Source: Candidatus Limnocylindrales bacterium | GTDB taxonomy: Bacteria; Chloroflexota; Limnocylindria; Limnocylindrales; CSP1-4 | Assembly: GCA_049521175.1 (NCBI GenBank) | Contig: JBEKPB010000003.1 | Location: forward strand, 6,704-70,703 | Reading direction: 5' to 3' | Length of the DNA stretch: 64,000 bases | Shown: in pieces, positions 1-64,000 of the stretch | Position numbering within the stretch: position 1 is the first letter of the stretch | How the letters are laid out: each line of letters opens with the position of its first letter | The notes under the pieces: model-generated | Databases searched by the model: none | The model's input: only the letters and a program-made list of their open reading frames with translations | Told to the model about the DNA's origin: nothing | Program-made: the position numbers and the translations under genes

Positions 1-16
1 CACAGGAGACAACCGC

Positions 17-1657
17 TTGCGGAAGATCCTGGCCGCCGTGGTGGCCGTCCCCTTCATCGCCGTCTTCTACCTCTCGTCGGTGATCCGACGGATATCCCCG
101 GTGAAGATGGCGATGGCCGGACCCGCCCAGCTCGTCGTGGTAGGAGCGGCGGTTGGTCTTCTGGTCAGTGGTCTGCTGCTGGGTTTGCCGGCAAGACAAG
201 TGGCGGGAGGCGCGCCGCCGACCTTCGCGGCCCTGGCACCCCAAGGCGATGGCCAACGCACCGGAACGAACCTGCCATTCGATGCGCCGTTCCAGGTGAA
301 GTTCACCAAGCCGATGAACGAGGCGACGGTCCAGAACGCACTGACCCTCACGCCCCAGGCCAACGTAACGTTCCAGTGGGACGCCACGGCCCAGGTCGTC
401 TCTCTGGCGCCGAATCCCCACTGGCAGCCGAACACGACTTATCTCGTCGACATCGGGGGCGGGGCAACCGACCAGCAGGGACTGCGTCTCGCGAACGAGG
501 TCCACACTTCGTTTGATTCGGGAGCACCCACGTCGGGCACGATTACCGCGACACAAAAAGGCGCCGGTCTCGTCTCGCCCATGACCACTTTCCAGATCAC
601 CTTCACGCGACCCGTGAAGCTATCGACGGTCCTGACTCACATCGGGATCGTGCCCCAGGTGGCGTTCGATCTCGTCGGCGACGACCCGACGGACGCGGCC
701 TCGCAGGTCTTCACTCTGACGCCCAGGGCCCAGCTGGCGTCCAACACTTCATACCAGGTTAGCCTCACCGACGGCGGGACGGACTCGGCGGGAGCCGCCC
801 TGCAGCCAGTGCCGACGCTCGTGGCTCACACCATGACCGCGCCCGCCGTGGTTCGCTTCAGACCGCAGGACGGCACCGCCTCGTACGACACCAACCAGCC
901 CGTATCCGTGCGGTTCACGATGGCCATGGATGAGAAGTCCACGGCCGCGGCCTTCTCAGTTACGGTCAACGGCGCCAAGGTCGCCGGCAGCACGTATTGG
1001 GCCGAGAACGACACCGTTCTGGTTCTCACGCCTCGCTCCTCGTTCAAGGTGGGCAACACGGTTGTCGCCAGGGTGAGCACGGCCGCGCGATCGGCCGAGG
1101 GCATGCACCTCGCGTCCGCGGCAAGCGCCACGTTCAAGGTCTCCGCGCCGCGGTCCACGGTCCTCTCGTACGGTGCGGGCAAGGCCTCGGCGAGCGCGCC
1201 GTATTACGCGTCCGAGATCTATTACATGAGCCTCATGAACTGCACCCGGACCGGGAAGTGGGTCACGAGCAGCGGCGCATGCAGCACCGAGACTCATCAC
1301 ACGCTGCCGGCCCAGAGCCCGCTCACCTACAGCGCCCGCATCTCGAACCTGGTCTCCCGCCCGTACGCCAAATACATGGCCGACCACAGGCTCTTCATCC
1401 ACGAGGGCTACCACGACGCGCACTGGCGTCTGTGCAACTGGGGCGGCTACTGCGGGAATTCCTTCGGTGAAAACATCGCCTGGCCCACGTCGTCTGGTCG
1501 CAGCGGGATGATCGCCGTCGAGATCTACTACCAGAACGAGTACTGGTGCCGCTGCGAGCACTACTACAACATCATGGCGTCGTGGCTACACCAGGCTGGC
1601 GTCGGCGTCTGGGTCTCTGGCGGCAACGTACGGGTGTCGATCGACTTCTACGGCTGA
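17..1657 (+). CDS. Secreted or membrane-anchored protein with tandem Ig-like (Big/SbsA-type) repeats and a C-terminal CAP/SCP/PR-1 domain
   Basis: Putative TTG start at 17 preceded by AGGAG. The frame is open to the window edge, so the gene may be 5'-partial. The N-terminus is hydrophobic (signal/TM). Repeated roughly 90-aa beta-rich segments have the pattern ...TFxxPV...V... . The C-terminal block carries GENIAW and HYYNIMASW motifs with conserved Cys and Trp, as in CAP-superfamily domains. Confidence 0.55.
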   Translation: MRKILAAVVAVPFIAVFYLSSVIRRISPVKMAMAGPAQLVVVGAAVGLLVSGLLLGLPARQVAGGAPPTFAALAPQGDGQRTGTNLPFDAPFQVKFTKPMNEATVQNALTLTPQANVTFQWDATAQVVSLAPNPHWQPNTTYLVDIGGGATDQQGLRLANEVHTSFDSGAPTSGTITATQKGAGLVSPMTTFQITFTRPVKLSTVLTHIGIVPQVAFDLVGDDPTDAASQVFTLTPRAQLASNTSYQVSLTDGGTDSAGAALQPVPTLVAHTMTAPAVVRFRPQDGTASYDTNQPVSVRFTMAMDEKSTAAAFSVTVNGAKVAGSTYWAENDTVLVLTPRSSFKVGNTVVARVSTAARSAEGMHLASAASATFKVSAPRSTVLSYGAGKASASAPYYASEIYYMSLMNCTRTGKWVTSSGACSTETHHTLPAQSPLTYSARISNLVSRPYAKYMADHRLFIHEGYHDAHWRLCNWGGYCGNSFGENIAWPTSSGRSGMIAVEIYYQNEYWCRCEHYYNIMASWLHQAGVGVWVSGGNVRVSIDFYG

Positions 1658-1832
1658 CGCCTGGCGGTCCGCCCCGCGGGCAGCGTTCTGGCGGTGGTCG
1701 GCTTGACTGTCGCGCGCGGGCGGATCCGCGCGATCGACATCGTGGCCGACCCGGCGAAGCTCCGGCGAATCGAGCCCGCGTAGACATCCGAGTCACGCGT
1801 CCGGAAGCGTGGTTCACGGCTGAGACTCTGAT

Positions 1833-2249
1833 GTGTCTCGAACAAAGTACCCTTGGGCTCCGCACCGTCCTGGCGCGGCGAGCGTCCAGCTGGAGGTCTC
1901 CGTCATGGCCGGCCCACCCTTCGAAGTCGAACTCTTGCTCGGGGGAGGGGTCACTGTGCCAATCAAACTCTCCGAGGACGTAGTCACGGCGTCTCGAGAT
2001 GCGACCGTGCGAGCCGCGATGGGCCCTGGCGACAGGAAGGGCCTCAGACGGGCGGGGCTGGAGATCGTGTACGGCGCGATCACCAAGAACGAGGACCAGC
2101 CGCTGATGGTGGAGGACGGAGAGACCGCGTGGCTCATCCCGATCCGAGCTATCCAGGCGGTTCGTTTCCGCGACCCGACCGTTGCCGCCGGCGAGCAACG
2201 CATCGGCTTCAGACCCGACCGATACGCGGCGTCGGACGAGCTCCGCTGA
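1833..2249 (+). CDS. Hypothetical protein (start possibly at internal ATG near 1905)
   Basis: ORF in the sense frame with protein-like composition and no recognisable motif; antisense ORFs here are Arg-rich artefacts. Confidence 0.3.
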   Translation: MSRTKYPWAPHRPGAASVQLEVSVMAGPPFEVELLLGGGVTVPIKLSEDVVTASRDATVRAAMGPGDRKGLRRAGLEIVYGAITKNEDQPLMVEDGETAWLIPIRAIQAVRFRDPTVAAGEQRIGFRPDRYAASDELR

Positions 2250-2289
2250 GGTCAGTCCTCGACCCCGACGCTCGGTTATCGACCAGCGG

Positions 2290-3543
2290 TCAACTGCAAG
2301 ACAGCAGGCCGTATGCCCCTTTCGCTCGGAGAACGTACAGGGCGGCGGCATCGACCTTGGCCGCGAAGCCCGAATCCGAGCGGGCGCGAGCCAGGACGGC
2401 TGCGGCCATCTGACTAGCCGGGTCGACGCCCAAGACGATCATGAAGTCCCCGCCCGCGGCGATGAACGCCGTGGCCCGATCGCCCGGCGCCAGCGAGGCC
2501 GCCGAGGCGGCCGCCCCAAGATCGTCGGACATGACCACACCCTGAAACCCGAGCCGGCCGCGCAGCAGAGTTCCGATGATCGTCGGCGAGAAGACCGCCT
2601 GGTGCGCGGGATCGATGGCCGCATATGTGGCCAGCGAAACCATCACGAACGGCGCACCGGCATCTATCCCCGTCTGGAAAGACCCGAGATAAGGGTCGTC
2701 CGCGGTGGTCTTGGAGTCGACGACGCCGGCGACCGTGTCGGTGTTGCCGACGACTCGGCCCAGGCCGGGAAAGTGCTTGAGAGTGGTCGGGATGCCGGCT
2801 TGAGCCATGCCGCGTACGACCGCCGCGCCGTGGCCCCCGACCGTCACCGGGTCGTGCCCATACTCACGCTGCAGGGCCCCGATCGGTTCATTAGTCGCGT
2901 CCGCGCCAGACGGCACGACGTCCATCACCGGGGCGAAGTCGAGATCGACCCCGGCAGCTGAGAGCTCGCGACCCCACGTGGCGGCGTCTGCCTGGAGAGC
3001 CGCGATCGACAGTTGGCCCTGCTGCAGCGCGGAGGGAATCGTCGAGAATCCCGGCCCCGACAGGCGCTGCACAAGCCCGCCCTCCTGGTCGGCGCCGATG
3101 AAGAACCGAACCCCGTGGGTGTTGGCGTCCGTCGCGAGCGCCTGGATCTCGGCCGCGAGAGGCCGCACTCCAGCGACCCCGCCGGTCCGGGAGTTGACCA
3201 GCCAGGTCGACCCGAGGTGGTAGGTCTCTACGGCGGCAGTCTCGGCCGACGAGAGATGGTCCCCCTCGATACCGAGCAAGAACAGCTGGCCGACGCGTTG
3301 CCCCTCCGTCATCGCGGCGAGCGTCCGAGATGCGCAAGCCGACGATCCATCGAGCGTCGCTGAGGGGCCGGTTGAGCCGCCTGAGCCGCCCGCGTCGGCC
3401 GCCGTGGGCGCAACGACCGGTGGTGCAGCGGTTGCGCTCGTACCGGTCGACTGGGGCGGCGCCGTGCCGCAGGAGCCGACCGCTACCGCCGCAAGGCAGA
3501 ACAGCAGCGTTCGGAGTCGCGCCTCGGCCGTTCGCAGTGGCAT
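2290..3543 (-). CDS. Glycoside hydrolase family 3 N-terminal-domain lipoprotein (beta-N-acetylhexosaminidase, NagZ-like)
   Basis: Signal peptide with lipobox (LAAVAVGSC). KHFPGLG motif and FIGADQEGG...FAPVMDV block typical of GH3 NagZ-type enzymes. Confidence 0.75.
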   Translation of the reverse strand: MPLRTAEARLRTLLFCLAAVAVGSCGTAPPQSTGTSATAAPPVVAPTAADAGGSGGSTGPSATLDGSSACASRTLAAMTEGQRVGQLFLLGIEGDHLSSAETAAVETYHLGSTWLVNSRTGGVAGVRPLAAEIQALATDANTHGVRFFIGADQEGGLVQRLSGPGFSTIPSALQQGQLSIAALQADAATWGRELSAAGVDLDFAPVMDVVPSGADATNEPIGALQREYGHDPVTVGGHGAAVVRGMAQAGIPTTLKHFPGLGRVVGNTDTVAGVVDSKTTADDPYLGSFQTGIDAGAPFVMVSLATYAAIDPAHQAVFSPTIIGTLLRGRLGFQGVVMSDDLGAAASAASLAPGDRATAFIAAGGDFMIVLGVDPASQMAAAVLARARSDSGFAAKVDAAALYVLRAKGAYGLLSCS

Positions 3544-3552
3544 GGCCGGGGC

Positions 3553-5325
<1,773 letters not shown>

Positions 5326-5469
5326 CTGTCGTCCTCTTTGCGATCTCGCGCCGCGCCCCTCGAGGCGCCTCATTGTATGTGGGGTACGGATCAGGTTTCG
5401 GCGTCTTGCTGGCTGAGGCCCGACCAGGCACGATGACATCGCAACAAGTCCAACGAAGCGAGGGATGAA

Positions 5470-5958
5470 ATGGCCAGCGACACCTTGCGCGAACAACTGC
5501 TCGCGCTGATCGACGGACACGGCGCTCATATGCCGTTCGACGCCGCCGTGGCGGACTTCCCGGATGACGCCATCAACAGGTTTCCGCCCAACGTCGCGTA
5601 CACGCCGTGGCACCTGCTCGAGCACATCCGGATCGCCCAGAGAGACATCCTCGACTACATCCGCGACCGGGCCTATCTCGCGCCAACGTGGCCGGAGGAG
5701 TACTGGCCGGAGCGCGACGCCACCGCGACGCCGGAGCAATTCGCGCGGACGGTCGAGGGCTTCAAGGCCGACCGGACGGCACTGCACGATCTGGTGGTCG
5801 ATCCGACCACCGACCTCCTGGCGACGATCCCGAACACCCCCGGCCACACCATCCTGCGCGAGGTGCGTCTGGTCGGCGACCACAACGCCTACCACATCGG
5901 CGAGTTCGCGATCCTCCGTCAGGTCATGGGGACCTGGCCGGCGGGCCGAAAGGAGTAG
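5470..5958 (+). CDS. DinB/YfiT-like (DinB_2 superfamily) protein
   Basis: 162 aa with conserved His pattern (WHLLEH...H...YH) typical of DinB_2 four-helix-bundle metalloproteins; GGAGG-like RBS (gagggatg). Confidence 0.65.
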   Translation: MASDTLREQLLALIDGHGAHMPFDAAVADFPDDAINRFPPNVAYTPWHLLEHIRIAQRDILDYIRDRAYLAPTWPEEYWPERDATATPEQFARTVEGFKADRTALHDLVVDPTTDLLATIPNTPGHTILREVRLVGDHNAYHIGEFAILRQVMGTWPAGRKE

Positions 5959-6089
5959 CGGCTCGAGGCGTGGGTGGGCGCCCATCTCGAAGCATGAGCG
6001 ATGGCGCCCGTTTGCCGCGTGAGGGATCGTCCCGACCTGAACACCGACCTTGCCTGCGGGGTACGATCTCGAGGCGAGGAGGTTTCGTC

Positions 6090-6704
6090 ATGTCGATCGC
6101 CCTGCTCCTGGTTGCATGTGTGCTGATCGGCGTGTCCGCCTATCTGGTGACGCGTGTCGCCGCGTTCAGTGTGGTCGCGCCGGTGTCGGTTCAGCTCCCA
6201 CACAGCGGACCCGATGATCCCGGACGGATTGAAGCCACCTCGGGCATCCTCGGCTTTTCGCCGGTCGGGGAGCTGATGATCCCGACCCCTGGCGCGACGA
6301 AGGGCCCGAGATTGCTGTCAACGCTCGTGGACACCGATCGCGTCTCGGTAGTCCTCGCGACATCCCCAAACGGGGGATGGCTGCTGACCGCGTGGCCGGA
6401 TGGCTCGTACGTCAAGACCAGATGCCCGAGACCGTACATCTTCCCGTCGGCACGCCTCTCCGAAGCCGTCCTTCTCTCGGGAGCGACGTTGCCGGAGGCC
6501 TACTCACGCCACCGGAAGGCGGTCGCGGAGATCAGCGTCCAGCGTGGCGAGCCGGTCCGCGTCGCAGATCCCGACGGCGTTCTCGAGTGCTTCAAGACCG
6601 CGAACCAGACCGCGAAGCGGCTACTCATGCGAACGTTGTTCGTGGTCATGCCCCTGGGGGTCGCTTCCTGGGTGGTTCTGGTCGTCGCGTACCTGATTCA
6701 GTAG
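6090..6704 (+). CDS. Hypothetical membrane protein
   Basis: ATG at 6090 with upstream GAGGAGG; N- and C-terminal hydrophobic helices; no recognisable domain. Confidence 0.45.
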   Translation: MSIALLLVACVLIGVSAYLVTRVAAFSVVAPVSVQLPHSGPDDPGRIEATSGILGFSPVGELMIPTPGATKGPRLLSTLVDTDRVSVVLATSPNGGWLLTAWPDGSYVKTRCPRPYIFPSARLSEAVLLSGATLPEAYSRHRKAVAEISVQRGEPVRVADPDGVLECFKTANQTAKRLLMRTLFVVMPLGVASWVVLVVAYLIQ

Positions 6705-6759
6705 GCTCGGTCAGTCTCACTCAACCACGGACGTGCCCAGCGCGTTATGCGGCATCCGC

Positions 6760-7113
6760 CTAACAGGTGACGTGGAGGATCGCGTACACGTCGTCCGGCT
6801 CGATGTCGGAGAGCAGGCGGCATGCTTCGCTGGTGGGAAGTGCCTCGATGGCGATCCCCCGTCGCGCTGCTTCCTCGCCCAATTCGGGAGCGATGGGCAG
6901 TTGCCCACGGGCGCCCGTGCCGATGATCAGCCGCTTGCCTCCCCATGGGATCTCCTCGGCGGCGGTTAGCGGTGTGTGCCCAAACCGGCCGGCAAGTGCC
7001 TTCGAAGGGCCCTTGTCCCGTTTGCGGATCCGTCCGCCTTCGATGACCACATCGCGGTGATAGTGCTCGCCCTCGATCTTCAGTTCTCCGAACGAGACCA
7101 GCTTAGCTTTCAC
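6760..7113 (-). CDS. Mth938-like domain protein
   Basis: 117 aa with KRLIIGTGARGQLPIAPEL...GIAIEALPT, a pattern typical of Mth938-like (DUF498-type) proteins. Confidence 0.5.
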   Translation of the reverse strand: MKAKLVSFGELKIEGEHYHRDVVIEGGRIRKRDKGPSKALAGRFGHTPLTAAEEIPWGGKRLIIGTGARGQLPIAPELGEEAARRGIAIEALPTSEACRLLSDIEPDDVYAILHVTC

Positions 7114-7323
7114 AGCCGCATCTTCTCACGGGCGTATCGAGGCGGAGCGCGGAGACTTGTTCCATGGGCGGGCGGCACGTCGGTCCGCGAGGCACACCTG
7201 AACGAGTCGTTCGGCGCACCGTCGGCAGATGAGGGCTACGATTCGACCGAAGCACGTCGTTCAGCGCCCTGGGGCAGGCGCGCGCTGGCTGCGTGGCCGG
7301 CGGATCGAGCGAGGAGCAGAGCC

Positions 7324-8115
7324 ATGAAGACGGTCACTTCGAAGGACGGCACAACCATTGCGCTCGACCAGTGGGGGTCGGGGCCGGCGCTCATCTTGGT
7401 GGGCGGTGCACTCGCCACTCGATCGGCGTCTCCGCCGGTGGCCGCATTGCTGGCGCCCCATTTGACCGTGTTCGGGTATGACCGGCGCGGCCGTGGCGAC
7501 AGCGGCGACACGATGCCGTACGCCGTCGAGCGCGAGGTCGACGACATACAGGCGCTCATCACCGCGGCGGGCGGCCGGGCCTCCCTCTTCGGCCACTCGT
7601 CCGGCGCCGCGCTCGCCCTCGAGGCCGTCTCCCGTGGCCTCGCGGTGCAGAAGCTGGCGTTGTACGAGCCTCCATTCATCGTCGACGGCGGCCGGGCTCC
7701 GCTGCCAGAGGATTTCGTGGCGCACCTTACCGATCTGGCGGCTTCAGGACGTCGACGGGAAGCCCTCGAGTACTTCATGACGACGGCGATGGGTATGCCG
7801 CCTGCAGCCGTAAGCGGCATGCAGAGGGATCCAGGCTGGTCTGGTTTCGAGGCGATTGCACAGACGCTGGCGTACGACGGAGCAATCCTTGGCAACCACA
7901 TGTCCGGCGCGCCGCTCGAGGCCGGGGAGTTCGCCGCGGTTACGGTGCCAACGCTGGTGATGGACGGCAGTAACAGCCCGGGCTGGCAGCACACCTCTGT
8001 GCGCGCACTCGTGGCGGCCTTGCCCAACGCAAGGCACATGACCCTCGAGGGTCAAGCGCACGGCGCGGCGCCGGAGGTCCTCGCTCCCGTGTTGGTCGAG
8101 TTCTTCACCAGCTGA
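7324..8115 (+). CDS. Alpha/beta-fold hydrolase
   Basis: Trimmed to ATG at codon 117 of track ORF 6976..8115. GHSSG nucleophile elbow, and late Asp/His consistent with a catalytic triad. Confidence 0.75.
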   Translation: MKTVTSKDGTTIALDQWGSGPALILVGGALATRSASPPVAALLAPHLTVFGYDRRGRGDSGDTMPYAVEREVDDIQALITAAGGRASLFGHSSGAALALEAVSRGLAVQKLALYEPPFIVDGGRAPLPEDFVAHLTDLAASGRRREALEYFMTTAMGMPPAAVSGMQRDPGWSGFEAIAQTLAYDGAILGNHMSGAPLEAGEFAAVTVPTLVMDGSNSPGWQHTSVRALVAALPNARHMTLEGQAHGAAPEVLAPVLVEFFTS

Positions 8116-8153
8116 AGAGGGCTGATCTGGCCGGCTCCGCGTCGCGGCGCGAC

Positions 8154-8867
8154 GTGGCGGATACGTTGGATCAGGTCTCTGCGCGGCGCGCACGCCGGCG
8201 CATACTGGACTCGATGTCCATCGGATCGCGGCTGCCGGCGTTCTCGTTGCTCGGACTGGTGCTCATCGCCGCCGCACTGCTCATCGCCGGGTGGGGCGTG
8301 GCTGTGGGAGTGGGCATCATCGCCGGCTCCCTGCTTGGACTGGCCAACTTCCTCGCCTTCCTGGGTTTGAGCTCGCGTTCGCGGGGCGGCAGTTCGGTCA
8401 GCTGGCTGTCTCGCGGCGGCCCGTCATCCGGGCCCGACCATGAGCTCCTGCAGCGCTTCGGTCGCAACTCGATGCGCGTTGCAGGAGTGGATGCGGGCAC
8501 CTTGCGCCGAGTCATCGCGGTCGGTAGCAGTGTGGAGGCAGGCAGCGCGCGCGTCGAAATCGTCGCCGTGGAGATCCGCGATGACGGCGGGATCGCCACC
8601 CTAGTCGCACACACGCGACCGCCAGTTGGTCACGTCGGGCATTTCGTCGAGGTCACGGTCTCCGACGACGCGGGGACCGCATACGTCGCCTCGGGCCAGG
8701 GTTCCGGCGGATCCAGCACGAATGCCAGCCGCCACGAGATCCGGTTCGCGCCCCGGCCGCCTGACGGCGCCCACACGCTCATTGTCCATGTCGCCTCGTT
8801 CGCCGATCCGTTCCCGGGTGTCGCAGCCCGGCTCGACGGCCCCTGGGAGTTCCGCGTGCCGCTCTGA
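8154..8867 (+). CDS. Hypothetical membrane-anchored protein
   Basis: GTG start; N-terminal TM hairpin (LLGLVLIAAALLIAGWGVAVGVGIIAGSLLGLANFLAFLGL) followed by a soluble domain of unknown type. Confidence 0.45.
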   Translation: MADTLDQVSARRARRRILDSMSIGSRLPAFSLLGLVLIAAALLIAGWGVAVGVGIIAGSLLGLANFLAFLGLSSRSRGGSSVSWLSRGGPSSGPDHELLQRFGRNSMRVAGVDAGTLRRVIAVGSSVEAGSARVEIVAVEIRDDGGIATLVAHTRPPVGHVGHFVEVTVSDDAGTAYVASGQGSGGSSTNASRHEIRFAPRPPDGAHTLIVHVASFADPFPGVAARLDGPWEFRVPL

Positions 8868-9043
8868 TCGGCCGACCGCCCGCGCCCAGATGATTCGGTT
8901 CGTTGGCTCGGTGGTCTCAGACGACGCGACGTGGTCCATAGGCCGTCGGAGGGCGCAGCCGACGAGCCCGAACCCTGCGAAGATCCACCTGTGCAGGCGC
9001 TGACGTTGCCGGGGATTCCGACGCGAGTGCCCCCGGTGCCGGC

Positions 9044-9967
9044 GTGACGCGGCGGGGGCTGGTCCTCTTCGGCCTGATGTCGCTGATCTGGGGCATCCCG
9101 TACCTGTTCATTCGGGTTGCAGTCGCCGAGATCTCACCGGCCACCCTGGTCTTCGCTCGGACCGCGATCGCCGCCCTGATCCTGCTTCCGATTGCTCTCC
9201 TTCGGACCGATTTCCGGTCCGTGCTCGCGCGCTGGCGCTGGATTGTCGCTTTCGCGGTCGTCGAGATCGGAGTGCCGTGGGTGCTTCTCGGGTCGGCGGA
9301 ACAGCACATCACGAGCTCACTCGCGGGCCTTCTCGTGGCCGGGGTGCCGCTGGTCGCCACGGTCATCGCAGTGGGCACGGGCGGTCGGGATCGGATCGGC
9401 GCCACCGGCGTTCTCGGGCTGCTCGTGGGACTCGTCGGGGTCGCGGCGATCGTCGGGCTGAACCTGGGCGCGTCGAATGGCCCGGCGATCCTCGAGGTCG
9501 GGGTCGTCGTCATCGGCTACGCGCTCGGGCCTGCCATCCTGGCCCGCCGGCTCGCCGGTTTGCCGGCCGTCGCCGTCATGGCGCTCTCGCTCTCGATGTG
9601 CGCCCTGGTGTACGCGCCGATCGCCGTCCTTCAGCGACCCACGACGATGCCCAGCGCGGCCGCCCTCGGCGCGGTCGCGGTCCTCGGATTGGCCTGCACC
9701 GCGGCGGCGTTCCTCCTCTTCTCCGCACTGATCGACGAGATCGGCCCGGTTCGCGCAACCGTGATCACCTACCTCAACCCGGCGGTCGCGGCGCTGCTCG
9801 GTGTGGCGGTGCTGAACGAGTCGTTCACAGTCGGGATGGCCGCGGGCTTTGGGCTGGTGATCCTGGGCTCCGTGCTCGCCACGCGGCCGGCCGGCGCACG
9901 GATCCCGCGACTCTCGGGTCGTTCCGGCAATCGATCCGACGCCGATCGCACCGAGATCCCCGTCTGA
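9044..9967 (+). CDS. EamA/DMT-superfamily transporter
   Basis: Ten predicted TM helices in two EamA-like repeats (WGIPYLFIRVAV...). Confidence 0.75.
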   Translation: MTRRGLVLFGLMSLIWGIPYLFIRVAVAEISPATLVFARTAIAALILLPIALLRTDFRSVLARWRWIVAFAVVEIGVPWVLLGSAEQHITSSLAGLLVAGVPLVATVIAVGTGGRDRIGATGVLGLLVGLVGVAAIVGLNLGASNGPAILEVGVVVIGYALGPAILARRLAGLPAVAVMALSLSMCALVYAPIAVLQRPTTMPSAAALGAVAVLGLACTAAAFLLFSALIDEIGPVRATVITYLNPAVAALLGVAVLNESFTVGMAAGFGLVILGSVLATRPAGARIPRLSGRSGNRSDADRTEIPV

Positions 9968-10096
9968 CGTCTCCCGGCGGTCATGATTCGGCGCTGTCGG
10001 CCCGGTTTGGCTCGGGGGCGTAGAAGGCCGTCGTTCGTTGGCTATTGGCCCATCTCGAAGCGTTGACCTCGCTGCATTACGACTCGGACCCGCCCG

Positions 10097-10705
10097 TCAG
10101 ACCCCGACGGGCTCGCGCACGAGCACGACCGTGGTTCGGCCGGGCTGCCATTCGCCGTACATCACGAGAACCTTCTCGAGCACTGTGTCGACACCGAGCC
10201 GCTCGCGAACCTGGGCGTTCTCATACGGGAACACGACGTCTTTGATGCGAAGCATGGCGGCCGCGAGGTCGGCAACGATCTTCTGGCTGCCCACGACGAG
10301 GATCAGCCGGCCGGCCCCCGCGGCGTACGCGCCGAGCTGGCTTCCGGTGGCCGACGCGGCAACCAGGGTGCCATCCTCGGTCACCGCCGCCACGCTGCCG
10401 AGCATGTAGTCGGGCGCCGCGATGAGCTTGCGGATCTCGCGAGCCTGGGTCTTGCGATCCATCGCGAAGTAGCGCGGCCGCAACGCATCGTAGCGACCCG
10501 AATCGATGAGCTCGGCGAAGAGGCCGACATCCTCGAGAGTCTTCGACTTGCCCGAATGGACCTCGGCGCCGACCGGGATCATCTCGAGCACGACCTTCCG
10601 GGCCTCATCGGCCGAGTCCACGACGATCGTGTCGATGTTGTGCGAGCGGAGGGCTGCGGCCACTCGTTCGATCCGGTCGTCTGGACTGCTGGCCTGGCTG
10701 GTCAT
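10097..10705 (-). CDS. LUD-domain protein (LutC/YkgG-like)
   Basis: 202 aa with lactate-utilisation LUD-domain signature blocks; start overlaps the tetR stop (ATGA). Confidence 0.6.
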   Translation of the reverse strand: MTSQASSPDDRIERVAAALRSHNIDTIVVDSADEARKVVLEMIPVGAEVHSGKSKTLEDVGLFAELIDSGRYDALRPRYFAMDRKTQAREIRKLIAAPDYMLGSVAAVTEDGTLVAASATGSQLGAYAAGAGRLILVVGSQKIVADLAAAMLRIKDVVFPYENAQVRERLGVDTVLEKVLVMYGEWQPGRTTVVLVREPVGV

Positions 10706-11376
10706 TGCATGCTCCTGGTTTGGGTGGTTGGCCTGGCGAGTCGTCGCATCGCGATCATCATCTGGCGAGGGCCCGGGGGCGGTGGCAGTCGGCTCGCGCC
10801 TTCACTCCGGAAACCGTCGAGCATCAACCCGACGAAACGCTTCCATGCACCCGGCGCGGCCGGCCCGGCAGCCCCGACGACACCGGCGTTCGCCATGAGG
10901 AGCACCACCAGGTCCTCCGGGACGAAGTCGGCTCGCAAAGTCCCCTCTTCCTGGGCGCGCCCGATCAGTCGCACCGACAGTTCGTACCCGCGGGCGCGAT
11001 GCTCTTCCAGTCTCTTGGAGTTCGAGAAAACCCTCGTCAGGACGTCATTCAAGCCTCGGTCGGCGGCTTGCATCGAGCAGATGCGTTCGGCATAGGCGCA
11101 GAAGCCCGACCATCCGTCCGAGGCCTCGAGCGCCTTCTCGGCAGCCTCGGCGTACTCCTCCAGTCTCCGCTCGAAACAGGCCGCGATCAGGTCCTCGCGT
11201 GTCGGAAACCGGCGGTAGAGGGTGGCGATCCCCACGCCCGCATGCTGTGCGACATCCTCGAGCGGAACGTCCAAGCCGCGCTCGGCGAAGTCCGCTTGAG
11301 CGGCTTCCACGATCCGCAACCTGTTCCGCTCCGCGTCGACCCTGAGCCGCGCCGTCTCTTCGTTGTCCCGTTGCAT
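10702..11376 (-). CDS. TetR-family transcriptional regulator
   Basis: N-terminal HTH (RIVEAAQADFAERGLDVPLEDVAQHAGVGIATLYRRFPTREDL) characteristic of the TetR family. Confidence 0.85.
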   Translation of the reverse strand: MQRDNEETARLRVDAERNRLRIVEAAQADFAERGLDVPLEDVAQHAGVGIATLYRRFPTREDLIAACFERRLEEYAEAAEKALEASDGWSGFCAYAERICSMQAADRGLNDVLTRVFSNSKRLEEHRARGYELSVRLIGRAQEEGTLRADFVPEDLVVLLMANAGVVGAAGPAAPGAWKRFVGLMLDGFRSEGASRLPPPPGPRQMMIAMRRLARPTTQTRSMQ

Positions 11377-11468
11377 GGTGCCACTCTACGCGCAACCGGA
11401 GGTCACCCTCCATTTGCAGTACGCTCGGCCCGTTGTCTGAAACCACTCCTTCGCATTTGAGGTACCCG

Positions 11469-12413
11469 ATGAAGGCTTTTGCACTCGAAAGCTCCGACCG
11501 ACCGGCCAGGATCATGGACATCCCGAAGCCGGAAGTCGGCGAAGCGGATGCGCTCGTCGCAGTCAAGGCCGCGAGCGTGAACGGCATCGATGTCTACCAG
11601 GCAATGGGCGCCTTGACCGGGATGATGGAGCACGCATTCCCCACCGTCGTCGGGCGCGACTTCGCGGGCACGGTTGAGTCGGCCGGACCGGGCTTCCGCG
11701 GCTTCGCCGTTGGCGACGCCGTCTTTGGGTTCATCCCGGCGATGCCGCCCCTCAAGAGCGGTGCGTTCGCGGAGTTCGTTCCAGGTGGACCGTCGGCCGT
11801 CCTTGCCCCGAAGCCGGCCGGCCTCGGCTTCAGTGAGGCTGCGGCGCTCCCGCTGGCGGGTTCGGCGGCGCTCGACCTGCTCGAGGCCATCGACGCGAGG
11901 AAGGGTGACATCGTGCTGATCGTCGGGGCCACCGGTGGCGTCGGCAGCTTCGCGGTTCAGTTGGCGGCGCAGCGTGGCCTCAAGGTCATCGCCACCGCGC
12001 TTCCGGACCAGGTCGAATACGTCCGCAGCCTTGGAGCCGCCGACACGATCGACTACTCGGCCGGCAACGTTGCGGCCGCCGTTCGCAGTCGCTATCCCGA
12101 CGGCATCGCGGCGCTCATCGATGTGGTGAATCGGAAGGAGACCCTGCCAGAGCTGACGTCGCTCGTCCGCCAGGACGGCCACGTCGCAACCCTGATGGGA
12201 GCGGCCGACGTCGAGCAGCTCGCGGCCAGTGGGATCAGCGGCACCAACGTGATGGCCGCTCCCACAGCCGAGAAGCTGCGGCTTCTCGCCGGCATGGCGG
12301 CCTCGGGAGAGCTGCGGGTTCAGATTCACGCCACCTTCCCGATCGATCGAGCGGACGAGGCGCTCCAGGCGTTCCAGGCTGGCACTCGCGGCAAGGTGAT
12401 CCTGGCCTTCTGA
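11469..12413 (+). CDS. Zinc-type alcohol dehydrogenase-like / NADPH:quinone oxidoreductase (MDR family)
   Basis: Trimmed to ATG (MKAFAL...) with GAGG RBS. GroES-like N-domain and Rossmann GATGGVGSFAVQLA motif. Confidence 0.8.
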   Translation: MKAFALESSDRPARIMDIPKPEVGEADALVAVKAASVNGIDVYQAMGALTGMMEHAFPTVVGRDFAGTVESAGPGFRGFAVGDAVFGFIPAMPPLKSGAFAEFVPGGPSAVLAPKPAGLGFSEAAALPLAGSAALDLLEAIDARKGDIVLIVGATGGVGSFAVQLAAQRGLKVIATALPDQVEYVRSLGAADTIDYSAGNVAAAVRSRYPDGIAALIDVVNRKETLPELTSLVRQDGHVATLMGAADVEQLAASGISGTNVMAAPTAEKLRLLAGMAASGELRVQIHATFPIDRADEALQAFQAGTRGKVILAF

Positions 12414-12594
12414 CCCGGCCGGACGCGTAAGCCCGACCTCCACGACAGACGCCGCCCCCTGATCGCGACCCCAAGCATTGCAATGATCGAAGAGGTGCTG
12501 CAGAGGGTGGCCCGAGTTCGGGCCAGCTGATCTCAAAGACGAGGGCCCACGGGAAGTCCGCGCGACGCCGCCGAAGGATCGGCAAGAATGGCGC

Positions 12595-13581
12595 ATGCAG
12601 TTTGCGATCTTCGCGCTCAGCGCCGCCACCAGCCTCGCCGCGAGCATGCTGCTCGTGACGCGTTTGGAGCGGGTCGGCGAGCGGATCGGAGTGTCCGAGG
12701 CGCTCCTCGGGTTGATGGCGGCACTCGCCGCAGATGGTCCCGAGATCACATCGGCGGTCACCGCCATCGCCAGCGGCCACAGCACGGTCGGCATCGGCGT
12801 GACCCTCGGCTCGAACGTCTTCAACCTGGCCGCGCTGCTTGGGTTGAGCGCCCTCATCGCCGGCCGCCTCGCCTTCCATCGGCGGGAGATCCTGCTCGAA
12901 GGCGCCGTCGGATTGTGGATGGCTCTTCTCAGCCTGGCGGTCGTGGCCGGATTGGTCGCGCCGGCGATCGGGCTCGTGCTCGCCCTGGTCGTCTTCGTCC
13001 CTTATCTCGTCGTCAGCGCGGAACCGCCGGCCGCCCGCGTTCGACTGCGCCTGCCGGCGCGGTGGGCCCTATGGCTGGCCCGCGCCCTGGCCGAGGAGGA
13101 GGCGGAGCTCGCCGTGGCAATCCGCCCGCAGCGCGGAGATTGGCGGGATGCGGGTCTGGCACTCCTCGCACTGGTCGTCGTGGTGGTGGCCAGTATCGTC
13201 ATGGAGGAGGGCGCGACAAACATGGGGGCAGCAGCCGGTCTGCCGCAGATCGTCGTGGGCGGTCTGATCCTCGCCGCCGTGACCAGCCTGCCCAACGCTG
13301 TCGCGGCGGTCTACCTGGCCTCGCGAGGACGTGGCTCGGCGACTCTGAGTGAGGCCTTCAACAGCAACGTCTTCAACGTGATCATCGGCTTGCTCGCCCC
13401 CGCCGCCATCCTGGGCCTGGCCAGCTCGGCCGGCGATGGGATCTTCGTGGCTGGGTCGTACCTCGCTATGACGTGTCTGGCCATCGCCCTTGCACTGTGG
13501 AGCAGAGGGCTGGATCGCCGCGGAGGCTCCGTCATCATCGTCGGCTATCTGGCCTTCGTGATCGGGGTCGCGGTCAGATAG
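12595..13581 (+). CDS. CaCA-family (Na+/Ca2+ exchanger-like, YrbG-type) membrane protein
   Basis: Two alpha-repeat regions with GSNVFNL / SNVFNVIIGL motifs and about 10 TM helices. Confidence 0.75.
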   Translation: MQFAIFALSAATSLAASMLLVTRLERVGERIGVSEALLGLMAALAADGPEITSAVTAIASGHSTVGIGVTLGSNVFNLAALLGLSALIAGRLAFHRREILLEGAVGLWMALLSLAVVAGLVAPAIGLVLALVVFVPYLVVSAEPPAARVRLRLPARWALWLARALAEEEAELAVAIRPQRGDWRDAGLALLALVVVVVASIVMEEGATNMGAAAGLPQIVVGGLILAAVTSLPNAVAAVYLASRGRGSATLSEAFNSNVFNVIIGLLAPAAILGLASSAGDGIFVAGSYLAMTCLAIALALWSRGLDRRGGSVIIVGYLAFVIGVAVR

Positions 13582-13803
13582 CAGGCAGGAGGTCCCGCTC
13601 AGGCGCGGAGCGGCGTGGAGATCCACCTCCGCCGACGCCTCTCCAGGCCGTCGATGGAGCCCTCCCGACCACGACGACTATGGAACCAAAGGATCTCCGC
13701 CGGCCCGCCGCGAAGCATTGCCATCGCGAGCGCCTACGGCTGCCGTGGGTTGAGACTCAGCGAAGGCGGGCGATTCTGCCGGTCGCGAACTCGGACGAAC
13801 AGG

Positions 13804-13822
13804 CGGGTTCTCATCCTCGCGG
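13804..13822 (+). promoter_or_regulatory. Copy 1 of recurrent intergenic motif cGGGTTcTCATCCTCGCGG
   Basis: One-mismatch copy of an 18-mer found exactly at 19000 and 20180; about 80 nt upstream of the CsbD-like start. Confidence 0.4.
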
Positions 13823-13901
13823 CCGGGCCGGAACCAGCCTAGCCTCGAGACAGGCGTGGAGACTCAGGACTGACGCCGGCGCCACGGCTACGGAGAACCG
13901 A

Positions 13902-14076
13902 GATGACGGACGAGCACACCAAAGGCTCCATCAATAGAGCCCGGGGCAACCTGGTAGAAGGGTTCGGCAGGTTAACCGGCAGCAGGCGGATGCAAGTCAA
14001 AGGCAAAGCAAGGCAGGCCCTGGGAGATGCACAGCACGGCCTCGGCAAGATCCAGAACGCCATCCGACGGCCCTGA
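13902..14076 (+). pseudogene. CsbD-family general stress protein gene, apparently disrupted by a +1 frameshift
   Basis: From ATG 13902 the frame gives MTDEHTKGSINRARGNLVEGFGRLTG, a CsbD-like KG..G..G.LTG pattern. The +1 frame from about 13975 gives SRRMQVKGKARQALGDAQHGLGKIQNAIRRP ending at TGA 14074-14076. A single extra A in ggcAagc separates the two halves; without it the ORF would be 57 aa. Confidence 0.4.
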
Positions 14077-14098
14077 TCCATTGACCTTGCCGCTGGCT

Positions 14099-14139
14099 CG
14101 CAATCGCAGGCGGCACCACTAGTCTGGCGTGCGATTGCG
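14099..14139. terminator. Stem-loop (10-bp perfect stem CGCAATCGCA / TGCGATTGCG, 21-nt loop) downstream of the CsbD-like gene
   Basis: Inverted repeat seen directly; there is no T-tract, as is common in high-GC bacteria. Confidence 0.35.
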
Positions 14140-14276
14140 GGGATGCGTGCACGGCAATGGCGAGAACGTGGCCTATGAAGTTCTCGAGGCTCCCGGTCGA
14201 GGGGCAAGACACTTTGGGATAACTCGACTGAGTCCCGCTCGGTACGCGGAGAGCACAGAAAGCTAGGAATCAACCG

Positions 14277-14834
14277 ATGACCACCTGGAATCTGGATCCT
14301 GCCCATTCACAGATCGAGTTCGCCGTCAGGCACATGATGGTCACGACGGTGCGCGGCCAGTTCCACAAGTTCGCGGTCGCGGTGGACTTCGACGAGGCGA
14401 ACCCGGAGCGCTCGACGGTCGAGGCGCATATCGACGCATCGAGCATCGAAACGGGGGTGGAGGCCCGCGATGCGCACCTTCGGAGTCCGGACTTCCTCGA
14501 CACTGCCACGTACCCGGAACTCGCCTTCCGCAGCACGCACATCGAGCGGGGCGACGACGGCTACAAGATAGACGGCGATCTGACGATGCACGGAGAGACG
14601 CGGCAAGTGACGCTGGACGCCGAGATCGGCGGCGTCGTACCGAATATGCAGGGCGGGCGCCGCGCCGGCTTCTCCGCGTCCACGAAGATCAGCCGCAAGG
14701 CATGGGGGCTCACCTGGAACGGCGCGCTCGAGACCGGCGGCGTCCTCGTCGGCGACGACGTCAAGATCACGATGGACCTGGCCGTCCTGCAGGCAGAAGC
14801 GGCTGCTCCGAAAGCGGCGGCCGGCGCCGCCTGA
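14277..14834 (+). CDS. YceI-family protein
   Basis: WNLDPAHSQIEFAVRHMMVTTVRGQF...LTMHGETRQVTLD, a canonical YceI-like lipocalin fold signature. Confidence 0.8.
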   Translation: MTTWNLDPAHSQIEFAVRHMMVTTVRGQFHKFAVAVDFDEANPERSTVEAHIDASSIETGVEARDAHLRSPDFLDTATYPELAFRSTHIERGDDGYKIDGDLTMHGETRQVTLDAEIGGVVPNMQGGRRAGFSASTKISRKAWGLTWNGALETGGVLVGDDVKITMDLAVLQAEAAAPKAAAGAA

Positions 14835-15064
14835 GGCACGAAGGGCAGGAAATCTGCCGCGATGCCGTCTCCCACGAACTTCGCCCTGCCGCTCGCGGGT
14901 GGCGCGGCTGCGGATTGAGTCGAAGCCGACGGGTCGATGAGCATCGTGGCGACCGATGGCGCGGAGACATCCCCAGCCAGGCGTCGACGGGCCAGGTCAC
15001 GTCGACCCATCTGATCGGCGAGCCCAAGCAGGCGAACGCGGCCTGAGGAGACGAAACCGTCGGG

Positions 15065-15673
15065 CTAGCGATCCCCTTCGATCCAGCCCTGTTTTTGGGC
15101 GACGCGCACGAGCGAGGTCCGGCTCGTCACGTCGTAGCGGTCGAACATCCGCCGGAGCTGGCTTTCGATGGTCTTCACTCGCAGCGACAGCTGTTCGCCG
15201 ACCTCGGCGTTGCTGAGGCCCTCCGCCACGAGGGCCAGGATCTGGGCCTCGCGAGGCGTCGGCGGGCGGAGCGCCGTGCGCGCCGAACGGCGGACGACGT
15301 CGGGAAAGGCGCTGCCGCCGGCAGCGACCTTGCGCACGGCCGTGAGAATCTCCTGGATGGCCGCCATCTTCGAGAGGTAGCCCTTCGCTCCGTGCTCCAT
15401 CGCGGCCGCGTAGAAGCTCGGGTACGAGTACGCGCTCAGCATGATGAATGCGGGGCCAGGCGTGTGCCGCGCGAGGATCTCCAGCCCGTCCACGGTCTCG
15501 CCCAGGCGGATGTCGCACAGAACGACGTCCGGGTGCCGGGTCTCGATCAGACGATCGGCCTCGACTGCATCCCGGGCCGTCCCCACGACGGTAACGTCGA
15601 GCTCGCCGCGCATCAAGGCGGTGAGACCCTCGGCGATGGCGGGATGATCCTCGACGATCCCCAGCCGGATCAC
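15065..15673 (-). CDS. NarL/FixJ (LuxR)-family response regulator
   Basis: REC domain (D...DVVLCDIRLG) plus C-terminal LuxR HTH (REAQILALVAEGLSNAEVGEQLSLRVKTIESQL). The start overlaps the kinase stop by 4 nt. Confidence 0.85.
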   Translation of the reverse strand: MIRLGIVEDHPAIAEGLTALMRGELDVTVVGTARDAVEADRLIETRHPDVVLCDIRLGETVDGLEILARHTPGPAFIMLSAYSYPSFYAAAMEHGAKGYLSKMAAIQEILTAVRKVAAGGSAFPDVVRRSARTALRPPTPREAQILALVAEGLSNAEVGEQLSLRVKTIESQLRRMFDRYDVTSRTSLVRVAQKQGWIEGDR

Positions 15674-18600
15674 GCTTCAAGCTCCCCTTCGGGCCGGGGA
15701 CTTCGGGCAAGCCGCTTGCCGATCGGGAGCCGGACCACGATCACAGTGCCCTCACCGAGACTCGACGCGGCGTCGATCGACCCGCCATGCGCAGTCACGA
15801 TCTCGCGCGCCAGGTAGAGACCCAGACCGAGACCCGCGGAGGCTTTCTGCCCGAGCCGTGCGTATGGCTGGAAAAGCTGTGGCAGCACGTTGCTCGCGAT
15901 CCCGGGGCCATGGTCGCGGACTTCGACGACGGCGACCGAGCCGGATCGACGCACGATCACGTCGATTGCCGACGTCGCCGCATGCTCGACAGCATTTGCG
16001 AGCAGGTTGACGAAAACCTGCTCGATCCGACCGGCATCCGCGCGAACCCAGATCGGTCCGCGAGTCCGGGCCAAGCGGATCGGCGGGGCCTTCGGCAACG
16101 TCTCGGCAACGTCGATGGCGTCGCACACGACCGCAACCAGATCGATGGTAGTGGCGACCAGCTCCAACCGTCCGGCCTGGATGCGACTCACATCGAAGAG
16201 ACGCTCGACGAGATCCCCGATCTTCCTCGTTTGCGCAAGTGCGCGGGCCGTGTAAGCACGGGCCTCCGTGGTGCCATGCGGGTCGAGATACCGCTCCACG
16301 AGCTGGAGGTACCCATGCAGGGCGGCCACCGGGGTCTTGAGCTCGTGGCCCGCCGCGGCCATCAACCGCTCCAGGCTCAGCCGCATTGTGCGCTCTGACA
16401 GATCGCGGATCGCCAGCACCCCGCCCCAGGTTCGGTCGCCGGCGGTGAGCGGTTCGGCCACGGCCTCGAACCAGCGCCGGGTCCCGCCGGCTTGGGACAC
16501 CGCGAACTCCATGCGAAACCGTTCGCCACGAGCCGCCCGTTGCTGCGGCCGGTCGGCGGGCGGAATGGGCAGCCCGGCAACATCCTCAGGCTCGACCTCG
16601 GCCCCACCGAAGAGTCGATCGTAGGCGTCGTTTGTCACCACGATCTGGCCGTCGTGGTCGACTGCGACGACGGCGTCGCCGAGGCTCGCGAGGATCGACC
16701 GCAGACGATCGTGCTCCTCCTGCAGGCTCAACTTCTGCTGCTCGAGCGCGACCGTCTGGAGACTGAGCTCGTCGGTGCGCGTGGCCAGATCCTCGTTCGC
16801 AACCCGGAGCTCCTCGACGCTCGCGGTCAGCTCCTCGTTGAGCGTTTCGAGTTCCTCGTTGGTGGCCTGGAACTCCTCGTTGACTGTTTCCACTTCCTCG
16901 CGCGTGGCCTGTGCGTCCTCACTGGCCAGGAGCATCGCTTCGTTCGCTATCCGCAGTTCTGCGACCAGGGCGGTCAACTCCTCATTCGCCCGAAGGACCC
17001 GTCCGTTCGTGGCGACGGCTTTCTCGAGTCGCTCCCGTGTCCGGACGCCGGCGCGACGCTCGTGCTCGAGCCTGGTCGCGTCCGTCAGCTCGATGACGGC
17101 GCCATCGATCCCGCGTGTCTCGGCGCGGTATGGGCGGACGGTAGCTTCGACGAAATGGGTCGTCTCGCTCGCCGCGTCCGCTGGCTCCACCTCGAATACG
17201 CCCGAGGTCGTCTTGCCGGTCAGCGCGGAGTCGATTGCCGCGCGGATCGCGCTGGGTGGAAGAACTTCCGCAAGATGGATGAAGTCCTGATCGTAGGCCG
17301 TGCCGTGAATCCCGAGCATCTGGCGTGCGGCGGAATTGATGCGCGTGATGTAGTAGCGAGGGTCGACGACCACGACGCCGACGGTCAGGTTCAGGAGCAG
17401 GCTGTCCGCCGACGCCGACGATTCCGCCACTTGCCGGACGTCGCGGCGCGTGACTCGGATGGCCTCGTCCAGATTCGACCCCTCGCCCCGTCGCGGACGG
17501 AGCACGGCCGGTCGCATTGGTGGGATCGCGTAGCTCCCGGGCAGCCGGCGATAGATACGCAGCCGCGCTTGATCCTCTTCGAATGGGTCGGGCAGGGCCA
17601 TGACGGTCTCAGACGTGCCAAGGACCAGCCGACCGCCGGGCCGCAACGAGAACGCGAAGGTCTCGAGGGCGACCCGCTGCATGAGCGCGGTGAAGTAGAT
17701 CAGCACGTTTCGGCAGAGAAGCAGATCGATCCGCGGGAAGGGCACTCGCTCGCCGAGATCGTGCTCGCCGAAGACCATCAACGCGCGCAGTCGCTTGGCG
17801 ACCTCGTAGCCACCATCCGACTTGACGAAATAGCGGTCCAGAGCGCCTGCGGGCAGGCCCTTGAGGGCGGTGGGTGGATAGATCCCCCTTCGGGCAAACG
17901 CGATGGCCTCGCCGTCGATATCCGTAGCGAAGATCCGCACGTCCGGCCAGGCCTGCTCCTCTCCGAGAGCTTCGGCAACGATGATGGCCAGCGAGTAGGC
18001 CTCTTCGCCGGTGGAACAGCCGGCCGACCAAATGCGGAGCTCCCGCCCATCACGCCTCGCCTCCGCAATGAGCTCGGGGAGGACATGCTCGCGCAGGTAC
18101 TCGAAGAGCTTCGGGTCCCGGAAGAACTCCGTGACCTTGATCAAGAGACTGTTGACCAGCCGCGCGTACTCCTCCGGGTTGGTCTCGAGATATGCCGCGT
18201 ACCCTGCGAGCGTTGGACGGGACGTGGCTTTCATCCGGCCATGCAACCGCCGAAGGATGGTGGCCGGCTTGTAGCTGCCGAAGTGGATGCCGCTTCGCTC
18301 GTGTATCCGTTTGAGCAGCTCGCGGAGCTCATCGTCGTCGCGCCCCGCTGCGGCAGAGGAGCCGGCCGCGAGCAAATCGCAAACGATCGACCCGATCGAG
18401 TCGAGATCGGCCGTCGCGTCGACCAGCGACGAGGGTATAGAACTTGGCATGGACGGGAACATCGCCGTCGCGGGATTCTCGATGACGACGGCTCCGCCCG
18501 CTTGCTTCACGTGCCACGCTCCCGCGGATCCGTCCGACCCGCTGCCGGTCAGGATCACGGCGATGAGGCCGGGACCGAAGATGCCGGCCGCGCTCTCGAG

Positions 18601-18939
18601 CAAGACGTCTATCGAGGGTGCAACCGCACCGGGCCTTGCCGCATGGAGGCGCAGGTCGCCCTGGCTGATGTCCACGAGCCGGTTCGAAGGAACGACGAAG
18701 ATCACGCCATTCTCGAGAACCTCGCGCTCCTCGACCACTCGAACGGGCAGCGTCGCATGACGGGCGAGAATCTCGTGAAGATGACTGGGGCGGCGGGGAT
18801 CGAGATGCTGAGCGATCACGATGGGCGCCGGGAAGTCGGCCGGCAGGCTGGCTACGACGCGCGACAGCGCCTCGATTCCGCCCGCCGATGAACCGATCAC
18901 GACGAGCTGGGATTCCGCTGGTACCGCTTGTGTCGCCAC
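15670..18939 (-). CDS. CheB methylesterase - CheR methyltransferase - coiled coil - PAS - HisKA - HATPase_c fusion sensor kinase
   Basis: N-terminal CheB-like catalytic domain (VVIGSSAGGIEAL...GSGSDGSAG). CheR SAM-methyltransferase block (IWSAGCSTGEEAYSLA...LLCRNVLIYF). Long heptad coiled coil, PAS, H-box (AGHELKTPVAAL) and ATPase G-boxes. Confidence 0.85.
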   Translation of the reverse strand: MATQAVPAESQLVVIGSSAGGIEALSRVVASLPADFPAPIVIAQHLDPRRPSHLHEILARHATLPVRVVEEREVLENGVIFVVPSNRLVDISQGDLRLHAARPGAVAPSIDVLLESAAGIFGPGLIAVILTGSGSDGSAGAWHVKQAGGAVVIENPATAMFPSMPSSIPSSLVDATADLDSIGSIVCDLLAAGSSAAAGRDDDELRELLKRIHERSGIHFGSYKPATILRRLHGRMKATSRPTLAGYAAYLETNPEEYARLVNSLLIKVTEFFRDPKLFEYLREHVLPELIAEARRDGRELRIWSAGCSTGEEAYSLAIIVAEALGEEQAWPDVRIFATDIDGEAIAFARRGIYPPTALKGLPAGALDRYFVKSDGGYEVAKRLRALMVFGEHDLGERVPFPRIDLLLCRNVLIYFTALMQRVALETFAFSLRPGGRLVLGTSETVMALPDPFEEDQARLRIYRRLPGSYAIPPMRPAVLRPRRGEGSNLDEAIRVTRRDVRQVAESSASADSLLLNLTVGVVVVDPRYYITRINSAARQMLGIHGTAYDQDFIHLAEVLPPSAIRAAIDSALTGKTTSGVFEVEPADAASETTHFVEATVRPYRAETRGIDGAVIELTDATRLEHERRAGVRTRERLEKAVATNGRVLRANEELTALVAELRIANEAMLLASEDAQATREEVETVNEEFQATNEELETLNEELTASVEELRVANEDLATRTDELSLQTVALEQQKLSLQEEHDRLRSILASLGDAVVAVDHDGQIVVTNDAYDRLFGGAEVEPEDVAGLPIPPADRPQQRAARGERFRMEFAVSQAGGTRRWFEAVAEPLTAGDRTWGGVLAIRDLSERTMRLSLERLMAAAGHELKTPVAALHGYLQLVERYLDPHGTTEARAYTARALAQTRKIGDLVERLFDVSRIQAGRLELVATTIDLVAVVCDAIDVAETLPKAPPIRLARTRGPIWVRADAGRIEQVFVNLLANAVEHAATSAIDVIVRRSGSVAVVEVRDHGPGIASNVLPQLFQPYARLGQKASAGLGLGLYLAREIVTAHGGSIDAASSLGEGTVIVVRLPIGKRLARSPRPEGELEA

Positions 18940-18997
18940 GATGTCCGCATTCTAGGGTCGGCGACCAAGTCGCGCGATCGCCCGACTTGATTGCCCT

Positions 18998-19017
18998 CGG
19001 GGTTTTCATCCTCGCGG
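18998..19017 (+). promoter_or_regulatory. Copy 2 of recurrent motif cGGGGTTTTCATCCTCGCGG
   Basis: Exact 18-mer GGGTTTTCATCCTCGCGG; about 180 nt upstream of the Cys-repeat protein gene and in the divergent promoter region shared with the CheBR kinase. Confidence 0.4.
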
Positions 19018-19194
19018 AAGGATCGAAGCAGAGGCACCATCTGGTCCGTGTTCCGGGCGCATCAGAAGCCATAACCGATGAGACGACCACCAGGCCGTCA
19101 CGCAGAGGCTAACGGTGACCCCGGGCGGTAGACCCAACGGACGGACGGTCGTGGCACCACCGCGACGACGCTCGACCCAACAGCAGGTGGCTTC

Positions 19195-20067
19195 ATGCAT
19201 CGATCCTTGACCTTCCTCTTGCGGGGCGTGTTCGCGTTCGCGTTGCTGGCACCCGCAGCGATGATCACCACCACGCCTGTGGCTGCCGCGACGATCGCCG
19301 CGACCACGTCGTGCAGCAACGGTGTCGACAACACCGGCGGCCTGGGCCTGATCTGTCAGGTCACCGTCGTGAACACGATCACGGGAACCGGCGGATCCGC
19401 GACGGTAACGGTCCACGAGTGTCACGGCGCCGCAGGCGATCCGACGGCGGCCTGCACGGACACGACCACCTCCCTCACCTCGCCGGTCACCGCAGTCACG
19501 CAGTGCAACGACTCGATCAACGGCGGTGGCGGCACGCTCCGGTGCAGCGTCCTGATCACGAACAACTTCGTCGGCGTCAGTCCCGGTTCGACGGCCGCTA
19601 CGGTCAACCAGTGCGTCGGTTCGGGCGGTGGCATCACGACCGGCTGCGATCCCTTCCCGGCCACCACGACGGGCGCGGCCATCACGCAATGCAATGGCTC
19701 CGCCAACGGCGGGACGCTCGTGGGCCTGACATGCACAGCGACCGGCACGATGGCCTCAGCCGCGAGTGTCACGATCAACCAGTGCAACGGCTCCGCCAAC
19801 GGCGGTGGCGCCCTTGTCATCTGCTCCGCCAGCCTAGTCAACAACGCGGTCGCGGGCCCGACGGCCTCGCCCGGAGCGTCCGTGACATCGGCGCCGGGAG
19901 CGTCCGCGACACCGGCGCCGGGAGCGTCCGTGACACCGGCGCCAACCAGCACCGTCAGCGATGGTTCGAGCAGCCCGACACCTTTGTTCGGGCTGATGAT
20001 CCTCCTCGCGTTGAGCGCGTTCGGTCTGGTGGCAGTCGTGACGCAGCGACGGAGCATCCGCCGCTAG
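19195..20067 (+). CDS. Secreted repetitive protein with tandem two-Cys repeats and a C-terminal TM/basic anchor
   Basis: Signal peptide. Five tandem ~30-aa repeats of the form (T/S)QCN(G/D)S(A/I)NGG(G)(T/A)L..C.. each with two Cys. Then a PAPGAS low-complexity spacer and a C-terminal PTPLFGLMILLALSAFGLVAVVTQRRSIRR. Confidence 0.6.
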   Translation: MHRSLTFLLRGVFAFALLAPAAMITTTPVAAATIAATTSCSNGVDNTGGLGLICQVTVVNTITGTGGSATVTVHECHGAAGDPTAACTDTTTSLTSPVTAVTQCNDSINGGGGTLRCSVLITNNFVGVSPGSTAATVNQCVGSGGGITTGCDPFPATTTGAAITQCNGSANGGTLVGLTCTATGTMASAASVTINQCNGSANGGGALVICSASLVNNAVAGPTASPGASVTSAPGASATPAPGASVTPAPTSTVSDGSSSPTPLFGLMILLALSAFGLVAVVTQRRSIRR

Positions 20068-20178
20068 CCAATCCGAGGTCGCCTCAAGCGACCGCTACAG
20101 CCCCTGACCGCGATCGACGGGCCGCTCCCTCGGCCCGTCGATCCATTTGCGCGGGGTCCGGTCGGCCGCCGCACCGAT

Positions 20179-20197
20179 CGGGTTTTCATCCTCGCGG
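20179..20197 (+). promoter_or_regulatory. Copy 3 of recurrent motif cGGGTTTTCATCCTCGCGG
   Basis: Exact 18-mer, about 110 nt upstream of the YggT-like gene. Confidence 0.4.
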
Positions 20198-20304
20198 CGC
20201 GCGGAGACCATGGCGCAGTATCTGATCGCGACCACGGATCAACGGCTCCATCGGCTGTACAGCCGGGTGCAGGTCCATCGTCCGTCGCCGGGAAGAAGAC
20301 CACC

Positions 20305-20718
20305 GTGACAGTTCAGGAACAGCGGAGCGTCACCACGGACGCGCCGACCACCACCGAGTCCGGTGGCTTGACCAACCGGACCGTAACCAGCCGCCAGCTC
20401 GACGTTAGGCCCAGCAACAACGAGACAGCCCGCCGCATCGTCGTCCTCGTCTTCGGTCTGATCCAGATCGTGATCGGCCTGAGGATCGTCCTGCTGCTTC
20501 TCGACGCCCGAGAAGGCAACCTTCTCGTCTCAATCATCAACAACGTGGGCGGGGTCTTGGCCGCGCCGTTCCAGGGGATCCTGCGCATCAGCGCCGTTTC
20601 GGCCGGAGGCTCGGTGCTCGATGTCGCCGCAGTCGTGGCTCTTGTCGGGTGGACGCTCATCGAGCTCATCGCGATCTGGAGCCTGGGCATCTTCCGGCGC
20701 GAGCACTCCGTCGCCTAG
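20305..20718 (+). CDS. YggT-family membrane protein with extended N-terminal tail
   Basis: C-terminal 70 aa (LRIVLLLLDAREGNLLVSIINNVGGVLAAPFQGILRI...GGSVLDVAAVVALVGWTLIE) match the YggT/Ycf19 pattern (R.LLSW...P..R...P.GG.D.SP.VA). GTG start; the true start may be further downstream. Confidence 0.5.
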   Translation: MTVQEQRSVTTDAPTTTESGGLTNRTVTSRQLDVRPSNNETARRIVVLVFGLIQIVIGLRIVLLLLDAREGNLLVSIINNVGGVLAAPFQGILRISAVSAGGSVLDVAAVVALVGWTLIELIAIWSLGIFRREHSVA

Positions 20719-20787
20719 TTCAAAAGCAAGCATGCGGGCCCGATGAACGAACCTCGGCGTCGGGCCTGCCCAGAAAGAAGGACTTCA

Positions 20788-21075
20788 ATGGACATTCCCC
20801 AAATGACACTCGTCGCCTGGGTCGTGGTCGGCGCTATCGCCGGCTTCCTCGCCAGTCGCATCATGGGGGCCCGCGAGGGCCTATTGATGATGGTCGTGCT
20901 CGGCATCGTGGGCGCTGTCGTCGGCGGATGGATCGCGAGCGATGTGCTCAAGGTCGCCAACGTGACCGGCATCAACGTCACGAGCATCGTCGTCGCGGTA
21001 GTCGGAGCGATGATCGTCATCTTCGCCGTCGGGCTTCTCGGCGGCCGGAAGAGAACTCGTTTCGGCTGGCACTGA
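20788..21075 (+). CDS. GlsB/YeaQ/YmgE-family stress-response membrane protein
   Basis: Trimmed to internal ATG (MDIPQMTLVAWVVVGAIAGFLASRIMG...). Characteristic G-rich paired TM helices of the transglycosylase-associated protein family. Confidence 0.7.
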   Translation: MDIPQMTLVAWVVVGAIAGFLASRIMGAREGLLMMVVLGIVGAVVGGWIASDVLKVANVTGINVTSIVVAVVGAMIVIFAVGLLGGRKRTRFGWH

Positions 21076-21121
21076 TCCCAACGGCGCTCTTTTGGGCGCT
21101 CACCTCGTTCTGAAACCATCC

Positions 21122-21157
21122 AGCAGGAACGACCCCGGACGGCGGGCCGTTCCTGCT
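21122..21157. terminator. Hairpin (10-bp stem AGCAGGAACG/CGTTCCTGCT, 16-nt loop) followed by CTTGTT
   Basis: Perfect inverted repeat seen directly downstream of the GlsB-like gene. Confidence 0.5.
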
Positions 21158-21198
21158 CTTGTTAACGCCCAGGTCCAACGCATAGCGGGATCCGGCAC

Positions 21199-21474
21199 GT
21201 GATCGACCTCTCGCATCCAGCAATTCAACGGGTGGTCGAGGTAGCCTCCCGCAAGGGAGTCGTGCTCGATGTCAGGCCGATGTCTCACTCCACCCACACC
21301 CCCGAGGAGGCGGACACGGCCGTCGATGCCGAACTCGGACAGATCGTGAAGTCGGTCGTATTCGTTGCCCCACGCCCGCACGGCGGCCCCTGTCCGAGAG
21401 GTGCCGGAGCTCTCGGCAGTCAGCCAGGTAGAACGCAGAAGCTGGGCCGGTCGCTCGCCGGCCAAGGTCGGTGA
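21199..21474 (+). pseudogene. YbaK/ProX-type aminoacyl-tRNA deacylase remnant (truncated or frameshifted)
   Basis: The first ~60 aa (IQRVVEVASRKGVVLDV...HTPEEADTAVDAELGQIVKSVVFVAPRP) match the N-terminus of YbaK/ProX editing domains. The ORF then degenerates and stops, while a weakly YbaK-like continuation appears in another frame, overlapped by the next gene. Confidence 0.3.
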
Positions 21475-21517
21475 CAATCGCCGGCAGACGCAAGTGTGCG
21501 GATTGTCCGGGGGACGT

Positions 21518-22285
21518 GTGACCAACAAGGTGACGTTTCTGGGCCATTCGACCGTCGTGGTGGACATCGACGGCGCACGCGTGCTCACCGACCCGCTACT
21601 CGGCCACCTGGCAGTGGCCATCAGGCGTCAAGTGCCTGCCGTCGCCCCTGATACGCTCGTTGATGTTTCGGCGGTCTTCATCAGTCACGGCCACTTCGAC
21701 CATCTGGATATCGAATCCTTGCGGGCGCTTCCGGGCACGCCGGTGTTCATCGTCCCGGTCGGCCTCGGGCGCGTCGTGGCAAAAGCGGTGCGCGGAGTCG
21801 TCCACGAGGTTCGAGCCGGCGACCGCCTGCAAGTCGGCAATCTGACGCTCGAGGCCGTCCACGCAGAACATGGCGGCCGCCGTTCGCCCTTCACGCCTGC
21901 GGTGAGCCCACTGGGCATCCTCATCGCCGGGTCGACGAGCGTCTATTTCGCCGGCGACACGAGCCTCTTTCCGGGTATGTGGGACCTGGCCGGGCGTGTC
22001 GACGTGGCGCTCTTGCCGGTGAGCGGCTGGGGTCTCACCCTCGGGCGCGGCCATATGGATCCGCGGGACGCAGCCGAGGCTGCGGTGCGGATATGCCCTG
22101 CGATTGCCACGCCTATCCACTGGGGCACGCTCTACCCTCTGGGGCTGCGGCGGTTGGCGGGCCGCCGATTCGAGGGGCCGGGCGAGGCCTTTCGGGAAGC
22201 GGTCGCGGACCGTGCCGCTCGGATCGAAGTCCAGGTCTTGCGGCCGGGGCAATCGATGCCCCTAGACGGGCGGGCCGGACGTTGA
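21518..22285 (+). CDS. MBL-fold metallo-hydrolase
   Basis: Trimmed to GTG (VTNKVTFLGHST...) after a GGGGGA RBS. HGHFDH metal-binding motif and downstream His/Asp ligands. Confidence 0.7.
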   Translation: MTNKVTFLGHSTVVVDIDGARVLTDPLLGHLAVAIRRQVPAVAPDTLVDVSAVFISHGHFDHLDIESLRALPGTPVFIVPVGLGRVVAKAVRGVVHEVRAGDRLQVGNLTLEAVHAEHGGRRSPFTPAVSPLGILIAGSTSVYFAGDTSLFPGMWDLAGRVDVALLPVSGWGLTLGRGHMDPRDAAEAAVRICPAIATPIHWGTLYPLGLRRLAGRRFEGPGEAFREAVADRAARIEVQVLRPGQSMPLDGRAGR

Positions 22286-22356
22286 GTCCCGCGGTCGGCG
22301 CGGCGCCTTCGCCGGCAAGTGGTTGGCTCGCGTTCTACCGCCTCCAAGCTCGCCTC

Positions 22357-24378
22357 ATGTGGACGTGGCGACCCACCCGAATGGCGATCCTGCGCCGCAC
22401 GATCCTGTCTTACCTGGGAGCCTGCCTGGCGCTGGCCATCACCGCCTCTGTGCTCTCGGGGCTGAGGATCGACGGGCCCGCGGCGCTATCGCTGGCAGCG
22501 CTGTTGCTGTTGACCCTCGACAGTTCCTCCGACGTCTTCCTGCAGTGGCTGTTCGTGGCGAGGCCGATCTTCGTTGCCCAGACCGTCGGCCTCCTCGTGC
22601 AGGGCCTGGCCATAGTCGCGGTCGGGCAGGTGGTCCCAGGCGTGTCGGTGGACGGGACCGCGACCGCGGTCTGGGGTGCGGTGCTTCTGACGATCCTCAA
22701 CAGCTTGTTCGCCGAGCTCGTAGCAGTGAGCGACGACGATTCGTATTACGGCGTGCTAGTCAGGCGATTGATCGCGCGCAACTTCAAGCGCGTCGCTGAA
22801 TCGACGCCGGGGTTGCTCGTGGTCCAAATAGATGGGCTGAGCCTTCCCGTTCTCCGCCACGCAATGAGGGCCGGACGGGTTCCCGTGCTCGGCGGACTGG
22901 TGCGAGACGGTGCGGCCACGCTCCATCCCTGGACCGCATTGCTGCCGCCGACGACTCCCGCCAGTCAGGCCGGCATCCTCCACGGCCGCAACGACCGTAT
23001 CGCCGGCTTTCGATGGTACGAAAAGGCAACCGCCCGGCTGCTGGTGGCCAACCATCCAGACGATGCGGCCGAGATCGTACGTCGCGTCAGCGATGGCACG
23101 GGCTTGCTGGCCGACGATGGAGCGAGCATCGGCAACCTCCTGACCGGAGACGCACCACGCAGTTACCTGACAATGGCCACCATCGGCGAAGGCGCACCTT
23201 CCGACGACGGGAGACGCCTGCGTGGCTTCCTGGCCACGTCCGTCAACTACCTCCGCCTGCTGGTTTTGATGGCCGGCGAGATGGCCAAGGAGCTGTATCA
23301 GGCGGAGCGCCAGCGCGCCCGGTCGGTCGAGCCCCGCATGCACCGCGACCTGCATTACGCCGTCGAACGAGCCGTCACCAATATCGCCCTGCGGACGACA
23401 TCCACGGCTTTCGTCATCGAGGAGATGTACGGCGGGGCGCCCACCATCTACGTGGACTACACCGGATACGACGCCATAGCACACCACTGCGGCCCCGAGC
23501 GCGATGAGGCGATCGACGCGCTCGACGGCATCGACCGGGCGATTGGGTCGTTGCTGAAAGCCAGTGAGTACACCTGCCGGGCTTATCGGCTGGTCGTGCT
23601 CTCGGACCATGGCCAGTGCCTTGGCGCGACGTTCAGCCAGCGGTACGGGCAGCCACTCGAGGCAATCATCGCCGCGCTGCTGCCGCCCAACATGAGCGTC
23701 GTCGGCACCACCGACTCGGTCGAATCGGCCGGAATGGGCCGACACATCGTGGCCGAGCTCGGCCGAGGCCACGGCGTCGGATCGATGCTGACACGCCGGC
23801 TGCCCAGCGCCCTGAGACATCTACGGCGCCAAGCCGGGCGCGCCGCCGCAGTTCCTCCGGACGTCGTCGTGGCCTCCTCAGGAAACCTGGCCCACGTCTA
23901 CATCACGAGCCAGCCCGAGCGGATGACCAGTGAGACGATCGAGACGCGCTGCCCTGGCCTTATCGAGGCACTGGCGCGTCATCCGGGGATCGGAGCGGTC
24001 CTGGTGAGATCCGCCGCCGGCCACGCGTTAGTGCTTGGGCGAGACGGTCGGCTCGACCTGACGGCTGGTCGGCTCGATGGCGGCGATCCCCTGGCCGACT
24101 ATGGTCCACGCGCGGCCGAGAACCTGCTGCACCTCGAGGCCTTCGCGACCGCCGGCGACCTGATCCTCCTGGGTGCCGTCGACCGCATCTCCGGTGAGGT
24201 CACCGGCTTTGAGCAGCTCATTGGCTCCCATGGTGGCCTCGGCGGCTGGCAGACTGAGCCGTTCATCATGTGCCCTGCGACCCTGACCCTGGACGGGAAC
24301 CCGCCCGTAGGAGCGCCGGCAATCTATCGCCAGCTCGTGGCGTGGCGCACGCAACTACGAACCGAAAGTGGTGGTTGA
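22357..24378 (+). CDS. Fusion of a phage-holin-family (4-TMS, superfamily IV-like) membrane domain with an alkaline-phosphatase-superfamily (type I phosphodiesterase/nucleotide pyrophosphatase-like) domain
   Basis: Trimmed to ATG at codon 127 of track ORF 21979..24378. N-terminal about 150 aa with 4 TM helices resembling holin-family proteins. C-terminal domain carries AlkP-core metal-ligand patterns (DYTGYDAIAHHCG, LSDHGQ, GSHGG). Confidence 0.65.
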   Translation: MWTWRPTRMAILRRTILSYLGACLALAITASVLSGLRIDGPAALSLAALLLLTLDSSSDVFLQWLFVARPIFVAQTVGLLVQGLAIVAVGQVVPGVSVDGTATAVWGAVLLTILNSLFAELVAVSDDDSYYGVLVRRLIARNFKRVAESTPGLLVVQIDGLSLPVLRHAMRAGRVPVLGGLVRDGAATLHPWTALLPPTTPASQAGILHGRNDRIAGFRWYEKATARLLVANHPDDAAEIVRRVSDGTGLLADDGASIGNLLTGDAPRSYLTMATIGEGAPSDDGRRLRGFLATSVNYLRLLVLMAGEMAKELYQAERQRARSVEPRMHRDLHYAVERAVTNIALRTTSTAFVIEEMYGGAPTIYVDYTGYDAIAHHCGPERDEAIDALDGIDRAIGSLLKASEYTCRAYRLVVLSDHGQCLGATFSQRYGQPLEAIIAALLPPNMSVVGTTDSVESAGMGRHIVAELGRGHGVGSMLTRRLPSALRHLRRQAGRAAAVPPDVVVASSGNLAHVYITSQPERMTSETIETRCPGLIEALARHPGIGAVLVRSAAGHALVLGRDGRLDLTAGRLDGGDPLADYGPRAAENLLHLEAFATAGDLILLGAVDRISGEVTGFEQLIGSHGGLGGWQTEPFIMCPATLTLDGNPPVGAPAIYRQLVAWRTQLRTESGG

Positions 24379-24498
24379 CGCCAACCAGCCGCGCGTCTCA
24401 CGGGTTTGTTGGGATGCCGAGCTGAGCACGCAGCCGGACCGGATGCCGTCACGACCGCAGCGCGCCTCAGTCGCTCGGTCCGTTGTGGCGGTCGGCCT

Positions 24499-24570
24499 TC
24501 AGCGGCGGCTGAATCGCAGTCCGCCGAACAGGAACAGAACGATGAGGACGATGACCACGAGTTCCAACAT
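24499..24570 (-). CDS. Putative 23-aa hydrophobic small protein MLELVVIVLIVLFLFGGLRFSRR
   Basis: ATG preceded by AAAGGGG 7 nt upstream. Single TM-like helix with a basic C-terminus, located in a 480-nt intergenic region. Confidence 0.3.
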   Translation of the reverse strand: MLELVVIVLIVLFLFGGLRFSRR

Positions 24571-24858
24571 GGGAGACCCCTTTCATCGTCAGACTGCTCG
24601 TCCTTGGCCCGCGGGGTGAGGATGGAAACTCTCCTCCGGGATCCCCGTAGGCCACACGCTCCGGTCAATGGACCGGGAAGGGGGCGCGGAACCGAAACAG
24701 CGTGCAGCTGAGCACCGGACTCTCCGGGTCGGCTGCGTGACCTTTGATCAGCCGGCAAGGACAGGGGCCATACTCTACCTTCGTAATAGATCTGGACAAA
24801 GGCTCAAAGCGCCCGAAGCGCCGGGCGGAGCAGGCGTCAACCCGGTGGAGGTGGCTAC

Positions 24859-25890
24859 TTGAGCATGCGGTCGGAGCTCGGGGAGGCGCCCGAGGTCGTT
24901 CGGTCGCTGATCGAGACGCAGTGGACGGTCATCGATTCCGTAGCCGAGGCCGTCCATTCGCACGCGGTGGACATGGTCTTGATCGCGGCCCGAGGCACCT
25001 CCGACCATGCCGCCACCTACGCTCAGTACCTGTTCGGGGTCCACAACAAACTCCCCGTCGCCCTCGCCGCGCCGTCGATCCAGTCGCTATACGGCGTCGT
25101 GCCGCGGCTCCACAACGCGCTCGTCATCGGCGTGTCGCAGTCGGGCCAGTCGCCCGACGTGGTCGGGGTCGTGGAAGAGGCTCGCCGCCAGAACGCCCCG
25201 ACGATCGCCGTTACCAACGACCCAGGCTCGCCTTTGGGCCGCGCGGCCGAGTTCCGCATCGACATTCATGCCGGTGCCGAGCGAGCCGTGGCCGCGACCA
25301 AGACCTACGTCGCCGAGCTGGCCGCGCTGGCGATGCTGTCGACCGCTCTGGACGGAAACGCCCTGGCCCGCCGGCAGCTCGCGGCGGTCCCGGACGCAAT
25401 CGCCGAGGCGCTCGGCCTGGAGGAGGCCGTCGAGTCGGCCGCCCGCGAACAGGCCGGCATCCAGCGCGCCGTCGTCCTCGGGCGTGGCTTCAACTACTCG
25501 ACCGCGCTGGAATGGTCTCTCAAGCTCAAGGAAACGACCTACGTCCTTGCCGACGCCTACTCGACCGCGGACTTCGAGCACGGACCGATCGCCATGATCG
25601 ACCCCGGCTTCGTGGTCCACGCGATCGCCCCCGATGGCCCGACCCTCCCCGAAATGGAGGTCGTGCTGGGAAGGCTCCGCGATGCCGGGGCCCGGCTGGT
25701 CGTCGCCTCGAATTCCGCCGGCGCCCTCCGATACGCGGACGTCCCGCTCCGTCTGCCGGAGTCGCCGGAGTGGCTCTCGCCGCTCTCGGCGATCATCCCG
25801 GGCCAGCTGTTCGCCTGCCACCTGGCCCTCGCCAAACACCTCGACACCGACCACCCCCGCAACATCCAGAAGGTGACCCGGACGACGTGA
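24859..25890 (+). CDS. SIS-domain sugar-phosphate isomerase/deaminase (GlmS C-terminal-like, AgaS/NagB-II type)
   Basis: Two SIS domains (IAARGTSDHAATYAQYLF...VSQSGQSPD; second SIS with GPIAMID). The N-terminus is typical of AgaS-like proteins. Confidence 0.8.
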   Translation: MSMRSELGEAPEVVRSLIETQWTVIDSVAEAVHSHAVDMVLIAARGTSDHAATYAQYLFGVHNKLPVALAAPSIQSLYGVVPRLHNALVIGVSQSGQSPDVVGVVEEARRQNAPTIAVTNDPGSPLGRAAEFRIDIHAGAERAVAATKTYVAELAALAMLSTALDGNALARRQLAAVPDAIAEALGLEEAVESAAREQAGIQRAVVLGRGFNYSTALEWSLKLKETTYVLADAYSTADFEHGPIAMIDPGFVVHAIAPDGPTLPEMEVVLGRLRDAGARLVVASNSAGALRYADVPLRLPESPEWLSPLSAIIPGQLFACHLALAKHLDTDHPRNIQKVTRTT

Positions 25891-25929
25891 CGCCAAGCGG
25901 CGACGTCGGCTGGCTACGTCGCGGCAGCG

Positions 25930-27612
25930 TCAGCGGGCCACGTCGCGACGCCGAATTCCCCAACCGCCGAGCGCCAACCCAACTGCGGCGAGCACAAGGC
26001 ACGCCACGATGCCCGCGGGATCCCAGTGCCCGACCATCGGCTGGCCCAGGTGCGACGTCAGGGCGAGCTGGTGGAACCAGTCGGGCAGGCTGAGAGCGGG
26101 CGCCAGCAGGTCGATCAAGTACGTCGCCACGACGACGAGGGCCACGACCTCCGCGGCGATGGATGTCCTCCACCCGCCGACGGCGAACCCGACCCCGGCC
26201 AGCGCGGCCGCATACACACCCAGGACGATCGTGCCGGCCATCGGGGTCAGCGCATCGCTCCCGGCCGCAGCTGCGCCGAGGCCGACGCAGACGGCCATGA
26301 TCGCCGCCATCACGACGATCCCGGCATACACTCCCAGCCCGCTGAGGATCGCCCAGCGCGGCCGGGCGAGCGGCGTGGATAGGAGCATCTCGAGCCGGCC
26401 CGAGGTCTCGTCCGAGGCCCAGCCGGAGACCAGCGTCGCGGCCGCGAAGCCGACCACTATGTACTCGAGCTGGATCATCAGCTGCAGGAAGCCGCCCGCG
26501 GTCGTGATGCTGATGCCGGGGAAGATCTGGCTGAACGTCTTGACCAGATCGGGCGACTTCGCGACGTCGTCGGCAAGCGCCTTGCTGATAGCCGCCATGG
26601 CCAGAGTGAAGATGCCCAGTCCGAGGCTCCAGGCCAGCGTCATCGGCAGCCGCTCACCGATCGAGCGTCCGATCGGGCCGCGTAGGCCGCGGAGCGGCTG
26701 CGGCAGCCGCGGCGTTCGAACGGCCTGCTGAGCCCCGACGTCCCGTCGCGCGAACGCCTCCACGCCGATCATGAGCGTCGCGGCGGCGACGATGGCGGTC
26801 GGAACCAGCGATGGCCAGTTGTACTGGCCTGCCAGCGGAAGATGGTCGGCAGTCCACGCACATGGCGTCAGGACAGCGAGCGGCGTGAATGCAGGCACCG
26901 TCGCGGCGTAGCCCTGGAGGATCCAGCCCGCGAACAGTGCGAAACCGGCGACGCCGGCTCCCACCGCTCGCCCGAAGAACTGGGCCAGGGCGAACGCCAG
27001 CCCTCCGAAGGCGAGACCCGCGAGCCCGACCCACAGGGCGAATCCCGCTGCCGCCTGCACGGGAATGGCATCGCCCGGCAGGGTCGCAAATGCGGCGCCG
27101 GCGAGCCAGGCGGCGAACCCCAGGATCGCCGCGGTCAAGGTCATAACCGTGAGGTGGGCCGCGACCTTCTCCACCGCGATGCGGCGTTTGCCAAACGGCG
27201 ACGCTGCGACAAACTCGAGGCTGCCGCCGCGCGCCTCCTGCGCCAGGGTGCCGGAAAGGGCCATCATCGACCAGATGGCCGCGATCCACAGGAAGATCGG
27301 GCCGTACTTCCACTGGACGTAGCCGCCCATGGTCCCGACGTTGACCGCCTTGCCGGCGATCCCCTGCGCCACGCCGCCAACGCTGGTGGCCAGGCTCGCC
27401 AGCTCGACCCGGGACTCCGCGTTCGGATAGGCCTTCGTGATCGCCGCACTGACGACGAGCATGATCCCGCCCATCAGCCCGGCGCCGACGATGAGCGCAA
27501 GCCGCGAGTCGCGCATCGTCTTGGCATAGATGCTGCCCAGACCGTATATACGGCTCCGCAGTGAGATGTGGTAAGGCGCCGCCAGTGGCGCTCGACCTGC
27601 CTCAGTGGCCAT
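25930..27612 (-). CDS. ABC transporter permease (large ABC-2-type, about 12 TM)
   Basis: Highly hydrophobic 560 aa; its start overlaps the stop of the upstream ATPase gene by 11 nt. Confidence 0.7.
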   Translation of the reverse strand: MATEAGRAPLAAPYHISLRSRIYGLGSIYAKTMRDSRLALIVGAGLMGGIMLVVSAAITKAYPNAESRVELASLATSVGGVAQGIAGKAVNVGTMGGYVQWKYGPIFLWIAAIWSMMALSGTLAQEARGGSLEFVAASPFGKRRIAVEKVAAHLTVMTLTAAILGFAAWLAGAAFATLPGDAIPVQAAAGFALWVGLAGLAFGGLAFALAQFFGRAVGAGVAGFALFAGWILQGYAATVPAFTPLAVLTPCAWTADHLPLAGQYNWPSLVPTAIVAAATLMIGVEAFARRDVGAQQAVRTPRLPQPLRGLRGPIGRSIGERLPMTLAWSLGLGIFTLAMAAISKALADDVAKSPDLVKTFSQIFPGISITTAGGFLQLMIQLEYIVVGFAAATLVSGWASDETSGRLEMLLSTPLARPRWAILSGLGVYAGIVVMAAIMAVCVGLGAAAAGSDALTPMAGTIVLGVYAAALAGVGFAVGGWRTSIAAEVVALVVVATYLIDLLAPALSLPDWFHQLALTSHLGQPMVGHWDPAGIVACLVLAAVGLALGGWGIRRRDVAR

Positions 27613-28516
27613 GATTGGCGACCTCCACGGCCGACTGGCCGTACTGCGCCAGGAACGTCTCTTCGAGGCTCGGCTCGCGGCTCACGAAGTCGGCGAGCTC
27701 GAAGCGAGCCGCGACCTTGACCACCGGGTCGATCGGCCCCGTGACGTGCATCCGGAGGACGTGATCCTCGGCGATGACGTTGGAGACCCCGGCGATCCGC
27801 TCGAACGCGGCGGCGGGCACTGGTCCGGTGAAGCGAAGCTCGACCTGGTGCGCGGCGAGGTCGCGCAGGGCATCGACCCGGTCGACCATCACTATCCGCC
27901 CGTCGCGGATGATGCCGACGCGGTCGCATGCCTTCTCGGCCTCGGAGAGCACGTGACTGGACAGAAAGACCGTTCGGCCGTCGGCCACGGCTTCCCGCAC
28001 AACCGAGAAGAAGGTCTGCTGAACGAGTGGATCGAGTCCGGCCGTCGGCTCGTCCAGGACGAGCAGCTCGGGTTTGTGCTGGAGGGCGGCGACCAGTCCG
28101 ACCTTCTGCTTGTTGCCTTTCGAGTATTCCTTGAACTTGCGAGAGGGATCGAGGTCGAAGCGCTCGATGAGCGACGCCTGGTAGGCCCGATCGAGGCCGC
28201 CGCGCAGGTTGGCAAAGTATTCCAGCGTCTCGCCGCCGGTGAGCTTCTCGTAGAGGGTGAACTCGCCGGGCAGGTAGCCGACCCGCTTGTGGATCGAGAC
28301 CGGATCGACCGTCGTGTCGATCCCGAAGACGTACGCCTTTCCGGCGGTCGGCCGTATGAGGTCGAGCAGGACGCGAATCGTAGTCGTCTTGCCGGCGCCA
28401 TTCGGACCGAGAAAGCCGAAGACCTCGCCCGGCTGGACCTCGAGGTCGACGTCGACGATCCCTCTATGGGAGCCGTACGACTTCGTCAGCTTCTCGGTCT
28501 TGATGATGGCTGCCAT
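27602..28516 (-). CDS. ABC transporter ATP-binding protein
   Basis: Walker A GPNGAGKTT, ABC signature, Walker B LLVLDEPTAGLD and H-loop. Confidence 0.9.
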   Translation of the reverse strand: MAAIIKTEKLTKSYGSHRGIVDVDLEVQPGEVFGFLGPNGAGKTTTIRVLLDLIRPTAGKAYVFGIDTTVDPVSIHKRVGYLPGEFTLYEKLTGGETLEYFANLRGGLDRAYQASLIERFDLDPSRKFKEYSKGNKQKVGLVAALQHKPELLVLDEPTAGLDPLVQQTFFSVVREAVADGRTVFLSSHVLSEAEKACDRVGIIRDGRIVMVDRVDALRDLAAHQVELRFTGPVPAAAFERIAGVSNVIAEDHVLRMHVTGPIDPVVKVAARFELADFVSREPSLEETFLAQYGQSAVEVANHGH

Positions 28517-28544
28517 TGATGCTCCTTTGTGAACGAGCTCGGCG

Positions 28545-29228
28545 TCAGCCGAACCAGAAGTGCATGGTTTGGCTGTCGAGTTTCGGCCAGGACCCGGGCG
28601 GAAGGCCTAGGACCCGCTCGAATGCCTCGGCATATGCAGCGAAGGTGCATTCGACGTCGTCGAAAGAGATCGCTCCCGCCTGACGGGCAAGGAATAGCCG
28701 GCTGGCCGTCTCGTTGGTGCCCAAGAGGAGCGCCACGAGAACGCCCGCCGTGTGCTCAGGCGAGCTGATAGTGAAGGTCCCCTCAGCCTTGCCCTGCCGG
28801 ATGATCGTCGCCAGCAGCGGAGTCAGCCGGGTGGTCGTTCCGCGCCGAAGCTGTTCGCGCACGACGGTGTTGGCGTCGGAGAACCAGACCCGCAGGAGCT
28901 CGATCATCAGATCGGTTCGTTCGCCCTTCCATTGAGCGAGCGTGGAGAACAGGCCCGTGAGCTTCTCGACTGCCGGCAGATCCGGATCCATCGCCACCGG
29001 TGTCATCGCCGCGGTCGCTGCCTCGACCATGCGATCCACGACGGCCGCCAGCAGGGCCTCTTTCGAGTCGAAGTAGTGGTAGAAGGCGCCCTTGGATACG
29101 TCGAGCTCGTCGAGCAAGTCCTGGACGCTCATCTGGTCCAACCCCTTGGACTGGATCAGACGCAGCGCGACGTCCAGGAACGCGTCGCGCCGCACCGCGT
29201 GAGCCGTTGGATTGAGCGTGCGTCCCAT
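28545..29228 (-). CDS. TetR-family transcriptional regulator
   Basis: HTH LDQMSVQDLLDELDVSKGAFYHYFDSKEAL; first gene of a tetR-ABC ATPase-permease operon. Confidence 0.85.
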   Translation of the reverse strand: MGRTLNPTAHAVRRDAFLDVALRLIQSKGLDQMSVQDLLDELDVSKGAFYHYFDSKEALLAAVVDRMVEAATAAMTPVAMDPDLPAVEKLTGLFSTLAQWKGERTDLMIELLRVWFSDANTVVREQLRRGTTTRLTPLLATIIRQGKAEGTFTISSPEHTAGVLVALLLGTNETASRLFLARQAGAISFDDVECTFAAYAEAFERVLGLPPGSWPKLDSQTMHFWFG

Positions 29229-29245
29229 TCGGGTCTCAATAACAA

Positions 29246-29258
29246 ACCGACCGTCGGT
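29246..29258. promoter_or_regulatory. 13-nt palindrome ACCGACcGTCGGT about 20 nt upstream of the tetR start; candidate TetR operator
   Basis: Perfect odd palindrome seen directly in the tetR / VOC divergent intergenic region. Confidence 0.4.
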
Positions 29259-29470
29259 CTAAGAATACGCCAACCGGGCCCGGCGGTCAAGGCGTCGTCT
29301 CGTCAGGCAGGCGCCGCGGCGGCATCGGCCGCGATGACGCCGATATCGGCAGGCGGCACAGAGGTCTGCACGCCGGGGACCGAGGCTCAGACGATGCCAG
29401 AATCCCTTCCTCGTATCCGATCCGCCCTTGACGATCGATGAGGGCGGCCCCGCGCCAAAGGAGGCCACAG

Positions 29471-30247
29471 ATGGCAGATGGCGTCACCGCGGTAGTCAAC
29501 AGGCCGGTATGGGTGGATCTCTCGAGCTCCGACCCCGAGGCCTCCCGCGCCTTCTACTCCAAGCTGCTCGGCTGGCAGGTTGAGGTCAACCCGGACCCGC
29601 AGTACGGCGGGTACGCGCTGGCCAGGATCGGCGCCCAGGACGTCGCCGGGATCGGGCCGAAGATGATGCCGGATGCCCCGACGGCCTGGACCGTGTACAT
29701 CGGAACAGACGATGCCAATGCGCTCGCAGCTAAGGTCCAGGCCGCCGGAGGCAAGGTCATCGCCCCGCCTATGGCCGTCGGCGATCAAGGCACCATGGCG
29801 GTCTTCCAGGATCCGGCCGGGGCGTTCATCGCCGCCTGGCAACCGAAGGCAATGCGGGGATTCGGTCAGGACATACCGGGTAGTTTCGGCTGGGCCGAGC
29901 TGAGTGCCCGTGGCATCGACAAGGTCCTGCCGTTCTACACCTCGATCTTCGGCTGGCGATCGAAGCAGAGCGAGATGGGTGAGGGGCAGCCGCCCTACAC
30001 CGAGTTCTTGCTCGGCGACGACAGCATCGCCGGCGGGATGGAGATGAACCCGATGGTACCCGTCGAGGTCCCCAGTTACTGGCTGGTGTACTTCAACGTG
30101 AGTGACGTGGACGGTTCGTTCAAGAAAGCCATCGATGCCGGTGCCACGGAGATGCTCGCACCGCAGGACTTCGCGGGCGGCCGTTTCGCGATCCTGGCCG
30201 ACCCGCAGGGCGCGGCCTTCGGGCTCCTGAGGATGCTTCCGCGGTAG
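29471..30247 (+). CDS. VOC-family (glyoxalase/bleomycin-resistance/dioxygenase) two-domain protein
   Basis: Trimmed to ATG (MADGVTAV...). Two tandem beta-alpha-beta-beta-beta modules (WVDLSSSDP...; WAELSARG...). Confidence 0.75.
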   Translation: MADGVTAVVNRPVWVDLSSSDPEASRAFYSKLLGWQVEVNPDPQYGGYALARIGAQDVAGIGPKMMPDAPTAWTVYIGTDDANALAAKVQAAGGKVIAPPMAVGDQGTMAVFQDPAGAFIAAWQPKAMRGFGQDIPGSFGWAELSARGIDKVLPFYTSIFGWRSKQSEMGEGQPPYTEFLLGDDSIAGGMEMNPMVPVEVPSYWLVYFNVSDVDGSFKKAIDAGATEMLAPQDFAGGRFAILADPQGAAFGLLRMLPR

Positions 30248-30264
30248 GGGGACGCCGGCGGTGT

Positions 30265-33186
30265 CTACGGGACCGGGCGGGCCGGAGCCTCGGCATCCAA
30301 CGCCATCCGGACGCGGCTTAGCAGCAGGTTTGGGCTGAACGGTTTCTCCAGTAGAATCACGCCGTCCGCCAGGGCGCCGTGGTGGGCAATCACTTCATGA
30401 GCGTGCCCGGACATCAACAGCACCCTTATCCCGGGCCGCACCGAAGCGACCTGGCCCGCCAGGTAGACGCCGTTGCCGTCGGGCATTACGACGTCCGTGA
30501 GGAGCAACTCGATCGGGCCTGAGAACCTCTTCACGATCTCGGTTGCCATCGCCGGCCCACTGGCGGCCATGACCGCATAACCGTGGTGCTCGAGCACCGA
30601 GACGGTCAGTTTCCGCACGGACGGCTCGTCCTCGACCACCAGGATCGTCTCGTGGCCTTTGGGCAGCGCCTCGGCAAGCAGCTGGTCGGCCGGCGTGTGC
30701 TGGCGACCCGGCGCCCGGGGCAGACAGATTTCGAACGTAGAGCCCTGCCCCGGCTCGCTGCGCACGTCGATGCTCCCCTCCGACTGCCTGACGATGCCGT
30801 AGACCGTGGCCAGCCCAAGGCCGGTGCCCTTGCCAACCTCCTTGGTCGTGAAGAAGGGCTCGAAGAGATGGGCCAACGTATCCGCACCCATACCCGAGCC
30901 GGTGTCCGTGACCCTGAGCATCACGTGCGGCCCGGCCCGAACCCCTTCGTGGGCCCGGGCAAAGGCGGCGTCGAGCGTCACGTTGTGAGTCTCGAGCGTC
31001 AGGATGCCGCCCCGGGGCATCGCGTCCTTGGCGTTGACCGCGAGGTTCAGGAGCACCTGCGTCAGCTGGCCCGGATCTGCGCGAACGAGGCCAAGATCCG
31101 GGTCGAGGACGGCGTTGAGGAGTATGTCCTCGCTGATCAGGCGGGTAATCATGCTGCGCAGTTCTTGGATCGACTCGTTGAGGTTGATGTCCTGCGGCTG
31201 GAGAACCTGCCGCCGGCTGAACGCCAGCAGCTGGCGGGTGAGCGTGGCCGCCCTCTCTCCGGCCAGGATGATCTCGTCCACCTCAGCCACCCTTGAGTCT
31301 CCCGGCTCCAGCTCGCTGCGGAGAATGTGCGCATAACCGGAGATGGCCATCAGCAGGTTGTTGAAGTCGTGGGCCACGCCGCCGGCAAGCCGCCCGACGG
31401 CCTCCATCTTCTGGGCCTGCCTGAGCCGCTCCTCGAGCTTCGAACGCTGGGTCACGTCGATGGCGAGAGCCACGCGGGCCGGCCGTCCATCCCAGGTCAG
31501 GTCATGCGACGTGACTTCCACGTCGATGATCGAGCCATCGGCGCGGAGATGGCGGACCACCCTGGCCGTGGAAAGCAACGCCTCCCCGTCGTTCAGAACG
31601 CCGAGGCGGGCAGGCGCCTCCTCGAGGGGAAGGACGTCGGCGATCGTCATTGCCCGGAATTCGTCGGCCGACCAGCCGTACTGCTCGACCGCCGTGTCGT
31701 TGACGGCCAGGAACCGCAGCGTCTCGCAGTCGTAGATCCACATCGGGTGGGGGTTGCTCTCAAACAGGTCGCGGTAGCGGCGCTCCGAGGCGCGCAGCGA
31801 TTCCTCGGCTGCCTTCCGCGCGGAGATGTCGAGAATGAAGCCGATCGTCGCGGGCCCATCGGGCAGGACGATGTCCTGGGCCCGCACGTCGAGCTGGAAC
31901 TGCGATCCGTCGCTCCGCAGCCCGACGGTCTCGAAGCCTGCGGGCAGACGCGCACCCCCAGCCCTGGACTCGATGCGGTCGATCAGCTCCTGCCGGTTGC
32001 CGGCGGCAACGAAGTCAGTCAGGCGTCTGGCCCGAACGTCCGCCCCGCCCGCGCCGAACATCTTGCGGACGGTGTCACTGACGAGGAGCAGCGAGCCTCG
32101 GCGTGCGATCACCATTCCGGCGGGCGAGTCCTCGAAGATGATCCGGAAACGCTCCTCGCTCTGGCGGGCCACGGTGAGAGCCGCGTCCATGCGGAATATC
32201 ACGAGCCCAACGATCAGCGCCCACGCCACGAGAGTCACAGGGGTAAGCGCGGAACCCCCGGATGCGGTCTCCACCGCGGCGGTGGCCGGCACCAGCAGCA
32301 GGGCAACGGCGACCAACACGCCGCGCGCCGTGCGCTGCCGCATCCAGTCGGCCCCATCGGCCACCAGACCAGTCCGGGCGGCCGGATGCATGACCGCTGC
32401 GGCCCAGACCATCATGGACATGAGCCAGGCGGCGTCGATCGGCGATCTAGTGACATCGAAATCCGGGTTCACCTGGCTGATCCACAGATACAAGACGTCG
32501 GCGATGAACGTGACCGTCAGCCCTACCAGGAGCAGTGCGAGTACGGGCGAGCGAAGGTTGCCTGTGAGTGCGGACCTCACTGCCACCGCCAACAGGGCGA
32601 CGTCCCCGATCGGATAGGCGACGACTACGGCGAGGTCCAGCGGCGAACCCGTATAGCCGTTCAGGGAGGGCCGCACGACGAACTCGATGATCACAACGGA
32701 CATCGCCGCCGTGATCATCAGCGTGTCCAGGACGACGGCCCGGTCCGGGCGCGCTCGAACGAGGAGCATTACACCGGCAATGAGCAGCGGGTACTCCCCG
32801 AGGTAGAAGAGGTCGGCGACCGACGTTGCCGGCGAGACGTTCTCGACCAGAGTCAGCCAGTACCACACCGCGTCGCCGATCGTCAGCGACAGCATGCCGG
32901 CACCGAAAAGTGCCCACGCGAGAGGCCTCGCCGGGCGATTGAGGCGCAGGCTGGCAAACACGACGGCGACGGCTACCGCATCGATCGCGACATACTCGAC
33001 CGCCTGGCCGTCCGGTCCCAGGAACGGAGCGTAGTACAGGGCAACCGCGACAGTACCGAAGAGCAGCACCGCGAGCCAGATGCGTAAGTGGCCGCCTTCG
33101 GCGTTCGCCTCCGAAGTGTCGCCCCCACGCCCGCTCGTGCCGGTTTCCGATCGTGCTGACCCGTCGCTCATAGCTCCGTTTACCAA
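30265..33186 (-). CDS. Hybrid sensor histidine kinase (multi-TM N-terminal sensor, 2x PAS, HisKA, HATPase_c, REC)
   Basis: About 8 N-terminal TM helices, two PAS segments, HDFNNLL H-box, ATPase G-boxes and a C-terminal receiver ([13 protein letters not shown]). Paralogous to the kinase at 3553..5325; divergent from the hox operon. Confidence 0.85.
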
Positions 33187-33575
33187 CTCGCCGTCTATCC
33201 TCAGCCCCGGGAATATCGTCTGGCCCGTCCACCTTGGGCCGACGCGGGCTGAACGTGGAGACTTGCTCCAGCTGCCTCAGTTGTCGATGGGCACCTGTCC
33301 GACCGCAATGGCTCGCGAGTACTCAGCGAGTTGGCCGTTCGGATAGCAGCGTCGAAGGTTACACCGTCGCGGCCCGTCCGCCGAATGACCTCCGGGTCCG
33401 CCCGGCAGGGCGCGAGAAGGGAGAACGGCCCCCAACAGTCGGGAGGAGCGGCCCACTGAGGCGCCCGTCCGGCTCCCTATCATCAAGGCGACCGGTCCGG
33501 GCGTCCCGTCAGATCGTGTGCGAACCGCGCCGACCGGCTTCAGATCGGTTCATCCCTGCCGGTCACACTGGAAAG

Positions 33576-34073
33576 ATGGCAATGCCAGTTCTGCACGCCA
33601 AGCCACTCGCGCCGACCGACGACAAGCGCTGGAAGATCGTTGAGACCCGCATGCGCCGGATGGGCGACCGCCCGGCCGCACTGATCGAGGCCCTCCACGC
33701 CGCCCAGGAGGCGTTCGGGTATCTCGACACCGACGCCCTCCACTTCGTCGGCGACACGCTTGGCGTTCCTCAATCGCGCGTATACGGCGTGGCAACCTTC
33801 TACTCGTTCTTCATACTCAAGCCGCAGGGCGAGCACACCTGCGTGGTTTGCACAGGGACCGCCTGCTACATCAACGGCGCGAAGGAGATACTGGCCGGTC
33901 TCGATCGGTCACTCCACGTCAAACCCAAGGAGACCACTGCGGACGGCAAGATTTCGATCCTGACGGCGCGCTGCCTCGGTGCCTGCAGCCTCGCGCCCGC
34001 CGTCATCGTCGACGGCGACGTCAAGGGCAAAGTCACCGCCGGCGAGCTCGTTGCCCAACTGGAGGCGATGTGA
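33576..34073 (+). CDS. hoxE: NAD-reducing hydrogenase diaphorase small subunit HoxE-like (NuoE-family 2Fe-2S thioredoxin-like ferredoxin)
   Basis: Trimmed to ATG (MAMPVL...) with GGAAAG RBS. Cys ligand pattern C..C...C....C typical of NuoE/HoxE; ATGTGA overlap with the next gene. Confidence 0.75.
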
Positions 34074-35722
34074 GCGAGATGCCCGCCGTGGCGCGACCCA
34101 ATCGCCGCCGAGCCGCGGACGGAACTACCGAGGGTCGGCCGCGCGCGTCTGCGTACGTGTGCGAGGCCGCCAGCTGCATGTCGGCACAGGCCCACGACAT
34201 AACCCTCCGTCTCGGCGAGCGTTGCGCCGAGGCCGGCCTGACCGATGTGTCAATCAAGCGAGTCGGCTGCCTCGGTCTTTGCGCCGCGGGCCCGCTCGTC
34301 GAGATCGCCGAGACGGGCAAGCTCTTCGACCGTGTCACGCCAGACAACGTGGACGGCATCGTCAGGGCCCTCAAGCACGTCAAGCCCGGCGACACGCGCC
34401 AGCCGCAGGGCCCCTTCTTCGAGAAGCAGCTCAGGGTCGCAACCGAGAACCTCGGCCGGATCGACCCCGAAAGCCTCGACGACTACATCGCTCGGGGCGG
34501 ATACGAGGCCCTCCAGCGAGTGCTGTCCGAGCTGACCTCGACCGAGGTCCGCGACGAGCTCACGAAGAGCGGTCTACGGGGACGCGGCGGCGCCGGCTAC
34601 CCCGTCGGGCTCAAGTGGACGACCGTGGCCAAGGCGCAGGGAACCCAGAAGTACGTCGTGTGCAACGCCGACGAGGGCGACCCGGGCGCGTTCATGGACC
34701 GCAGCGTCCTCGAGAGCGACCCGTTCCGAGTCCTCGAAGGCATGACCATCGCCGCCTTCGCGGTCCACGCCACCGAGGGCTACATCTACTGCCGCGCCGA
34801 GTACCCGCTGGCGGTGTCCCGGCTCCGCACGGCCATTCGGCTGGCACAGCGCGCCGGATATCTCGGGACTGGCATCGCCGACACCTCGTTCAACTTCGAC
34901 ATCCAGATCAGGCTCGGCGCCGGCGCCTTCGTATGCGGCGAGGAGACCGCGCTGATCGCATCGATCGAAGGCCGCCGCGGCACGCCTCGCCCGCGCCCGC
35001 CCTATCCGGCGGTCCAGGGGCTGTGGGACTGCCCCACCTTGATCAACAACGTCGAGTCCTTCGCCAACGTGCCCACGATCCTCCGCAAGGGTTCGGAGTG
35101 GTACTCCAGCATCGGCATAGGGAAGAGCAAAGGCACCAAGGTCTTCGCTCTTGCCGGCCGCATCGTGAACACCGGGCTGGTCGAGGTCCCGATGGGAACG
35201 ACTCTGCGGGAGATCGTCTACGACATCGGCGGCGGCATCATCGACGGCCGGCCGTTCAAGGCGGTCCAGACCGGGGGCCCATCGGGCGGCTGCATCCCGG
35301 CCGAGTTCCTCGACACGCCCGTCAGCTACGAATCCCTGATCGAGCTCGGCTCCTTCATGGGTTCCGGCGGCCTGATCATCATGGACGACACCTCGTGCAT
35401 GGTCGACGTCGCCAAGTACTTCATGGATTTCTGTCGCGAGGAGTCGTGCGGAAAGTGCGTCCCTTGCCGCGTCGGCACCACGCAGTTGTACATGCTCCTC
35501 GACCAGATCACCCGCGGCGAGGCCACCCTCGACGACCTGGCTCAGCTCGAACGCCTGGCCGGAATCATCCAGAAGACCTCGCTCTGCGGCCTCGGCCAGG
35601 GGGCGCCCAATCCGATCTTCAGCACGCTGCGCTACTTCCGGGATGAATACCTCGCTCACATCGTCCACAAGGTCTGTCCCGCCGGCGTCTGCACGATCAC
35701 ACGCCCGGAGGTGACGGCATGA
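34070..35722 (+). CDS. hoxF: NAD-reducing hydrogenase diaphorase subunit HoxF (NuoF-like, NAD/FMN binding, 4Fe-4S)
   Basis: GTG/ATG start 34070/34079. [20 protein letters not shown]-binding and FMN glycine motifs, and C-terminal CGKCVPCR 4Fe-4S motif (SLBB domain). Confidence 0.85.
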
Positions 35723-36435
35723 CCACCGTCTTCACCTTCCAGATCGACGGCAAGGACGTTGCCGGCATGGAAGGCCAGACAGTCATGGAGGTGGCCGAGG
35801 AGAACGGGATCGACATCCCCGGCCTGTGCCACCTGACTGGGATCCACGATCGCGGCGCATGCCGCCTGTGCATGGTCGAGATCGGCGGCTCATCCAAGCT
35901 GACCGCCGCCTGCACGACCAAGATCGTCGAGGGGATGGAGGTCACGGCCCATTCCGAGCGGCTCCAGGAATACCGGCGGGCAATCACTGAGATGCTGTTC
36001 GTCGAGCGCAACCACGTCTGCGCCGTCTGCGTCGCCAACAACCACTGCGAGCTCCAGGAGACGGCCGCCGAGCTGGAGCTGACCCATTTCGACCTGCCGA
36101 GGATCAACCCTAAGCTCGACATCGACGCCAGCCACCGGCTATTCGCCATCGACCACAACCGCTGCATCCTGTGCCTGCGCTGCGTTCGCGTGTGCGACGA
36201 GATCGAGGGCGCTCACACCTGGGACGTAATGCACCGCGGACTCGAGACCCGCGTCCAGACGGACATGGGCATCCCGTGGGGCGAGTCGACGACCTGCACC
36301 AGTTGCGGGAAGTGCGTCCAGGTCTGCCCGACCGGTGCCCTCTTCGAGAAGGGACGCGCGGTTGCTTCCGGCAGCAAGCATGAGCGACCCTTCCTGCCGT
36401 GGCTCAAGGTCGTGCAAGAGGAGCGTGGGCTGTGA
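35719..36435 (+). CDS. hoxU: NAD-reducing hydrogenase subunit HoxU (NuoG N-terminal-like 2Fe-2S plus 4Fe-4S ferredoxin)
   Basis: ATGA overlap with hoxF. 2Fe-2S ferredoxin N-domain ([18 protein letters not shown]) and two CxxCxxCxxxCP clusters. Confidence 0.85.
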
Positions 36436-36962
36436 CCAAGCCGCGCGTCGCTACGGTTTGGCTCGATGGCTGCTCGGGCTGCCACATGTCGCTGCTCGAC
36501 CTGGACGAGCGCCTGCTGGACATCTTCGAACGGGCAGACCTCGTGTACAGCCCGCTGGTCGACTTCAAGGACTATCCCGAGGACGTTGACGTCTGCCTCG
36601 TCGAGGGCGCCGTCTCTAGCGACGAGGACCTGCACAAGATCAAGATGGTCCGCGAGCGGACGAAGACGATCATCGCCTTCGGCGACTGCGCGGTGACGTC
36701 CAACGTCCCCGGGATGCGCAACCCGATCGGCGTCGGGCCCCTGCTGGACCGCTCATACATCGAAAACGTGACCATGAACCCGCAGATCCCGTCGCGGGTC
36801 GTGCCCAAGCTCCTGCCGACCGCGCAGCCGGTCCATCGCGTCGTAAAGGTCGACGTCTTCCTGCCCGGCTGCCCGCCCGATGCCGACCTCATCTACACCA
36901 TGCTCGATGACCTGCTGGCCGGTCGCGTCCCCGACGTCGCCGGATCCAGGTTCGGTCGCTGA
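36432..36962 (+). CDS. hoxY: [NiFe] hydrogenase small subunit HoxY (group 3d)
   Basis: GTGA overlap with hoxU. WLDGCSGCHMSLLD proximal-cluster Cys motif and C-terminal GCPP. Confidence 0.8.
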   Translation: MTKPRVATVWLDGCSGCHMSLLDLDERLLDIFERADLVYSPLVDFKDYPEDVDVCLVEGAVSSDEDLHKIKMVRERTKTIIAFGDCAVTSNVPGMRNPIGVGPLLDRSYIENVTMNPQIPSRVVPKLLPTAQPVHRVVKVDVFLPGCPPDADLIYTMLDDLLAGRVPDVAGSRFGR

Positions 36963-36972
36963 CGGGAGCCCC

Positions 36973-38394
<1,422 letters not shown>

Positions 38395-38437
38395 TGAAAG
38401 CCGGTTAGGCGGCCCGGCGGAGGCGAGTGGCGGCGCG

Positions 38438-38917
38438 ATGAATGGCGGCCCCGAGGGAACGCTCATCGTCGGCTACGGGAATGCCCTTCGGGGCGACGAC
38501 GGCATGGGCTGGCATGCGGTTCAGCGCCTGTCCGAAGATCGGCGACTGAGTGGTGCTCAGGTGCTCTGGCGGCACCAGCTCACGCCGGAGCTCGCCGACG
38601 ACCTCAGCAGAGCGTCGCTGGCAGTTCTGATAGACATCGATGTCGAGCTCGAGGCCGGCGCCGTCTCCGTCCGCCGCCTGGACTCTGCCCCGGATACCGG
38701 ATCGGCGTGGTCCCACCACATCGAGCCGGCGTCGTTGGTTTCGCTCGCGCACGAGCTTTACGGTGCCACGCCGGCCGTATTCGTGGTGAGCGTCGGGGCG
38801 GGCTCGCTGGAGGTCGGCGATCGCCTGTCGCCGGCGGTCGAGCGGGCGCTCCCGGAAGTGGTGGACGCCGTCGTCGCCATCGTCGCCGGGCACGGGGCCC
38901 GCGCCAGCGACCTCTAG
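38438..38917 (+). CDS. hoxW: Hydrogenase maturation endopeptidase (HoxW/HycI family)
   Basis: Trimmed to ATG (MNGGPEG...). GYGNALRGDDGMG and conserved Asp/His metal ligands. Confidence 0.75.
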   Translation: MNGGPEGTLIVGYGNALRGDDGMGWHAVQRLSEDRRLSGAQVLWRHQLTPELADDLSRASLAVLIDIDVELEAGAVSVRRLDSAPDTGSAWSHHIEPASLVSLAHELYGATPAVFVVSVGAGSLEVGDRLSPAVERALPEVVDAVVAIVAGHGARASDL

Positions 38918-38953
38918 GAGGCGGCCGACGCTCGCCAAACCGCGCTGTATCGG

Positions 38954-39352
38954 CTAACCCTGTCGGAGACCGAGGAAGTTGCCGTCGGGGTCGCGGAACC
39001 AGGCGCCTCGGGCGGGACCCATCTGGGCGATGTGGCCGGTTGTCTGGAGGGGGCCTTCGGTGTAGTCGACGAACGCCACGCCCTTGGCTTGGAGGTCGCG
39101 CACCGCGGCCTCGATGTCGGCGACTTCGAAATGGGCCAGGGTGTGCTCGGTGGTCAGGCCCGGGCGCCTGAAGATCGAGGGCTCGCTCCCGCCGCCGCAG
39201 CGGAAGCGGCATGAGGCAGGGTTCTTCCAGAGAAACGTCAATCCGAGCGTCTCACCGTAGTAGGCCTTGGACCGTTCGAGGTCGCTTACTGGCACTGTGG
39301 CCACGGCCATGGTTGCGCCGATCATCGCGTTCGCTCCCGTAGATCTCTCCAT
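38954..39352 (-). CDS. VOC/glyoxalase-family protein
   Basis: Single glyoxalase-like module (VPVSDLERSKAYYGETLGL...WFRDPDGNFL); true start possibly an internal ATG. Confidence 0.6.
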   Translation of the reverse strand: MERSTGANAMIGATMAVATVPVSDLERSKAYYGETLGLTFLWKNPASCRFRCGGGSEPSIFRRPGLTTEHTLAHFEVADIEAAVRDLQAKGVAFVDYTEGPLQTTGHIAQMGPARGAWFRDPDGNFLGLRQG

Positions 39353-39660
39353 TCGGCGGATCGCTCACACCATCGTCTGCCGAACGCGGCCGAGTCTGTG
39401 GGCAGCGTCCCGATCGCCCCACGGCAACTGGTCGAGCATGCCTCGGTCGCGCTCCACGGCCCTGACCCGAGCATGGGAGGACCACCAGGCGGGCGAGCAC
39501 CCGCCGCCTGCCACGTGCCGTCCGATAGGAGCCGCCGGCGTCCCGGACCGCGCACTCCGACGATCGCATCGACCGCTTTCAGGCAATCCTCAGCACGATT
39601 GCCGAACCTGTGCCCGGAGGATTCTCCGTCCAGGCGGCGAGCCCGGAGTTCCACTGCTCG

Positions 39661-40599
39661 ATGACTCAGTTGCAGGACCAGCCACGCCCGCCCGTTCGCA
39701 GGTCATGGTCGAGGCCGCTTTCCCGGATTCGGAACCGGATACGCTGGGCCGCGCCGTTCGCCCTGGGCGTGCTGGCCACTTTCATCGCGCTCAACCTGTA
39801 CGGCGCGGCGAGGCCCGCGACGCAGTCCTTGACCCAGCAGGACGTGAACCAGGCCATTTCACAGGCGCTCGCGTCGCAGACGCCCGGGCCGGCACTCTCT
39901 CAGGAGGCGTATGCGGCCATCGCACCTTCGCTCGTCCTAATCCAGACTCAGCAGCCGCGCAGCGGCGCCTCGCCCGGCGGTAGCGCGTCGCCGGGGACAA
40001 GCGTCTTGCCCGGCGCAAGCGCGCAACCGAGCCTGGGCACCAGCACCGCAACCGCCGCTCCAGACGGCGTGCTGGGGAGTGGTGTCGTCATCGACGCAAA
40101 CGGCGACATCATGACTTGCCTCCACATCGTCGCCAACGCGACGTCGATCCAGGTGACCTTCGCCGACGGCACGAAGTCGGCGGCCACGATCTCTTCGACG
40201 CTCCCCGAAAGCGACATCGCGGTTCTGCAGGCCACGCAACGTCCGGCCAAGATCGTCCCCGCCGTGCTCGGCAACCCCAGGAGCGTCCAGGTTGGCAGCG
40301 AGGCCTTCGTGGCCGGCAATCCGTTCGGGCTGTCCGGGTCGTTCACGTCGGGAGTCGTCTCCGGGCTCGACCGCTCGTTCCAGCTCCCCAACAACGGCCC
40401 GCTGCTCCAAGGCCTGATCCAGGTCGATGCGGCGGTAAACCCCGGTAGCTCGGGCGGGCCTCTCGTCAACCGCGCCGGCCAGGTCATCGGGATCGTCACC
40501 GCCCTGATCAATCCCACCAACGAAGGCGTCTTCATCGGCATCGGGCTGGCAGTGCCAATAGACGTAGCCGGCGGAGCCGCCGGGCTGCCACCGGACTAG
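39661..40599 (+). CDS. Trypsin-like (S1C/HtrA-type) serine protease, membrane-anchored, no PDZ
   Basis: N-terminal TM; catalytic blocks (GSGVVID...CLHIV; D-I-A-V-L; GNPFGLSGSFTSGVVSG; GSSGGPLV). Alternative upstream ATG at 39610. Confidence 0.7.
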   Translation: MTQLQDQPRPPVRRSWSRPLSRIRNRIRWAAPFALGVLATFIALNLYGAARPATQSLTQQDVNQAISQALASQTPGPALSQEAYAAIAPSLVLIQTQQPRSGASPGGSASPGTSVLPGASAQPSLGTSTATAAPDGVLGSGVVIDANGDIMTCLHIVANATSIQVTFADGTKSAATISSTLPESDIAVLQATQRPAKIVPAVLGNPRSVQVGSEAFVAGNPFGLSGSFTSGVVSGLDRSFQLPNNGPLLQGLIQVDAAVNPGSSGGPLVNRAGQVIGIVTALINPTNEGVFIGIGLAVPIDVAGGAAGLPPD

Positions 40600-40653
40600 A
40601 CCGCCGGCGGACCGATCGGTCCGCCGAAATGAGGCCTCAGGAGGTCGATTCAG

Positions 40654-41670
<1,017 letters not shown>

Positions 41671-41740
41671 CGGCCCGGTCTGGACACCTTCGCCCGGCCC
41701 GGACGAGGAGGCTCGCCCGGGGCCGGGCGGCCATGCCCCA

Positions 41741-42766
41741 GTGCGCCCACTTTTCGCACCGGCGCCGCCCGGCCCGACGCCGTCTGATCCGGCCGTACCC
41801 CGGCCCGCACCCGGCGCGCCCGGCACCACCCAGGTGCGGCCTCCCTCTGCCCCGCCCGGAGTCACCCCGGCCCGGTCGCTCTCCGCCCCGGAACGAATCC
41901 TCCAGCGCCTCGACTGGAAGGTCATCCGCCGTCTCGACGGCGTTCTCCAGGGCGACTACCACAGCCTCTTCCGTGGCAACGGCATCGATCTGGTGGACCT
42001 GCGCGAATACCAGCCCGGCGACGACGTGCGGGCCATCGACTGGAACGTAACGGCGCGGATGGACACGCCGTACGTCCGCGAATACGTCGAGGACCGGGAG
42101 ATCACGGCCTGGTTCCTGCTCGACCTGAGTCCCTCAATCGATTTCGGCAGCGTGGAATCGGAGCGCGTCAAGCGATCAGTCCTGATCGATTTCGTCGCCA
42201 CTCTGGCGCGCCTTCTGACCCGGCGCGGCAACCGGGTAGGCGCGATGTTCTACGGCAGCGCCCTCGAGCGGATCGTTCCGGCGCGAGGCGGACGCGACCA
42301 GGTCCTGCGCCTGATCGACGACCTGATGGACCAACCGCGCCTCTCGAGCGCCCCATTCACGGACCTGGCCCCGCTGCTCGAGGCCGGACATAACACGATC
42401 AAGCGCCGCTCGCTCGTGTTCGTCATCTCCGACTTCATCAGCGTGCCGGGTTGGGAGCGGCCGATGAGCCTGCTCAACCGCCGCCACGAGGTCGTCGCCG
42501 TGCGTCTCTCGGACCCGCGCGAGGTCGCGCTCCCGGACGTCGGGCCGATGATCATGGAAGATGCCGAGACCGGCGAACAGCTGTATGTGGACACCCACGA
42601 CGCCGCGTTCCGGCGCCGGTTCGAGGAGGCGGCGCGCCGGCGCGAGGCCGAGGTATCCGGGGCGTTCAAGCGATCAGGCGTCGAGGCTCTCGCGCTTTCG
42701 ACCGAGGATGACCTCGTGCGCGCCATCGTGCGCATGGCAACCCTCCGCCGCCGGGGCCGGAGGTAG
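41741..42766 (+). CDS. DUF58-domain protein (MoxR-associated, VWA-like)
   Basis: DLREYQPGDDVRAIDWNVTAR motif; Pro-rich N-terminus, so the true start may be later. Confidence 0.8.
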   Translation: MRPLFAPAPPGPTPSDPAVPRPAPGAPGTTQVRPPSAPPGVTPARSLSAPERILQRLDWKVIRRLDGVLQGDYHSLFRGNGIDLVDLREYQPGDDVRAIDWNVTARMDTPYVREYVEDREITAWFLLDLSPSIDFGSVESERVKRSVLIDFVATLARLLTRRGNRVGAMFYGSALERIVPARGGRDQVLRLIDDLMDQPRLSSAPFTDLAPLLEAGHNTIKRRSLVFVISDFISVPGWERPMSLLNRRHEVVAVRLSDPREVALPDVGPMIMEDAETGEQLYVDTHDAAFRRRFEEAARRREAEVSGAFKRSGVEALALSTEDDLVRAIVRMATLRRRGRR

Positions 42767-42769
42767 CCG

Positions 42770-43789
42770 ATGTCGTTCATCTGGCCGTTCATGCTGCTCA
42801 CCCTCGCGCTGATCCCGCTCGGCGTCGCGCTCTACTACCTGATCGAGCGTGGGCGGCGCCGTCGCCTCGCGGCCTACGGCGGGTCACTAGTCGCCCAGGA
42901 AACCACTCACCGCACGACGGGGCTGCGCGGCCGCGTCCCGCCGGCGCTGCTGGTCTGCGGGTTGATCGTCATGTCCGTGGCGATGGCCCGGCCGCAGGCC
43001 GTGATAAGCCTGCCGCGGCAGGAGGGCACGGTCATCCTTGCCTTCGACGTCTCCGGCAGCATGGCCGCCACCGATCTCAAGCCGACGCGAATGGATGCCG
43101 CCAAGGCGGCCGCGAAGGACTTCGTGTCGAAGCAGCCATCGAGCGTCACGATCGGGGTGGTGGCGTTCAGCGACGGGGGCATCTCGGTCCAGACGCCTAC
43201 CAACGACCAGGCCACCGTGCTGGCGGCGATCGATCGCCTGGCGCCGCAACACGGAACGTCGCTCGGCCAGGGCATCCTCGCCTCGCTCGACGCCATAGCC
43301 GTCGCAGAGGCCGGCCCCTACGCCAACAACTACTACTCCAACGTCTCGCCCGCGCCGACCGCGGCACCGACGCCAACGCCTGTGCCGTCCGGGACCCACG
43401 CTCCAGCAGTCATAGTCCTACTCAGCGACGGCGAGAACAACGAGAACCCGGACCCGCAGGCGGCTGCCCAGACGGCGGCAGATCGGGGTGTGCGGATCTA
43501 CACGGTGGGCATCGGCAGCCCGTCGGGCACCACGGTGACCATCGATGGCTTCCAGCTCCACACCCAGCTCGACCAGGCCACCCTGCAAGGGATCTCGCAG
43601 ACGACCGGCGGCACCTACTACGCCGCCGCGGACGAGCAGCAGCTCTTTTCGGTCTACGACAACCTCGACACACAGCTGGTCGTCCAGCCCCAGTTGACCG
43701 AGATCACATCGGTGCTGGCGGGCCTGAGCCTGGTGTTGCTCATCGGCGGCGCCCTGACCTCTCTCCTCTGGCTCGGTCGGCTGCTATGA
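42770..43789 (+). CDS. VWA-domain protein, BatA-like (N- and C-terminal TM)
   Basis: MIDAS motif DVSGSM...T and flanking TM helices. GGAGG RBS and a 3-nt gap to the DUF58 gene. Confidence 0.8.
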   Translation: MSFIWPFMLLTLALIPLGVALYYLIERGRRRRLAAYGGSLVAQETTHRTTGLRGRVPPALLVCGLIVMSVAMARPQAVISLPRQEGTVILAFDVSGSMAATDLKPTRMDAAKAAAKDFVSKQPSSVTIGVVAFSDGGISVQTPTNDQATVLAAIDRLAPQHGTSLGQGILASLDAIAVAEAGPYANNYYSNVSPAPTAAPTPTPVPSGTHAPAVIVLLSDGENNENPDPQAAAQTAADRGVRIYTVGIGSPSGTTVTIDGFQLHTQLDQATLQGISQTTGGTYYAAADEQQLFSVYDNLDTQLVVQPQLTEITSVLAGLSLVLLIGGALTSLLWLGRLL

Positions 43790-43802
43790 GGAGGCTTCGC
43801 TG

Positions 43803-44891
43803 ATGGACTTCCTCTGGTCGGATCTCCTCATCCTTCTGCTTATGCTGCCGCTCATGGTGGCCGTATACATCCTGGGTTTGCGCCGGCGGCGCCCGGAGGG
43901 CGTCCGCTATTCGAGCTTGTCCCTGGTCCGCGTCGCGGCGCCGGGCGCGTCGCGGCTGCGGCGGCATCTGCCGTTTGCACTGTTCATCGCCGCGCTCGGT
44001 GCCGCGGTCGTCGCGCTCGCGCGCCCGGTGGCGGTCGTTGCCGTGCCCACGAACCAGACGACGATCATCCTGACGATCGACGTCTCGGGCAGCATGTGTT
44101 CGTCCGACGTCCCGCCCAGCCGTCTCGAGGCCGCCGAAGCCGCCGCGGCCAAATTCATCGACCACCAGGCGTCCTCGACGCGCATCGGGATAGTCGCCTT
44201 CAGCACCTTCGCCGAGCTGGTCCAGGCGCCGACGAACGACAAGCCGACGCTTCTGGCCGCGCTGCAAACCCTCGCCACAGGGCGGCGGACCGCAATCGGC
44301 GACGGCATCCTGGCCTCGATCGACGCCATCGCCGGGGTCGACCCGCTCGTGGCCATGAGCCAGACCGACACGTCGACAGGCACCGCGCCGACGCCGGTGC
44401 CCAAGGGCGATTACGCTCCCGACATCGTCGTCCTGCTCACGGACGGGGCGAGCAACACCGGCACGCCACCGCTCGACGCGGCCCAGCAGGCAGCCGACCG
44501 CGGCGTCCGGATCTACACGATCGGCTTCGGTACCGCGAACGGCGGCAGCCTGAGCCCGACTTGCGCGCCGCAATTCCAGGGTCGCGAACCGGGCGGTGGG
44601 TTTGGCGGAGGCGGGTTCGGCGGTGGTGGTGGTGGCGCCGGCGCCGGCGGAGGTGGGAACTTCCCGCGCGGGATCGACGAGGCCACACTAAAGCAGATCG
44701 CGGCCATGACGGGCGGGACGTACCACCCGGCCACTACCGCAGACGAGCTCCAGAGTGTCTTCGACAACCTCCCGATCAATCTGATCGTCGAGCATCAGAC
44801 GATGGAGGTCAGCGCCGTGTTCGTCGGCTTCGGAGGGTTGCTCGCCGGTCTCGCGATCCTCCTGAGCAAAGCCTGGCGTCCGCTGCCGTAA
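43803..44891 (+). CDS. VWA-domain protein, BatB-like, with a Gly-rich insert
   Basis: MIDAS DVSGSMCSSD; GGGFGGGGFGGGGGGAGAGGGG low-complexity loop; terminal TM. Confidence 0.8.
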   Translation: MDFLWSDLLILLLMLPLMVAVYILGLRRRRPEGVRYSSLSLVRVAAPGASRLRRHLPFALFIAALGAAVVALARPVAVVAVPTNQTTIILTIDVSGSMCSSDVPPSRLEAAEAAAAKFIDHQASSTRIGIVAFSTFAELVQAPTNDKPTLLAALQTLATGRRTAIGDGILASIDAIAGVDPLVAMSQTDTSTGTAPTPVPKGDYAPDIVVLLTDGASNTGTPPLDAAQQAADRGVRIYTIGFGTANGGSLSPTCAPQFQGREPGGGFGGGGFGGGGGGAGAGGGGNFPRGIDEATLKQIAAMTGGTYHPATTADELQSVFDNLPINLIVEHQTMEVSAVFVGFGGLLAGLAILLSKAWRPLP

Positions 44892-45014
44892 GGTCGGGCC
44901 GCCAAATCGCGGGCCGGCTGCCGCCGTCGTAACCGAGTCGAAAGGAACGGTGGCTAATCCTGTAGCTCGGAACTTAACAATGCGTCCCCGCAGAACCCGC
45001 TACAGGAGACACTC

Positions 45015-45281
45015 ATGCGAAACCCCAGGCTCACCGTGGCGATCGCCGGAACGATCGTCGCCGGCGGAGCGCTCCTCATCCTGGCGTTCGGCGCCGCGTC
45101 GGCCTTCGCCGCGTCGGCCTTCGCCGCGTCGCCGTCCCCGTCCGTAGCCCCGGCTGCCACGGCCGCCGCAACGCCGGCCGCATCGACCGGCACGAGCAAG
45201 GTCGTGACCGGGGATCCCTCAACCAGCACGAGACCGTCAGCGACGAGTCCGTGGTGGCCGGCGTCATCGGCATCTCCGTGA
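45015..45281 (+). CDS. Small secreted Ala/Pro/Ser/Thr-rich protein (may be the signal-peptide part of a frameshifted longer gene)
   Basis: ATG with AGGAG RBS. Signal peptide with repeated AASAFAAS, then a low-complexity tail. Confidence 0.35.
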   Translation: MRNPRLTVAIAGTIVAGGALLILAFGAASAFAASAFAASPSPSVAPAATAAATPAASTGTSKVVTGDPSTSTRPSATSPWWPASSASP

Positions 45282-45553
45282 CCGAGCTCGACGCCGACCT
45301 GGCGAAGGGCCAGACGATCGCCGCGATCGCCACGGCTCACAACGTCGCTCCCCAGAAGGTCATCGACGCCCTGGTCACCGACGGGCTCAACGAGCTCTCC
45401 GCCCAGGTCAAGGCCGGAACGATCACCCAGGCACAGGCCGACGCCCAGAAGGCGGCGGTCACGCAGCGGGCGACCGATCAGGTCAACGGCACGTTCACCG
45501 GCGGACGCGGCGGGCCGGGCGGCGCTGGCTGCCCCGGCGGCTCCAACCACTAA
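45251..45553 (+). CDS. Hypothetical helical protein (possible continuation of 45015 ORF in another frame)
   Basis: GTG-started ORF encoding ...TELDADLAKGQTIAAIATAHNV...AQADAQKAAVTQRATDQ; no signal peptide of its own. It overlaps the end of the previous ORF by 31 nt. Confidence 0.3.
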   Translation: MVAGVIGISVTELDADLAKGQTIAAIATAHNVAPQKVIDALVTDGLNELSAQVKAGTITQAQADAQKAAVTQRATDQVNGTFTGGRGGPGGAGCPGGSNH

Positions 45554-45628
45554 CTCCCCTCCGTGAACCGAAGGCGGCGGGCTCGAGCCCGCCGCCTTTC
45601 GCGTTCTGTGGCAGGCCGGTCGACAAGC

Positions 45629-45913
45629 TCAGGCTGAGGTCGCGGTCCGCTGCTGCCGTTGCTCCCACCGGGCACGGGCACGCTGGTACTCCACTCCCCG
45701 ATCGTGAGGCGCGGCCGTGGCAACCAGCGAGTCGAGCAGCGCCTGAGTCGAGGATTCGATGGCCTCGACCGCCCGATCGAAGGCTTCCTGGTTGACTCTC
45801 GAAGGCTTTGCCATGCCGCTGACCTTTCGGACGTACTGGAGCGCTGCGGCTCGCACCTCGTCAGCGGTGGTGGGCGGCTCGAAGTTGTGAAGGGTGTGGA
45901 TCGATCGGCACAT
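45629..45913 (-). CDS. DUF2277-family protein
   Basis: N-terminal MCRSIHTLHNFEPPTTADEVRAAALQYVRKVSG matches the conserved start of DUF2277 proteins; assigned from memory of the family. Confidence 0.5.
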   Translation of the reverse strand: MCRSIHTLHNFEPPTTADEVRAAALQYVRKVSGMAKPSRVNQEAFDRAVEAIESSTQALLDSLVATAAPHDRGVEYQRARARWEQRQQRTATSA

Positions 45914-45975
45914 CGTTGTGGCCTCGTCGCGGTCAACTGCGGTTCACGATAGCGCCGCGACCTGTGGACGCGGTA

Positions 45976-47184
45976 TCAGACCGCCCAGGCGACGTGCCAG
46001 ACGCGCCATAGCGCGGTGGGGTCCGAGAGCGGGTCGCCGTGGACGAGGCTGAAGTCGGCCGGGCCACCCTCGTGGATGACCCCGGCCTCCGGTTCGGAGA
46101 GCAGCTCTCCGCCTCGCCACGTGGCCGCGCCGAGCGCCTCCCAGGGTTCGAGCCCGACGACCACCAGGCACTCCACTTCCCAGGCCAGCTGGTTTGCCCG
46201 GGTCGACCCGCCGCCGAAGTCGGTACCGGTGGCGATCGCCACGCCAGCCGCGTGCGCCAGCCTGACGCTCTCCTCGGCCCGCTCCTGTCGGGCAAGTATC
46301 CGAGCTCGTCCCTCGGCCGAGGCGAAGCGCGGGATCGACGTCGTCTCGCCGAAGCCCTGCCACGACCGGAATATCGCCAGCGTGGAGACGAGCGTCGTAC
46401 CTTGCCGGGCCATCGCCGCCACCACTTCTGCGTCGAGCTCCATTCCATGCTCGAGAGAGTCGACTCCGGCCGCGACGCCTTCCCGTGCACCGGCCAGGGT
46501 GCCGGAGTGGGCCGTCACCTTGACACCGCGGGCATGGGCGGCGGCGATCACCGGAGCGATCTCGTCGCGAGTCCAGGGCGAGACGCCCGGCTCGGGCCCG
46601 TCCAAGTAGAGCTTGAGGAAATCCGCCCCTTCATCGAGCTGGCCGATCGCGAGTGTCAGCAGCTCGTCCGGAGTTTCAGCCTCGACGGCGCGCGGTCCAG
46701 GCATCGTTCCGGCACGATCCAGCCAGGTGCCCGCGGCCCTGACATACGGGAAGCCGGAGCGGCCGCGCCATCGGTCCCGAACTCCGAGGCTCAGCGCGCG
46801 GAGCTGCCCGTCGACTGGGTCCGCTACCCTGGGCGCTCCTACGTCACGCGCCCAGCGGACGCCGGCCTGAGTCATGAGCCGCCCGTTGTGCTCGGCCACC
46901 GCCAGCAGCCGCTCGGCCGCGTCGTCGATCCGGGCGATCCAATGCGTGCCACCGGGTAGCGTCAAGTGGCTATGGCAGTCCACCATCCCTGGCACGAACG
47001 TCGAGCCGCTCGCGTCGATGATCTCGACGTCCATCGCTCCGCCGGCGTCGGGCTGCGGGCCTTCGTCGTCGCTCGGCCGGATCCACTCGATGACGCCGTC
47101 GACCACGAGGATGCTGACGCCCAACCGCAGCCGGTCGGATCGGCCATCCGCCAGTGCCCCATCGCGATACAGGGTCGCGGTCAT
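45976..47184 (-). CDS. Amidohydrolase-family protein
   Basis: Metal-binding HSH near the N-terminus (MVDCHSHLTLPGG) and downstream His/Asp typical of the amidohydrolase TIM barrel. Confidence 0.8.
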   Translation of the reverse strand: MTATLYRDGALADGRSDRLRLGVSILVVDGVIEWIRPSDDEGPQPDAGGAMDVEIIDASGSTFVPGMVDCHSHLTLPGGTHWIARIDDAAERLLAVAEHNGRLMTQAGVRWARDVGAPRVADPVDGQLRALSLGVRDRWRGRSGFPYVRAAGTWLDRAGTMPGPRAVEAETPDELLTLAIGQLDEGADFLKLYLDGPEPGVSPWTRDEIAPVIAAAHARGVKVTAHSGTLAGAREGVAAGVDSLEHGMELDAEVVAAMARQGTTLVSTLAIFRSWQGFGETTSIPRFASAEGRARILARQERAEESVRLAHAAGVAIATGTDFGGGSTRANQLAWEVECLVVVGLEPWEALGAATWRGGELLSEPEAGVIHEGGPADFSLVHGDPLSDPTALWRVWHVAWAV

Positions 47185-47317
47185 GCATCGATGCTAGCGC
47201 TGATCGGTCAGTTCGGCCGCGGGTTCCCGATTCAACCGCCTAGATTGCTCGCCGGAATCGAGGCCCCGACCACCTCGCGACGGCACGCCATGGAACGCTG
47301 GCGCGCCGTGGCATCGG

Positions 47318-47360
47318 GTCGGGGCGAGAGGATTAGAGGCCGAGATAACAAGCTAACCGC
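47318..47360 (+). repeat. Direct repeat copy A (GTCGGGGCGAGAGGATTAGAGGCCGAGATAACAAGCTA...)
   Basis: About 35/40 identity to copy B at 49568..49610 in the same orientation; downstream of the CpaF-RidA gene and upstream of the amidohydrolase gene. Confidence 0.5.
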
Positions 47361-47531
47361 CAGAGCCGATGCGCTCTCAGCTTGCGGAGGATGCTGGGCA
47401 AGTCGCGCATGACGAGATCTGCGCCGTCGTCGCCAGCGGTCCGCCAGGCGACGAGGCACGTCGGCTGGTCTGGATTCGCCGAAGACAGCGTCTAGGCAAG
47501 GGGGCTTGAGGCCTCAACCACCCCAGCGGGC

Positions 47532-49307
47532 CTATGCCTCGGCGATCACCCCGATCGAGATCCGGAAACCGGCCCGCCGTTGCAGCGGCGGCATCAGCGT
47601 CCCTTGACCAACCGGCGCGTCACCCGGGAACCAGCGCACCCATTCTTCGTTGAACTCGTCGAACTCTGCCGGGTCGCGCAATGACCAGGCTGCCCAGACG
47701 ACCTTGTCCAGCGAGCTTCCCTCAGCCTCAAGTCTCGCCTTGATGTTGCGCAGGCATTGGCTCGTCTGCGGCTTGATCCCTCCGTCGACGACGTGACCAG
47801 TGTCAGGATCGACGGGTCCCATCGACGATACGTAAACCATGCCTCCGGCCTTGACCGCCCGGCCGTAGCCGATGGAGGGTCGGGATGCATCTGGCGGCTG
47901 AAACGTCTCCCGGGCGGCACGCCTCCGCTTGTCGTGGCGCGCCGGGCCCGGTCGCGTGGGGTCTTCGGCAGGAATCCCGAATTCCCCGGGCGGCAGTGTG
48001 ACCCCGGCTTCCTTGAACCTTGTCATGAAGGTCGGCCGGATCCCGGTCGGCTTGAGCATCCCTTCGATGCGTCCGTCTCGAACGCCGGTCTGCTCGAATA
48101 CGAAGATGTCCTGGGTGAGGATGTTGTCTTCTTCGATCCCGTAGACCTCGGTGATGTTGACGATCTTGCGAGAGCCATCCCTGAGACGGGCCGTATGGAC
48201 GATCAGGTCGACGGCCGAGCTGATCTGCTCGCGGATCGATCGTAGCGGCAGCCGATAGCCAGCCATGAGGATCATCGTCTCCAGCCGGCGGAGCATGTCC
48301 GGCGGGCTGTTCGAATGCCCTGTGGACAGCGAGCCGTCCTGGCCCACCGTCATGGCCTGGATCATGTCCAGAGCCTCGCCAGAGCGGCACTCTCCGACGA
48401 TGATCCGGTCGGGCCTCATATGCAGGGCGTTGCGCAACAGATCGCGGATTGTGATCTCGCCCTCGCCCTCGAGATTTGAAGGCCGGGCCTCCAGCGTGAC
48501 CAGATGCTCCTGGTGGAGCTGCAGTTCGGCTGCGTCCTCGATGGTGATGATCCGCTGATCCTCGGGGATGAATGATGAGAGGACATTGAGAGTGGTTGTC
48601 TTGCCGGAACCGGTGCCGCCCGACACGAAGATGTTCAGGCGGGCTTCCACGCAGGCTCGCAGGAAGTCGAACATCTCGGGCGTGGCGGTGCCGAAGCGGA
48701 TCAGGTCGTCGACGGTGAACGGCTTGGCGGAGAACTTCCGGATGGTGATGACCGGTCCGACGACAGATAGCGGCTCGATGATCGCATTGACCCGCGAGCC
48801 GTCGGGCAGGCGGGCGTCAACCCGCGGGCTCGACTCGTCGATACGCCGACCGATCGGGGCGATGATCCGATCGATGATGCGCATGACGTGGTCGTCGTTC
48901 CGGAAGACGACGTTGGTGAGCTCGAGGCGGCCGTTGCGCTCGATGTACACCTGGTGCGGGCCGTTGACCATGATCTCCGTGATCGTGTCGTCGCGGAGGA
49001 GCTCCTCGAGCGGTCCGAGGCCCCTCGCTTCCGCGATCACGTCCTCGATCAGGCGCAGACGTTCATCCCGCGTCATAGCGAACCCGTCCACGGCGATGAT
49101 GCGGTCGACGATCGCCTCGACCTTGCCGTTGACGTCAGTCGCATCGGCGTCTAGTAGCGTGTCGTAGGCTCTGACGACTTCGTCCTGGAGGCGAGCCCTG
49201 ATGTTGGTCAGCGAATCCGACCGAGCTGCACGAACGAGTCCGACTGCGCCGGGACTCGGGGTGTCGGCCCCCTGCTGCACCCGCTCAATTCGCCGAAGCA
49301 GGGACAT
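47532..49307 (-). CDS. CpaF/TadA-type type II/IV secretion-system ATPase translationally fused to a C-terminal RidA/YjgF-family domain
   Basis: Trimmed to ATG at codon 66 (MSLLRRIERV...) with GGGAGG RBS. T2SSE/CpaF signature (Walker A GGTGSGKTT, Asp and His boxes, RPDRIIVGECR). A continuous reading frame then runs through an ~25-aa linker into an ~115-aa domain matching RidA (YGRAVKAGGMVYVSSMGPVDPDTGHVV...QCLRNIKARLEAEG...FRISIGVIAEA), with no in-frame start codon between. Confidence 0.75.
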   Translation of the reverse strand: MSLLRRIERVQQGADTPSPGAVGLVRAARSDSLTNIRARLQDEVVRAYDTLLDADATDVNGKVEAIVDRIIAVDGFAMTRDERLRLIEDVIAEARGLGPLEELLRDDTITEIMVNGPHQVYIERNGRLELTNVVFRNDDHVMRIIDRIIAPIGRRIDESSPRVDARLPDGSRVNAIIEPLSVVGPVITIRKFSAKPFTVDDLIRFGTATPEMFDFLRACVEARLNIFVSGGTGSGKTTTLNVLSSFIPEDQRIITIEDAAELQLHQEHLVTLEARPSNLEGEGEITIRDLLRNALHMRPDRIIVGECRSGEALDMIQAMTVGQDGSLSTGHSNSPPDMLRRLETMILMAGYRLPLRSIREQISSAVDLIVHTARLRDGSRKIVNITEVYGIEEDNILTQDIFVFEQTGVRDGRIEGMLKPTGIRPTFMTRFKEAGVTLPPGEFGIPAEDPTRPGPARHDKRRRAARETFQPPDASRPSIGYGRAVKAGGMVYVSSMGPVDPDTGHVVDGGIKPQTSQCLRNIKARLEAEGSSLDKVVWAAWSLRDPAEFDEFNEEWVRWFPGDAPVGQGTLMPPLQRRAGFRISIGVIAEA

Positions 49308-49567
49308 GACCCACGCCTCCCGCAAGCTCGTGACATACGGCAAGACGCTGGTGATTCTAGCCCTGGCAAGAGCATGACGCGGCTCAGCCGCGTCGTATCC
49401 GCCCGTTGCGCAGAATGCCTCCGGCCGCCACCGCACAAGCAGACTCTGGCGATGGCCGACGAGATGCTCGGATGGCTGCACGAACTCAAGGTGAAGCTCC
49501 ACCCGAGCGCGTCAGTGAGGGCTCAAGGGTGGGCGGAAGCCTGGACTGGTGCTCGATTAGTTGTTGT

Positions 49568-49610
49568 GGTCGGGCGAGAGGACTAGGACCGAGATAACGA
49601 GCTATGCGTC
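49568..49610 (+). repeat. Direct repeat copy B (GTCGGGCGAGAGGACTAGGACCGAGATAACGAGCTA...)
   Basis: Matches copy A at 47318; about 260 nt upstream of the CpaF-RidA start. Confidence 0.5.
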
Positions 49611-49648
49611 GAGGTCGCGAGCAACGGCGCTCTGACGCGTTCCTGGCC

Positions 49649-50020
49649 TCACGACCTGAGGTAGATCGCCCTTCGCTCGCACTCATCGGCGAGGACGCCG
49701 AGACGGCCGACGAGCTCTGCTTCGGCCGCAACCGCGTCCCCTCGGTGCTCCGTTGCCAACGCCCCTCGGGAGGCCGAGATGCTCCCGACCTCAGTCTGAG
49801 CTCTGCTCGCGAAGCCCAAGTCCTCGCGCGCATCGTCCAACTTCCGTTCGGGGTAGTACCTCGTCCACCGCGAAAGCTCCGCGAAGTCCACCTCATCTCG
49901 CGCGTCTCGCCACCGGATCGAGTGCCGTTTTATGACGTCGGCAGCAGCGGCAGCAAGGTCTGCGGCGGCAAGGCGCGCCCGTTCCTCCGCAGCATCGAAG
50001 TCCTGAGTCATTGTCTCCAC
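49649..50020 (-). CDS. Hypothetical acidic protein
   Basis: 123-aa ORF with protein-like D/E/A/R-rich composition and no motif; the opposite-strand ORF looks less protein-like. Confidence 0.3.
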   Translation of the reverse strand: METMTQDFDAAEERARLAAADLAAAAADVIKRHSIRWRDARDEVDFAELSRWTRYYPERKLDDAREDLGFASRAQTEVGSISASRGALATEHRGDAVAAEAELVGRLGVLADECERRAIYLRS

Positions 50021-50174
50021 CTCATCGCCCAGTCGACTCTCCTGGCGGCGTCAACGTTCGCTTGAGGTCGGCCGCCCGTCAAGGGGAGCAGCTCCCACGC
50101 CCACTCCGGCCGTCCCCAGCCACGAAGGTCTGTAGCGGCTCACTCTCGGGCCCCGCCACGCCGAGCCGACCCGG

Positions 50175-51473
50175 CTAGCGCGGTTTAGCTCGCTCCGCAT
50201 TGAGCCGCAACTCGTGCGCCGGTGGTAGGGACCGGAAGGCGCGGTAGAGCAACAGGTCGTAGCCGATCTTGAGGCCGCCCGCCAGCAGGAACGGCAGTGC
50301 GGCGAGACTGGCCGCGCCGAACAAAGGCGCCGCGATTAGCGGCGATGCCGACGCGCCAAGGGTTCGAGCGATGCCGGTGACGCCGGCCGCAGCCGAGCGC
50401 TCGTCGGGGTCGACGACCGCCATCGTGTAGGCCTGGCGAGTCGGCACGTCCATCTGACTGATCGAGAAGCGGACCAGGAGGACGGCGATCGCGAGCGGCA
50501 GCGTGGGCATCAGCGGGATCGCCGCGAGCAGCACGTTGGACGGGAGGTGTGTGAAGACCATCGTCCGGACAAGGCCGATCCGGTCGGCGATCCGGGCGGC
50601 GGCAAGCGCGGAAAGGCCCGCGAGCAGGTTGGCGCCGAAGAGCGCGCCGCCGACCACGGCCACGTCTGCGCCGAACCGCAGGTGGAACCAGTAGGCGACC
50701 AGACTCTGCACGACCAGGCCCCCGGCGAAGGCATCGATCACGAAGAGCGCCGAAAGCCGGGCCACGATGCCACGCGATCGATGCAGCCCGAGCCGCCGCG
50801 CGATCGAGACGTCGGCCGGCGCCGCGACCTCGACGAGCGGCGAGACCCGCCCGAACAACGCCGCCAGCAGAAGGCCGAGGCATGCATAGATGACGATGAC
50901 GAACCGATAGGCGTCGATCGTTGACCAACCGGCGGCCATCAGCCCCCCGGCGACGCCGCCCCCGACCAGGGCGCCCGCCGCGGTCGCGAACGAGCCGGTC
51001 AGGTTGAACCAGGCAAAGACCCGCGTTCGGGCCCGATCGCCGACCGTCTGCGACAGCGACGCCTGCTCGACCGCCAGAAATGGCCCGACCTCGTTGCCGC
51101 TCGGGCTTATGACGCCGATCGTCGCGGCGAGCACCAGCACCGGCAAGAAGCTCGTCGAGGCGAACCCGACTCCCGCCAGGCACATGAGCACCGACCCGAC
51201 CAGCAGGACGCGGCGCCGACCAACCCGGTCTGCGTGCGTGGTCAGCCACAGCGAGATCGCCGCGTCGCCGAGAAGCGTCAGCGACAGGAGAAGTCCGATC
51301 GCCCAATCCGGCAACCCGAGGGCGGCCAGGTACAGCACGAGCACCACCGACGCCAGGCCGTAGCCGAACATCCGCACGCCTCGGGTCGCGAAGAGGAGCC
51401 GTCCGTCGCGACCCAGCCCTCCACTCGACTCTGCGATGGTCGTCACCGACTCGCAGTGACCTCGCGCTCGCAC
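50175..51473 (-). CDS. MFS transporter
   Basis: 12 TM helices; the start may be the internal ATG (MFGYGLA..., about 51371) because the listed start overlaps the upstream gene by 31 nt. Confidence 0.75.
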   Translation of the reverse strand: MRARGHCESVTTIAESSGGLGRDGRLLFATRGVRMFGYGLASVVLVLYLAALGLPDWAIGLLLSLTLLGDAAISLWLTTHADRVGRRRVLLVGSVLMCLAGVGFASTSFLPVLVLAATIGVISPSGNEVGPFLAVEQASLSQTVGDRARTRVFAWFNLTGSFATAAGALVGGGVAGGLMAAGWSTIDAYRFVIVIYACLGLLLAALFGRVSPLVEVAAPADVSIARRLGLHRSRGIVARLSALFVIDAFAGGLVVQSLVAYWFHLRFGADVAVVGGALFGANLLAGLSALAAARIADRIGLVRTMVFTHLPSNVLLAAIPLMPTLPLAIAVLLVRFSISQMDVPTRQAYTMAVVDPDERSAAAGVTGIARTLGASASPLIAAPLFGAASLAALPFLLAGGLKIGYDLLLYRAFRSLPPAHELRLNAERAKPR

Positions 51474-51883
51474 CAGGCGTAGAGAGCGTCGTAGATCGGG
51501 AGCTCTCGAGAGAGGATCTGCTGATCAGGCAGGCCGAGAAGCGCGAAGCCGTCGGCTATCGCGAGCAGCCCGCGCGATTCCGGAGTGGCCTCACGATCCT
51601 CGGAGACGTCCGCACCGTGGACGATTCGCCCCATCAACGCTAGAGCCGGGTCCCCGCCCAGACCGTATTCCTCGATCAGGACCTCGAAGGAGCACAGCCC
51701 GTCGCGATGGGTGTATCGGGCGCCCTTCGCGTCGAAGCTGATCGCGCCGGTCAGCTCGGCGTATGGCAGCACGTCGGCCGCCGGGACGTAGACGATCTCG
51801 GCGTCGATATCGATGAACTTCCGGATCAGCCACGGGCAGGCCACCCGGTCCGTGTGTGGATGCTCGCGCGTGACCCATTCCAT
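51443..51883 (-). CDS. ChrB C-terminal-domain (chromate-resistance-type) protein
   Basis: TDRVACPWLIRKFIDIDAEIVYVPA...CSFEVLIEEYGLGGDPALALMGRIVHGADV resembles the conserved ChrB C-terminal domain. Confidence 0.55.
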   Translation of the reverse strand: MEWVTREHPHTDRVACPWLIRKFIDIDAEIVYVPAADVLPYAELTGAISFDAKGARYTHRDGLCSFEVLIEEYGLGGDPALALMGRIVHGADVSEDREATPESRGLLAIADGFALLGLPDQQILSRELPIYDALYAWCEREVTASR

Positions 51884-52072
51884 TTGCGGCCTCCCCTTTT
51901 CGTGCGCGATCTCACGCCCAGCGTAAGGGCTGGCTCGGTTCGCTGCCTACTCGTCTTTCGAGCGGCGCCCGGCCGGGCGCGGGACAATCAGCCGGCGGGA
52001 AGGCTGGCCGAATGGGACAAGAGACGGTCGACCGGACTACCTGGCCAGGCGGTCGAGGCAGGGACCGAACCG

Positions 52073-53332
52073 TTATCGGAGATCGCCGGTCATCACCGTC
52101 GGAACGATCGGAGTCAGGTCCGGACCGACCGTCACGGCAACGAGCCGTGCGTTGAAGACAACGAGATTCGAGATCACGAAGATCGGGGATGGGCTGCTCG
52201 ATGGCGTCGTCCAGTTGCGCCCATCAGTAGAGGCCCAGAACGCAACGCCGGAGGAAGCATCCGTGCTCGAACCTGGACTTGCCGCGGTCCCTGCAGTCGC
52301 GGAGAGGGCGCTCAGGACAATCGTCCCTGACAGTTCCGCGCCTGCGCGGATCTCGGTGAAGGAAGAGGTGTAGCCAAGTACGGGCACCGTGGCTCGAGCG
52401 CAGGTCAGGTCATTGCCGCAGGTCAGAATCGCGCTCCCGGGCACACCGTGGCCGAGGACGGCGAGGGTGTTGCGCAGTGGGATCAATTGGCTGGGGTAGA
52501 AGGACGGATCCGACGGCGACTGCGCGAGGCTCCAGACGGCGCCGTCGGGAGAGGTCCATAGCAGGAGGTCGTTGGCGTCCTGCGAGCGACCGATCGCAAC
52601 GAAGCGATCTCCCCAGACGGTCACGTCCACCGCATCTCGGCCAGCTCCCGGCAAAGAGACGCTCCTCCAGCTCGATCCACCGTCGGTCGAACGCCACCCG
52701 GCCGCATTGCCAGAGAAGTCGACCCCGACCGCGACGAGGACGTCGGGCCGGCTTGCGACGCTGAGCATCCGACCGGCCGGCCCTTCGACGCTCGCACTCA
52801 CCCATGTCTTGCCATCGGACGTCCACCAGGCAGCAGTCCGATCGACCCCATCACCCGTCTGCTCGCTGCCCACCAGGACCGCGCTGCCGCGCCCGTTGGA
52901 GGAGGCGTCGGCGAAGGTCGAGCTTTCCGTCCCGGGTGATTTGACTGCGTCGATCCCGGCCTGCCTGTTCCACTTGAGGCCGTCCGTGCTCGCCCAGATG
53001 CCCTCGGAAGCGCTCATGGTCCCGTCGCCCACCCCGTTGGCCGAGGCGATCAGGTAGAGCTGGTCCCCGATCGACACGAGCCGCTCGAACGCCACGGCCG
53101 TCGGCGGTGAAATGTCGCCCGACTGCCACGAGATCGCCGTTGCCAGGCCGGAGTTCGTGGGACCCTGGCTTCCGCCCCGAGTCGCGACGACCACCAATCC
53201 GACCAGAACCGTTAGGGCGGCCGCCAGCCCAACCACGGAGAGCGACGCACCCCGCAGCGAAACCCGATGTGCCACTGGTGCGGCCAATTGAGCCTCCTCT
53301 GCCTCAATCGACATTCGTCCGTCCGCAGACAT
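52073..53332 (-). CDS. Membrane-anchored BNR/Asp-box repeat (beta-propeller) protein
   Basis: N-terminal TM; at least five S-x-D-G-x-x-W Asp-box repeats (STDGLKW, WTSDGKTW, RSTDGGSSW, WTSPDGAVW, ASTDGRNW). Confidence 0.65.
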   Translation of the reverse strand: MSADGRMSIEAEEAQLAAPVAHRVSLRGASLSVVGLAAALTVLVGLVVVATRGGSQGPTNSGLATAISWQSGDISPPTAVAFERLVSIGDQLYLIASANGVGDGTMSASEGIWASTDGLKWNRQAGIDAVKSPGTESSTFADASSNGRGSAVLVGSEQTGDGVDRTAAWWTSDGKTWVSASVEGPAGRMLSVASRPDVLVAVGVDFSGNAAGWRSTDGGSSWRSVSLPGAGRDAVDVTVWGDRFVAIGRSQDANDLLLWTSPDGAVWSLAQSPSDPSFYPSQLIPLRNTLAVLGHGVPGSAILTCGNDLTCARATVPVLGYTSSFTEIRAGAELSGTIVLSALSATAGTAASPGSSTDASSGVAFWASTDGRNWTTPSSSPSPIFVISNLVVFNARLVAVTVGPDLTPIVPTVMTGDLR

Positions 53333-53423
53333 CGACTATAGAAGCGGTGGGGCTCGGAGGGGCTCTCAGTTTCGACCGAGTCGGAGGAGTCTTGCGGCCC
53401 ACGCCGGCCAGTGGCCTGCGCGG

Positions 53424-54326
53424 CTAGACGCCCTGGGTGAGACCGGCCAGCTGGCGCATCTCCGCCAGAGGTGGAACGGACGGGTCCTCGGCGACGAAGT
53501 TGAGCACGACATGGTCCGCACCGGCTTCGAAGCGCTCGCCGACCGCCGCCCGGATTCGATCGAGATCGCCCCAGGCGACGATTGCTTCAAACACCGCGTC
53601 CGAGCCTGGCGGCTCGAGATCGGCCTCGGACCAGCCGAGGCGAAGCAGGTTGTTCCGGTAGTTGGCGGAGCCCAGGTACCCGCTCATGTGTCGGTTGCCG
53701 ATAGCCCGTGCCGAGGACAAGTCCGCAGCGAGGACGACGGGCAGGTCTGCGGCCAGGAACGGTTCCGCTCCGAGGATCCTCCGGACCTCCCGCACGTGCT
53801 CCTTCGTCGAGAAGTACGGGTACGCGCCGGCGGTGCGCTCGCCGGCCAGGCCAACCATCTTCGGCCCCAGCGCTGCCAGGACGATCGGAGGAAGACCGGC
53901 TTCAGGACCGCGCCACGGCGCGGCCTCCAGTGCCACCAGGTACTCGATCATCGCGGAGTAGGGCTTGTCGTACGAGTGGCCTCGTACACGCACGAGCGGA
54001 GCATGACTGACACCCAATCCCATGATGAAGCGGCCGGGCCATGCCTCGGCCAGCGCGCGTCCGCCGTTCGCCATGGCAGCCGCGTCGCGCGCCCAGATGT
54101 TGGCGATGCCGCTGGCGACGATGAGCCTCTCAGTGGCGGCGAGATAGATCGCTCCTTGTGCGAAGGCCTCGCGCGCCAGGGCCTCCCCGTACCAGAGCGT
54201 GCCGTACCCGAGCCGCTCGATCTCTCGGGCCGTGTCGCGCTGGACGGAAGCGGGTTGCCCGGCGAGCGGTCCGGCAAATACGCCGATACGGCCGGGGTCG
54301 ATACCGTGCAGCCTGGTCAGTGCCAT
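53424..54326 (-). CDS. LLM-class (luciferase-like, probably F420-dependent) flavin oxidoreductase
   Basis: Trimmed to ATG at codon 86 (MALTRLHG...) with GGGAGA RBS; TIM-barrel LLM signature blocks. Confidence 0.8.
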   Translation of the reverse strand: MALTRLHGIDPGRIGVFAGPLAGQPASVQRDTAREIERLGYGTLWYGEALAREAFAQGAIYLAATERLIVASGIANIWARDAAAMANGGRALAEAWPGRFIMGLGVSHAPLVRVRGHSYDKPYSAMIEYLVALEAAPWRGPEAGLPPIVLAALGPKMVGLAGERTAGAYPYFSTKEHVREVRRILGAEPFLAADLPVVLAADLSSARAIGNRHMSGYLGSANYRNNLLRLGWSEADLEPPGSDAVFEAIVAWGDLDRIRAAVGERFEAGADHVVLNFVAEDPSVPPLAEMRQLAGLTQGV

Positions 54327-54339
54327 TGCGTCTCCCGTC

Positions 54340-55809
54340 TCATGATCTGGCCGACGAAGGCCGCGCCGCGGAAGTGGCAGATTCGGCGGCCCCGACGGCC
54401 GGCACCGTCTGACCGGGCCGATGCGATCCGCGCACCAGGCTGGCCACGATGCCGATGCAGCAGATGATTGCCGCAACCGCGAACGCGTCGTGGATGGCGC
54501 CGGCCAGCGCCTCGTTCCGGATTGCGGTCGTTGGCGCACCGTGCCCCAACTCGGCGAGATGGACCGGCAGTCGCGTGGCAACGATCGCCGCGCTCAGCGC
54601 GATGCCCAACGCCTGGCCGTTGACTCGCATCTGGGCGAGAGTACCTGAGGCGGTGCCGACGCGCGGTCGCGGCACCGAACCCAGTACGGCGCTGCTGTTG
54701 GGGCTCATGAAGAGGCCCTGGCCGATCCCCAGCAGGACGAGCCTCCAGATGAGGTCCGGCAGGGCGAAGTTGACCGAAAGCTGGGTAAGGCTGAGCAGGC
54801 CGAGAACCATGATCGCCATGCCCGCGCTTGCAAGAACCCGCGGCCCGAACCGGTCGGAGGCCGCCCCGCTGAACGGCGCCACCACGGCCATCGCGATCGG
54901 CAGGGGCGTGAGAAGCAGGCCCGCCTCGACCGGCGAGAAGCCACGCGCCTGCTGGAGCAGGAACGGCAGCAGGAAGGTCGCCGTGAAGAGGCCCAGGAAG
55001 GCGACCACGACGCTCGCCAGACCGGCCGTGAACGGTCTGATGCGGAAGAGCGCGAGGTCGATCATCGGCTGGAGACTGCGCCGCTCCACGAAGACGAACG
55101 CCGCGCCAAGGCCAACGAAGGCAACCAGGAGGCCGAGGATCGCCGGGCTCGTCCAGCCCCATTGCTGACCGTCGCTCAGGGCCAGGAGCAAGGCAAACAG
55201 GGCGGCACCCGAAAGAACCGCGCCTTCGACGTCGAACGATTGGCCTCTGCCGGGCTCCTCCTGGGGAAGGATCCGCGCCGCCCACAGGATCGCGATCACT
55301 CCAATCGGGGCGTTGATGAGGAAGATCGCGCGCCACGTTGCAGCCTGCGTGAGCAACCCGCCCAACGCCGGGCCGAGGCTCAGCCCGATCGAAACGCTGA
55401 CGCCATTGAGACCAAGCGCCCGCCCACGCTCATGCGCTGGGAAGGTCCTGGCAACGATCGCCGGACCCATGGCCATGATCATCGCCGCGCCGATTGCCTG
55501 GACCACTCGAAAACTGACCAGAGCCTCTGCGGTCGGAGAGGCTCCGCAGCAGACGCTGGCCACGGTGAAGACCGCGAACCCGACCAGGTATACGCGCTTG
55601 AACGTCAGCACTTCGCCGAGCCGGCCGACCGGCAGGAGAAGGCTGCCGACGACCAGCAGGTAGGCGACGACGACCCATTCGACGGTGGTCAGGTCTATCC
55701 GGAAGTCGGTCTGGATCGCCGGCAGGGCGATGTTGACGATGCTGCCGTCGAGCGTCGCCATCAGCGAGCCGAGCGAGACGCTGGTGAGGATCAGCCACTT
55801 CCGTTCCAT
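54340..55809 (-). CDS. MFS transporter, DHA2-like (14 TM)
   Basis: Trimmed to ATG (MERKWLILTS...); MFS motif A region and 14 hydrophobic spans. Confidence 0.8.
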   Translation of the reverse strand: MERKWLILTSVSLGSLMATLDGSIVNIALPAIQTDFRIDLTTVEWVVVAYLLVVGSLLLPVGRLGEVLTFKRVYLVGFAVFTVASVCCGASPTAEALVSFRVVQAIGAAMIMAMGPAIVARTFPAHERGRALGLNGVSVSIGLSLGPALGGLLTQAATWRAIFLINAPIGVIAILWAARILPQEEPGRGQSFDVEGAVLSGAALFALLLALSDGQQWGWTSPAILGLLVAFVGLGAAFVFVERRSLQPMIDLALFRIRPFTAGLASVVVAFLGLFTATFLLPFLLQQARGFSPVEAGLLLTPLPIAMAVVAPFSGAASDRFGPRVLASAGMAIMVLGLLSLTQLSVNFALPDLIWRLVLLGIGQGLFMSPNSSAVLGSVPRPRVGTASGTLAQMRVNGQALGIALSAAIVATRLPVHLAELGHGAPTTAIRNEALAGAIHDAFAVAAIICCIGIVASLVRGSHRPGQTVPAVGAAESATSAARPSSARS

Positions 55810-55942
55810 TTCGGGAACCCTACTAGAAGGCTTCGATTCGCGGTCCCGATGAGCCGGACTCCGAGGAATCGTTGCGCTCGCCCATCGGCCGACCGGGCAG
55901 CCGACCTGAGGCACGCCGCGGACGGGCAGAACGGTCGCGCGG

Positions 55943-56392
55943 CTACCCGACCGCCGCGCCGTCGAGGCCTGCGATCGTGACTTCGATCAGCGGACTGTAG
56001 GCAACCATGTTGTCGAGGTCGGTTCGTTTCCAGGCCCGGGCGACATGCTCGAGAACCGCTCGACGCTCAGACTCGTCCGTGATCTCGCGAGCCGTGGCGG
56101 GCAGATCGGCCTTCACGCCGCTCTTCAGATGCAAGATGAAGTGTGGGTCCGCCTCGAGGTTGGACAGCCAGGCTCGCTTGCGGTCTGCCCGCGGCTGGCC
56201 GCTGATGTAGATGCGCCCGCCGATCACGTGATAGACGATCTCGATGCGACGCGGCTGCCCGCTGCGCCTGCCCGTGGTGGTGATGTCAACTACGCCGCTC
56301 TGCGCCAGGGCGCGGCGGATCGAATAGTCCATGTGATCCCGGTCGCTCCGCGATGGTTGAACCTGCGCCGAGTCTACGACCGTCGCGGTCAT
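55943..56392 (-). CDS. Deazaflavin-dependent nitroreductase-family (DUF385/PNPOx-like split-barrel) protein
   Basis: ITTTGRRSGQPRRIEIVYHVIGGRIYISG matches the F420H2-dependent reductase (Ddn-like) family core. Confidence 0.7.
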   Translation of the reverse strand: MTATVVDSAQVQPSRSDRDHMDYSIRRALAQSGVVDITTTGRRSGQPRRIEIVYHVIGGRIYISGQPRADRKRAWLSNLEADPHFILHLKSGVKADLPATAREITDESERRAVLEHVARAWKRTDLDNMVAYSPLIEVTIAGLDGAAVG

Positions 56393-56443
56393 CGATCAGG
56401 TGGCGGCGCGGGCCGGCCCACGACGCGAGAGCCTCGCGCCCGA

Positions 56444-58051
56444 TCAGCGCGCGGCGCCGCCGGCAAGCTCCGCATGCCCACCGATGCCCACTTCCCCCAG
56501 AACCGCGGCAACCGCGCGGCGATGCTCCGGCGTACCGAAATCCTGGAGCGGATGACCCGGCAGGACGTGCTCGTCGACGTGACCGTCACGGCGCGCATAC
56601 AGAACCGGATACACCGCTCCCTCGGCATTGGCCTCGATCGTGGCCGCGACCGCATCCGGCCCGCCGGAGTCGAGAAAATGGGCCAGCGGGAGGAGCCCGT
56701 CGTCGGTGATGCCGCCGTCCGAATTGAGGGTCACGATGGTCGCCAGATAGGCACGTTGATGCCACAGCTCGGGCGCCCGGCAGATCTCGTCGAGCAGGAA
56801 CGGCAGAACCTCCGCGGAGGCCAGCCGGCGCCGGGGTCGTGGCACACCGAAGTGCTTCTCGGAGAGGTAGCCCGCCAGCAGGCGGGCGTTGTATCGGGCC
56901 CCGTGGACCGCGCCTGAGTTCGACGGCATGCCGTGCTTCTTCAGGCCCGCGGCACCCTGGCTGATCGTGCCGGCGAAGTAGATGCCCGGGACGGTTGCGC
57001 TCTCCCAGAAGGGCGTCTGGGCGGGCAGCCGGCTCGAGCCGAAAGTGGCCACGCCCAGCGTCGGAAGGTCACGCAAAGGGGCTACGAAGCCGGTCGCAGC
57101 TATCGCCTCGTCCACCTCGAAGTCGACCGCGTCACCACCGGCGGACGGTCTGACGGTGACTCGCAGCGTCTCTCCGGTCCGGACGATCCGGTCGATCGAG
57201 GCCTCGAGCACGCCGACGCCGCCGGCCAGCACATGGTCTTCGTACGGCTGAAGATAGCGGGCCCTGACGCCCACCAGCGAACGCGTGACGACCGACAACT
57301 TGGCCGGACTCGGGGAGGCTAGGACGATCGACCGCGCCCACGGCAGCAGCCCAGTGGCCAGCTCGAAACCCGAGTTCTGCTTGCCGACGATGAAGATCCG
57401 CTTGCCCGCATAGGTTTCCGGCGGACGTGTGTCGGCGTAATGAGGGGCCAGGTCGAGACCGGGGGTGGGCGGCGTGTACGGCTCCGCGATCCCGACTGCG
57501 AAGACCACGACCCGGCAGCGGTACTCGCCGTCCGACGTCGCGAGTACGAATCGCTCGCCCGCGGCCGTCTCCTCGTGCCTCGTCGCCTCCCACCGGCAGC
57601 CGTAGCGAACCTCGATCCCGGTCCGCTCGGCGAAGGAGACCAGGTTGCGCTCCATCTCCGGCCGAGACGGGAAATAAGACGTGCCGTCCATCAAGCCCGC
57701 CTGCAGGGCGCGGTTCTCGAGTTCGACCGCGAGCAAGCTGTTCCAGTCGTAGCGTTCGTAGGCGCGGCTGCCGCGTTCCGCCGGTGCATACGGTTTCGTC
57801 CAGCTCAGCAGCCGTTGGAAGAAGGGCCAGCGCCGGAACATGCCACCCGGCGCCGGGTCGTCCGAGATGACAGCGTGCTTGATCCCGAGGCGCCGCAGCG
57901 AGTAGCTGAGCTGGAGTCCGCCGGGTCCGCTACCGACGACCACGAGCGGGTATTCGCCCGGCGGGAAGGGTCGCGCAGCGGCATCCGGACTGGCCGTCGC
58001 CCGCGAGGTCGATCGTGGGGCCGTCGCGCGATGGGCCGATCGTGGCTCCAC
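56444..58051 (-). CDS. FAD/NAD(P)-binding oxidoreductase (flavin monooxygenase / pyridine nucleotide-disulfide-like)
   Basis: Dinucleotide-binding VVVGSGPGG near the N-terminus and a second GxGxxG (IFIVGKQNSGFE). Starts 3 nt after the upstream cNMP-binding gene. Confidence 0.65.
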   Translation of the reverse strand: MEPRSAHRATAPRSTSRATASPDAAARPFPPGEYPLVVVGSGPGGLQLSYSLRRLGIKHAVISDDPAPGGMFRRWPFFQRLLSWTKPYAPAERGSRAYERYDWNSLLAVELENRALQAGLMDGTSYFPSRPEMERNLVSFAERTGIEVRYGCRWEATRHEETAAGERFVLATSDGEYRCRVVVFAVGIAEPYTPPTPGLDLAPHYADTRPPETYAGKRIFIVGKQNSGFELATGLLPWARSIVLASPSPAKLSVVTRSLVGVRARYLQPYEDHVLAGGVGVLEASIDRIVRTGETLRVTVRPSAGGDAVDFEVDEAIAATGFVAPLRDLPTLGVATFGSSRLPAQTPFWESATVPGIYFAGTISQGAAGLKKHGMPSNSGAVHGARYNARLLAGYLSEKHFGVPRPRRRLASAEVLPFLLDEICRAPELWHQRAYLATIVTLNSDGGITDDGLLPLAHFLDSGGPDAVAATIEANAEGAVYPVLYARRDGHVDEHVLPGHPLQDFGTPEHRRAVAAVLGEVGIGGHAELAGGAAR

Positions 58052-58054
58052 CGG

Positions 58055-58477
58055 TCAGCCACGGGCCCGGGTCGTAGTCCGGAGCCGACGCGTCTGGTCT
58101 GTCAGCATCCGGTACATGACCGCGGGATGGGCGAGCAGGAAGTCGCGAAGCGCCGGCGCGGCCAGGTGCAGGCAACGCATCGGATGCAGCGCCACCACGT
58201 CCGCCGACGGAGGCTCGCCGAGCAGCGCCGAAACCTCGCCAAAGAAATCACCGCGTCCAAGGATTGCGGCGTTGCGACCGCCGGTCCGAACGGCAACCTC
58301 TCCGTCGAGGATCACGTAGAAGCCCGAGCCGGTGAGCCCCTCGCGCAGGATTCGCTCTCCTTCGCCGAACCACACTTCCTCGAACGAATGGGCGGCGGCG
58401 TCCAGCTGCGGGCGGGTGAGGTCGGCGAAGAGGGCGAGCGACCCAAGCTCGTCCGGGAGTTCCAAGAGCTGGGCCAT
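58055..58477 (-). CDS. Stand-alone cyclic-nucleotide-binding (cNMP, CAP-effector-type) domain protein
   Basis: FGEGERILREG...GDFFGEVSALLG phosphate-binding-cassette pattern; 140 aa with no output domain. Confidence 0.75.
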   Translation of the reverse strand: MAQLLELPDELGSLALFADLTRPQLDAAAHSFEEVWFGEGERILREGLTGSGFYVILDGEVAVRTGGRNAAILGRGDFFGEVSALLGEPPSADVVALHPMRCLHLAAPALRDFLLAHPAVMYRMLTDQTRRLRTTTRARG

Positions 58478-58691
58478 GAACCCTCCTCGAAGCGGGGCGG
58501 TCTTGGCGAAACCCTATGTGTGTAGCGCAGGTACCCCTTCAACACAAGGCGCCGACCGCGCTGCGCCGCGATCGTTCCCGTGCGTGCGACCTGGCGCGCC
58601 CCAGGCGCGACGTTCGTTGACTATCCCCGAGGGCGCGGTCAGCATGCGGCCACCCGGGAGCCAGGACGCGACGACAAAGAGGAGATGCCAT

Positions 58692-59120
58692 ATGACGCTC
58701 ACCCCGGACCAGCGCGCCCGTCTGCTGGCCGGCGTTGGGCTCTTCTCCGCGGTGGGCGACGCCGGCCGATCGGCCATCGCCGAGCGTGCTGTCGAAGTCG
58801 ACTTCCCGAATGGCCGGCGGATCGCCCGCCAGGGCGAGATCGAGACCGGCTTCTACATGGTCGTCACCGGCTCCGCAAGCGTGGTTCGAGACGGAGAGGT
58901 CCTAGCTCGGTTGGGTCCGGGCGACTTCTTCGGCGAGCTTTCGCTGCTCGACCGGCAGCCTCGGGTGGCGTCCGTCACCGCCGACGAGCCGACCACGTGC
59001 CTGGCCCTGGCGTCGTGGGACTTCCAGAAGCTGCTCGAATCCGAGCCCGGCGTCGCGCTGGCGGTCCTTCGGGAGGTCGCCCGCCGGCTGCGGGCAGTAA
59101 CCGTGGACCACCACGTCTGA
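58692..59120 (+). CDS. Stand-alone cyclic-nucleotide-binding domain protein
   Basis: Trimmed to ATG (MTLTPDQRARLL...) with AAGAGGAG RBS; GDFFGELSLLD PBC motif; divergent from the other cNMP gene. Confidence 0.75.
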   Translation: MTLTPDQRARLLAGVGLFSAVGDAGRSAIAERAVEVDFPNGRRIARQGEIETGFYMVVTGSASVVRDGEVLARLGPGDFFGELSLLDRQPRVASVTADEPTTCLALASWDFQKLLESEPGVALAVLREVARRLRAVTVDHHV

Positions 59121-59124
59121 CCCG

Positions 59125-61761
59125 ATGCAGCGAACAGTCGACCTCCCGACCGGAACCGTCACCTTTCTTTTCACCGACATCGAGGGCTCGACCCGGCTGC
59201 TGCAGGCGCTGGGTGCCGCATACCCGGACCTGCTGAGCCAGCATCACCACCTGCTGCGGGGCGCGGTCGAGGAAGCAGGCGGGGTTCCTGTGGGGACCGA
59301 GGGCGACTCGCTCTTCGCCGCATTCGACAGCCCGGTTGCCGCGGTCTCGGCCGCTGTGGCGGCGCAACGCGCGATGGCGGGTGCCAGCTGGCCGGGCGGG
59401 ACGGCAGTCAGGGTGAGGATGGGACTACACACCGGCGAGGGTCTGGTTCGCGATGGCACGTACGTCGGCCTCGACGTCCATCGGGCAGCCCGAATCGCGG
59501 CGGTAGGCCATGGCGGTCAGATCCTCATGTCGGATTCGACCCGTGCCCTGGCCGAGCAGAGCCTCCCGGCCGGGGTCGCGCTGCGGGACCTCGGCCGTCA
59601 CCGCCTCAAGGACCTGGCCCAGCCCGAGCGCATCTACGAGACCGTGATCGAGGGCCTCGCTTCTGAATTCCCGGCTCTGCGTTCGCTCGAAGCCGCGCCC
59701 AACAACCTTCCGACTCAGCTCACCAGCTTCGTCGGGCGCGGCCGAGAGGTGGCCGAGGCCAAACGCCTCCTCGGCACGACCAGGCTGTTGACCCTGACCG
59801 GCCCCGGCGGAACCGGCAAGACGCGCCTCGGCCTGCAGCTCGCAGCCGATTCGATTTCCGACTTCGCCGACGGGGTCTTCTTCGTCCCACTCAGTCCGAT
59901 CGAGGACTCCGACCTGGTGGCTCCCGCGATCCTGGTGGCGCTCGGCTTGCGCGAGTCGCCGAACGATCCGCCGGCGAACAAGCTCATCGAGTACCTGCGC
60001 GACCGCCACCTGCTTCTCATCGTGGACAACTTTGAACAAGTCATGCCGGCCGCGCGGTTGATCGGCGACCTCCTCAAGGCCAGCCCCCGCCTGAACGTCG
60101 TCGTCACCAGCAGGGCCACTCTCCACATATATGGCGAGCGCGAATACGCTGTCCCGCCCCTGACCCTGCCACAGCCTGGCGCAGCTATCGACCCTGCCTC
60201 CGTCTCGCAGTACGAGGCTGTCGCACTCTTCATCCAGCGCGCCGCGGCGGTCCGACCGGACTTTCAGATCACGGCCGCCAACGCCCCTGCCGTGGCCGAG
60301 ATCTGCAGCCGCCTCGACGGCCTGCCGCTGGCCATCGAGCTGGCTGCCGCCCGGGTCAAGCTCCTCCCGCCCCAGGCCCTCCTTGCCCGCCTTGGCCAGC
60401 GCCTCGAGGCGCTCGAGGCCGGCTCACGTGACTTGCCGGCTCGGCAACGAACCCTGCGCGGAGCCATTGCCTGGAGCCACGACCTGCTCGACGAGCCGGC
60501 CCGAAGGCTGTTCGCTCGCTTCTCGGTCTTCGTCGATGGGGCGAGTCTGGCGGCCGCGGAGGCGGTGTGCAGCGATGTTGGTCTCGACGTGCTGTCGGGT
60601 CTCTCCGGTCTGGTCGATCAGAGCCTGATACGCCAGGAGGAGACCGACGGAGAGCCGCGCTTCACCATGCTCGCCACGATCCGTGAGTTCGCCCTCGAGC
60701 GGCTTGCCTGGAACGGCGAGGTCGAGGCGATGGCCGGGCGCCATGCCGCCTTCTTCGTTGCGATGGCGGAGGCTTCGGCTCCCGGACTGACCGGCCCGAA
60801 CCAGAAGCGGCTTCTGGACGACCTCGTCCGCGAGAACGGCAACCTCCGGGCGGCGGTCAACTGGTCGATCGAAAGCAACTCAGTCGAGACGGCGCTGAGG
60901 CTGGGCTCTGCTCTGTGGCGGTTCTGGCAGATGCGGGGCATGTTGCGTGAGGGGGCGGCCGTCCTCGAGCGGACCCTGGCGGTGCCTGATCAGGACGGCC
61001 ACCCGCTGGAACGATCGAAGGCCCTGGAAGCCGCCGGCGGTGTGGCGTACTGGCGGGCAGAGATGACCAGCGCAATGGCGTACTACGAGGCTTGTCTGGA
61101 GCTGTGCCGAAAGATCGGCGACCGCCGGGCCATCGCCAACGCGCTCTACAATCTCGGGTTTCCGACGCTGATAAACCGGGAGGACATCCCCAAATCGCGC
61201 GCGGCCTTCGAGGAGAGCCTGGCTATGTACCGCGACCTCGGGGATACGGAGATGATCGCTCGCGTGCTGTGGGGGCTTGGGAACGCCTACTACTTCGGCG
61301 ACGACAACGAGGCCGCCCGAGACACGCTGGTCGAGGATGTCGAGATGCTCCGGCGCATGTCGGACCCTTTCAGCCTGGCCTGGGCGTTCCACACCCTCGG
61401 GCTCGCCTACGACAAGCTGGGCCAGACGGTGGCCCAGTCCGGACCGCTGTGGCGCGAAGCCCTCGAGCACTTCGCCGGCGTGGGAGACATTTCGGGCATG
61501 ACCATCCTGCTTGGAGACTTCGGAATCCTCGCAGCGGCTGAGGGCGACCTGCTGCGGGCGGTCCGCCTGAGCGCCGCGGCCGATCGGCTCGCCCGTACCG
61601 GCGGGACGGAGCTCGGGTCGCTGACCGAGCGCACCACCGCCGTTCATCCGGACACGAGCTCGCTCGACCCGGCGGACGTCGAGGCGGCGCTGAGCGAGGG
61701 CGGACGCATGACCGTCGACGCAGCCGTGGCCTATGCATTGGGGCGAGAGAGTCGTCCATGA
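59125..61761 (+). CDS. Class III adenylate/guanylate cyclase fused to NB-ARC/STAND AAA ATPase and C-terminal TPR repeats
   Basis: Cyclase domain (VTFLFTDIEGST...GLHTGE), P-loop GPGGTGKTRL, hhhhDN Walker B (LLLIVDNFEQV) and TPR-like helical repeats to the C-terminus. Confidence 0.85.
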   Translation: MQRTVDLPTGTVTFLFTDIEGSTRLLQALGAAYPDLLSQHHHLLRGAVEEAGGVPVGTEGDSLFAAFDSPVAAVSAAVAAQRAMAGASWPGGTAVRVRMGLHTGEGLVRDGTYVGLDVHRAARIAAVGHGGQILMSDSTRALAEQSLPAGVALRDLGRHRLKDLAQPERIYETVIEGLASEFPALRSLEAAPNNLPTQLTSFVGRGREVAEAKRLLGTTRLLTLTGPGGTGKTRLGLQLAADSISDFADGVFFVPLSPIEDSDLVAPAILVALGLRESPNDPPANKLIEYLRDRHLLLIVDNFEQVMPAARLIGDLLKASPRLNVVVTSRATLHIYGEREYAVPPLTLPQPGAAIDPASVSQYEAVALFIQRAAAVRPDFQITAANAPAVAEICSRLDGLPLAIELAAARVKLLPPQALLARLGQRLEALEAGSRDLPARQRTLRGAIAWSHDLLDEPARRLFARFSVFVDGASLAAAEAVCSDVGLDVLSGLSGLVDQSLIRQEETDGEPRFTMLATIREFALERLAWNGEVEAMAGRHAAFFVAMAEASAPGLTGPNQKRLLDDLVRENGNLRAAVNWSIESNSVETALRLGSALWRFWQMRGMLREGAAVLERTLAVPDQDGHPLERSKALEAAGGVAYWRAEMTSAMAYYEACLELCRKIGDRRAIANALYNLGFPTLINREDIPKSRAAFEESLAMYRDLGDTEMIARVLWGLGNAYYFGDDNEAARDTLVEDVEMLRRMSDPFSLAWAFHTLGLAYDKLGQTVAQSGPLWREALEHFAGVGDISGMTILLGDFGILAAAEGDLLRAVRLSAAADRLARTGGTELGSLTERTTAVHPDTSSLDPADVEAALSEGGRMTVDAAVAYALGRESRP

Positions 61762-63353
61762 ACCGCCGCACCGGCACGCTGCTCGCGGCGATCCTGGGCT
61801 CGGCGATCGTCTTCCTGGACTCGACCGTGGTGAACGTCGCGCTGCAGCGGATCGGTCAGGATCTGCCGAGCGCCAACCTCGGGGCCCTCGAGGGTGAGTC
61901 CTACGTCTATAACGCCTACCTGCTCAGCCTCAGCGCGCTGCTGATCCTCGCCGGCGCCCTCGCCGACGCGTACGGTCGGCGCCGCCTCTTCGTCATCGGC
62001 CTCGTCGGTTTCGGCGGCTCGTCGATCCTGTGCGGGGTCGCCCCCAGCATGGAGACGCTGATCGTCTTCCGCATCGTCCAGGGCGGAGCCGGAGCGTTGC
62101 TGGTGCCCGGATCGCTGGCCTTGCTGACGCACACCTTCGAAGGCGCCGAGCGTGGCCGCGCCATCGGATTGTGGGCTGCCGCATCGGCCGCAACCGTCAT
62201 CCTCGGTCCGGTGATCGGTGGCGTTCTGGTCGAGACGATCTCGTGGCGAGCGGTCTTCTTCATGAACGTGCCGCTGATCGCGATCGCGCTATTCGCCGCA
62301 TGGCGGTACGTGGAGGAGAGCAGCGATCCGAACGCAGGCCGCTCGTTCGATTGGCTGGGCGCCGCGGTAGTCGCAGTGGCAGTGGGCGGTCTCACGTTCG
62401 GGGCCATCTACGGGCAGCAGCATCAGTGGGATAGCCCGGTTGGTCCCGCGTTCATCGTCGTGGGGGCGGCGGCAACCGTCCTGTTCGTGATTCTGATGGC
62501 CCGCGGCCGCAATCCACTGGTACCGCTCGGTCTCTTCCGCTCGCGCAACTTCGCGGTGACGAACCTCTCGACGTTCCTCATCTACGGCGCCCTGTACGTG
62601 ACCGGGTATCAGCAGTCGATCTTCAGCCAGGGCACGCTCGGCTACTCCGCCGCTGCGGCGGGCTTCATCGGCGTGCCGGGCGCGCTGATCCTGGTCCTGC
62701 TGTCGTCGCGGTTCGGCGTCCTGTGCGTCCGTTACGGGCCGAGGCTGTTCATGACCGTCGGCCCAGTGTTGATGGCGGTCGGCATCCTTTGGCTGACGCG
62801 AATGCCGGCGAGCAGCCCCGCCTGGAACCTCCAACCCGGCGATCCGTCCACGTGGCTCCCGTCGACCGGGTACCTGGCGGACTTCCTGCCGGAGACGATC
62901 CTCTTCGGGCTTGGTCTCGCGACGACCGTGGCTCCGCTGACGACCGCGCTGATGTCCTCCGTGCCTGAGAATCGCGCCGGGCTCGGTTCGGCCGTCAACA
63001 ACGCCATCTCGAGGGTCGGCCCGCAGCTCGCCGGGGCTCTGATCTTCGTGGCGATCACAGGTGCCTTCTACGCCGATCTCTCGTCCAAGGTACCGGGGAT
63101 CGACACCTCCTCGGCCCAGGTTCGGCAGGAGGTCTCGCCCCTCAACCGCCCGGACCCTGCGGCGAGTCCGGCCCTGGCGAACGGCGCCCGGGAGGCGTCC
63201 ACCGATTCGTTCCGACTGGCGATGGGGATCGCCGCAGGGCTGCTCCTGGCCGGAGCGATCACGAACGGCATCGGGATACGAAACCCCAGGGTCACCGGCG
63301 CTAGCGATTCCGAAGCGCCCGAGACGGCTACGGCTGGCGTCGCCGCGGCCTAG
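61758..63353 (+). CDS. MFS transporter, DHA2-like (14 TM)
   Basis: ATGA overlap with the cyclase gene; characteristic MFS N-terminal motifs (LDSTVVNVAL, GRRRLF). Confidence 0.8.
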   Translation: MNRRTGTLLAAILGSAIVFLDSTVVNVALQRIGQDLPSANLGALEGESYVYNAYLLSLSALLILAGALADAYGRRRLFVIGLVGFGGSSILCGVAPSMETLIVFRIVQGGAGALLVPGSLALLTHTFEGAERGRAIGLWAAASAATVILGPVIGGVLVETISWRAVFFMNVPLIAIALFAAWRYVEESSDPNAGRSFDWLGAAVVAVAVGGLTFGAIYGQQHQWDSPVGPAFIVVGAAATVLFVILMARGRNPLVPLGLFRSRNFAVTNLSTFLIYGALYVTGYQQSIFSQGTLGYSAAAAGFIGVPGALILVLLSSRFGVLCVRYGPRLFMTVGPVLMAVGILWLTRMPASSPAWNLQPGDPSTWLPSTGYLADFLPETILFGLGLATTVAPLTTALMSSVPENRAGLGSAVNNAISRVGPQLAGALIFVAITGAFYADLSSKVPGIDTSSAQVRQEVSPLNRPDPAASPALANGAREASTDSFRLAMGIAAGLLLAGAITNGIGIRNPRVTGASDSEAPETATAGVAAA

Positions 63354-63431
63354 CAGTCGGCGGCAGAGTCTCGCTCGAGCTGGGTGGAGAAGGCGCCTTC
63401 GGCCGAGTAGCCGCACGACCACTACCATGAA

Positions 63432-63464
63432 GAACGGCCTGCCCGTTTCCCGGGCAGGCCGTTC
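63432..63464. terminator. Bidirectional rho-independent-type terminator hairpin (14-bp perfect stem, 5-nt loop)
   Basis: GAACGGCCTGCCCG-TTTCC-CGGGCAGGCCGTTC, followed by a T-rich stretch, between convergent genes. Confidence 0.65.
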
Positions 63465-63483
63465 ATTCTGACTCGATAAGCGA

Positions 63484-64000
63484 CTAGAAAGGTCCGTTGG
63501 CGGTCAGCCACTCCTTGGCGATCGTGGGGATGTCCTTCTTGTCGAAGACATATTCGGAGTTCAGCTTGAGGAGCGCATCGGTCGTCATCTTGGCCGAGAC
63601 GCCGTTCAGAATGGCTTCGAAGCCGGCCTTGTCCACCTTGGCCAGCAGATCGTTGCGCACCAGTGGCGCCAGGTTGTCGGCCGGCTGCGTGTGCTTGTCG
63701 TCGGTCAGGACGACCCAACCGTTCTTGAGGATGTCGGGCTGCGTCGAGCACAGCTCACCCACGGTGATCGTACCCGCCGTCAGCGCGTCGACCATGGGCT
63801 GGTCGCACGCCGAAAGCGGCAACGCGCTGGAGAGATCCAGGCCGTAGGCGGTCTTGAGCGCGGCGGCGCACACCGGGTTGGTCTGGCAGTCGGTTGCAAC
63901 GCCGAACTTGAGCTGGGCTTGAACCGCTGTGGTGTCGCTGAGCGAGGCCAGATGGAATTGGTCGGCGGTGGCCTTGGTCACGACGAAGGCGTTCTGGTCG
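63484..64000 (-). CDS. Glycine betaine/choline-type ABC transporter substrate-binding protein (OpuAC/ProX-like), 5'-partial at window edge
   Basis: The C-terminal part of an OpuAC-like periplasmic binding fold is seen; the ORF runs off the right end of the window. Confidence 0.6.
   Translation of the reverse strand, partial: DQNAFVVTKATADQFHLASLSDTTAVQAQLKFGVATDCQTNPVCAAALKTAYGLDLSSALPLSACDQPMVDALTAGTITVGELCSTQPDILKNGWVVLTDDKHTQPADNLAPLVRNDLLAKVDKAGFEAILNGVSAKMTTDALLKLNSEYVFDKKDIPTIAKEWLTANGPF

Follow-up and report, generated by a model that had tools for sequence, protein, structure and literature searches.

The locus raises the question of what an 18-nt sequence does that recurs, almost unchanged, in front of stress and envelope genes in the window (the whole 64-kb stretch of DNA analysed here). 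An earlier note on this DNA had listed three plus-strand copies and had offered three roles for them, namely a transcription-factor site, an alternative-sigma promoter element or a small structured RNA. Sequence search of the window confirmed the two exact copies, the one-mismatch copy and their positions and strand (Table 1). All three lie in intergenic DNA, 80, 177 and 107 nt ahead of the start codons of the next plus-strand genes, and no further match to the 18-mer with up to 3 mismatches was found in the 64 kb. In dinucleotide shuffles the 18-mer matches averaged 0.08, and three or more were reached in 0 of 100 shuffles. Thus, chance does not account for the recurrence, as had been argued earlier on a count of 8 A/T positions in the 18-mer (there are 7). 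The conserved block has sharp edges and the flanks of the copies could not be aligned. We favour, with a probability of roughly 0.55, a stress-regulon promoter in which the motif would be the class-II-type activator site of a NarL/LuxR-family regulator encoded in the window.

Table 1. Motif sites, -10-like hexamers and surrounding genes in the window
Feature	Position	Strand	Remarks
Motif site 1, GGGTTCTCATCCTCGCGG	13805-13822	+	about -47 to -30 of the predicted csbD promoter
-10-like hexamer TAGCCT	13840-13845	+	17 nt past site 1
CsbD-like gene, 57 aa	13903-14076	+	PF05532, E=9e-12; first gene past site 1
YceI-like gene	14277-14834	+	possible co-transcription with csbD
NarL/LuxR-family response regulator	15065-15673	-	REC + GerE HTH; candidate motif reader
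CheB-CheR-PAS-HisKA-HATPase histidine kinase	15670-18939	-	cognate partner of the response regulator
Motif site 2, GGGTTTTCATCCTCGCGG	19000-19017	+	divergent region between kinase start (18939) and Cys-repeat gene
-10-like hexamer CACCAT	19035-19040	+	17 nt past site 2
Cys-repeat secreted or membrane-anchored protein, 290 aa	19195-20067	+	without Pfam family
Motif site 3, GGGTTTTCATCCTCGCGG	20180-20197	+	upstream of YggT-like gene
-10-like hexamer CAGTAT	20216-20221	+	18 nt past site 3
Conserved leader (about 80 nt) of YggT-like gene	20228-20304	+	predicted hairpin CCGGCU..AGCCGG; start coordinate inferred from the -10 position
YggT-like small membrane protein	20305-20718	+	sub-threshold Pfam YGGT, E=0.022
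GlsB/YeaQ/YmgE (Transgly_assoc) protein	20743-21075	+	same operon, downstream of YggT-like gene
Tiny ORF, 23-aa hydrophobic peptide MLELVVIVLIVLFLFGGLRFSRR	24499-24570	-	after site 4
-10-like hexamer CAGTCT	24591-24596	-	17 nt past site 4
Motif site 4, GAGTTTCCATCCTCACCC	24614-24631	-	degenerate 3' end, invariant core retained

Layout of the promoter

The motif consists of an invariant core, GGGTTYYCATCCTC, the two halves of which co-occur in every case, and a softer 3' end, (G/A)(C/T)G(G/C). Sites found secondarily, with 1-3 mismatches, varied mainly at positions 6-7 and 15-18. When 82 unique core sites, an earlier set collected with no filter on spacing, were examined for the pattern.A...T, it followed the 18-mer at 17 nt in 43 and at 18 nt in 40, as against 0-5 sites at almost every other offset. 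The set of 116 unique sites drawn from the window and related Limnocylindria contigs, which was selected for the 17/18-nt spacing, gave the -10 logo G(-15) n C(-13) Y A nnn T C/G, an extended -10 of the form G-n-C-Y-A-n-n-n-T-C/G. The motif always points towards the downstream gene. At 14 orthologous YggT-like promoters its positions 1-15 (GGGTTTTCATCCTCG) are invariant, the DNA upstream being unalignable and the spacer variable. The earlier note had let its proposal depend on placement with respect to genes and on conservation at orthologous promoters; both were tested, the placement is not random, and the motif is conserved. A composite scan for the core with at most 3 mismatches, followed by YAnnnT at the correct distance, returned exactly 4 sites in the window against a shuffle mean of 0.4; site 4, missed in the first reading, retains both the invariant core and the -10 spacing.

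No TTGACA-like -35 hexamer was found, a consensus promoter search of positions 13500-21200 came back empty, and TCGCGG or a variant of it occupies the -35 position. With the transcription start placed where the -10 makes it most likely, the motif would span about -47 to -30, covering the -35 position together with one helical turn ahead of it, with the centre of its core at about -41. Conditional on that start, the arrangement matches the geometry of a class II activator site (centre near -41.5, overlap with the -35). The -10 hexamer, with A2 and T6 at a fixed distance from an upstream element, has a trait of the sigma-70 family and looks like one for a primary or group-2-type sigma factor. 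These sequence comparisons strongly support a conserved bipartite promoter with the 18-mer as its upstream element.

Distribution and regulon content

A genome scan with the exact 18-mer gave about 52 promoter-type loci, all of them in Limnocylindria or unclassified Chloroflexi MAGs; the rest of the matches were chance or coding ones in other phyla. The genes after the sites encode CsbD, Transgly_assoc/GlsB, ferritin-like Dps, DksA/YteA-like, DUF5661, DUF1269, PRC-barrel, AI-2E transporter, GT2 glycosyltransferase, alpha/beta-hydrolase, GGDEF and YceI proteins, as well as small membrane proteins and the Cys-repeat secreted protein. Content characteristic of general stress (CsbD, Dps, Transgly_assoc, PRC, DUF1269 and others) is present and, judged by its genes, the promoter marks out a regulon of general-stress-like character in Limnocylindria, an uncultured class of Chloroflexota. 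In the window itself, Pfam upheld the CsbD-like gene named in the earlier note; of the pair described there as YggT plus GlsB/YeaQ, the GlsB/Transgly_assoc label stands, whereas the YggT label has a sub-threshold Pfam match only. Orthologues of the Cys-repeat protein also carry the motif upstream, a YceI orthologue in L098 has a motif site of its own, and the ORF for the 23-aa peptide is conserved in L020, L092 and L119 behind the same motif variant as at site 4.

Candidate reader of the motif

Fixed -10 spacing, orientation, conservation and the stress genes downstream bear out the promoter-element role put forward earlier; on sequence alone, a transcription-factor site is more probable than a sigma-factor element. 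We propose that the regulator (PF00072 and PF00196), as the most likely binding protein, would bind the motif once phosphorylated by the adjacent histidine kinase (HisKA and HATPase_c), and would act as a class-II-type activator, which is most likely rather than repression, standing in for the missing -35 and recruiting RNA polymerase. The two genes are adjacent in all orthologous loci, and one or both were present in at least 13 of about 52 motif-selected 8-kb loci, with kinase identities of 53-93%. Among 80 metagenome loci picked via the regulator alone, the DNA around orthologues (regulators at least 53% identical and preceded by a CheB-CheR kinase) had 37 motif sites in 232 kb, as against none in 291 kb around paralogues (at most 48% identical, without such a kinase). 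The association is confounded with taxonomy, since the organisms with the paralogue loci may have no such regulon at all, and the conserved synteny may go back to one evolutionary event. A motif site often lies 25-50 nt beyond the regulator stop codon. In regulators that share as little as 54% overall identity, the recognition helix of the HTH, KTVESQLRRxFDRY, hardly varies; this matches the invariance of the motif and favours the regulator as reader. Against it, no motif was found near paralogous regulators whose helix differs little from this one (Q->H). The window regulator is related in sequence to DevR (PDB 3c3w, E=1.4e-15). Positive autoregulation is typical of two-component systems; the site nearest to the kinase-regulator operon faces away from it, and therefore such autoregulation is not evident here.

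A dedicated stress sigma factor, an analogue of sigma-B, sigma-S or EcfG, could instead use the motif as its (extended) -35 with no separate activator, which we consider unlikely. It would fit regulon genes that stand under general-stress sigma factors elsewhere, a strictly bipartite layout without a TTGACA-like -35, a spacer of 17/18 nt that is canonical for the sigma-70 family if TCGCGG is the -35, and a distinctive -10, whose C or T at -12, C at -13 and G at -15 are reminiscent of sigma-S-type selectivity. However, conservation is highest at positions 1-14, upstream of the expected contact of sigma region 4, and lowest in the putative -35 hexamer (positions 13-18); taking CATCCTC as the -35 would give a spacer of 21-22 nt, beyond the known range. 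Stress sigma factors are usually autoregulated, and a sigma gene follows 0 of the 116 sites. Approximate sigma queries detected near the sites only scattered, non-orthologous ECF genes, with none in the window and no sigma gene consistently in the vicinity. The motif is also unlike the known consensus sequences of sigma-B, SigF, EcfG and other ECF factors.

It is similarly improbable that the motif is bound by another transcription factor whose gene lies elsewhere, such as a monomeric AraC/MarA-like activator with two HTHs or some other one-component regulator; the two-component pair would then only belong to, or adjoin, a 'stress island'. Many sites are distant from the pair, and monomeric activators such as MarA/SoxS typically have asymmetric sites of 14-18 bp that overlap the -35. 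By inspection, the motif has no clear dyad and no direct repeat, and is thus atypical for dimeric NarL-family regulators, whose symmetry is missing; a weak pseudo-dyad, GAGG-N8-CCTC, matches in 5 of 8 pairs, with two upstream bases conserved in about 45-50% of sites. Against another factor, no second regulator gene recurs beside the sites, the TetR and cNMP-binding proteins of the window are encoded at a distance of more than 5 kb, without synteny, and the kinase-regulator pair is the only regulator found consistently among the sites, down to 48-54% protein identity.

Action of the motif as RNA, be it a structured 5'-UTR element, an sRNA target or an anti-Shine-Dalgarno sequence (CAUCCUC), is very improbable. 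CATCCTC is complementary to GAGGATG, and a GAGGAT hairpin lies 14-15 nt past the -10 in some csbD leaders of other genomes, but this hairpin accompanies about 10 of the 116 sites and none of the 4 in the window. The small structured RNA considered in the earlier note found no backing: Rfam gave no match, whether at the gathering threshold or at E<=1, and three sites, taken on both strands, folded no better than shuffles (z -0.23 to +1.35), with no stable or common fold. An invariant motif offers no covariation, and with a conserved -10 downstream it is probably untranscribed from its own promoter. Dispersed repeats or mobile-element remnants (REP or MITE-like) can practically be dismissed, for although several near-identical copies occur per genome, conservation is limited to 14-18 nt with sharp edges, inverted-repeat partners are missing, the flanks are unrelated, and orientation and the distances to the downstream gene and the -10 hexamer are fixed.

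Known systems and significance

Among the closest parallels of the proposed activator promoter are regulons of NarL/LuxR-type regulators. In the DosR/DevR regulon of M. tuberculosis (NarL-family, with the PAS/GAF kinases DosS/DosT), as here, the regulator is encoded beside a kinase, an operator of about 18-20 bp, predicted in our case, lies over or next to the -35 at dozens of promoters, and small stress or dormancy proteins make up the regulon. The 20-bp DosR box is clearly palindromic, whereas the present motif is asymmetric and unrelated to it in sequence; the kinase here has fused CheB and CheR domains, the lineage is Chloroflexota, and the gene content is distinct. LuxR/TraR class II activation likewise combines a GerE/LuxR-type HTH, a site of about 18-20 bp near -41 to -42 over the -35 (a position inferred in our case; the lux box centre is at -42.5) and a -10-only promoter. 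However, lux and tra boxes are palindromes for ligand-activated dimers, whereas our candidate is a phosphorylation-dependent response regulator with an asymmetric site. Asymmetric sites are known for the family members GerE, CsgD and GadE.

With the regulons of sigma-B (Bacillus), sigma-S (E. coli) and PhyR-EcfG (Alphaproteobacteria) the present one shares CsbD/YjbJ, YmgE/GlsB-type Transgly_assoc, Dps, PRC-barrel, DUF1269 and DksA/YteA-like proteins, and the placing of many unlinked genes under one promoter signature. Those regulons are set by alternative sigma factors with other consensus promoters (GTTT-N12-15-GGGTAT for sigma-B, GGAAC-N16-17-CGTT for EcfG and a -10 only for sigma-S); the motif matches neither the sigma-B nor the EcfG consensus, and here a 14-18-nt upstream element is combined with a primary-sigma-like -10 and a linked two-component system. 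RsbM takes part in RsbK-RsbY-RsbM control through CheR-type methylation. In that system, as proposed here, a multi-domain sensor kinase tied to CheR-type methylation drives the general stress response. RsbKY control of sigma-B has been described in Bacillus cereus (PMC9912610). In B. cereus the system acts through a PP2C phosphatase releasing sigma-B, and its methyltransferase is a protein of its own, whereas here the kinase itself contains CheB and CheR and a DNA-binding regulator forms the output.

The promoter system is a representative, undescribed so far, of a known type. As a regulon promoter/operator motif it is an ordinary kind of object, and its value lies in a clean prediction and not in a new mechanism. 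Limnocylindria are an abundant, uncultured Chloroflexota class of soil, peat and freshwater, and we know of nothing reported on their global stress regulation. The motif defines by sequence a regulon that covers at least 20 gene families, several proteins of unknown function and tiny membrane peptides among them; it can be followed through any metagenomic or metatranscriptomic data set, and a specific candidate regulator pair is named. Tentatively, stress or dormancy might be controlled throughout Limnocylindria by a two-component system with a CheB-CheR-fused kinase, with no alternative sigma factor; its NarL-type regulator would recognise a class II site of 14-18 bp that is unusually long, asymmetric and almost invariant. 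If the regulator assignment is true, 'general stress' genes would stand under a two-component activator and not under a dedicated sigma factor. It would also provide a functional context for CheB-CheR-fused histidine kinases, which are widespread but, to our knowledge, uncharacterised; the CheB methylesterase and CheR methyltransferase fused within the kinase could then give the response a built-in adaptation.

Recurrence of the motif and anatomy of its sites

The earlier note had described an 18-mer that occurs twice exactly and once with one mismatch on the plus strand, in intergenic DNA upstream of a CsbD-like gene, a gene for a secreted protein with Cys repeats and a YggT plus GlsB/YeaQ pair, and had considered such recurrence very unlikely to arise by chance. 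The window scan confirmed GGGTTTTCATCCTCGCGG at sites 2 and 3 and GGGTTCTCATCCTCGCGG at site 1, all three intergenic and 177, 107 and 80 nt, respectively, from the start codon of the gene concerned. No further match with up to three mismatches was present in the window. Dinucleotide shuffles gave a mean of 0.08 matches and none of 100 reached three, thereby upholding the non-chance recurrence. An alignment of the three regions showed an abrupt loss of conservation on either side of the 18-mer.

A second conserved element, downstream of the motif, became visible once the sites were printed in register. The pattern.A...T was scored at each distance past the 18-mer across 82 unique core sites; it was found at 17 nt in 43 sites and at 18 nt in 40, and in 0-5 of the 82 at almost every other offset. 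The set was enlarged to 116 unique sites, retained under this spacing rule and including loci selected without the motif. In these, the -10 region read G(-15)-n-C(-13)-C/T-A-n-n-n-T-C/G, with CAGACT as the commonest hexamer. Primary and group-2 sigma factors read this A(-11)...T(-7) pattern. With the hexamer set at -12 to -7 from an inferred transcription start, the motif would span about -47 to -30 and its invariant core would be centred at about -41.

Positions 6-7 of the 18-mer are pyrimidines, and positions 15-18 are softer, being GCGG in 58 of 82 sites and GCGC, GCAG, ACGG, GTTC or others in the rest. Since the search pattern held positions 1-5 and 8-14 fixed or nearly fixed, the logo cannot reveal their conservation; when either half of the core was searched singly, the partner half was recovered almost every time. 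At the correct spacing to a -10 element, neither half was seen without the other. No TTGACA-like -35 was found by the consensus promoter scan, nor any canonical -35/-10 pair by the promoter and terminator scans, and the terminator scan excluded the motif as part of a terminator. No convincing internal symmetry or direct repeat was found in the motif; a weak pseudo-dyad, GAGG-N8-CCTC, uses two partly conserved upstream bases.

With a relaxed scan for the composite of core and YAnnnT, the number of sites in the window came to exactly four, where 0.4 would be expected. The fourth site precedes a hydrophobic micro-ORF, whose product is probably a small membrane protein that belongs to the regulon and has escaped annotation. 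A tiny homologous ORF lies behind the same GAGTTTCCATCCTC variant in three of the related loci, L020 (MEILLIIVVLILLFGGGFSLYRR), L092 and L119.

Features of the window and of related loci (L numbers denote loci and contigs retrieved for comparison)
Feature	Position	Strand	Details
Site 1, 18-mer	13805	plus	GGGTTCTCATCCTCGCGG
-10-like hexamer, site 1	13840	plus	TAGCCT; fits the 17/18-nt rule
Regulator gene	15065-15673	minus	NarL/LuxR type
Kinase gene	15670-18939	minus	GTG start
Kinase-regulator operon	15065-18939	minus	
-10 ahead of kinase gene	18954 to 18949	minus	TAGAAT; region 18942-18954
Site 2, 18-mer	19000	plus	GGGTTTTCATCCTCGCGG
-10-like hexamer, site 2	19035	plus	CACCAT; fits the 17/18-nt rule
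Cys-repeat protein gene	19195-20067	plus	290 aa
Site 3, 18-mer	20180	plus	GGGTTTTCATCCTCGCGG
-10-like hexamer, site 3	20216	plus	CAGTAT; fits the 17/18-nt rule
YggT-like 5' UTR	20228-20304	plus	orthologues in L004, L010, L040, L048, L072, L090, L092, L104, L109, L113, L116, L119 and others
Site 4	24631 to 24614	minus	GAGTTTCCATCCTCACCC, then 17 nt, then CAGTCT
Micro-ORF behind site 4	24570-24499	minus	23 codons; peptide MLELVVIVLIVLFLFGGLRFSRR
csbD-leader hairpin	absent from window		L020, L026, L069, L083, L084, L110, L116 and others; about 10 of 116 sites
ECF-type sigma gene	L124, 10602-11108	plus	
ECF-type sigma gene	L128, 3951-4604	minus	

Distribution of the motif and genes behind it

A scan for GGGTTYTCATCCTCGCGG in one genome per species gave at least 118 loci. 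About 52 among those listed came from MAGs labelled Candidatus Limnocylindria/Limnocylindrales or unclassified Chloroflexi, and in these the motif was intergenic and pointed at a gene. The remaining listed matches, from Proteobacteria, Archaea and other groups, lay in conserved coding sequence or were isolated chance matches, and were set aside; non-promoter matches of the exact 18-mer included CcmF-like genes and a glutathionylspermidine-synthase-like 'REDENP' gene of Alphaproteobacteria. In conserved coding sequence, where its reverse complement gives ..REDENP.., the exact 18-mer is carried by a Chloroflexi membrane-protein gene and by the alphaproteobacterial glutathionylspermidine-synthase-like genes (loci L001, L014, L019, L050, L055, L065, L070, L096, L105; and L061, L068, L080, L086, L107). 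Such copies bear no relation to the promoter element and call for caution in genome scans by motif only.

Motif positions 1-15 (GGGTTTTCATCCTCG) were invariant in 14 orthologous YggT-like promoters, in which the DNA upstream of the motif was unalignable, the spacer variable, and the -10 region and 5' UTR conserved. The motif likewise stood ahead of csbD orthologues and those of the Cys-repeat gene, with differing spacers. Thus, neither random placement nor a lack of conservation at orthologous promoters, either of which the earlier note had named as refuting its proposal, was observed.

The gene directly behind a unique site was most often the YggT-like/GlsB operon (23 sites) or CsbD (17). Small membrane-anchored proteins of one family followed 12 sites and the Cys-repeat protein 8, while DUF5661 was found behind 6 and an AI-2E transporter behind 5. 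Further genes encoded GGDEF, DUF6479, Dps/ferritin, GT2 glycosyltransferase, Transgly_assoc, PRC-barrel, DUF1269, alpha/beta-hydrolase, YceI and DksA/YteA-like proteins and tiny hydrophobic peptides. This is content typical of general stress regulons in other bacteria.

In the Cys-repeat protein, Cys pairs recur at regular spacing in units of about 45 aa (…QCNGSANGG…C…). The protein also has a linker rich in Pro, Ala and Ser and, at its C-terminus, a transmembrane helix, and is secreted or membrane-anchored. It matched no family in Pfam or NCBIfam, and adjoins the kinase in many Limnocylindria contigs at 54-80% identity.

Conservation of the YggT-like 5' UTR, about 80 nt long, greatly exceeds that of the promoter spacer. 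A hairpin, CCGGCU..AGCCGG, is predicted within this UTR and shows a few compensatory changes; the UTR also contains a short uORF-like frame (MQVHRPSPGRRPP) whose start codon varies (ATG, GTG or CTG) and whose stop overlaps the GTG start. The UTR had no match in Rfam and may be an undescribed cis-regulatory leader. In other Limnocylindria, csbD-type leaders carry a hairpin or palindrome, CATGAGGAT(T/C)CATG, at the 5' end of the predicted transcript, 14-15 nt past the -10 hexamer; its loop contains GAGGA, which resembles a Shine-Dalgarno sequence. This hairpin could serve as a 5' stabiliser (STAB-SD-like) or as a second operator.

Candidate readers of the motif

All four window sites lie within 6 kb of an operon encoding a CheB-CheR-PAS-HisKA-HATPase kinase and a REC-GerE (NarL/LuxR) regulator, and at least 13 motif-selected loci contain the kinase, at 53-93% identity, and/or the regulator. 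For the reverse test, 80 metagenome loci were retrieved through the regulator protein alone; the regulator homologue search listed relatives of at least 78% identity, and distant orthologues came from the metagenome locus scan. In every regulator-selected locus with a regulator at least 53% identical, the CheB-CheR kinase lay directly upstream. In the 232 kb of these orthologue loci, composite sites numbered 37 and often lay 25-50 nt past the regulator stop codon, against 0 in 291 kb of paralogue loci (regulator at most 48% identical, CheB-CheR kinase lacking); taxonomy confounds this association between regulator and motif. The regulator's recognition helix was almost invariant down to 54% overall identity, paralleling the invariance of the motif. 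The closest solved relatives of the regulator are DesR, VraR, NarL and DevR, and in its family (LuxR and DosR, for example) activation from sites overlapping the -35 is common. The motif is best described as a regulon-defining promoter or operator element, with the two-component regulator as the candidate for reading it. A 213-kb metagenome contig and 41 blocks of the assembly collection also contain the window regulator protein, indicating that the organism is widespread.

In the kinase, a methylesterase domain (CheB) and a methyltransferase domain (CheR), both complete, are fused to the N-terminal side of PAS-HisKA-HATPase. Related Chloroflexota retain this arrangement down to 48% identity, and comparable CheB-CheR fusions occur in Alphaproteobacteria at 31% identity. 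The position of a good -10, TAGAAT, about 10 nt ahead of the kinase start suggests a leaderless or near-leaderless operon mRNA. If this -10 serves the operon, the centre of site 2 would lie at about -64 from that start, on the opposite strand.

It is unlikely that the motif is read by an alternative sigma factor for which its 3' part would supply the -35, and reading by a transcription factor encoded at an unlinked locus appears equally improbable. Both draw on the transcription start being inferred, on the search for a dyad or direct repeat having given nothing convincing, on the taxonomic confounding and on the site nearest the kinase operon, which diverges from that operon. Against a sigma factor, no site precedes a sigma-factor gene. 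A phmmer search of all locus ORFs with E. coli RpoE, B. subtilis SigB and the RpoD C-terminus revealed five ECF genes, scattered over about 700 kb of related loci, with the window containing none; only two of the five were mutually orthologous and none followed a site. Pfam annotation of 20 further window proteins showed no sigma factor.

The two orthologous ECF-type genes, in L124 and L128, are 55% identical and lie within a few kb of the kinase-regulator cluster on two metagenome contigs, with no counterpart in the window; that of L128 is directly downstream of a motif-driven YggT-GlsB operon. The sole conserved partner element of the motif was YAnnnT at +17/18. Sigma-B/SigF (GTTT..GGGTAT), ECF (GGAAC..CGT), sigma-54 and SigK-like pairs were rejected, as no conserved partner was present at the required spacings. 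The small structured RNA proposed earlier was not borne out and was rejected, since Rfam gave nothing relevant at the gathering threshold over the whole window or at E<=1 over 13.5-20.8 kb, the three sites folded on either strand no better than shuffles and without shared structure, and the motif precedes the predicted start of transcription.

Control by the kinase-regulator pair would resemble, in its regulatory logic, the DosR dormancy regulon and LuxR-type class II activation, and the gene content is like that of the general stress regulons under sigma-B, sigma-S and EcfG. The motif matches no consensus of any of these systems. Literature searches turned up no account of the motif, of how stress is regulated in Limnocylindria or of general stress systems with CheB/CheR kinases. 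Two-component control of a general stress regulon, if true, would be of interest beyond a moderate, specialist level.

Follow-up and report, generated by a model that had tools for sequence, protein, structure and literature searches.

Recombination of attP with attB by a large serine recombinase (LSR) alone leaves no intact attP in the chromosome. SCCmec islands, which use the CcrAB serine recombinases, consist of tandem co-oriented units with short direct attachment repeats between them. Some SCC units have no recombinase of their own and may be mobilisable in trans, and SCC elements always integrate at the 3' end of rlmH, with repeats that are cores of 15-18 bp. phiRv1 integrates into REP13E12 repeats, and in integrons a tyrosine recombinase acts on folded single-stranded palindromic attC sites with a GTTRRRY core. 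The sites of LSRs are shorter than 50 bp and show partial dyad symmetry around a central dinucleotide (PMC1470463), and PLE Int of Vibrio cholerae integrates into VCR repeats (PMC6002521).

For the 64-kb stretch of DNA analysed here (the window), an earlier note had described an imperfect same-strand repeat pair of about 40 nt around a CpaF-RidA gene, and pattern and profile searches showed the pair to be real and correctly placed. Copies A and B are co-oriented instances of a motif of about 45 bp, at 47314-47361 and 49566-49611, with the cores GTCGGGGCGAGAGGATTAGAGGCCGAGATAACAAGCTA (47318-47355) and GGTCGGGCGAGAGGACTAGGACCGAGATAACGAGCTA (49568-49604). They are distinguished by a few substitutions and two 1-nt indels, and their mutual similarity ends at about 40-45 nt; copies outside the window have longer arms in common with A or with B individually. 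A degenerate pattern that fits both copies has only these 2 matches in the 64 kb and none in any of 100 dinucleotide-preserving shuffles. A profile built from relatives recovered copy A with E=1.7e-14 (47314-47361, model positions 3-50) and copy B with E=2.2e-8 (49566-49611) and nothing else in the window, where half-motif searches gave no further convincing copy either. Copy A lies 177 nt past the CpaF-RidA stop and 134 nt ahead of the amidohydrolase ATG, and copy B 45 nt past the stop of a 120-aa ORF and 261 nt ahead of the CpaF-RidA ATG. The distances reported previously were accurate, but the link drawn from them to gene starts was not, since it is with the termini of mobile units that the copies are associated. 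It is quite likely that the repeats are attachment sites of LSR-mobilised integrative elements of Limnocylindria-type Chloroflexota, and that the window copies are joints in a decayed island.

The motif belongs to a family found in peat, fen and permafrost metagenomes, in uncultured Chloroflexota of soil and peat, where the degenerate pattern matched 95 stretches representing about 78 distinct contexts. In the sequences analysed, the profile identified full sites (105), left-only sites (16) and right-only sites (20), a number of them being the same locus recovered from more than one sample. The left-only sites end abruptly after ...TCAAGTCC, and right-only sites start near a TCNANTCC box preceding TCTCGCC. 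Family copies are mostly intergenic, and they take every orientation relative to the genes next to them, at random over the family as a whole. Of 37 pairs of neighbouring sites, 33 point the same way, and co-oriented arrays have a spacing of 0.6-4 kb and diverse single-gene contents, including a chromate transporter, MOSC, a secreted repeat protein and a GNAT-like gene. At 10 loci a left-only site is followed 1-2 kb on by a full site, a pattern not accounted for by a simple tandem model. A strict pattern, in which NTAG was demanded (the dominant form being CTTGAGG), matched one MAG in a genome collection, and neither the strict nor the degenerate pattern matched any viral contig.

Recombinase genes are associated with one arm of the motif. 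LSR homology adjoins the right arm at 12 of 76 full sites and at 9 of 17 right-only sites, and its one occurrence among 15 left-only sites is due to a nearby site in locus L036; the remaining 64 full sites have no detectable adjacent LSR homology, many of them lying on short contigs. The LSR genes are always on the strand opposite to the site and read into the right arm, inside which their last codons and stop are located. The encoded proteins have 442-516 aa and a Resolvase domain, PF00239 (with PF07508 in addition in L067), and they fall into at least three subfamilies, 40-58% identical mutually, all of which end within the right arm.

The architecture of the site can be read from locus L109, in which an intact element of 7.6 kb splits an ECF sigma-factor gene. 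The LSR-proximal junction has the form x|R and the distal one L|y, the CC dinucleotide alone being common to both. When the element is removed (join 3856|11473), an ECF sigma ORF of 167 aa that has both Sigma70_r2 and r4_2 domains is recovered, while fusion of the two ends of the element yields the consensus full motif, which identifies the full motif as an attP-type site. The reconstructed L109-type attP (62 bp, GACGCTTAGCTTGTTATCTCGGCCTCAAGTCCTCTCGCCCCGACCATAACAACCAATCGAGC) carries a perfect 7-nt inverted repeat, TTGTTAT/ATAACAA, 13 nt to each side of CC; the reconstructed attB, ...GATGATCCTGCC-CC-AGTTGCGCCGCC..., comes from the ECF sigma gene, a target without the motif. The half-sites about CC match at 14 of 30 positions in the L109-type attP and at 12 of 29 in copy B. 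Both arms of copy B are 1 nt below consensus length, giving a symmetric layout with spacers of 12+12 nt around CC, and the right arm of copy A is asymmetric, with 9 of 30 matches. The features expected of attachment sites of LSR elements were thus found: an adjacent LSR gene in related loci, hybrid junctions breaking at CC, a restored target in L109, a size of 40-50 bp and partial dyad symmetry. Catalysis of attP x attB recombination at these sequences by the associated LSR is predicted.

In the mechanism proposed here, an integrated element would have the right arm (TCTCGCCCCGACCA...), holding the last LSR codons and stop, at one end and the left arm (...GCTAGCTTGTTATCTCGGCCTCAAGT) at the opposite end, and strand exchange would take place at the CC dinucleotide between the two. 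The full motif of about 45 bp would represent both arms fused, that is, attP, as in an excised circle or in the joint of tandem elements.

In the window, the repeats belong to a block of about 2.96 kb (47210-50174) between the MFS transporter and amidohydrolase genes. Copy B (49566-49611, minus strand) is a full attP-type site of the L109/L044 recombinase type, as indicated by the profile, by half-sites and by alignment to the L109 ends, its left part corresponding to the distal end of that element and its right part to the recombinase-proximal end. It is continued by an extended left arm (GCGTCAGAGCGCCGTTGCTCGCGACCT..., 49612-49638, minus strand), the conserved distal end of the element family, with homologues left of the site in L008, L012/L029, L046, L049, L060 and L109. 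On its other side, the last ~50 codons of an LSR gene are preserved on the plus strand (49428-49574) and read into the right arm of copy B, as intact elements do. By tblastn this remnant is 56% identical to the L041 recombinase over 50 aa (E=1e-11) and 79% identical to that of L044 over 29 aa (E=5e-11), and its nucleotides are 80-84% identical to the recombinase 3' ends of L044, L041, L036 and L070. An intact LSR gene was not found within the 64-kb window, hence no present activity is claimed there.

The CpaF-RidA fusion gene itself (47532-49307, minus strand) encodes 591 aa with T2SSE ATPase and Ribonuc_L-PSP domains (Pfam), belongs to a conserved family with 72-87% identity, and has the same start in the gene call on public contigs. 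Its native 5' region (49308-49437, minus strand), recognised by its homology to sequence upstream of the orthologous genes in L006 (73% over 132 nt) and in L003-5, lies outside the repeat and contains a promoter-like box, GGGCTAGAATC (49353-49363), and the Shine-Dalgarno sequence GGGAGG. The gene is cargo of a 2.25-kb unit between copies B and A. The 340-nt 'intergenic' stretch upstream of it is part recombinase pseudogene and part attachment site, which calls for caution from annotators.

Copy A (47314-47361, minus strand), assigned by profile, pattern and half-site analysis, is likewise a full attP-type site with left arm, CC crossover and right arm, and reads GGCGGTTAGCTTGTTATCTCGGCCTCTAAT-CC-TCTCGCCCCGACCCGA on the minus strand. 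Its extended right arm (47267-47313, minus strand) is of a type unlike that of copy B; site and flank together are 82% identical to L029 over 95 nt, and the flank class recurs in L012, L099 and L082. In view of weak tblastn similarity, this arm probably derives from the 3' end of a further recombinase gene. At the opposite end of the block, the 120-aa ORF (49649-50011) with short flanks (49639-50052, minus strand) is 83.6% identical to L029 over 414 nt, and in L029 the segment precedes 1.46 kb of different cargo, beyond which lies a single site. This ORF, for which Pfam gave no match above threshold, is the terminal cargo of a neighbouring unit that ends at copy B, outside the repeat bracket. 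At the outer junctions of the island, the profile search found no right-only site near MFS and no left-only site near the amidohydrolase.

Two related loci show the arrangement without some or all of these parts. In the syntenic relative L104, the order is ChrB_C-MFS and then amidohydrolase-DUF2277, with a spacer of 80 nt, no block of ~2.9 kb and no repeat site in a site search; identity to the window is 94.9% for MFS, 91.8% for ChrB_C and 85% for the amidohydrolase, the intergenic sequence being too diverged to set the insertion boundaries. L029 has one site, composed of the left arm of copy B and the right flank of copy A, in place of the two sites and 2.25 kb of the window, although it is another chromosomal locus and not a strict empty site. 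At the level of sequence comparison, the block (L104) and the B-to-A unit (L029) are presence/absence polymorphisms. Taken together, the LSR remnant, the empty L104 locus and the composite L029 site indicate that copies A and B are junctions in a degraded island. The suggestion that the repeats are att-like scars of an inserted cassette therefore stands insofar as they are LSR recombination sites, with the block missing from L104 and one site in L029; they are not a simple attL/attR pair, each copy being a full attP-type site in a decayed composite array.

The island would have been inserted between the MFS and amidohydrolase genes, starting with the unit that ends in the 120-aa ORF and continuing with copy B, the CpaF-RidA unit, copy A and the stub of a third unit. 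The LSR of the CpaF-RidA unit would have been reduced to 50 codons, and the gene would now be cargo with its own promoter. We infer an origin of the array by tandem integration and subsequent deletion, and the capture of CpaF-RidA; the 2.25-kb unit may still be movable in trans. L094 offers a precedent for the tandem array, with an intact element, a full site and an LSR stub in succession.

An alternative is a gene-cassette system resembling integrons or SCC, in which the motif would be a cassette-borne site and units of 1-2 genes would be moved by an LSR acting in trans, a possibility we regard as unlikely; that such units are excised and re-inserted between identical sites, building co-oriented arrays, is similarly doubtful. 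The co-oriented arrays with their 0.6-4 kb spacing and varied single-gene contents agree with such a system, as does the behaviour of the B-to-A unit as an indel bounded by repeats. However, LSRs are not known to recombine a pair of identical attP-type sites, the half-sites and L109 reflect the usual attP x attB reaction, by which an element (7.6 kb in L109) integrates with the recombinase that it encodes, and many of the 'cassettes' between sites hold LSR stubs and so look like decayed elements. CpaF-RidA orthologues of relatives do occur in unrelated gene contexts, as expected of a cassette gene, but without sites: profile and pattern searches found the repeats absent from orthologous CpaF-RidA loci. 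In L006 and L007, a weak inverted string resembling the right arm occurs just past the CpaF-RidA stop, probably by chance. It is improbable that gene shuffling by serine recombinases takes place in Limnocylindria with attP-type sites as portable cassette boundaries and the recombinase in trans, and there is an equally slender chance that single chromosomal genes, CpaF-RidA among them, are picked up, leave as small circles and integrate anew at other sites of this type. If it does operate, the system would be a functional analogue of integrons based on a different recombinase family.

It is very unlikely that the motif is a generic REP- or MITE-like repeat that spreads by itself and merely serves as an LSR target. 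Such a reading is in keeping with the many copies in unrelated, mostly intergenic contexts and in all orientations, and an LSR is on record that recombines its attP with a site belonging to a dispersed repeat (PMC6002521). The many scattered copies in unrelated surroundings that the earlier note had taken to signify a generic REP-like element do exist, in about 78 contexts, but they do not imply one, since the copies occur in clusters, share an orientation and are linked to recombinase genes. The hairpin of the motif is no better than chance, and neither a palindrome nor a target-site duplication accompanies it. In several subfamilies the last codons of the recombinase fall within the right arm, which in intact integrated elements is found on the element's side of the junction; the motif is therefore element-borne rather than target-borne. 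The ECF sigma target of L109 lacks the motif, which occurs twice in the 64-kb window and is absent from the related loci L104-L108 (about 77 kb).

That the pair is instead a duplicated promoter, operator or cis-regulatory RNA common to the amidohydrolase and CpaF-RidA, as a shared regulon would have it, is extremely improbable: although each copy lies upstream of a minus-strand gene in the same orientation, a scan found no sigma-70-like promoter or terminator, folding gave z from -0.66 to +1.93 against shuffles, motif orientation to neighbouring genes varies at random across the family, the promoter box and leader of CpaF-RidA are a separate sequence conserved in motif-less orthologues, and the amidohydrolases of L104-L108 have no motif upstream.

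Several other candidates were rejected. A structured RNA was ruled out by Rfam, which gave no match at gathering thresholds in the whole window, just two unrelated low-scoring matches in the vicinity of the repeats at E<=10, neither on a copy, and no match at E<=1 in six related loci, and by RNA folding, which for both strands of both copies was no better than shuffles; an alignment fold, in which the minus-strand coordinates were wrong for four loci, gave 3 invariant and 0 covarying pairs and is otherwise uninformative. The right arm is 87.5% identical to a tRNA-Pro 3' end over 32 nt, a match present in all 5,426 E. coli genomes. ARAGORN found no tRNA or tmRNA in the window and no tRNA at right-only sites with default and 90% thresholds, and at 80% of threshold it made only dubious tRNA calls at sites; a tRNA-targeting genomic island was dismissed for want of a bona fide tRNA gene at the island end. 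A small coding gene is contradicted by the two 1-nt indels between the window copies and by family changes in all frames, and the Flp pilin gene that is downstream of CpaF-RidA in L003 is absent from the window spacer. An integron attC was discarded on reading the sequence, as the motif is not palindromic and GTTATCT / AGATAAC misfit the RYYYAAC...GTTRRRY cores, and also since the associated recombinases are of the serine type and not tyrosine IntI.

As a type of feature, a decayed mobile-element island is commonplace; this one comes from a little-studied lineage, and it accounts for the location of CpaF-RidA and the adjacent genes in a variable part of the genome. The elements constitute a previously undescribed serine-integrase family from an abundant uncultured lineage of soil and peat, for which the sequences of the two arms, the dinucleotide at the crossover, a single reconstructed attB and several subfamilies of recombinase are now defined. 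Screens in genome engineering look for attP/attB/integrase sets of this kind. Two traits are unusual, namely the intact attP-type sites lasting in chromosomes and the recombinase stop codon within a site that resembles a tRNA-Pro 3' end.

The att sites of phiC31, Bxb1, phiRv1, A118, SPbeta and the skin element are similar to those described here in having a Resolvase-domain recombinase of 440-520 aa whose gene lies beside attP, a length of about 42-50 bp, a 2-bp crossover and partly symmetric half-sites, as well as integration inside a protein-coding gene (the ECF sigma gene of L109) with the ORF restored on removal. In contrast to the phiC31-type sites, the recombinase stop lies inside the site, the right arm is like a tRNA-Pro 3' end, there are many target arms, and intact attP-type sites persist in chromosomes, often beside recombinase stubs; no recombination directionality factor was identified in the present family. 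With SCCmec it shares tandem co-oriented units split by direct att repeats, some of them without a recombinase and possibly mobilisable in trans, whereas the site here is full and two-armed, the targets are variable and the recombinases may be unrelated to CcrAB. As for integron attC arrays, co-oriented sites separate units of 1-2 genes in both, but the motif here is non-palindromic, departs from the GTTRRRY core and is linked to serine recombinases. The pairs PLE Int/VCR and phiRv1/REP13E12 likewise tie a serine integrase to a repeated sequence family; there, however, the repeat is the target, whereas here it is an element-borne attP-type site and the sole reconstructed target is a unique gene.

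The two repeats reported in the earlier note exist as it described them, in one orientation and 2,250 bp apart; they occupy 47314-47361 (copy A) and 49566-49611 (copy B) on the minus strand. Probably they mark the points at which tandem units meet within a decayed island built of serine-recombinase elements. They lie on either side of CpaF-RidA, a T2SSE-ATPase/RidA fusion gene (47532-49307, 591 aa), with an amidohydrolase gene at 45976-47184 and a 120-aa ORF at 49649-50011; these genes and those for an MFS transporter and a ChrB_C protein near the repeats are all on the minus strand, and public gene calls for metagenome contigs of identical sequence give matching gene boundaries around the repeats. 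The likeness between the two copies stops after about 40-45 nt. A pattern covering both had no third match in the 64-kb window and matched none of 100 shuffled sequences, and half-pattern searches of this window returned no further copies. The G+C content is 62-65% over 47800-49400, in CpaF-RidA, versus 69-72% in the genes on either side.

In L104, a 357-kb contig from a close relative (MFS 94.9%, ChrB_C 91.8% and amidohydrolase 85% identical), the gene order is the same on both sides, yet only 80 nt separate the MFS gene from the amidohydrolase gene; L104 lacks a ~2.96-kb block comprising the 120-aa ORF, CpaF-RidA and the two repeats, and there is no site. In the contig L029, a homologue of the 120-aa ORF (83.6% nucleotide identity) precedes 1.46 kb of other genes, beyond which is a single site with a left arm like that of copy B and a right flank like that of copy A, and the 2,250-bp unit from B to A is therefore a repeat-bounded indel. 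The arrangement in the contig L094 is alike but less decayed, an intact element being followed by a full site and then a recombinase stub. Orthologues of CpaF-RidA with 80-87% identity occur in wholly different gene contexts with no repeat copy. A cluster encoding a MoxR AAA ATPase, DUF58 and two BatA/VWA proteins (40654-44891) is also conserved with L104, while the stretch from it to the amidohydrolase gene differs, L104 having a two-component system and a lactonase-like gene.

Beyond the window, the one MAG matched by a strict pattern was Chloroflexi fen_1051, where a pair of copies spaced by 128 nt lies at an unrelated location, and a degenerate pattern identified 95 stretches from peat, fen and permafrost metagenomes, representing about 78 distinct contexts. 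The family consensus, in the minus-strand sense of the window, is GGCTAGCTTGTTATCTCGGCCTCAAGTCCTCTCGCCCCGACCA, and a profile search built from the family defined full, left-only and right-only sites. Left-only copies are conserved as far as ...TCAAGTCC, with unrelated sequence beyond, and right-only copies are unrelated until about the TCNANTCC box, then continue with TCTCGCCCCGACCA. Adjacent sites of one locus share orientation in 33 of 37 pairs, and a full site often follows a left-only site by 1-2 kb. A longer left-arm module of ~100 nt, AAGGACCTGGTTTCGGAACGGGCGCGACAGGCACAACGACGAGCTGCCGGCGGCCGTGTCAGAGCG..., precedes the site in 8-9 loci (L008 1285-1458; L046, L067, L012, L049, L060) and is itself often preceded by a degenerate site copy, giving tandem sites ~130 nt apart. 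Another recurrent module of ~70 nt, starting GATCGGGTGATGGTG, lies ~10 nt beyond the CCA of many full sites (L010, L013, L020, L027, L059, L095, L070 1710-1780), and in L070 it runs into a second, right-only site.

Long ORFs opposite the motif strand terminate within the right arm (...GRGERT*) and encode proteins of 442-516 aa with a Resolvase catalytic domain, and in one case a Recombinase domain; by this size and domain they are large serine recombinases (LSRs). At least three subfamilies, with 40-58% mutual identity, are present. Their relatives in the databases carry the labels Candidatus Limnocylindrales or Chloroflexota, and the window genes belong to the same lineage. LSR homology adjoins the right arm only, and it occurs beside 12 of the 76 distinct full sites and beside 9 of the 17 that are right-only; most full sites have no recombinase alongside, and many are on short contigs. 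On long chromosomal contigs, three intact LSR genes each terminate in a right-only site, and the sequence to the left of the site differs among the three. Read on the recombinase strand, the consensus motif has stops in all three frames (TGA, TAA, TAG), so that an ORF entering from the element side is terminated.

An intact element of 7.6 kb in the contig L109 contains the recombinase, a 54-aa ORF, a methyltransferase, an SSB and an HTH protein. It splits an ECF sigma-factor gene (L109 3589-3864 and 11476-11720), the truncated N-terminal part of which stops at a TGA from the left arm of the element, and once the flanks are joined, a 167-aa ORF with Sigma70_r2 and r4_2 domains is recovered. At the distal end, 7.6 kb from the recombinase end, lies a left-only site whose extended left arm is shared with copy B. 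Fusion of the two ends yields the full consensus motif, and the full motif is therefore the attP-type configuration, with its crossover at the CC in ...TCAAGT-CC-TCTCGCC.... In the reconstructed attP, a perfect inverted repeat of 7 nt, TTGTTAT/ATAACAA, lies 13 nt on each side of the CC.

The left side of copy B aligns with the distal end of the L109 element and its right side with the recombinase end. Compared with the consensus, each arm is one base short, and the site therefore stays symmetric, the CC lying 12 nt rather than 13 from the outer inverted repeat on both sides. A remnant of an L041/L044-type recombinase gene, consisting of about its final 50 codons, reads into copy B (49428-49574, plus strand; E=1e-11 and E=5e-11), and the native CpaF-RidA upstream region, common to the orthologues, extends from about 49437 onward. 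Copy A has the left arm of copy B and a right arm of another class, common to L012/L029, L099 and L082. The suggestion of att-like scars was right in substance. Intact attP-type joints may have arisen by tandem integration or by recombination between related elements, and CpaF-RidA may have taken the place of most of the recombinase gene in its unit. No intact recombinase was found in the 64-kb window, and a search for the outer junctions of the island did not locate them. A cassette-shuffling system based on these sites would be much more interesting than a degraded island, if true; it is improbable.

A duplicated promoter/operator, also proposed previously, was rejected. Family copies nearly always lie between genes, and every orientation to the neighbouring genes is seen, which rules out a cis-regulatory role of the motif. 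CpaF-RidA also has a promoter-like box of its own, GGGGCTAGAATC (49353-49363, minus strand), with a leader, some 45 nt ahead of the ATG, and both are the same in orthologous loci lacking the repeat (box at L003 5947-5958; L006 5807-5818; L007 5313-5324). The box GGGGCTA(G/T)AATC and a conserved leader ending in a GGGAGG Shine-Dalgarno sequence are upstream of every CpaF-RidA orthologue. The protein has PF00437 and PF01042 domains plus a weak PF27713 match, and belongs to a large conserved family of CpaF-like ATPase-RidA fusions, whose homologues at 72-87% identity number in the thousands. The gene is solitary, without adjacent tadB/tadC, and its neighbourhood differs in every relative examined (L003-L007), a 47-aa Flp pilin gene directly following it in L003-L005.

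Structural RNA, promoter and terminator readings fared no better: Rfam gave zero matches at gathering thresholds and, at E<=10 around the repeats, two weak unrelated matches off both copies; folding of copies A and B on both strands was no better than for shuffled sequence; and no sigma-70-like promoter or terminator is present. The right arm TCNANTCCTCTCGCCCCGACCA (47314-47335 and 49566-49586; L070 1765-1806) resembles the tRNA-Pro 3' end, with T-loop, T-stem, acceptor strand, A73 and CCA; some right-only sites have a matching 5' T-stem strand, and the T-loop-like TCA, read as its reverse complement, gives the stop codon of the recombinase. One right-only site, with its left neighbour, matches tRNA-Pro of all 5,426 E. 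coli genomes (87.5% over 32 nt); a tRNA search of the window found none, and a real tRNA was predicted at none of the sites. Coding sequence is rejected, as two 1-nt indels separate the copies and the repeats are therefore non-coding.

The repeats and the island are of an ordinary kind, integrase attachment sites in a degraded island, and in the sources searched such elements are without description for this lineage. SCC-type composite islands consist of tandem units with att repeats between them, and the island in the window is probably likewise made up of tandem units set apart by att repeats. The repeat family shares its site logic with classical serine integrases, whose sites are under 50 bp with partial dyad symmetry around a central dinucleotide (PMC1470463), a layout that the reconstructed L109-type attP fits. 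Among the closest known systems to the repeat family is also the integrase of Vibrio PLE, for which a chromosomal repeat provides the site that it recombines with (PMC6002521).

Follow-up and report, generated by a model that had tools for sequence, protein, structure and literature searches.

A CpaF-type ATPase joined to a Rid-fold domain in Limnocylindrales, most likely an accessory Tad pilus motor paralogue encoded away from the tad locus

What is a pilus-motor-type ATPase doing with a Rid (YjgF/RidA) domain on its C terminus, in a gene that stands apart from any pilus operon? The minus strand of the 64-kb stretch of DNA analysed here (the window) carries an open frame (47532–49502) that, from the ATG at 49307, encodes 591 residues without an internal stop: a complete CpaF-type ATPase, a disordered linker of about 30 residues and a Rid-fold domain. 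The start at 49307 is backed by the N-terminal pattern MSLL.R, which is kept in homologues (M1, L3 and R6). The features of the gene, from its 5′ end, are as follows.

49316–49321, minus strand: Shine–Dalgarno-like GGGAGG, read from the sequence, 8 nt 5′ of the ATG.
47532–49307, minus strand: complete coding sequence of the CpaF–Rid fusion, 591 residues plus the stop codon at 47532–47534.
49023–49307, minus strand: N-terminal variable region (residues 1–95), predicted by AF2 as three long helices (19–52, 56–74 and 80–95).
47970–49022, minus strand: CpaF-type NTD and catalytic ATPase domain (residues 96–446), by similarity to Caulobacter CpaF.
48837–48851, minus strand: loop-8 platform-contact residues G153-R154-R155-I156-D157, equivalent to Caulobacter G204, R205, R206 and D208.
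48597–48620, minus strand: Walker A, GGTGSGKT (residues 230–237), with K236 and T237 invariant.
48450–48488, minus strand: extended pore loop (residues 274–286), with E280 and G283 equivalent to Caulobacter E331 and G334.
48420–48422, minus strand: His296 codon (CAT), aligned with R347, the trans (inter-subunit) arginine finger.
48339–48350, minus strand: first half of the His box in altered form, T320-V321-G322-Q323 (N-T-G-H in unfused relatives).
48300–48302, minus strand: Pro336 codon, aligned with R387 of the retraction face.
47970–47996, minus strand: LPPGEFGIP (residues 438–446), the fusion point and the motif found at the natural C terminus of Chloroflexi CpaFs.
47874–47969, minus strand: disordered linker (residues 447–478), AF2 pLDDT below 50.
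47919–47930, minus strand: basic linker motif K460-x-R462-(W), K-R-R-R in the window and G-K-G-R-W in the family consensus.
47535–47873, minus strand: Rid (YjgF/RidA) fold domain (residues 479–591), catalytically degenerate by sequence, with a remodelled pocket.
47607–47609, minus strand: Gly567 codon, at the position of the RidA catalytic Arg105.
47574–47579, minus strand: two-residue insertion R577-R578, specific to the fusion, ahead of the final Rid-domain strand.

Both halves of the product match their Pfam families above the gathering score: T2SSE (PF00437) over residues 94–374 (E = 3.7e-61) and Ribonuc_L-PSP (PF01042) over residues 477–566 (E = 1e-16; 61.5 bits against a gathering score of 27.3), as the initial annotation had anticipated from the sequence. 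It had also described the frame as uninterrupted and the junction as offering no start for a ridA of its own, and both statements hold. As residues 447–484 include no Met, Val or Leu codon, a separate ridA start at the junction is absent. No stop or frameshift appears there in independent data: the gene is called in the same frame on a JGI contig (L082) assembled independently, which differs by 4 SNPs over 21.8 kb (99.98% identity), and a protein cluster (P0001) is 100% (rounded) identical to the window's fusion protein. Riboswitch, promoter and terminator signals were searched for at the fusion gene, and none was found.

Proteins of the same architecture proved to be numerous. A sequence scan for the fusion matched more than 550 stretches, and the same fused frame occurs in 119 of the 120 best protein clusters and in 80/80 species-level genome loci, with one copy per genome among these. 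The fusion is thus present in at least 80 species, almost all of them Limnocylindrales (Chloroflexota). The Rid part is under purifying selection, as is the ATPase (dN/dS of 0.32 for the Rid domain and 0.22 for residues 96–446); values for the N-terminal region and the linker are 0.65 and 0.79, respectively. With a metagenomic contig, two separate genes may a priori have been joined by a fault of assembly or sequencing, or in a decaying pseudogene, and nothing beyond this possibility speaks for such a reading here; the independent assembly, the frame kept throughout 119 protein clusters and 80 species, the purifying selection on both domains and the constrained length of the linker leave it a negligible probability, and this reading is already refuted.

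Serving as the fusion point is the natural C terminus of CpaF, in agreement with the normal ATPase C terminus annotated ahead of the linker: unfused relatives end 2–20 residues past LPPxxFG. The linker measures 29–34 residues in 149 of 158 members, and its K460 is invariant (119/119), with R462 kept in 112/119; the K-x-R motif is also present in the divergent members P0121, P0123, P0124, P0125 and P0141. The start methionine of stand-alone Rid proteins aligns to residue 464 of the fusion, and residues 447–463 are, on this alignment, former intergenic spacer. Loss of a cpaF stop codon, with read-through of some 17 former spacer residues into a ridA-type gene lying downstream, would account for this arrangement. 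The pre-fusion state, a cpaF beside a separate rid gene, was looked for in 80 unfused loci, none of which has a Rid ORF, and the stand-alone Rid relatives come from unrelated phyla.

The Rid domain is predicted to be a confidently folded α/β domain (AF2 pLDDT 74–93, within a whole-protein monomer model of moderate quality, mean pLDDT 67.7) and matches 48 Rid chains in the PDB (best E = 8e-18), with PH0854 and TTHA0137 the closest. The initial annotation proposed that RidA enamine/imine chemistry is coupled to the motor, and the active site contradicts this. Arg105, essential for imine hydrolysis in RidA (PMC4433059), is replaced by Gly567, with Gly at this position in 118/119 fusion members; the Glu120 position is Ser584, likewise in 118/119, and the Tyr17 position retains Tyr481 in only 72/119. 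Against TIGR00004 the domain scores 60 bits (cut-off 106), matching only profile positions 11–101 of 125 and leaving the active-site end unmatched; the stand-alone relative P0167 scores 113 bits. Because Arg105 and Glu120 are lost and the TIGR00004 model fails, deaminase activity is unlikely. The Arg is present in 17/17 of the nearest stand-alone Rid proteins, so its loss appears specific to the fusion, and this Arg-less type of Rid is essentially only CpaF-attached: among matches with enough upstream sequence to judge, all but P0131 are.

The closest stand-alone proteins, a 'PARQG...SIAAIAEA' group (P0166, P0167 and P0401), share with the fusion, as part of the wider RidA/YjgF/UK114 family, the same fold at 45–50% identity; the group also shares the C-terminal ...SI(A/G)xIAEA and the Ser at the Glu120 position. 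Relative to this group the fusion has Gly for Arg105, Gly and Arg for S18 and Q19, five new invariant pocket residues (W538, N540, W541, D550 and F552) and the Arg-Arg insertion, which at least 92% of fusion members carry and 94% of stand-alone relatives lack. By these comparisons the pocket is remodelled and more basic, with its fold kept, rather than decayed. An Arg-less state is also known from Rid4–Rid7, in which Glu120 is kept and Trp occupies the Arg position in Rid4 and Rid7 (Niehaus et al. 2015, PMC4433059); these proteins are presumed not to hydrolyse imines, and their function is not known (PMC4433059). The fusion differs from them in having Gly at the Arg position and Ser at Glu120, and by sequence its Rid domain derives from the RidA-type group, not from Rid4–7. 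A moonlighting or metabolite-repair role, with an active enamine/imine deaminase coupled to a secretion-type motor, could draw on the Pfam match above threshold, on the archetypal RidA-type proteins, annotated as 2-iminobutanoate/2-iminopropanoate deaminases, among the nearest PDB and stand-alone relatives, and on the purifying selection; with Arg105 and Glu120 replaced and Tyr17 kept in only about 60% of members, the profile unmatched at its active-site end and the Arg loss specific to the fusion, we consider it very improbable. A defence-system reading was also rejected, as PADLOC gave only a domain-level match to PD-T4-2_B, on the Rid part.

The ATPase half resembles Caulobacter crescentus CpaF/TadA (PDB 8RJF, 8RKD and 9E24–9E29), the bifunctional motor of the Tad (Flp, type IVc) pilus, and shares its three-helix bundle/NTD/CTD layout; the predicted helices of residues 1–95 are consistent with the bundle. 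The match to the Caulobacter protein (9e24/8rjf) reaches 402 bits (E = 2e-119; 50% identity over 386 residues), CpaF is also the top Foldseek match (47% identity, E = 2e-37), and NCBIfam TIGR03819, a model for TadA-family conjugal transfer-associated (helicase-secretion neighbourhood) ATPases, is matched below threshold, at 318 bits against a curated cut-off of 373. Retained are Walker A and B, the Asp-box Glu, R359, H382 and both cis arginine fingers, R217 and R223 (Caulobacter numbering); K236, T237, E261, E306, R308 and H331 are invariant in the fusion family. Also shared with Caulobacter CpaF are the six platform-contact residues (G153, R154, R155, D157, E280 and G283), invariant in 119/119 fusion proteins, whose roles in loop 8 and the pore loop are described for Caulobacter (PMC12019362), and in α5/loop 8 the fusion hardly differs from canonical CpaFs.

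The initial annotation of a complete ATPase needs one correction, as the trans arginine finger and part of the His box depart from the canonical form. R347 is the trans arginine finger on helix α9, reported to be conserved in all TFF ATPases (PMC12019362, PMC11300603). Its position is His in 119/119 fusion clusters, 77/77 genome loci and the divergent P0124, whereas 83/83 unfused relatives have Arg. The His box, whose first half reads NTGH in 83/83 unfused relatives, varies over this half in the fusion family (T108/N8, T66/V38/I9, G119, Q101/H18), the residue corresponding to Caulobacter H374 being mostly Gln. The retraction-face position R387, Arg in 81 and His in 2 unfused relatives, reads P54/R21/A18 and others in the fusions (entropy 2.39 bits) and is the most extreme of 386 columns in being conserved in unfused and free in fused proteins; by this comparison it has lost constraint in the fusion family. 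The replaced arginine finger and the relaxed retraction-face residue, both missed by the initial annotation, are the most unusual features of the protein. The remaining differences from Caulobacter CpaF are the 145-residue C-terminal extension of linker and Rid domain, and a gene placed outside the tad operon.

That placement is a general property of the family. No T2SSF, Flp pilin, A24 peptidase, TadE, RcpC or TadZ gene lies anywhere in the window, which extends the earlier observation that Tad genes are missing within about 15 kb on either side. T2SSF is directly downstream in 50/62 unfused relatives; around 80 fusion loci, tblastn and a custom T2SSF HMM found none within 10 kb, only the positive control being matched. 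Clustering of 1058 neighbouring ORFs from 80 loci gave no conserved operon partner: the most frequent family reached no more than 13 loci, and those neighbours that recur have housekeeping functions (LCP, RNase PH, MazG and LeuRS). The fusion gene is self-contained and monocistronic, in constantly changing contexts away from the tad locus. In one locus (L001) the fusion is followed immediately by a Flp pilin gene, pilus-gene linkage being seen in this 1 of 81 loci only; no Flp pilin remnant was found 3′ of the fusion gene in the window.

'Orphan', the initial description of the gene, is correct as regards its surroundings, but MAGs named Limnocylindrales carry canonical Tad loci with a CpaF of their own. 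In these loci an unfused cpaF has tadZ on one side and tadB/tadC on the other, and Flp pilins are encoded upstream. In the phylogeny the fusions are monophyletic, with unfused CpaFs encoded directly upstream of T2SSF genes as their sister group; they are sister to, and not nested among, the unfused Limnocylindrales CpaFs. The 90% clusters of the sister CpaFs carry NCBI names of Candidatus Limnocylindrales, and their loci are complete Tad loci. These unfused Limnocylindrales/Chloroflexota proteins (L099, L102, L167–L174 and L179) are 66–69% identical to the fusion in protein and 75–80% in DNA and share the LPPxxFG C-terminal motif and HANSP.DML; they differ in keeping the Arg finger, NTGH and R387, and end 3–4 residues past LPPxxFG. 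Given this sister group, the fusion most likely represents an accessory paralogue of the Tad pilus motor that is encoded at an unlinked locus; it would be specific to Limnocylindria and derived from the cpaF of a canonical tad locus. The canonical Limnocylindrales loci, together with the Flp pilin of L001, likewise point to an unlinked paralogue of a pilus motor and not to a motor without a pilus system. A TadB search starting from locus L081 to reach the TadB of Limnocylindria was set aside, as its matches belonged to other Chloroflexi.

Were the fusion instead the sole Tad motor, a displaced orthologue that works in both directions like a normal CpaF and has in the Rid domain a minor regulatory add-on, the conserved platform-contact residues, the conservation of most of the C-terminal face and the presence of one copy per genome in the 80 species loci would be expected. 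Compatible with this, comparison of the WGS prefixes and accession blocks of fusion and canonical tad loci matched no fusion and second CpaF to one genome. We regard this reading as unlikely: canonical tad loci in MAGs named Limnocylindrales hold their own unfused CpaF, the fusion clade is sister to these CpaFs and not nested among them, the fusion lacks the trans Arg finger and is relaxed at the R387 position, and a C-terminal fusion blocks retraction in Caulobacter (10.64898/2026.02.24.707734).

A hexameric ATPase repurposed away from the pilus platform, as a sensor, switch or other motor for which the Rid domain is an input or oligomerisation module, would fit the separation from Tad genes in the window and in 80/81 loci, with their constantly changing contexts, and the altered catalytic apparatus (R347H and His box). 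The six predicted TadB/C-contact residues are strictly invariant, which is hard to explain unless the same partner is contacted, and a Flp pilin gene adjoins the fusion in L001. Unlinked accessory ATPases are, moreover, usual in type IV pilus systems, PilT and PilU being second hexameric ATPases encoded away from the main pilus operon and acting on the same platform, so that we hold repurposing to be rather unlikely. PilT and PilU differ from the fusion in clade, in carrying an AIRNLIRE motif and in having their Arg finger intact.

The reading we favour, tentatively, as plausible if somewhat short of probable, is that of an accessory CpaF paralogue capped by Rid domains and acting as a one-orientation, slowed or ligand-gated Tad motor. 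The hexamer would present its N-terminal (extension) face to the TadB/TadC platform and dock there, either together with the canonical CpaF or in alternation with it. Six tethered Rid domains, probably arranged as two trimers (assumed from the family), would crowd the C-terminal face, leaving the motor unable to flip into the retraction orientation; weakened inter-subunit catalysis would make it slow or conditional, and the remodelled Rid pocket would sense small molecules or form a structural cap, and not act as a deaminase. The inversion model, in which the hexamer flips and presents its C-terminal face for retraction, comes from one preprint (10.64898/2026.02.24.707734), which reports for Caulobacter that R387A and a C-terminal CpaF–mCherry fusion each abolish visible retraction while pili still extend. 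This published effect of the mCherry fusion favours a one-orientation motor for CpaF–Rid. Both carry a folded domain on the CpaF C terminus; CpaF–mCherry (Whitfield et al. 2026, 10.64898/2026.02.24.707734) is artificial, has an unchanged Arg finger and a measured effect, whereas the effect of the natural fusion is inferred only, and the natural linker, of about 30 residues, is flexible and bears a conserved basic motif.

Owing to this flexible linker, occlusion of the C-terminal face need not be permanent. Outside the R387 position, strong conservation persists on that face (β13–β14 turn and C-terminal motif), which lacks the sequence loss that extension-only orthologues are reported to show; because of this conservation, retraction may be regulated rather than lost, or the face may be used for Rid docking. 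A further proposal, which we consider improbable, is that, with His in place of the trans finger in every member, efficient ATP turnover depends on, or is gated by, a basic element of the C-terminal module, giving a metabolite-gated, one-way motor that works without the canonical arginine finger. Candidates for this element are the linker K-x-R-(W), the Arg-Arg insertion and Arg483 of the Rid pocket, and its position would be set by ligand binding to, or trimerisation of, the Rid domains.

Extra domains that tune motor activity are found in ligand-regulated T2SSE ATPases such as MshE; MshEN-type regulatory domains are N-terminal and bind c-di-GMP, unlike the C-terminal Rid domain of the fusion. 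To our knowledge, a C-terminal Rid domain on such an ATPase has not been described. The initial annotation knew of no obvious precedent for the fusion, and the searchable literature yielded no published description of the CpaF–Rid architecture or of Limnocylindria pili.

Tad pili function in adhesion, surface sensing and biofilm formation, and by what means one CpaF both extends and retracts them is still an open problem. Kept in at least 80 species, the fusion family is a natural experiment on the inversion proposal, combining a domain tethered to the C-terminal face, a released retraction-face arginine and a replaced inter-subunit finger. Its study could test the inversion model and show how a type IV filament ATPase functions or is regulated without the canonical finger; if gating by a basic element were true, no earlier member of the superfamily would be known to do without that finger. 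It could also assign a first non-enzymatic role to the Rid fold, whose Arg-less members have no known function. For Limnocylindria, an abundant and uncultured lineage of soil and freshwater whose surface biology is undescribed, the fusion points to an undescribed variant of the pilus motor that may be regulated or one-way.

The fusion of a CpaF-type ATPase to a Rid domain lies in a single unbroken frame, as the initial annotation had claimed, and Pfam recognises both domains.

47532–49502, minus strand: open reading frame of the fusion; the ATG at 49307 gives 591 residues
Residues 94–374 of the fusion: T2SSE (Pfam, E=3.7e-61)
Residues 477–566 of the fusion: Ribonuc_L-PSP (Pfam, E=1e-16)

In the window sequence GGGAGG lies 8 nt 5' of this ATG, and the N-terminus of the 591-residue product is conserved among homologues. 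Neither a stop nor a possible start codon was found at the junction (residues 447–484), in agreement with the proposed absence of a separate ridA start, and the frame is identical in a JGI contig differing from the window by 4 SNPs over 21.8 kb. The fusion is therefore present as described.

The fusion is real and conserved. A database search found the same two-domain architecture, about 600 residues long, in 119 of the best 120 protein clusters (72–87% identity). Scanning a collection with one genome per species gave 553 related stretches, and in all of the best 80 loci the fusion is encoded through residue ~590; these come almost entirely from MAGs named Limnocylindrales, Chloroflexota or Chloroflexia, with a few under other names. 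Non-Chloroflexota labels on fusion-bearing contigs are Acidobacteriota (L062), Saccharimonadales (L066) and Pseudonocardiales (L009); since L062 shares LCP/RNase PH synteny with Limnocylindria loci, its label probably reflects a binning or labelling error, not horizontal transfer. A Rid-domain census against 1.84 billion 50%-identity representatives returned essentially one full-length fusion representative (P0124), so the fusion forms a single clade; fragments, stand-alone Rid proteins and the known 3x-Rid tandem proteins made up the rest. No description of a CpaF–Rid fusion was found in the searchable literature.

Unfused Chloroflexi CpaFs end 2–20 residues past an LPPxxFG motif, which in the fusion is LPPGEFGIP (residues 438–446) and continues into the linker, and position 464 is where the first Met of the stand-alone Rid relatives falls in the alignment. 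The fusion is thus built of an entire CpaF, some 17 residues that were once spacer and an entire Rid frame, the layout expected if the stop codon between two neighbouring genes had been lost. Structure prediction gives disorder in the linker (pLDDT <50) and a confident fold for the Rid domain (pLDDT 74–93). Despite its predicted disorder, the linker is kept at 29–34 residues and holds an invariant Lys inside a [G/R]-K-x-R-[W/S/F] motif. By column, the ATPase core (0.85–0.94) and the Rid domain (0.82–0.97) are better conserved than the linker (0.64). Nei–Gojobori dN/dS (3003 pairs) rises from the ATPase (0.22) through Rid (0.32) and the N-terminal region (0.65) to the linker (0.79), an order that is clear even though GC3 bias inflates the absolute values.

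With Caulobacter CpaF, also its top Foldseek hit, the ATPase half shares 50% identity (402 bits, E=2e-119). Residues were compared between 119 fused proteins and 83 unfused relatives, 80 of the latter from a metagenome scan; a T2SSF gene lies directly downstream of 50 of the 62 unfused CpaFs with downstream room. The predicted contact positions for the CpaG/CpaH platform (G204, R205, R206, D208, E331 and G334 in Caulobacter numbering; PMC12019362) are invariant in 119/119 fused proteins. Also invariant are the Walker A Lys/Thr, Asp-box Glu, Walker B Glu, R359, H382 and the cis fingers R217/R223, and in all these features the fusion resembles Caulobacter CpaF. It is unlike unfused CpaFs at the R347 position, which is Arg in 83/83 unfused proteins and His in 119/119 fused clusters, 77/77 genome loci and the distant P0124. 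R347, the inter-subunit arginine finger touching the ATP γ-phosphate, is reported as conserved across all ATPases of type IV filaments; mutation of its PilT equivalent abolishes twitching (PMC12019362, PMC11300603). The first half of the His box, invariably NTGH in unfused proteins, reads T-(T/V/I)-G-(Q/H) in fused ones. The R387 position is Arg (81) or His (2) in the unfused set, whereas in the fused set it is Pro (54), Arg (21), Ala (18) and others; it is the more extreme of only two of 386 columns that are conserved in unfused yet free in fused proteins, the unfused set being the more diverse.

Rid proteins are usually trimeric. Among solved structures the Rid half comes closest to PH0854 (E=8e-18) and TTHA0137, both RidA-type proteins of the archetypal kind, and its nearest stand-alone relatives, 45–50% identical and widespread in Acidobacteria and Proteobacteria, are annotated as imine deaminases. 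These read YSQAV...PARQG...SIAAIAEA and keep Arg105 (RidA numbering); the fusion-type domain reads YGRAV...PVGQG...QRRAGFRISIGVIAEA. Gly567 occupies the Arg105 position in 118/119 fusion members, Ser584 occupies that of Glu120, and Tyr17 is kept in only ~60% of members. Imine hydrolysis requires Arg105 (PMC4433059). Against TIGR00004 the Rid half scores 60 bits (cut-off 106), with the active-site end of the profile unmatched; the stand-alone relatives score 93–113 bits. Given the loss of Arg105 and Glu120, the partial retention of Tyr17 and the sub-threshold profile score, canonical deaminase activity appears unlikely, and the earlier idea of enamine/imine deamination coupled to the motor does not hold. 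Nor is the pocket simply decayed: G482, R483, W538, N540, W541, D550, F552, G567, T570 and an Arg-Arg insertion (577–578) are specific to the fusion type, with conservation of at least 91%. The domain probably now serves as a structural or ligand-binding module.

All Arg-less Rid matches with enough upstream sequence to judge carry a CpaF tail except P0131 (266 residues), in which a PxGQ-type domain follows hydrophobic, non-CpaF sequence and which may be either a fragment with a frameshift or a fusion of a second type. Many ~400-residue proteins have three tandem Rid domains (P0130, P0134, P0144, P0149 and others), corresponding to the '3x-RidA' covalent trimers (Niehaus et al. 2015, PMC4433059); larger multi-Rid proteins are P0212 (803 residues, four matched stretches) and P0215 (842 residues, three). 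In PADLOC the Rid part of the window (47535–47924) hits the model PD-T4-2_B in its middle portion (positions 176–267 of 294, E=1.5e-10), a sign that a candidate anti-phage protein, too, contains a Rid-like domain.

No Tad genes were found anywhere in the 64-kb window, which extends the absence first noted near the fusion. The neighbourhood is not conserved among 80 loci, and even between the window and its closest relative, L001, homology is confined to the fusion gene (from 49363 to 47528). Another example of shifting context is L175–L178 (MAGs, JBCLC series), with TusA/DsrE genes upstream and a PhdYeFM antitoxin/PIN toxin pair immediately downstream (4855–5550). One pilus gene adjoins a fusion.

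L001:4985–5128, plus strand: Flp pilin gene, ~100 nt downstream of the fusion gene (3073–4887), same strand

This pilin is typical (MFIRTQKGQG/LAEYALIL...; MFIRTQKGQG/LAEYALILALIAILAIAALGVLSGAINGILTHIASAL), and its position is peculiar to L001 (1/81 loci), being absent from the other 80, including the window.

A neighbour-joining tree recovers the fusions as monophyletic, with three high-GC unfused CpaFs (L099, L102, L103) as their sister group. The latter three keep Arg347, NTGH and Arg387 and are directly followed by T2SSF genes; 90% clusters of these sister loci include NCBI proteins of Candidatus Limnocylindrales bacterium (CpaF family protein, type II secretion system F family protein). 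Such canonical loci are complete, with a two-component system, Flp pilins, RcpC, TadZ, CpaF (466–471 residues), TadB, TadC and DUF192, and share with fusion loci the cpaF portion alone (75–80% nucleotide identity). The term 'orphan' fits the window but needs qualifying for the lineage, which, judging from MAGs named Limnocylindrales, is not pilus-less. In the canonical locus a conserved HisKA_3 kinase/GerE response regulator/second HisKA_3 set precedes (L167:3719–6854, L168:2207–5226), the DUF192 gene follows (L167:13396–13842), and TadZ has an N-terminal receiver domain. P0002 (L081:631–3390, 919 residues) has two complete T2SSE domains in tandem, followed by a third, separate CpaF (460 residues) and a TadB-like gene, and is a predicted covalent CpaF–CpaF dimer in a Chloroflexi-like Tad locus.

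The window also contains the following.

33848–38917, plus strand: cluster resembling a soluble NAD-linked [NiFe] hydrogenase (NuoF-like flavoprotein, 2Fe-2S/4Fe-4S subunit, Oxidored_q6 small subunit, NiFeSe_Hases large subunit, HycI-like maturation protease)
39610–44891, plus strand: trypsin-like protease, then MoxR AAA+ ATPase, DUF58 and two BatA/VWA proteins (Bat-like MoxR-VWA module), 2.6 kb from the fusion gene on the opposite strand
58055–61761 (also L082:188–1253, the JGI contig): adenylate/guanylate cyclase–STAND NTPase–TPR protein (878 residues) adjoining one or two small cNMP-binding proteins, which could form a cyclic-nucleotide signalling module
15065–18939, minus strand: 1089-residue CheB methylesterase–CheR methyltransferase–PAS–histidine kinase fusion, with a LuxR-type response regulator downstream
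52073–53332, 25930–27612 and 19422–20057, all minus strand: 419, 560 and 211 residues, coding-like GC3, no Pfam match

CpaF has been proposed to drive extension through its N-terminal face and, after flipping, retraction with its C-terminal face on the platform; R387A is reported to abolish visible retraction, and a C-terminal mCherry to hinder it sterically to the point of a block, with pilus production continuing (2026 preprint, 10.64898/2026.02.24.707734). The Rid domain is likewise placed on the C-terminal face. This placement, the trimeric habit of Rid proteins and the release of R387 from selection support a motor working in one orientation. The β13–β14 turn and C-terminal motif of the fusion are still highly conserved, which counts against a simple 'dead face' reading; the C-terminal face may have become a docking site for the Rid domain or may keep a regulated function. 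The best description of the fusion is a Tad-motor paralogue, unlinked and specific to Limnocylindria, that combines three coupled innovations: it has gained a catalytically disarmed C-terminal Rid domain, lost the trans arginine finger and relaxed the constraint on the retraction-face arginine. It would most likely act as an accessory, one-orientation, slowed or ligand-gated motor on the canonical Tad platform.
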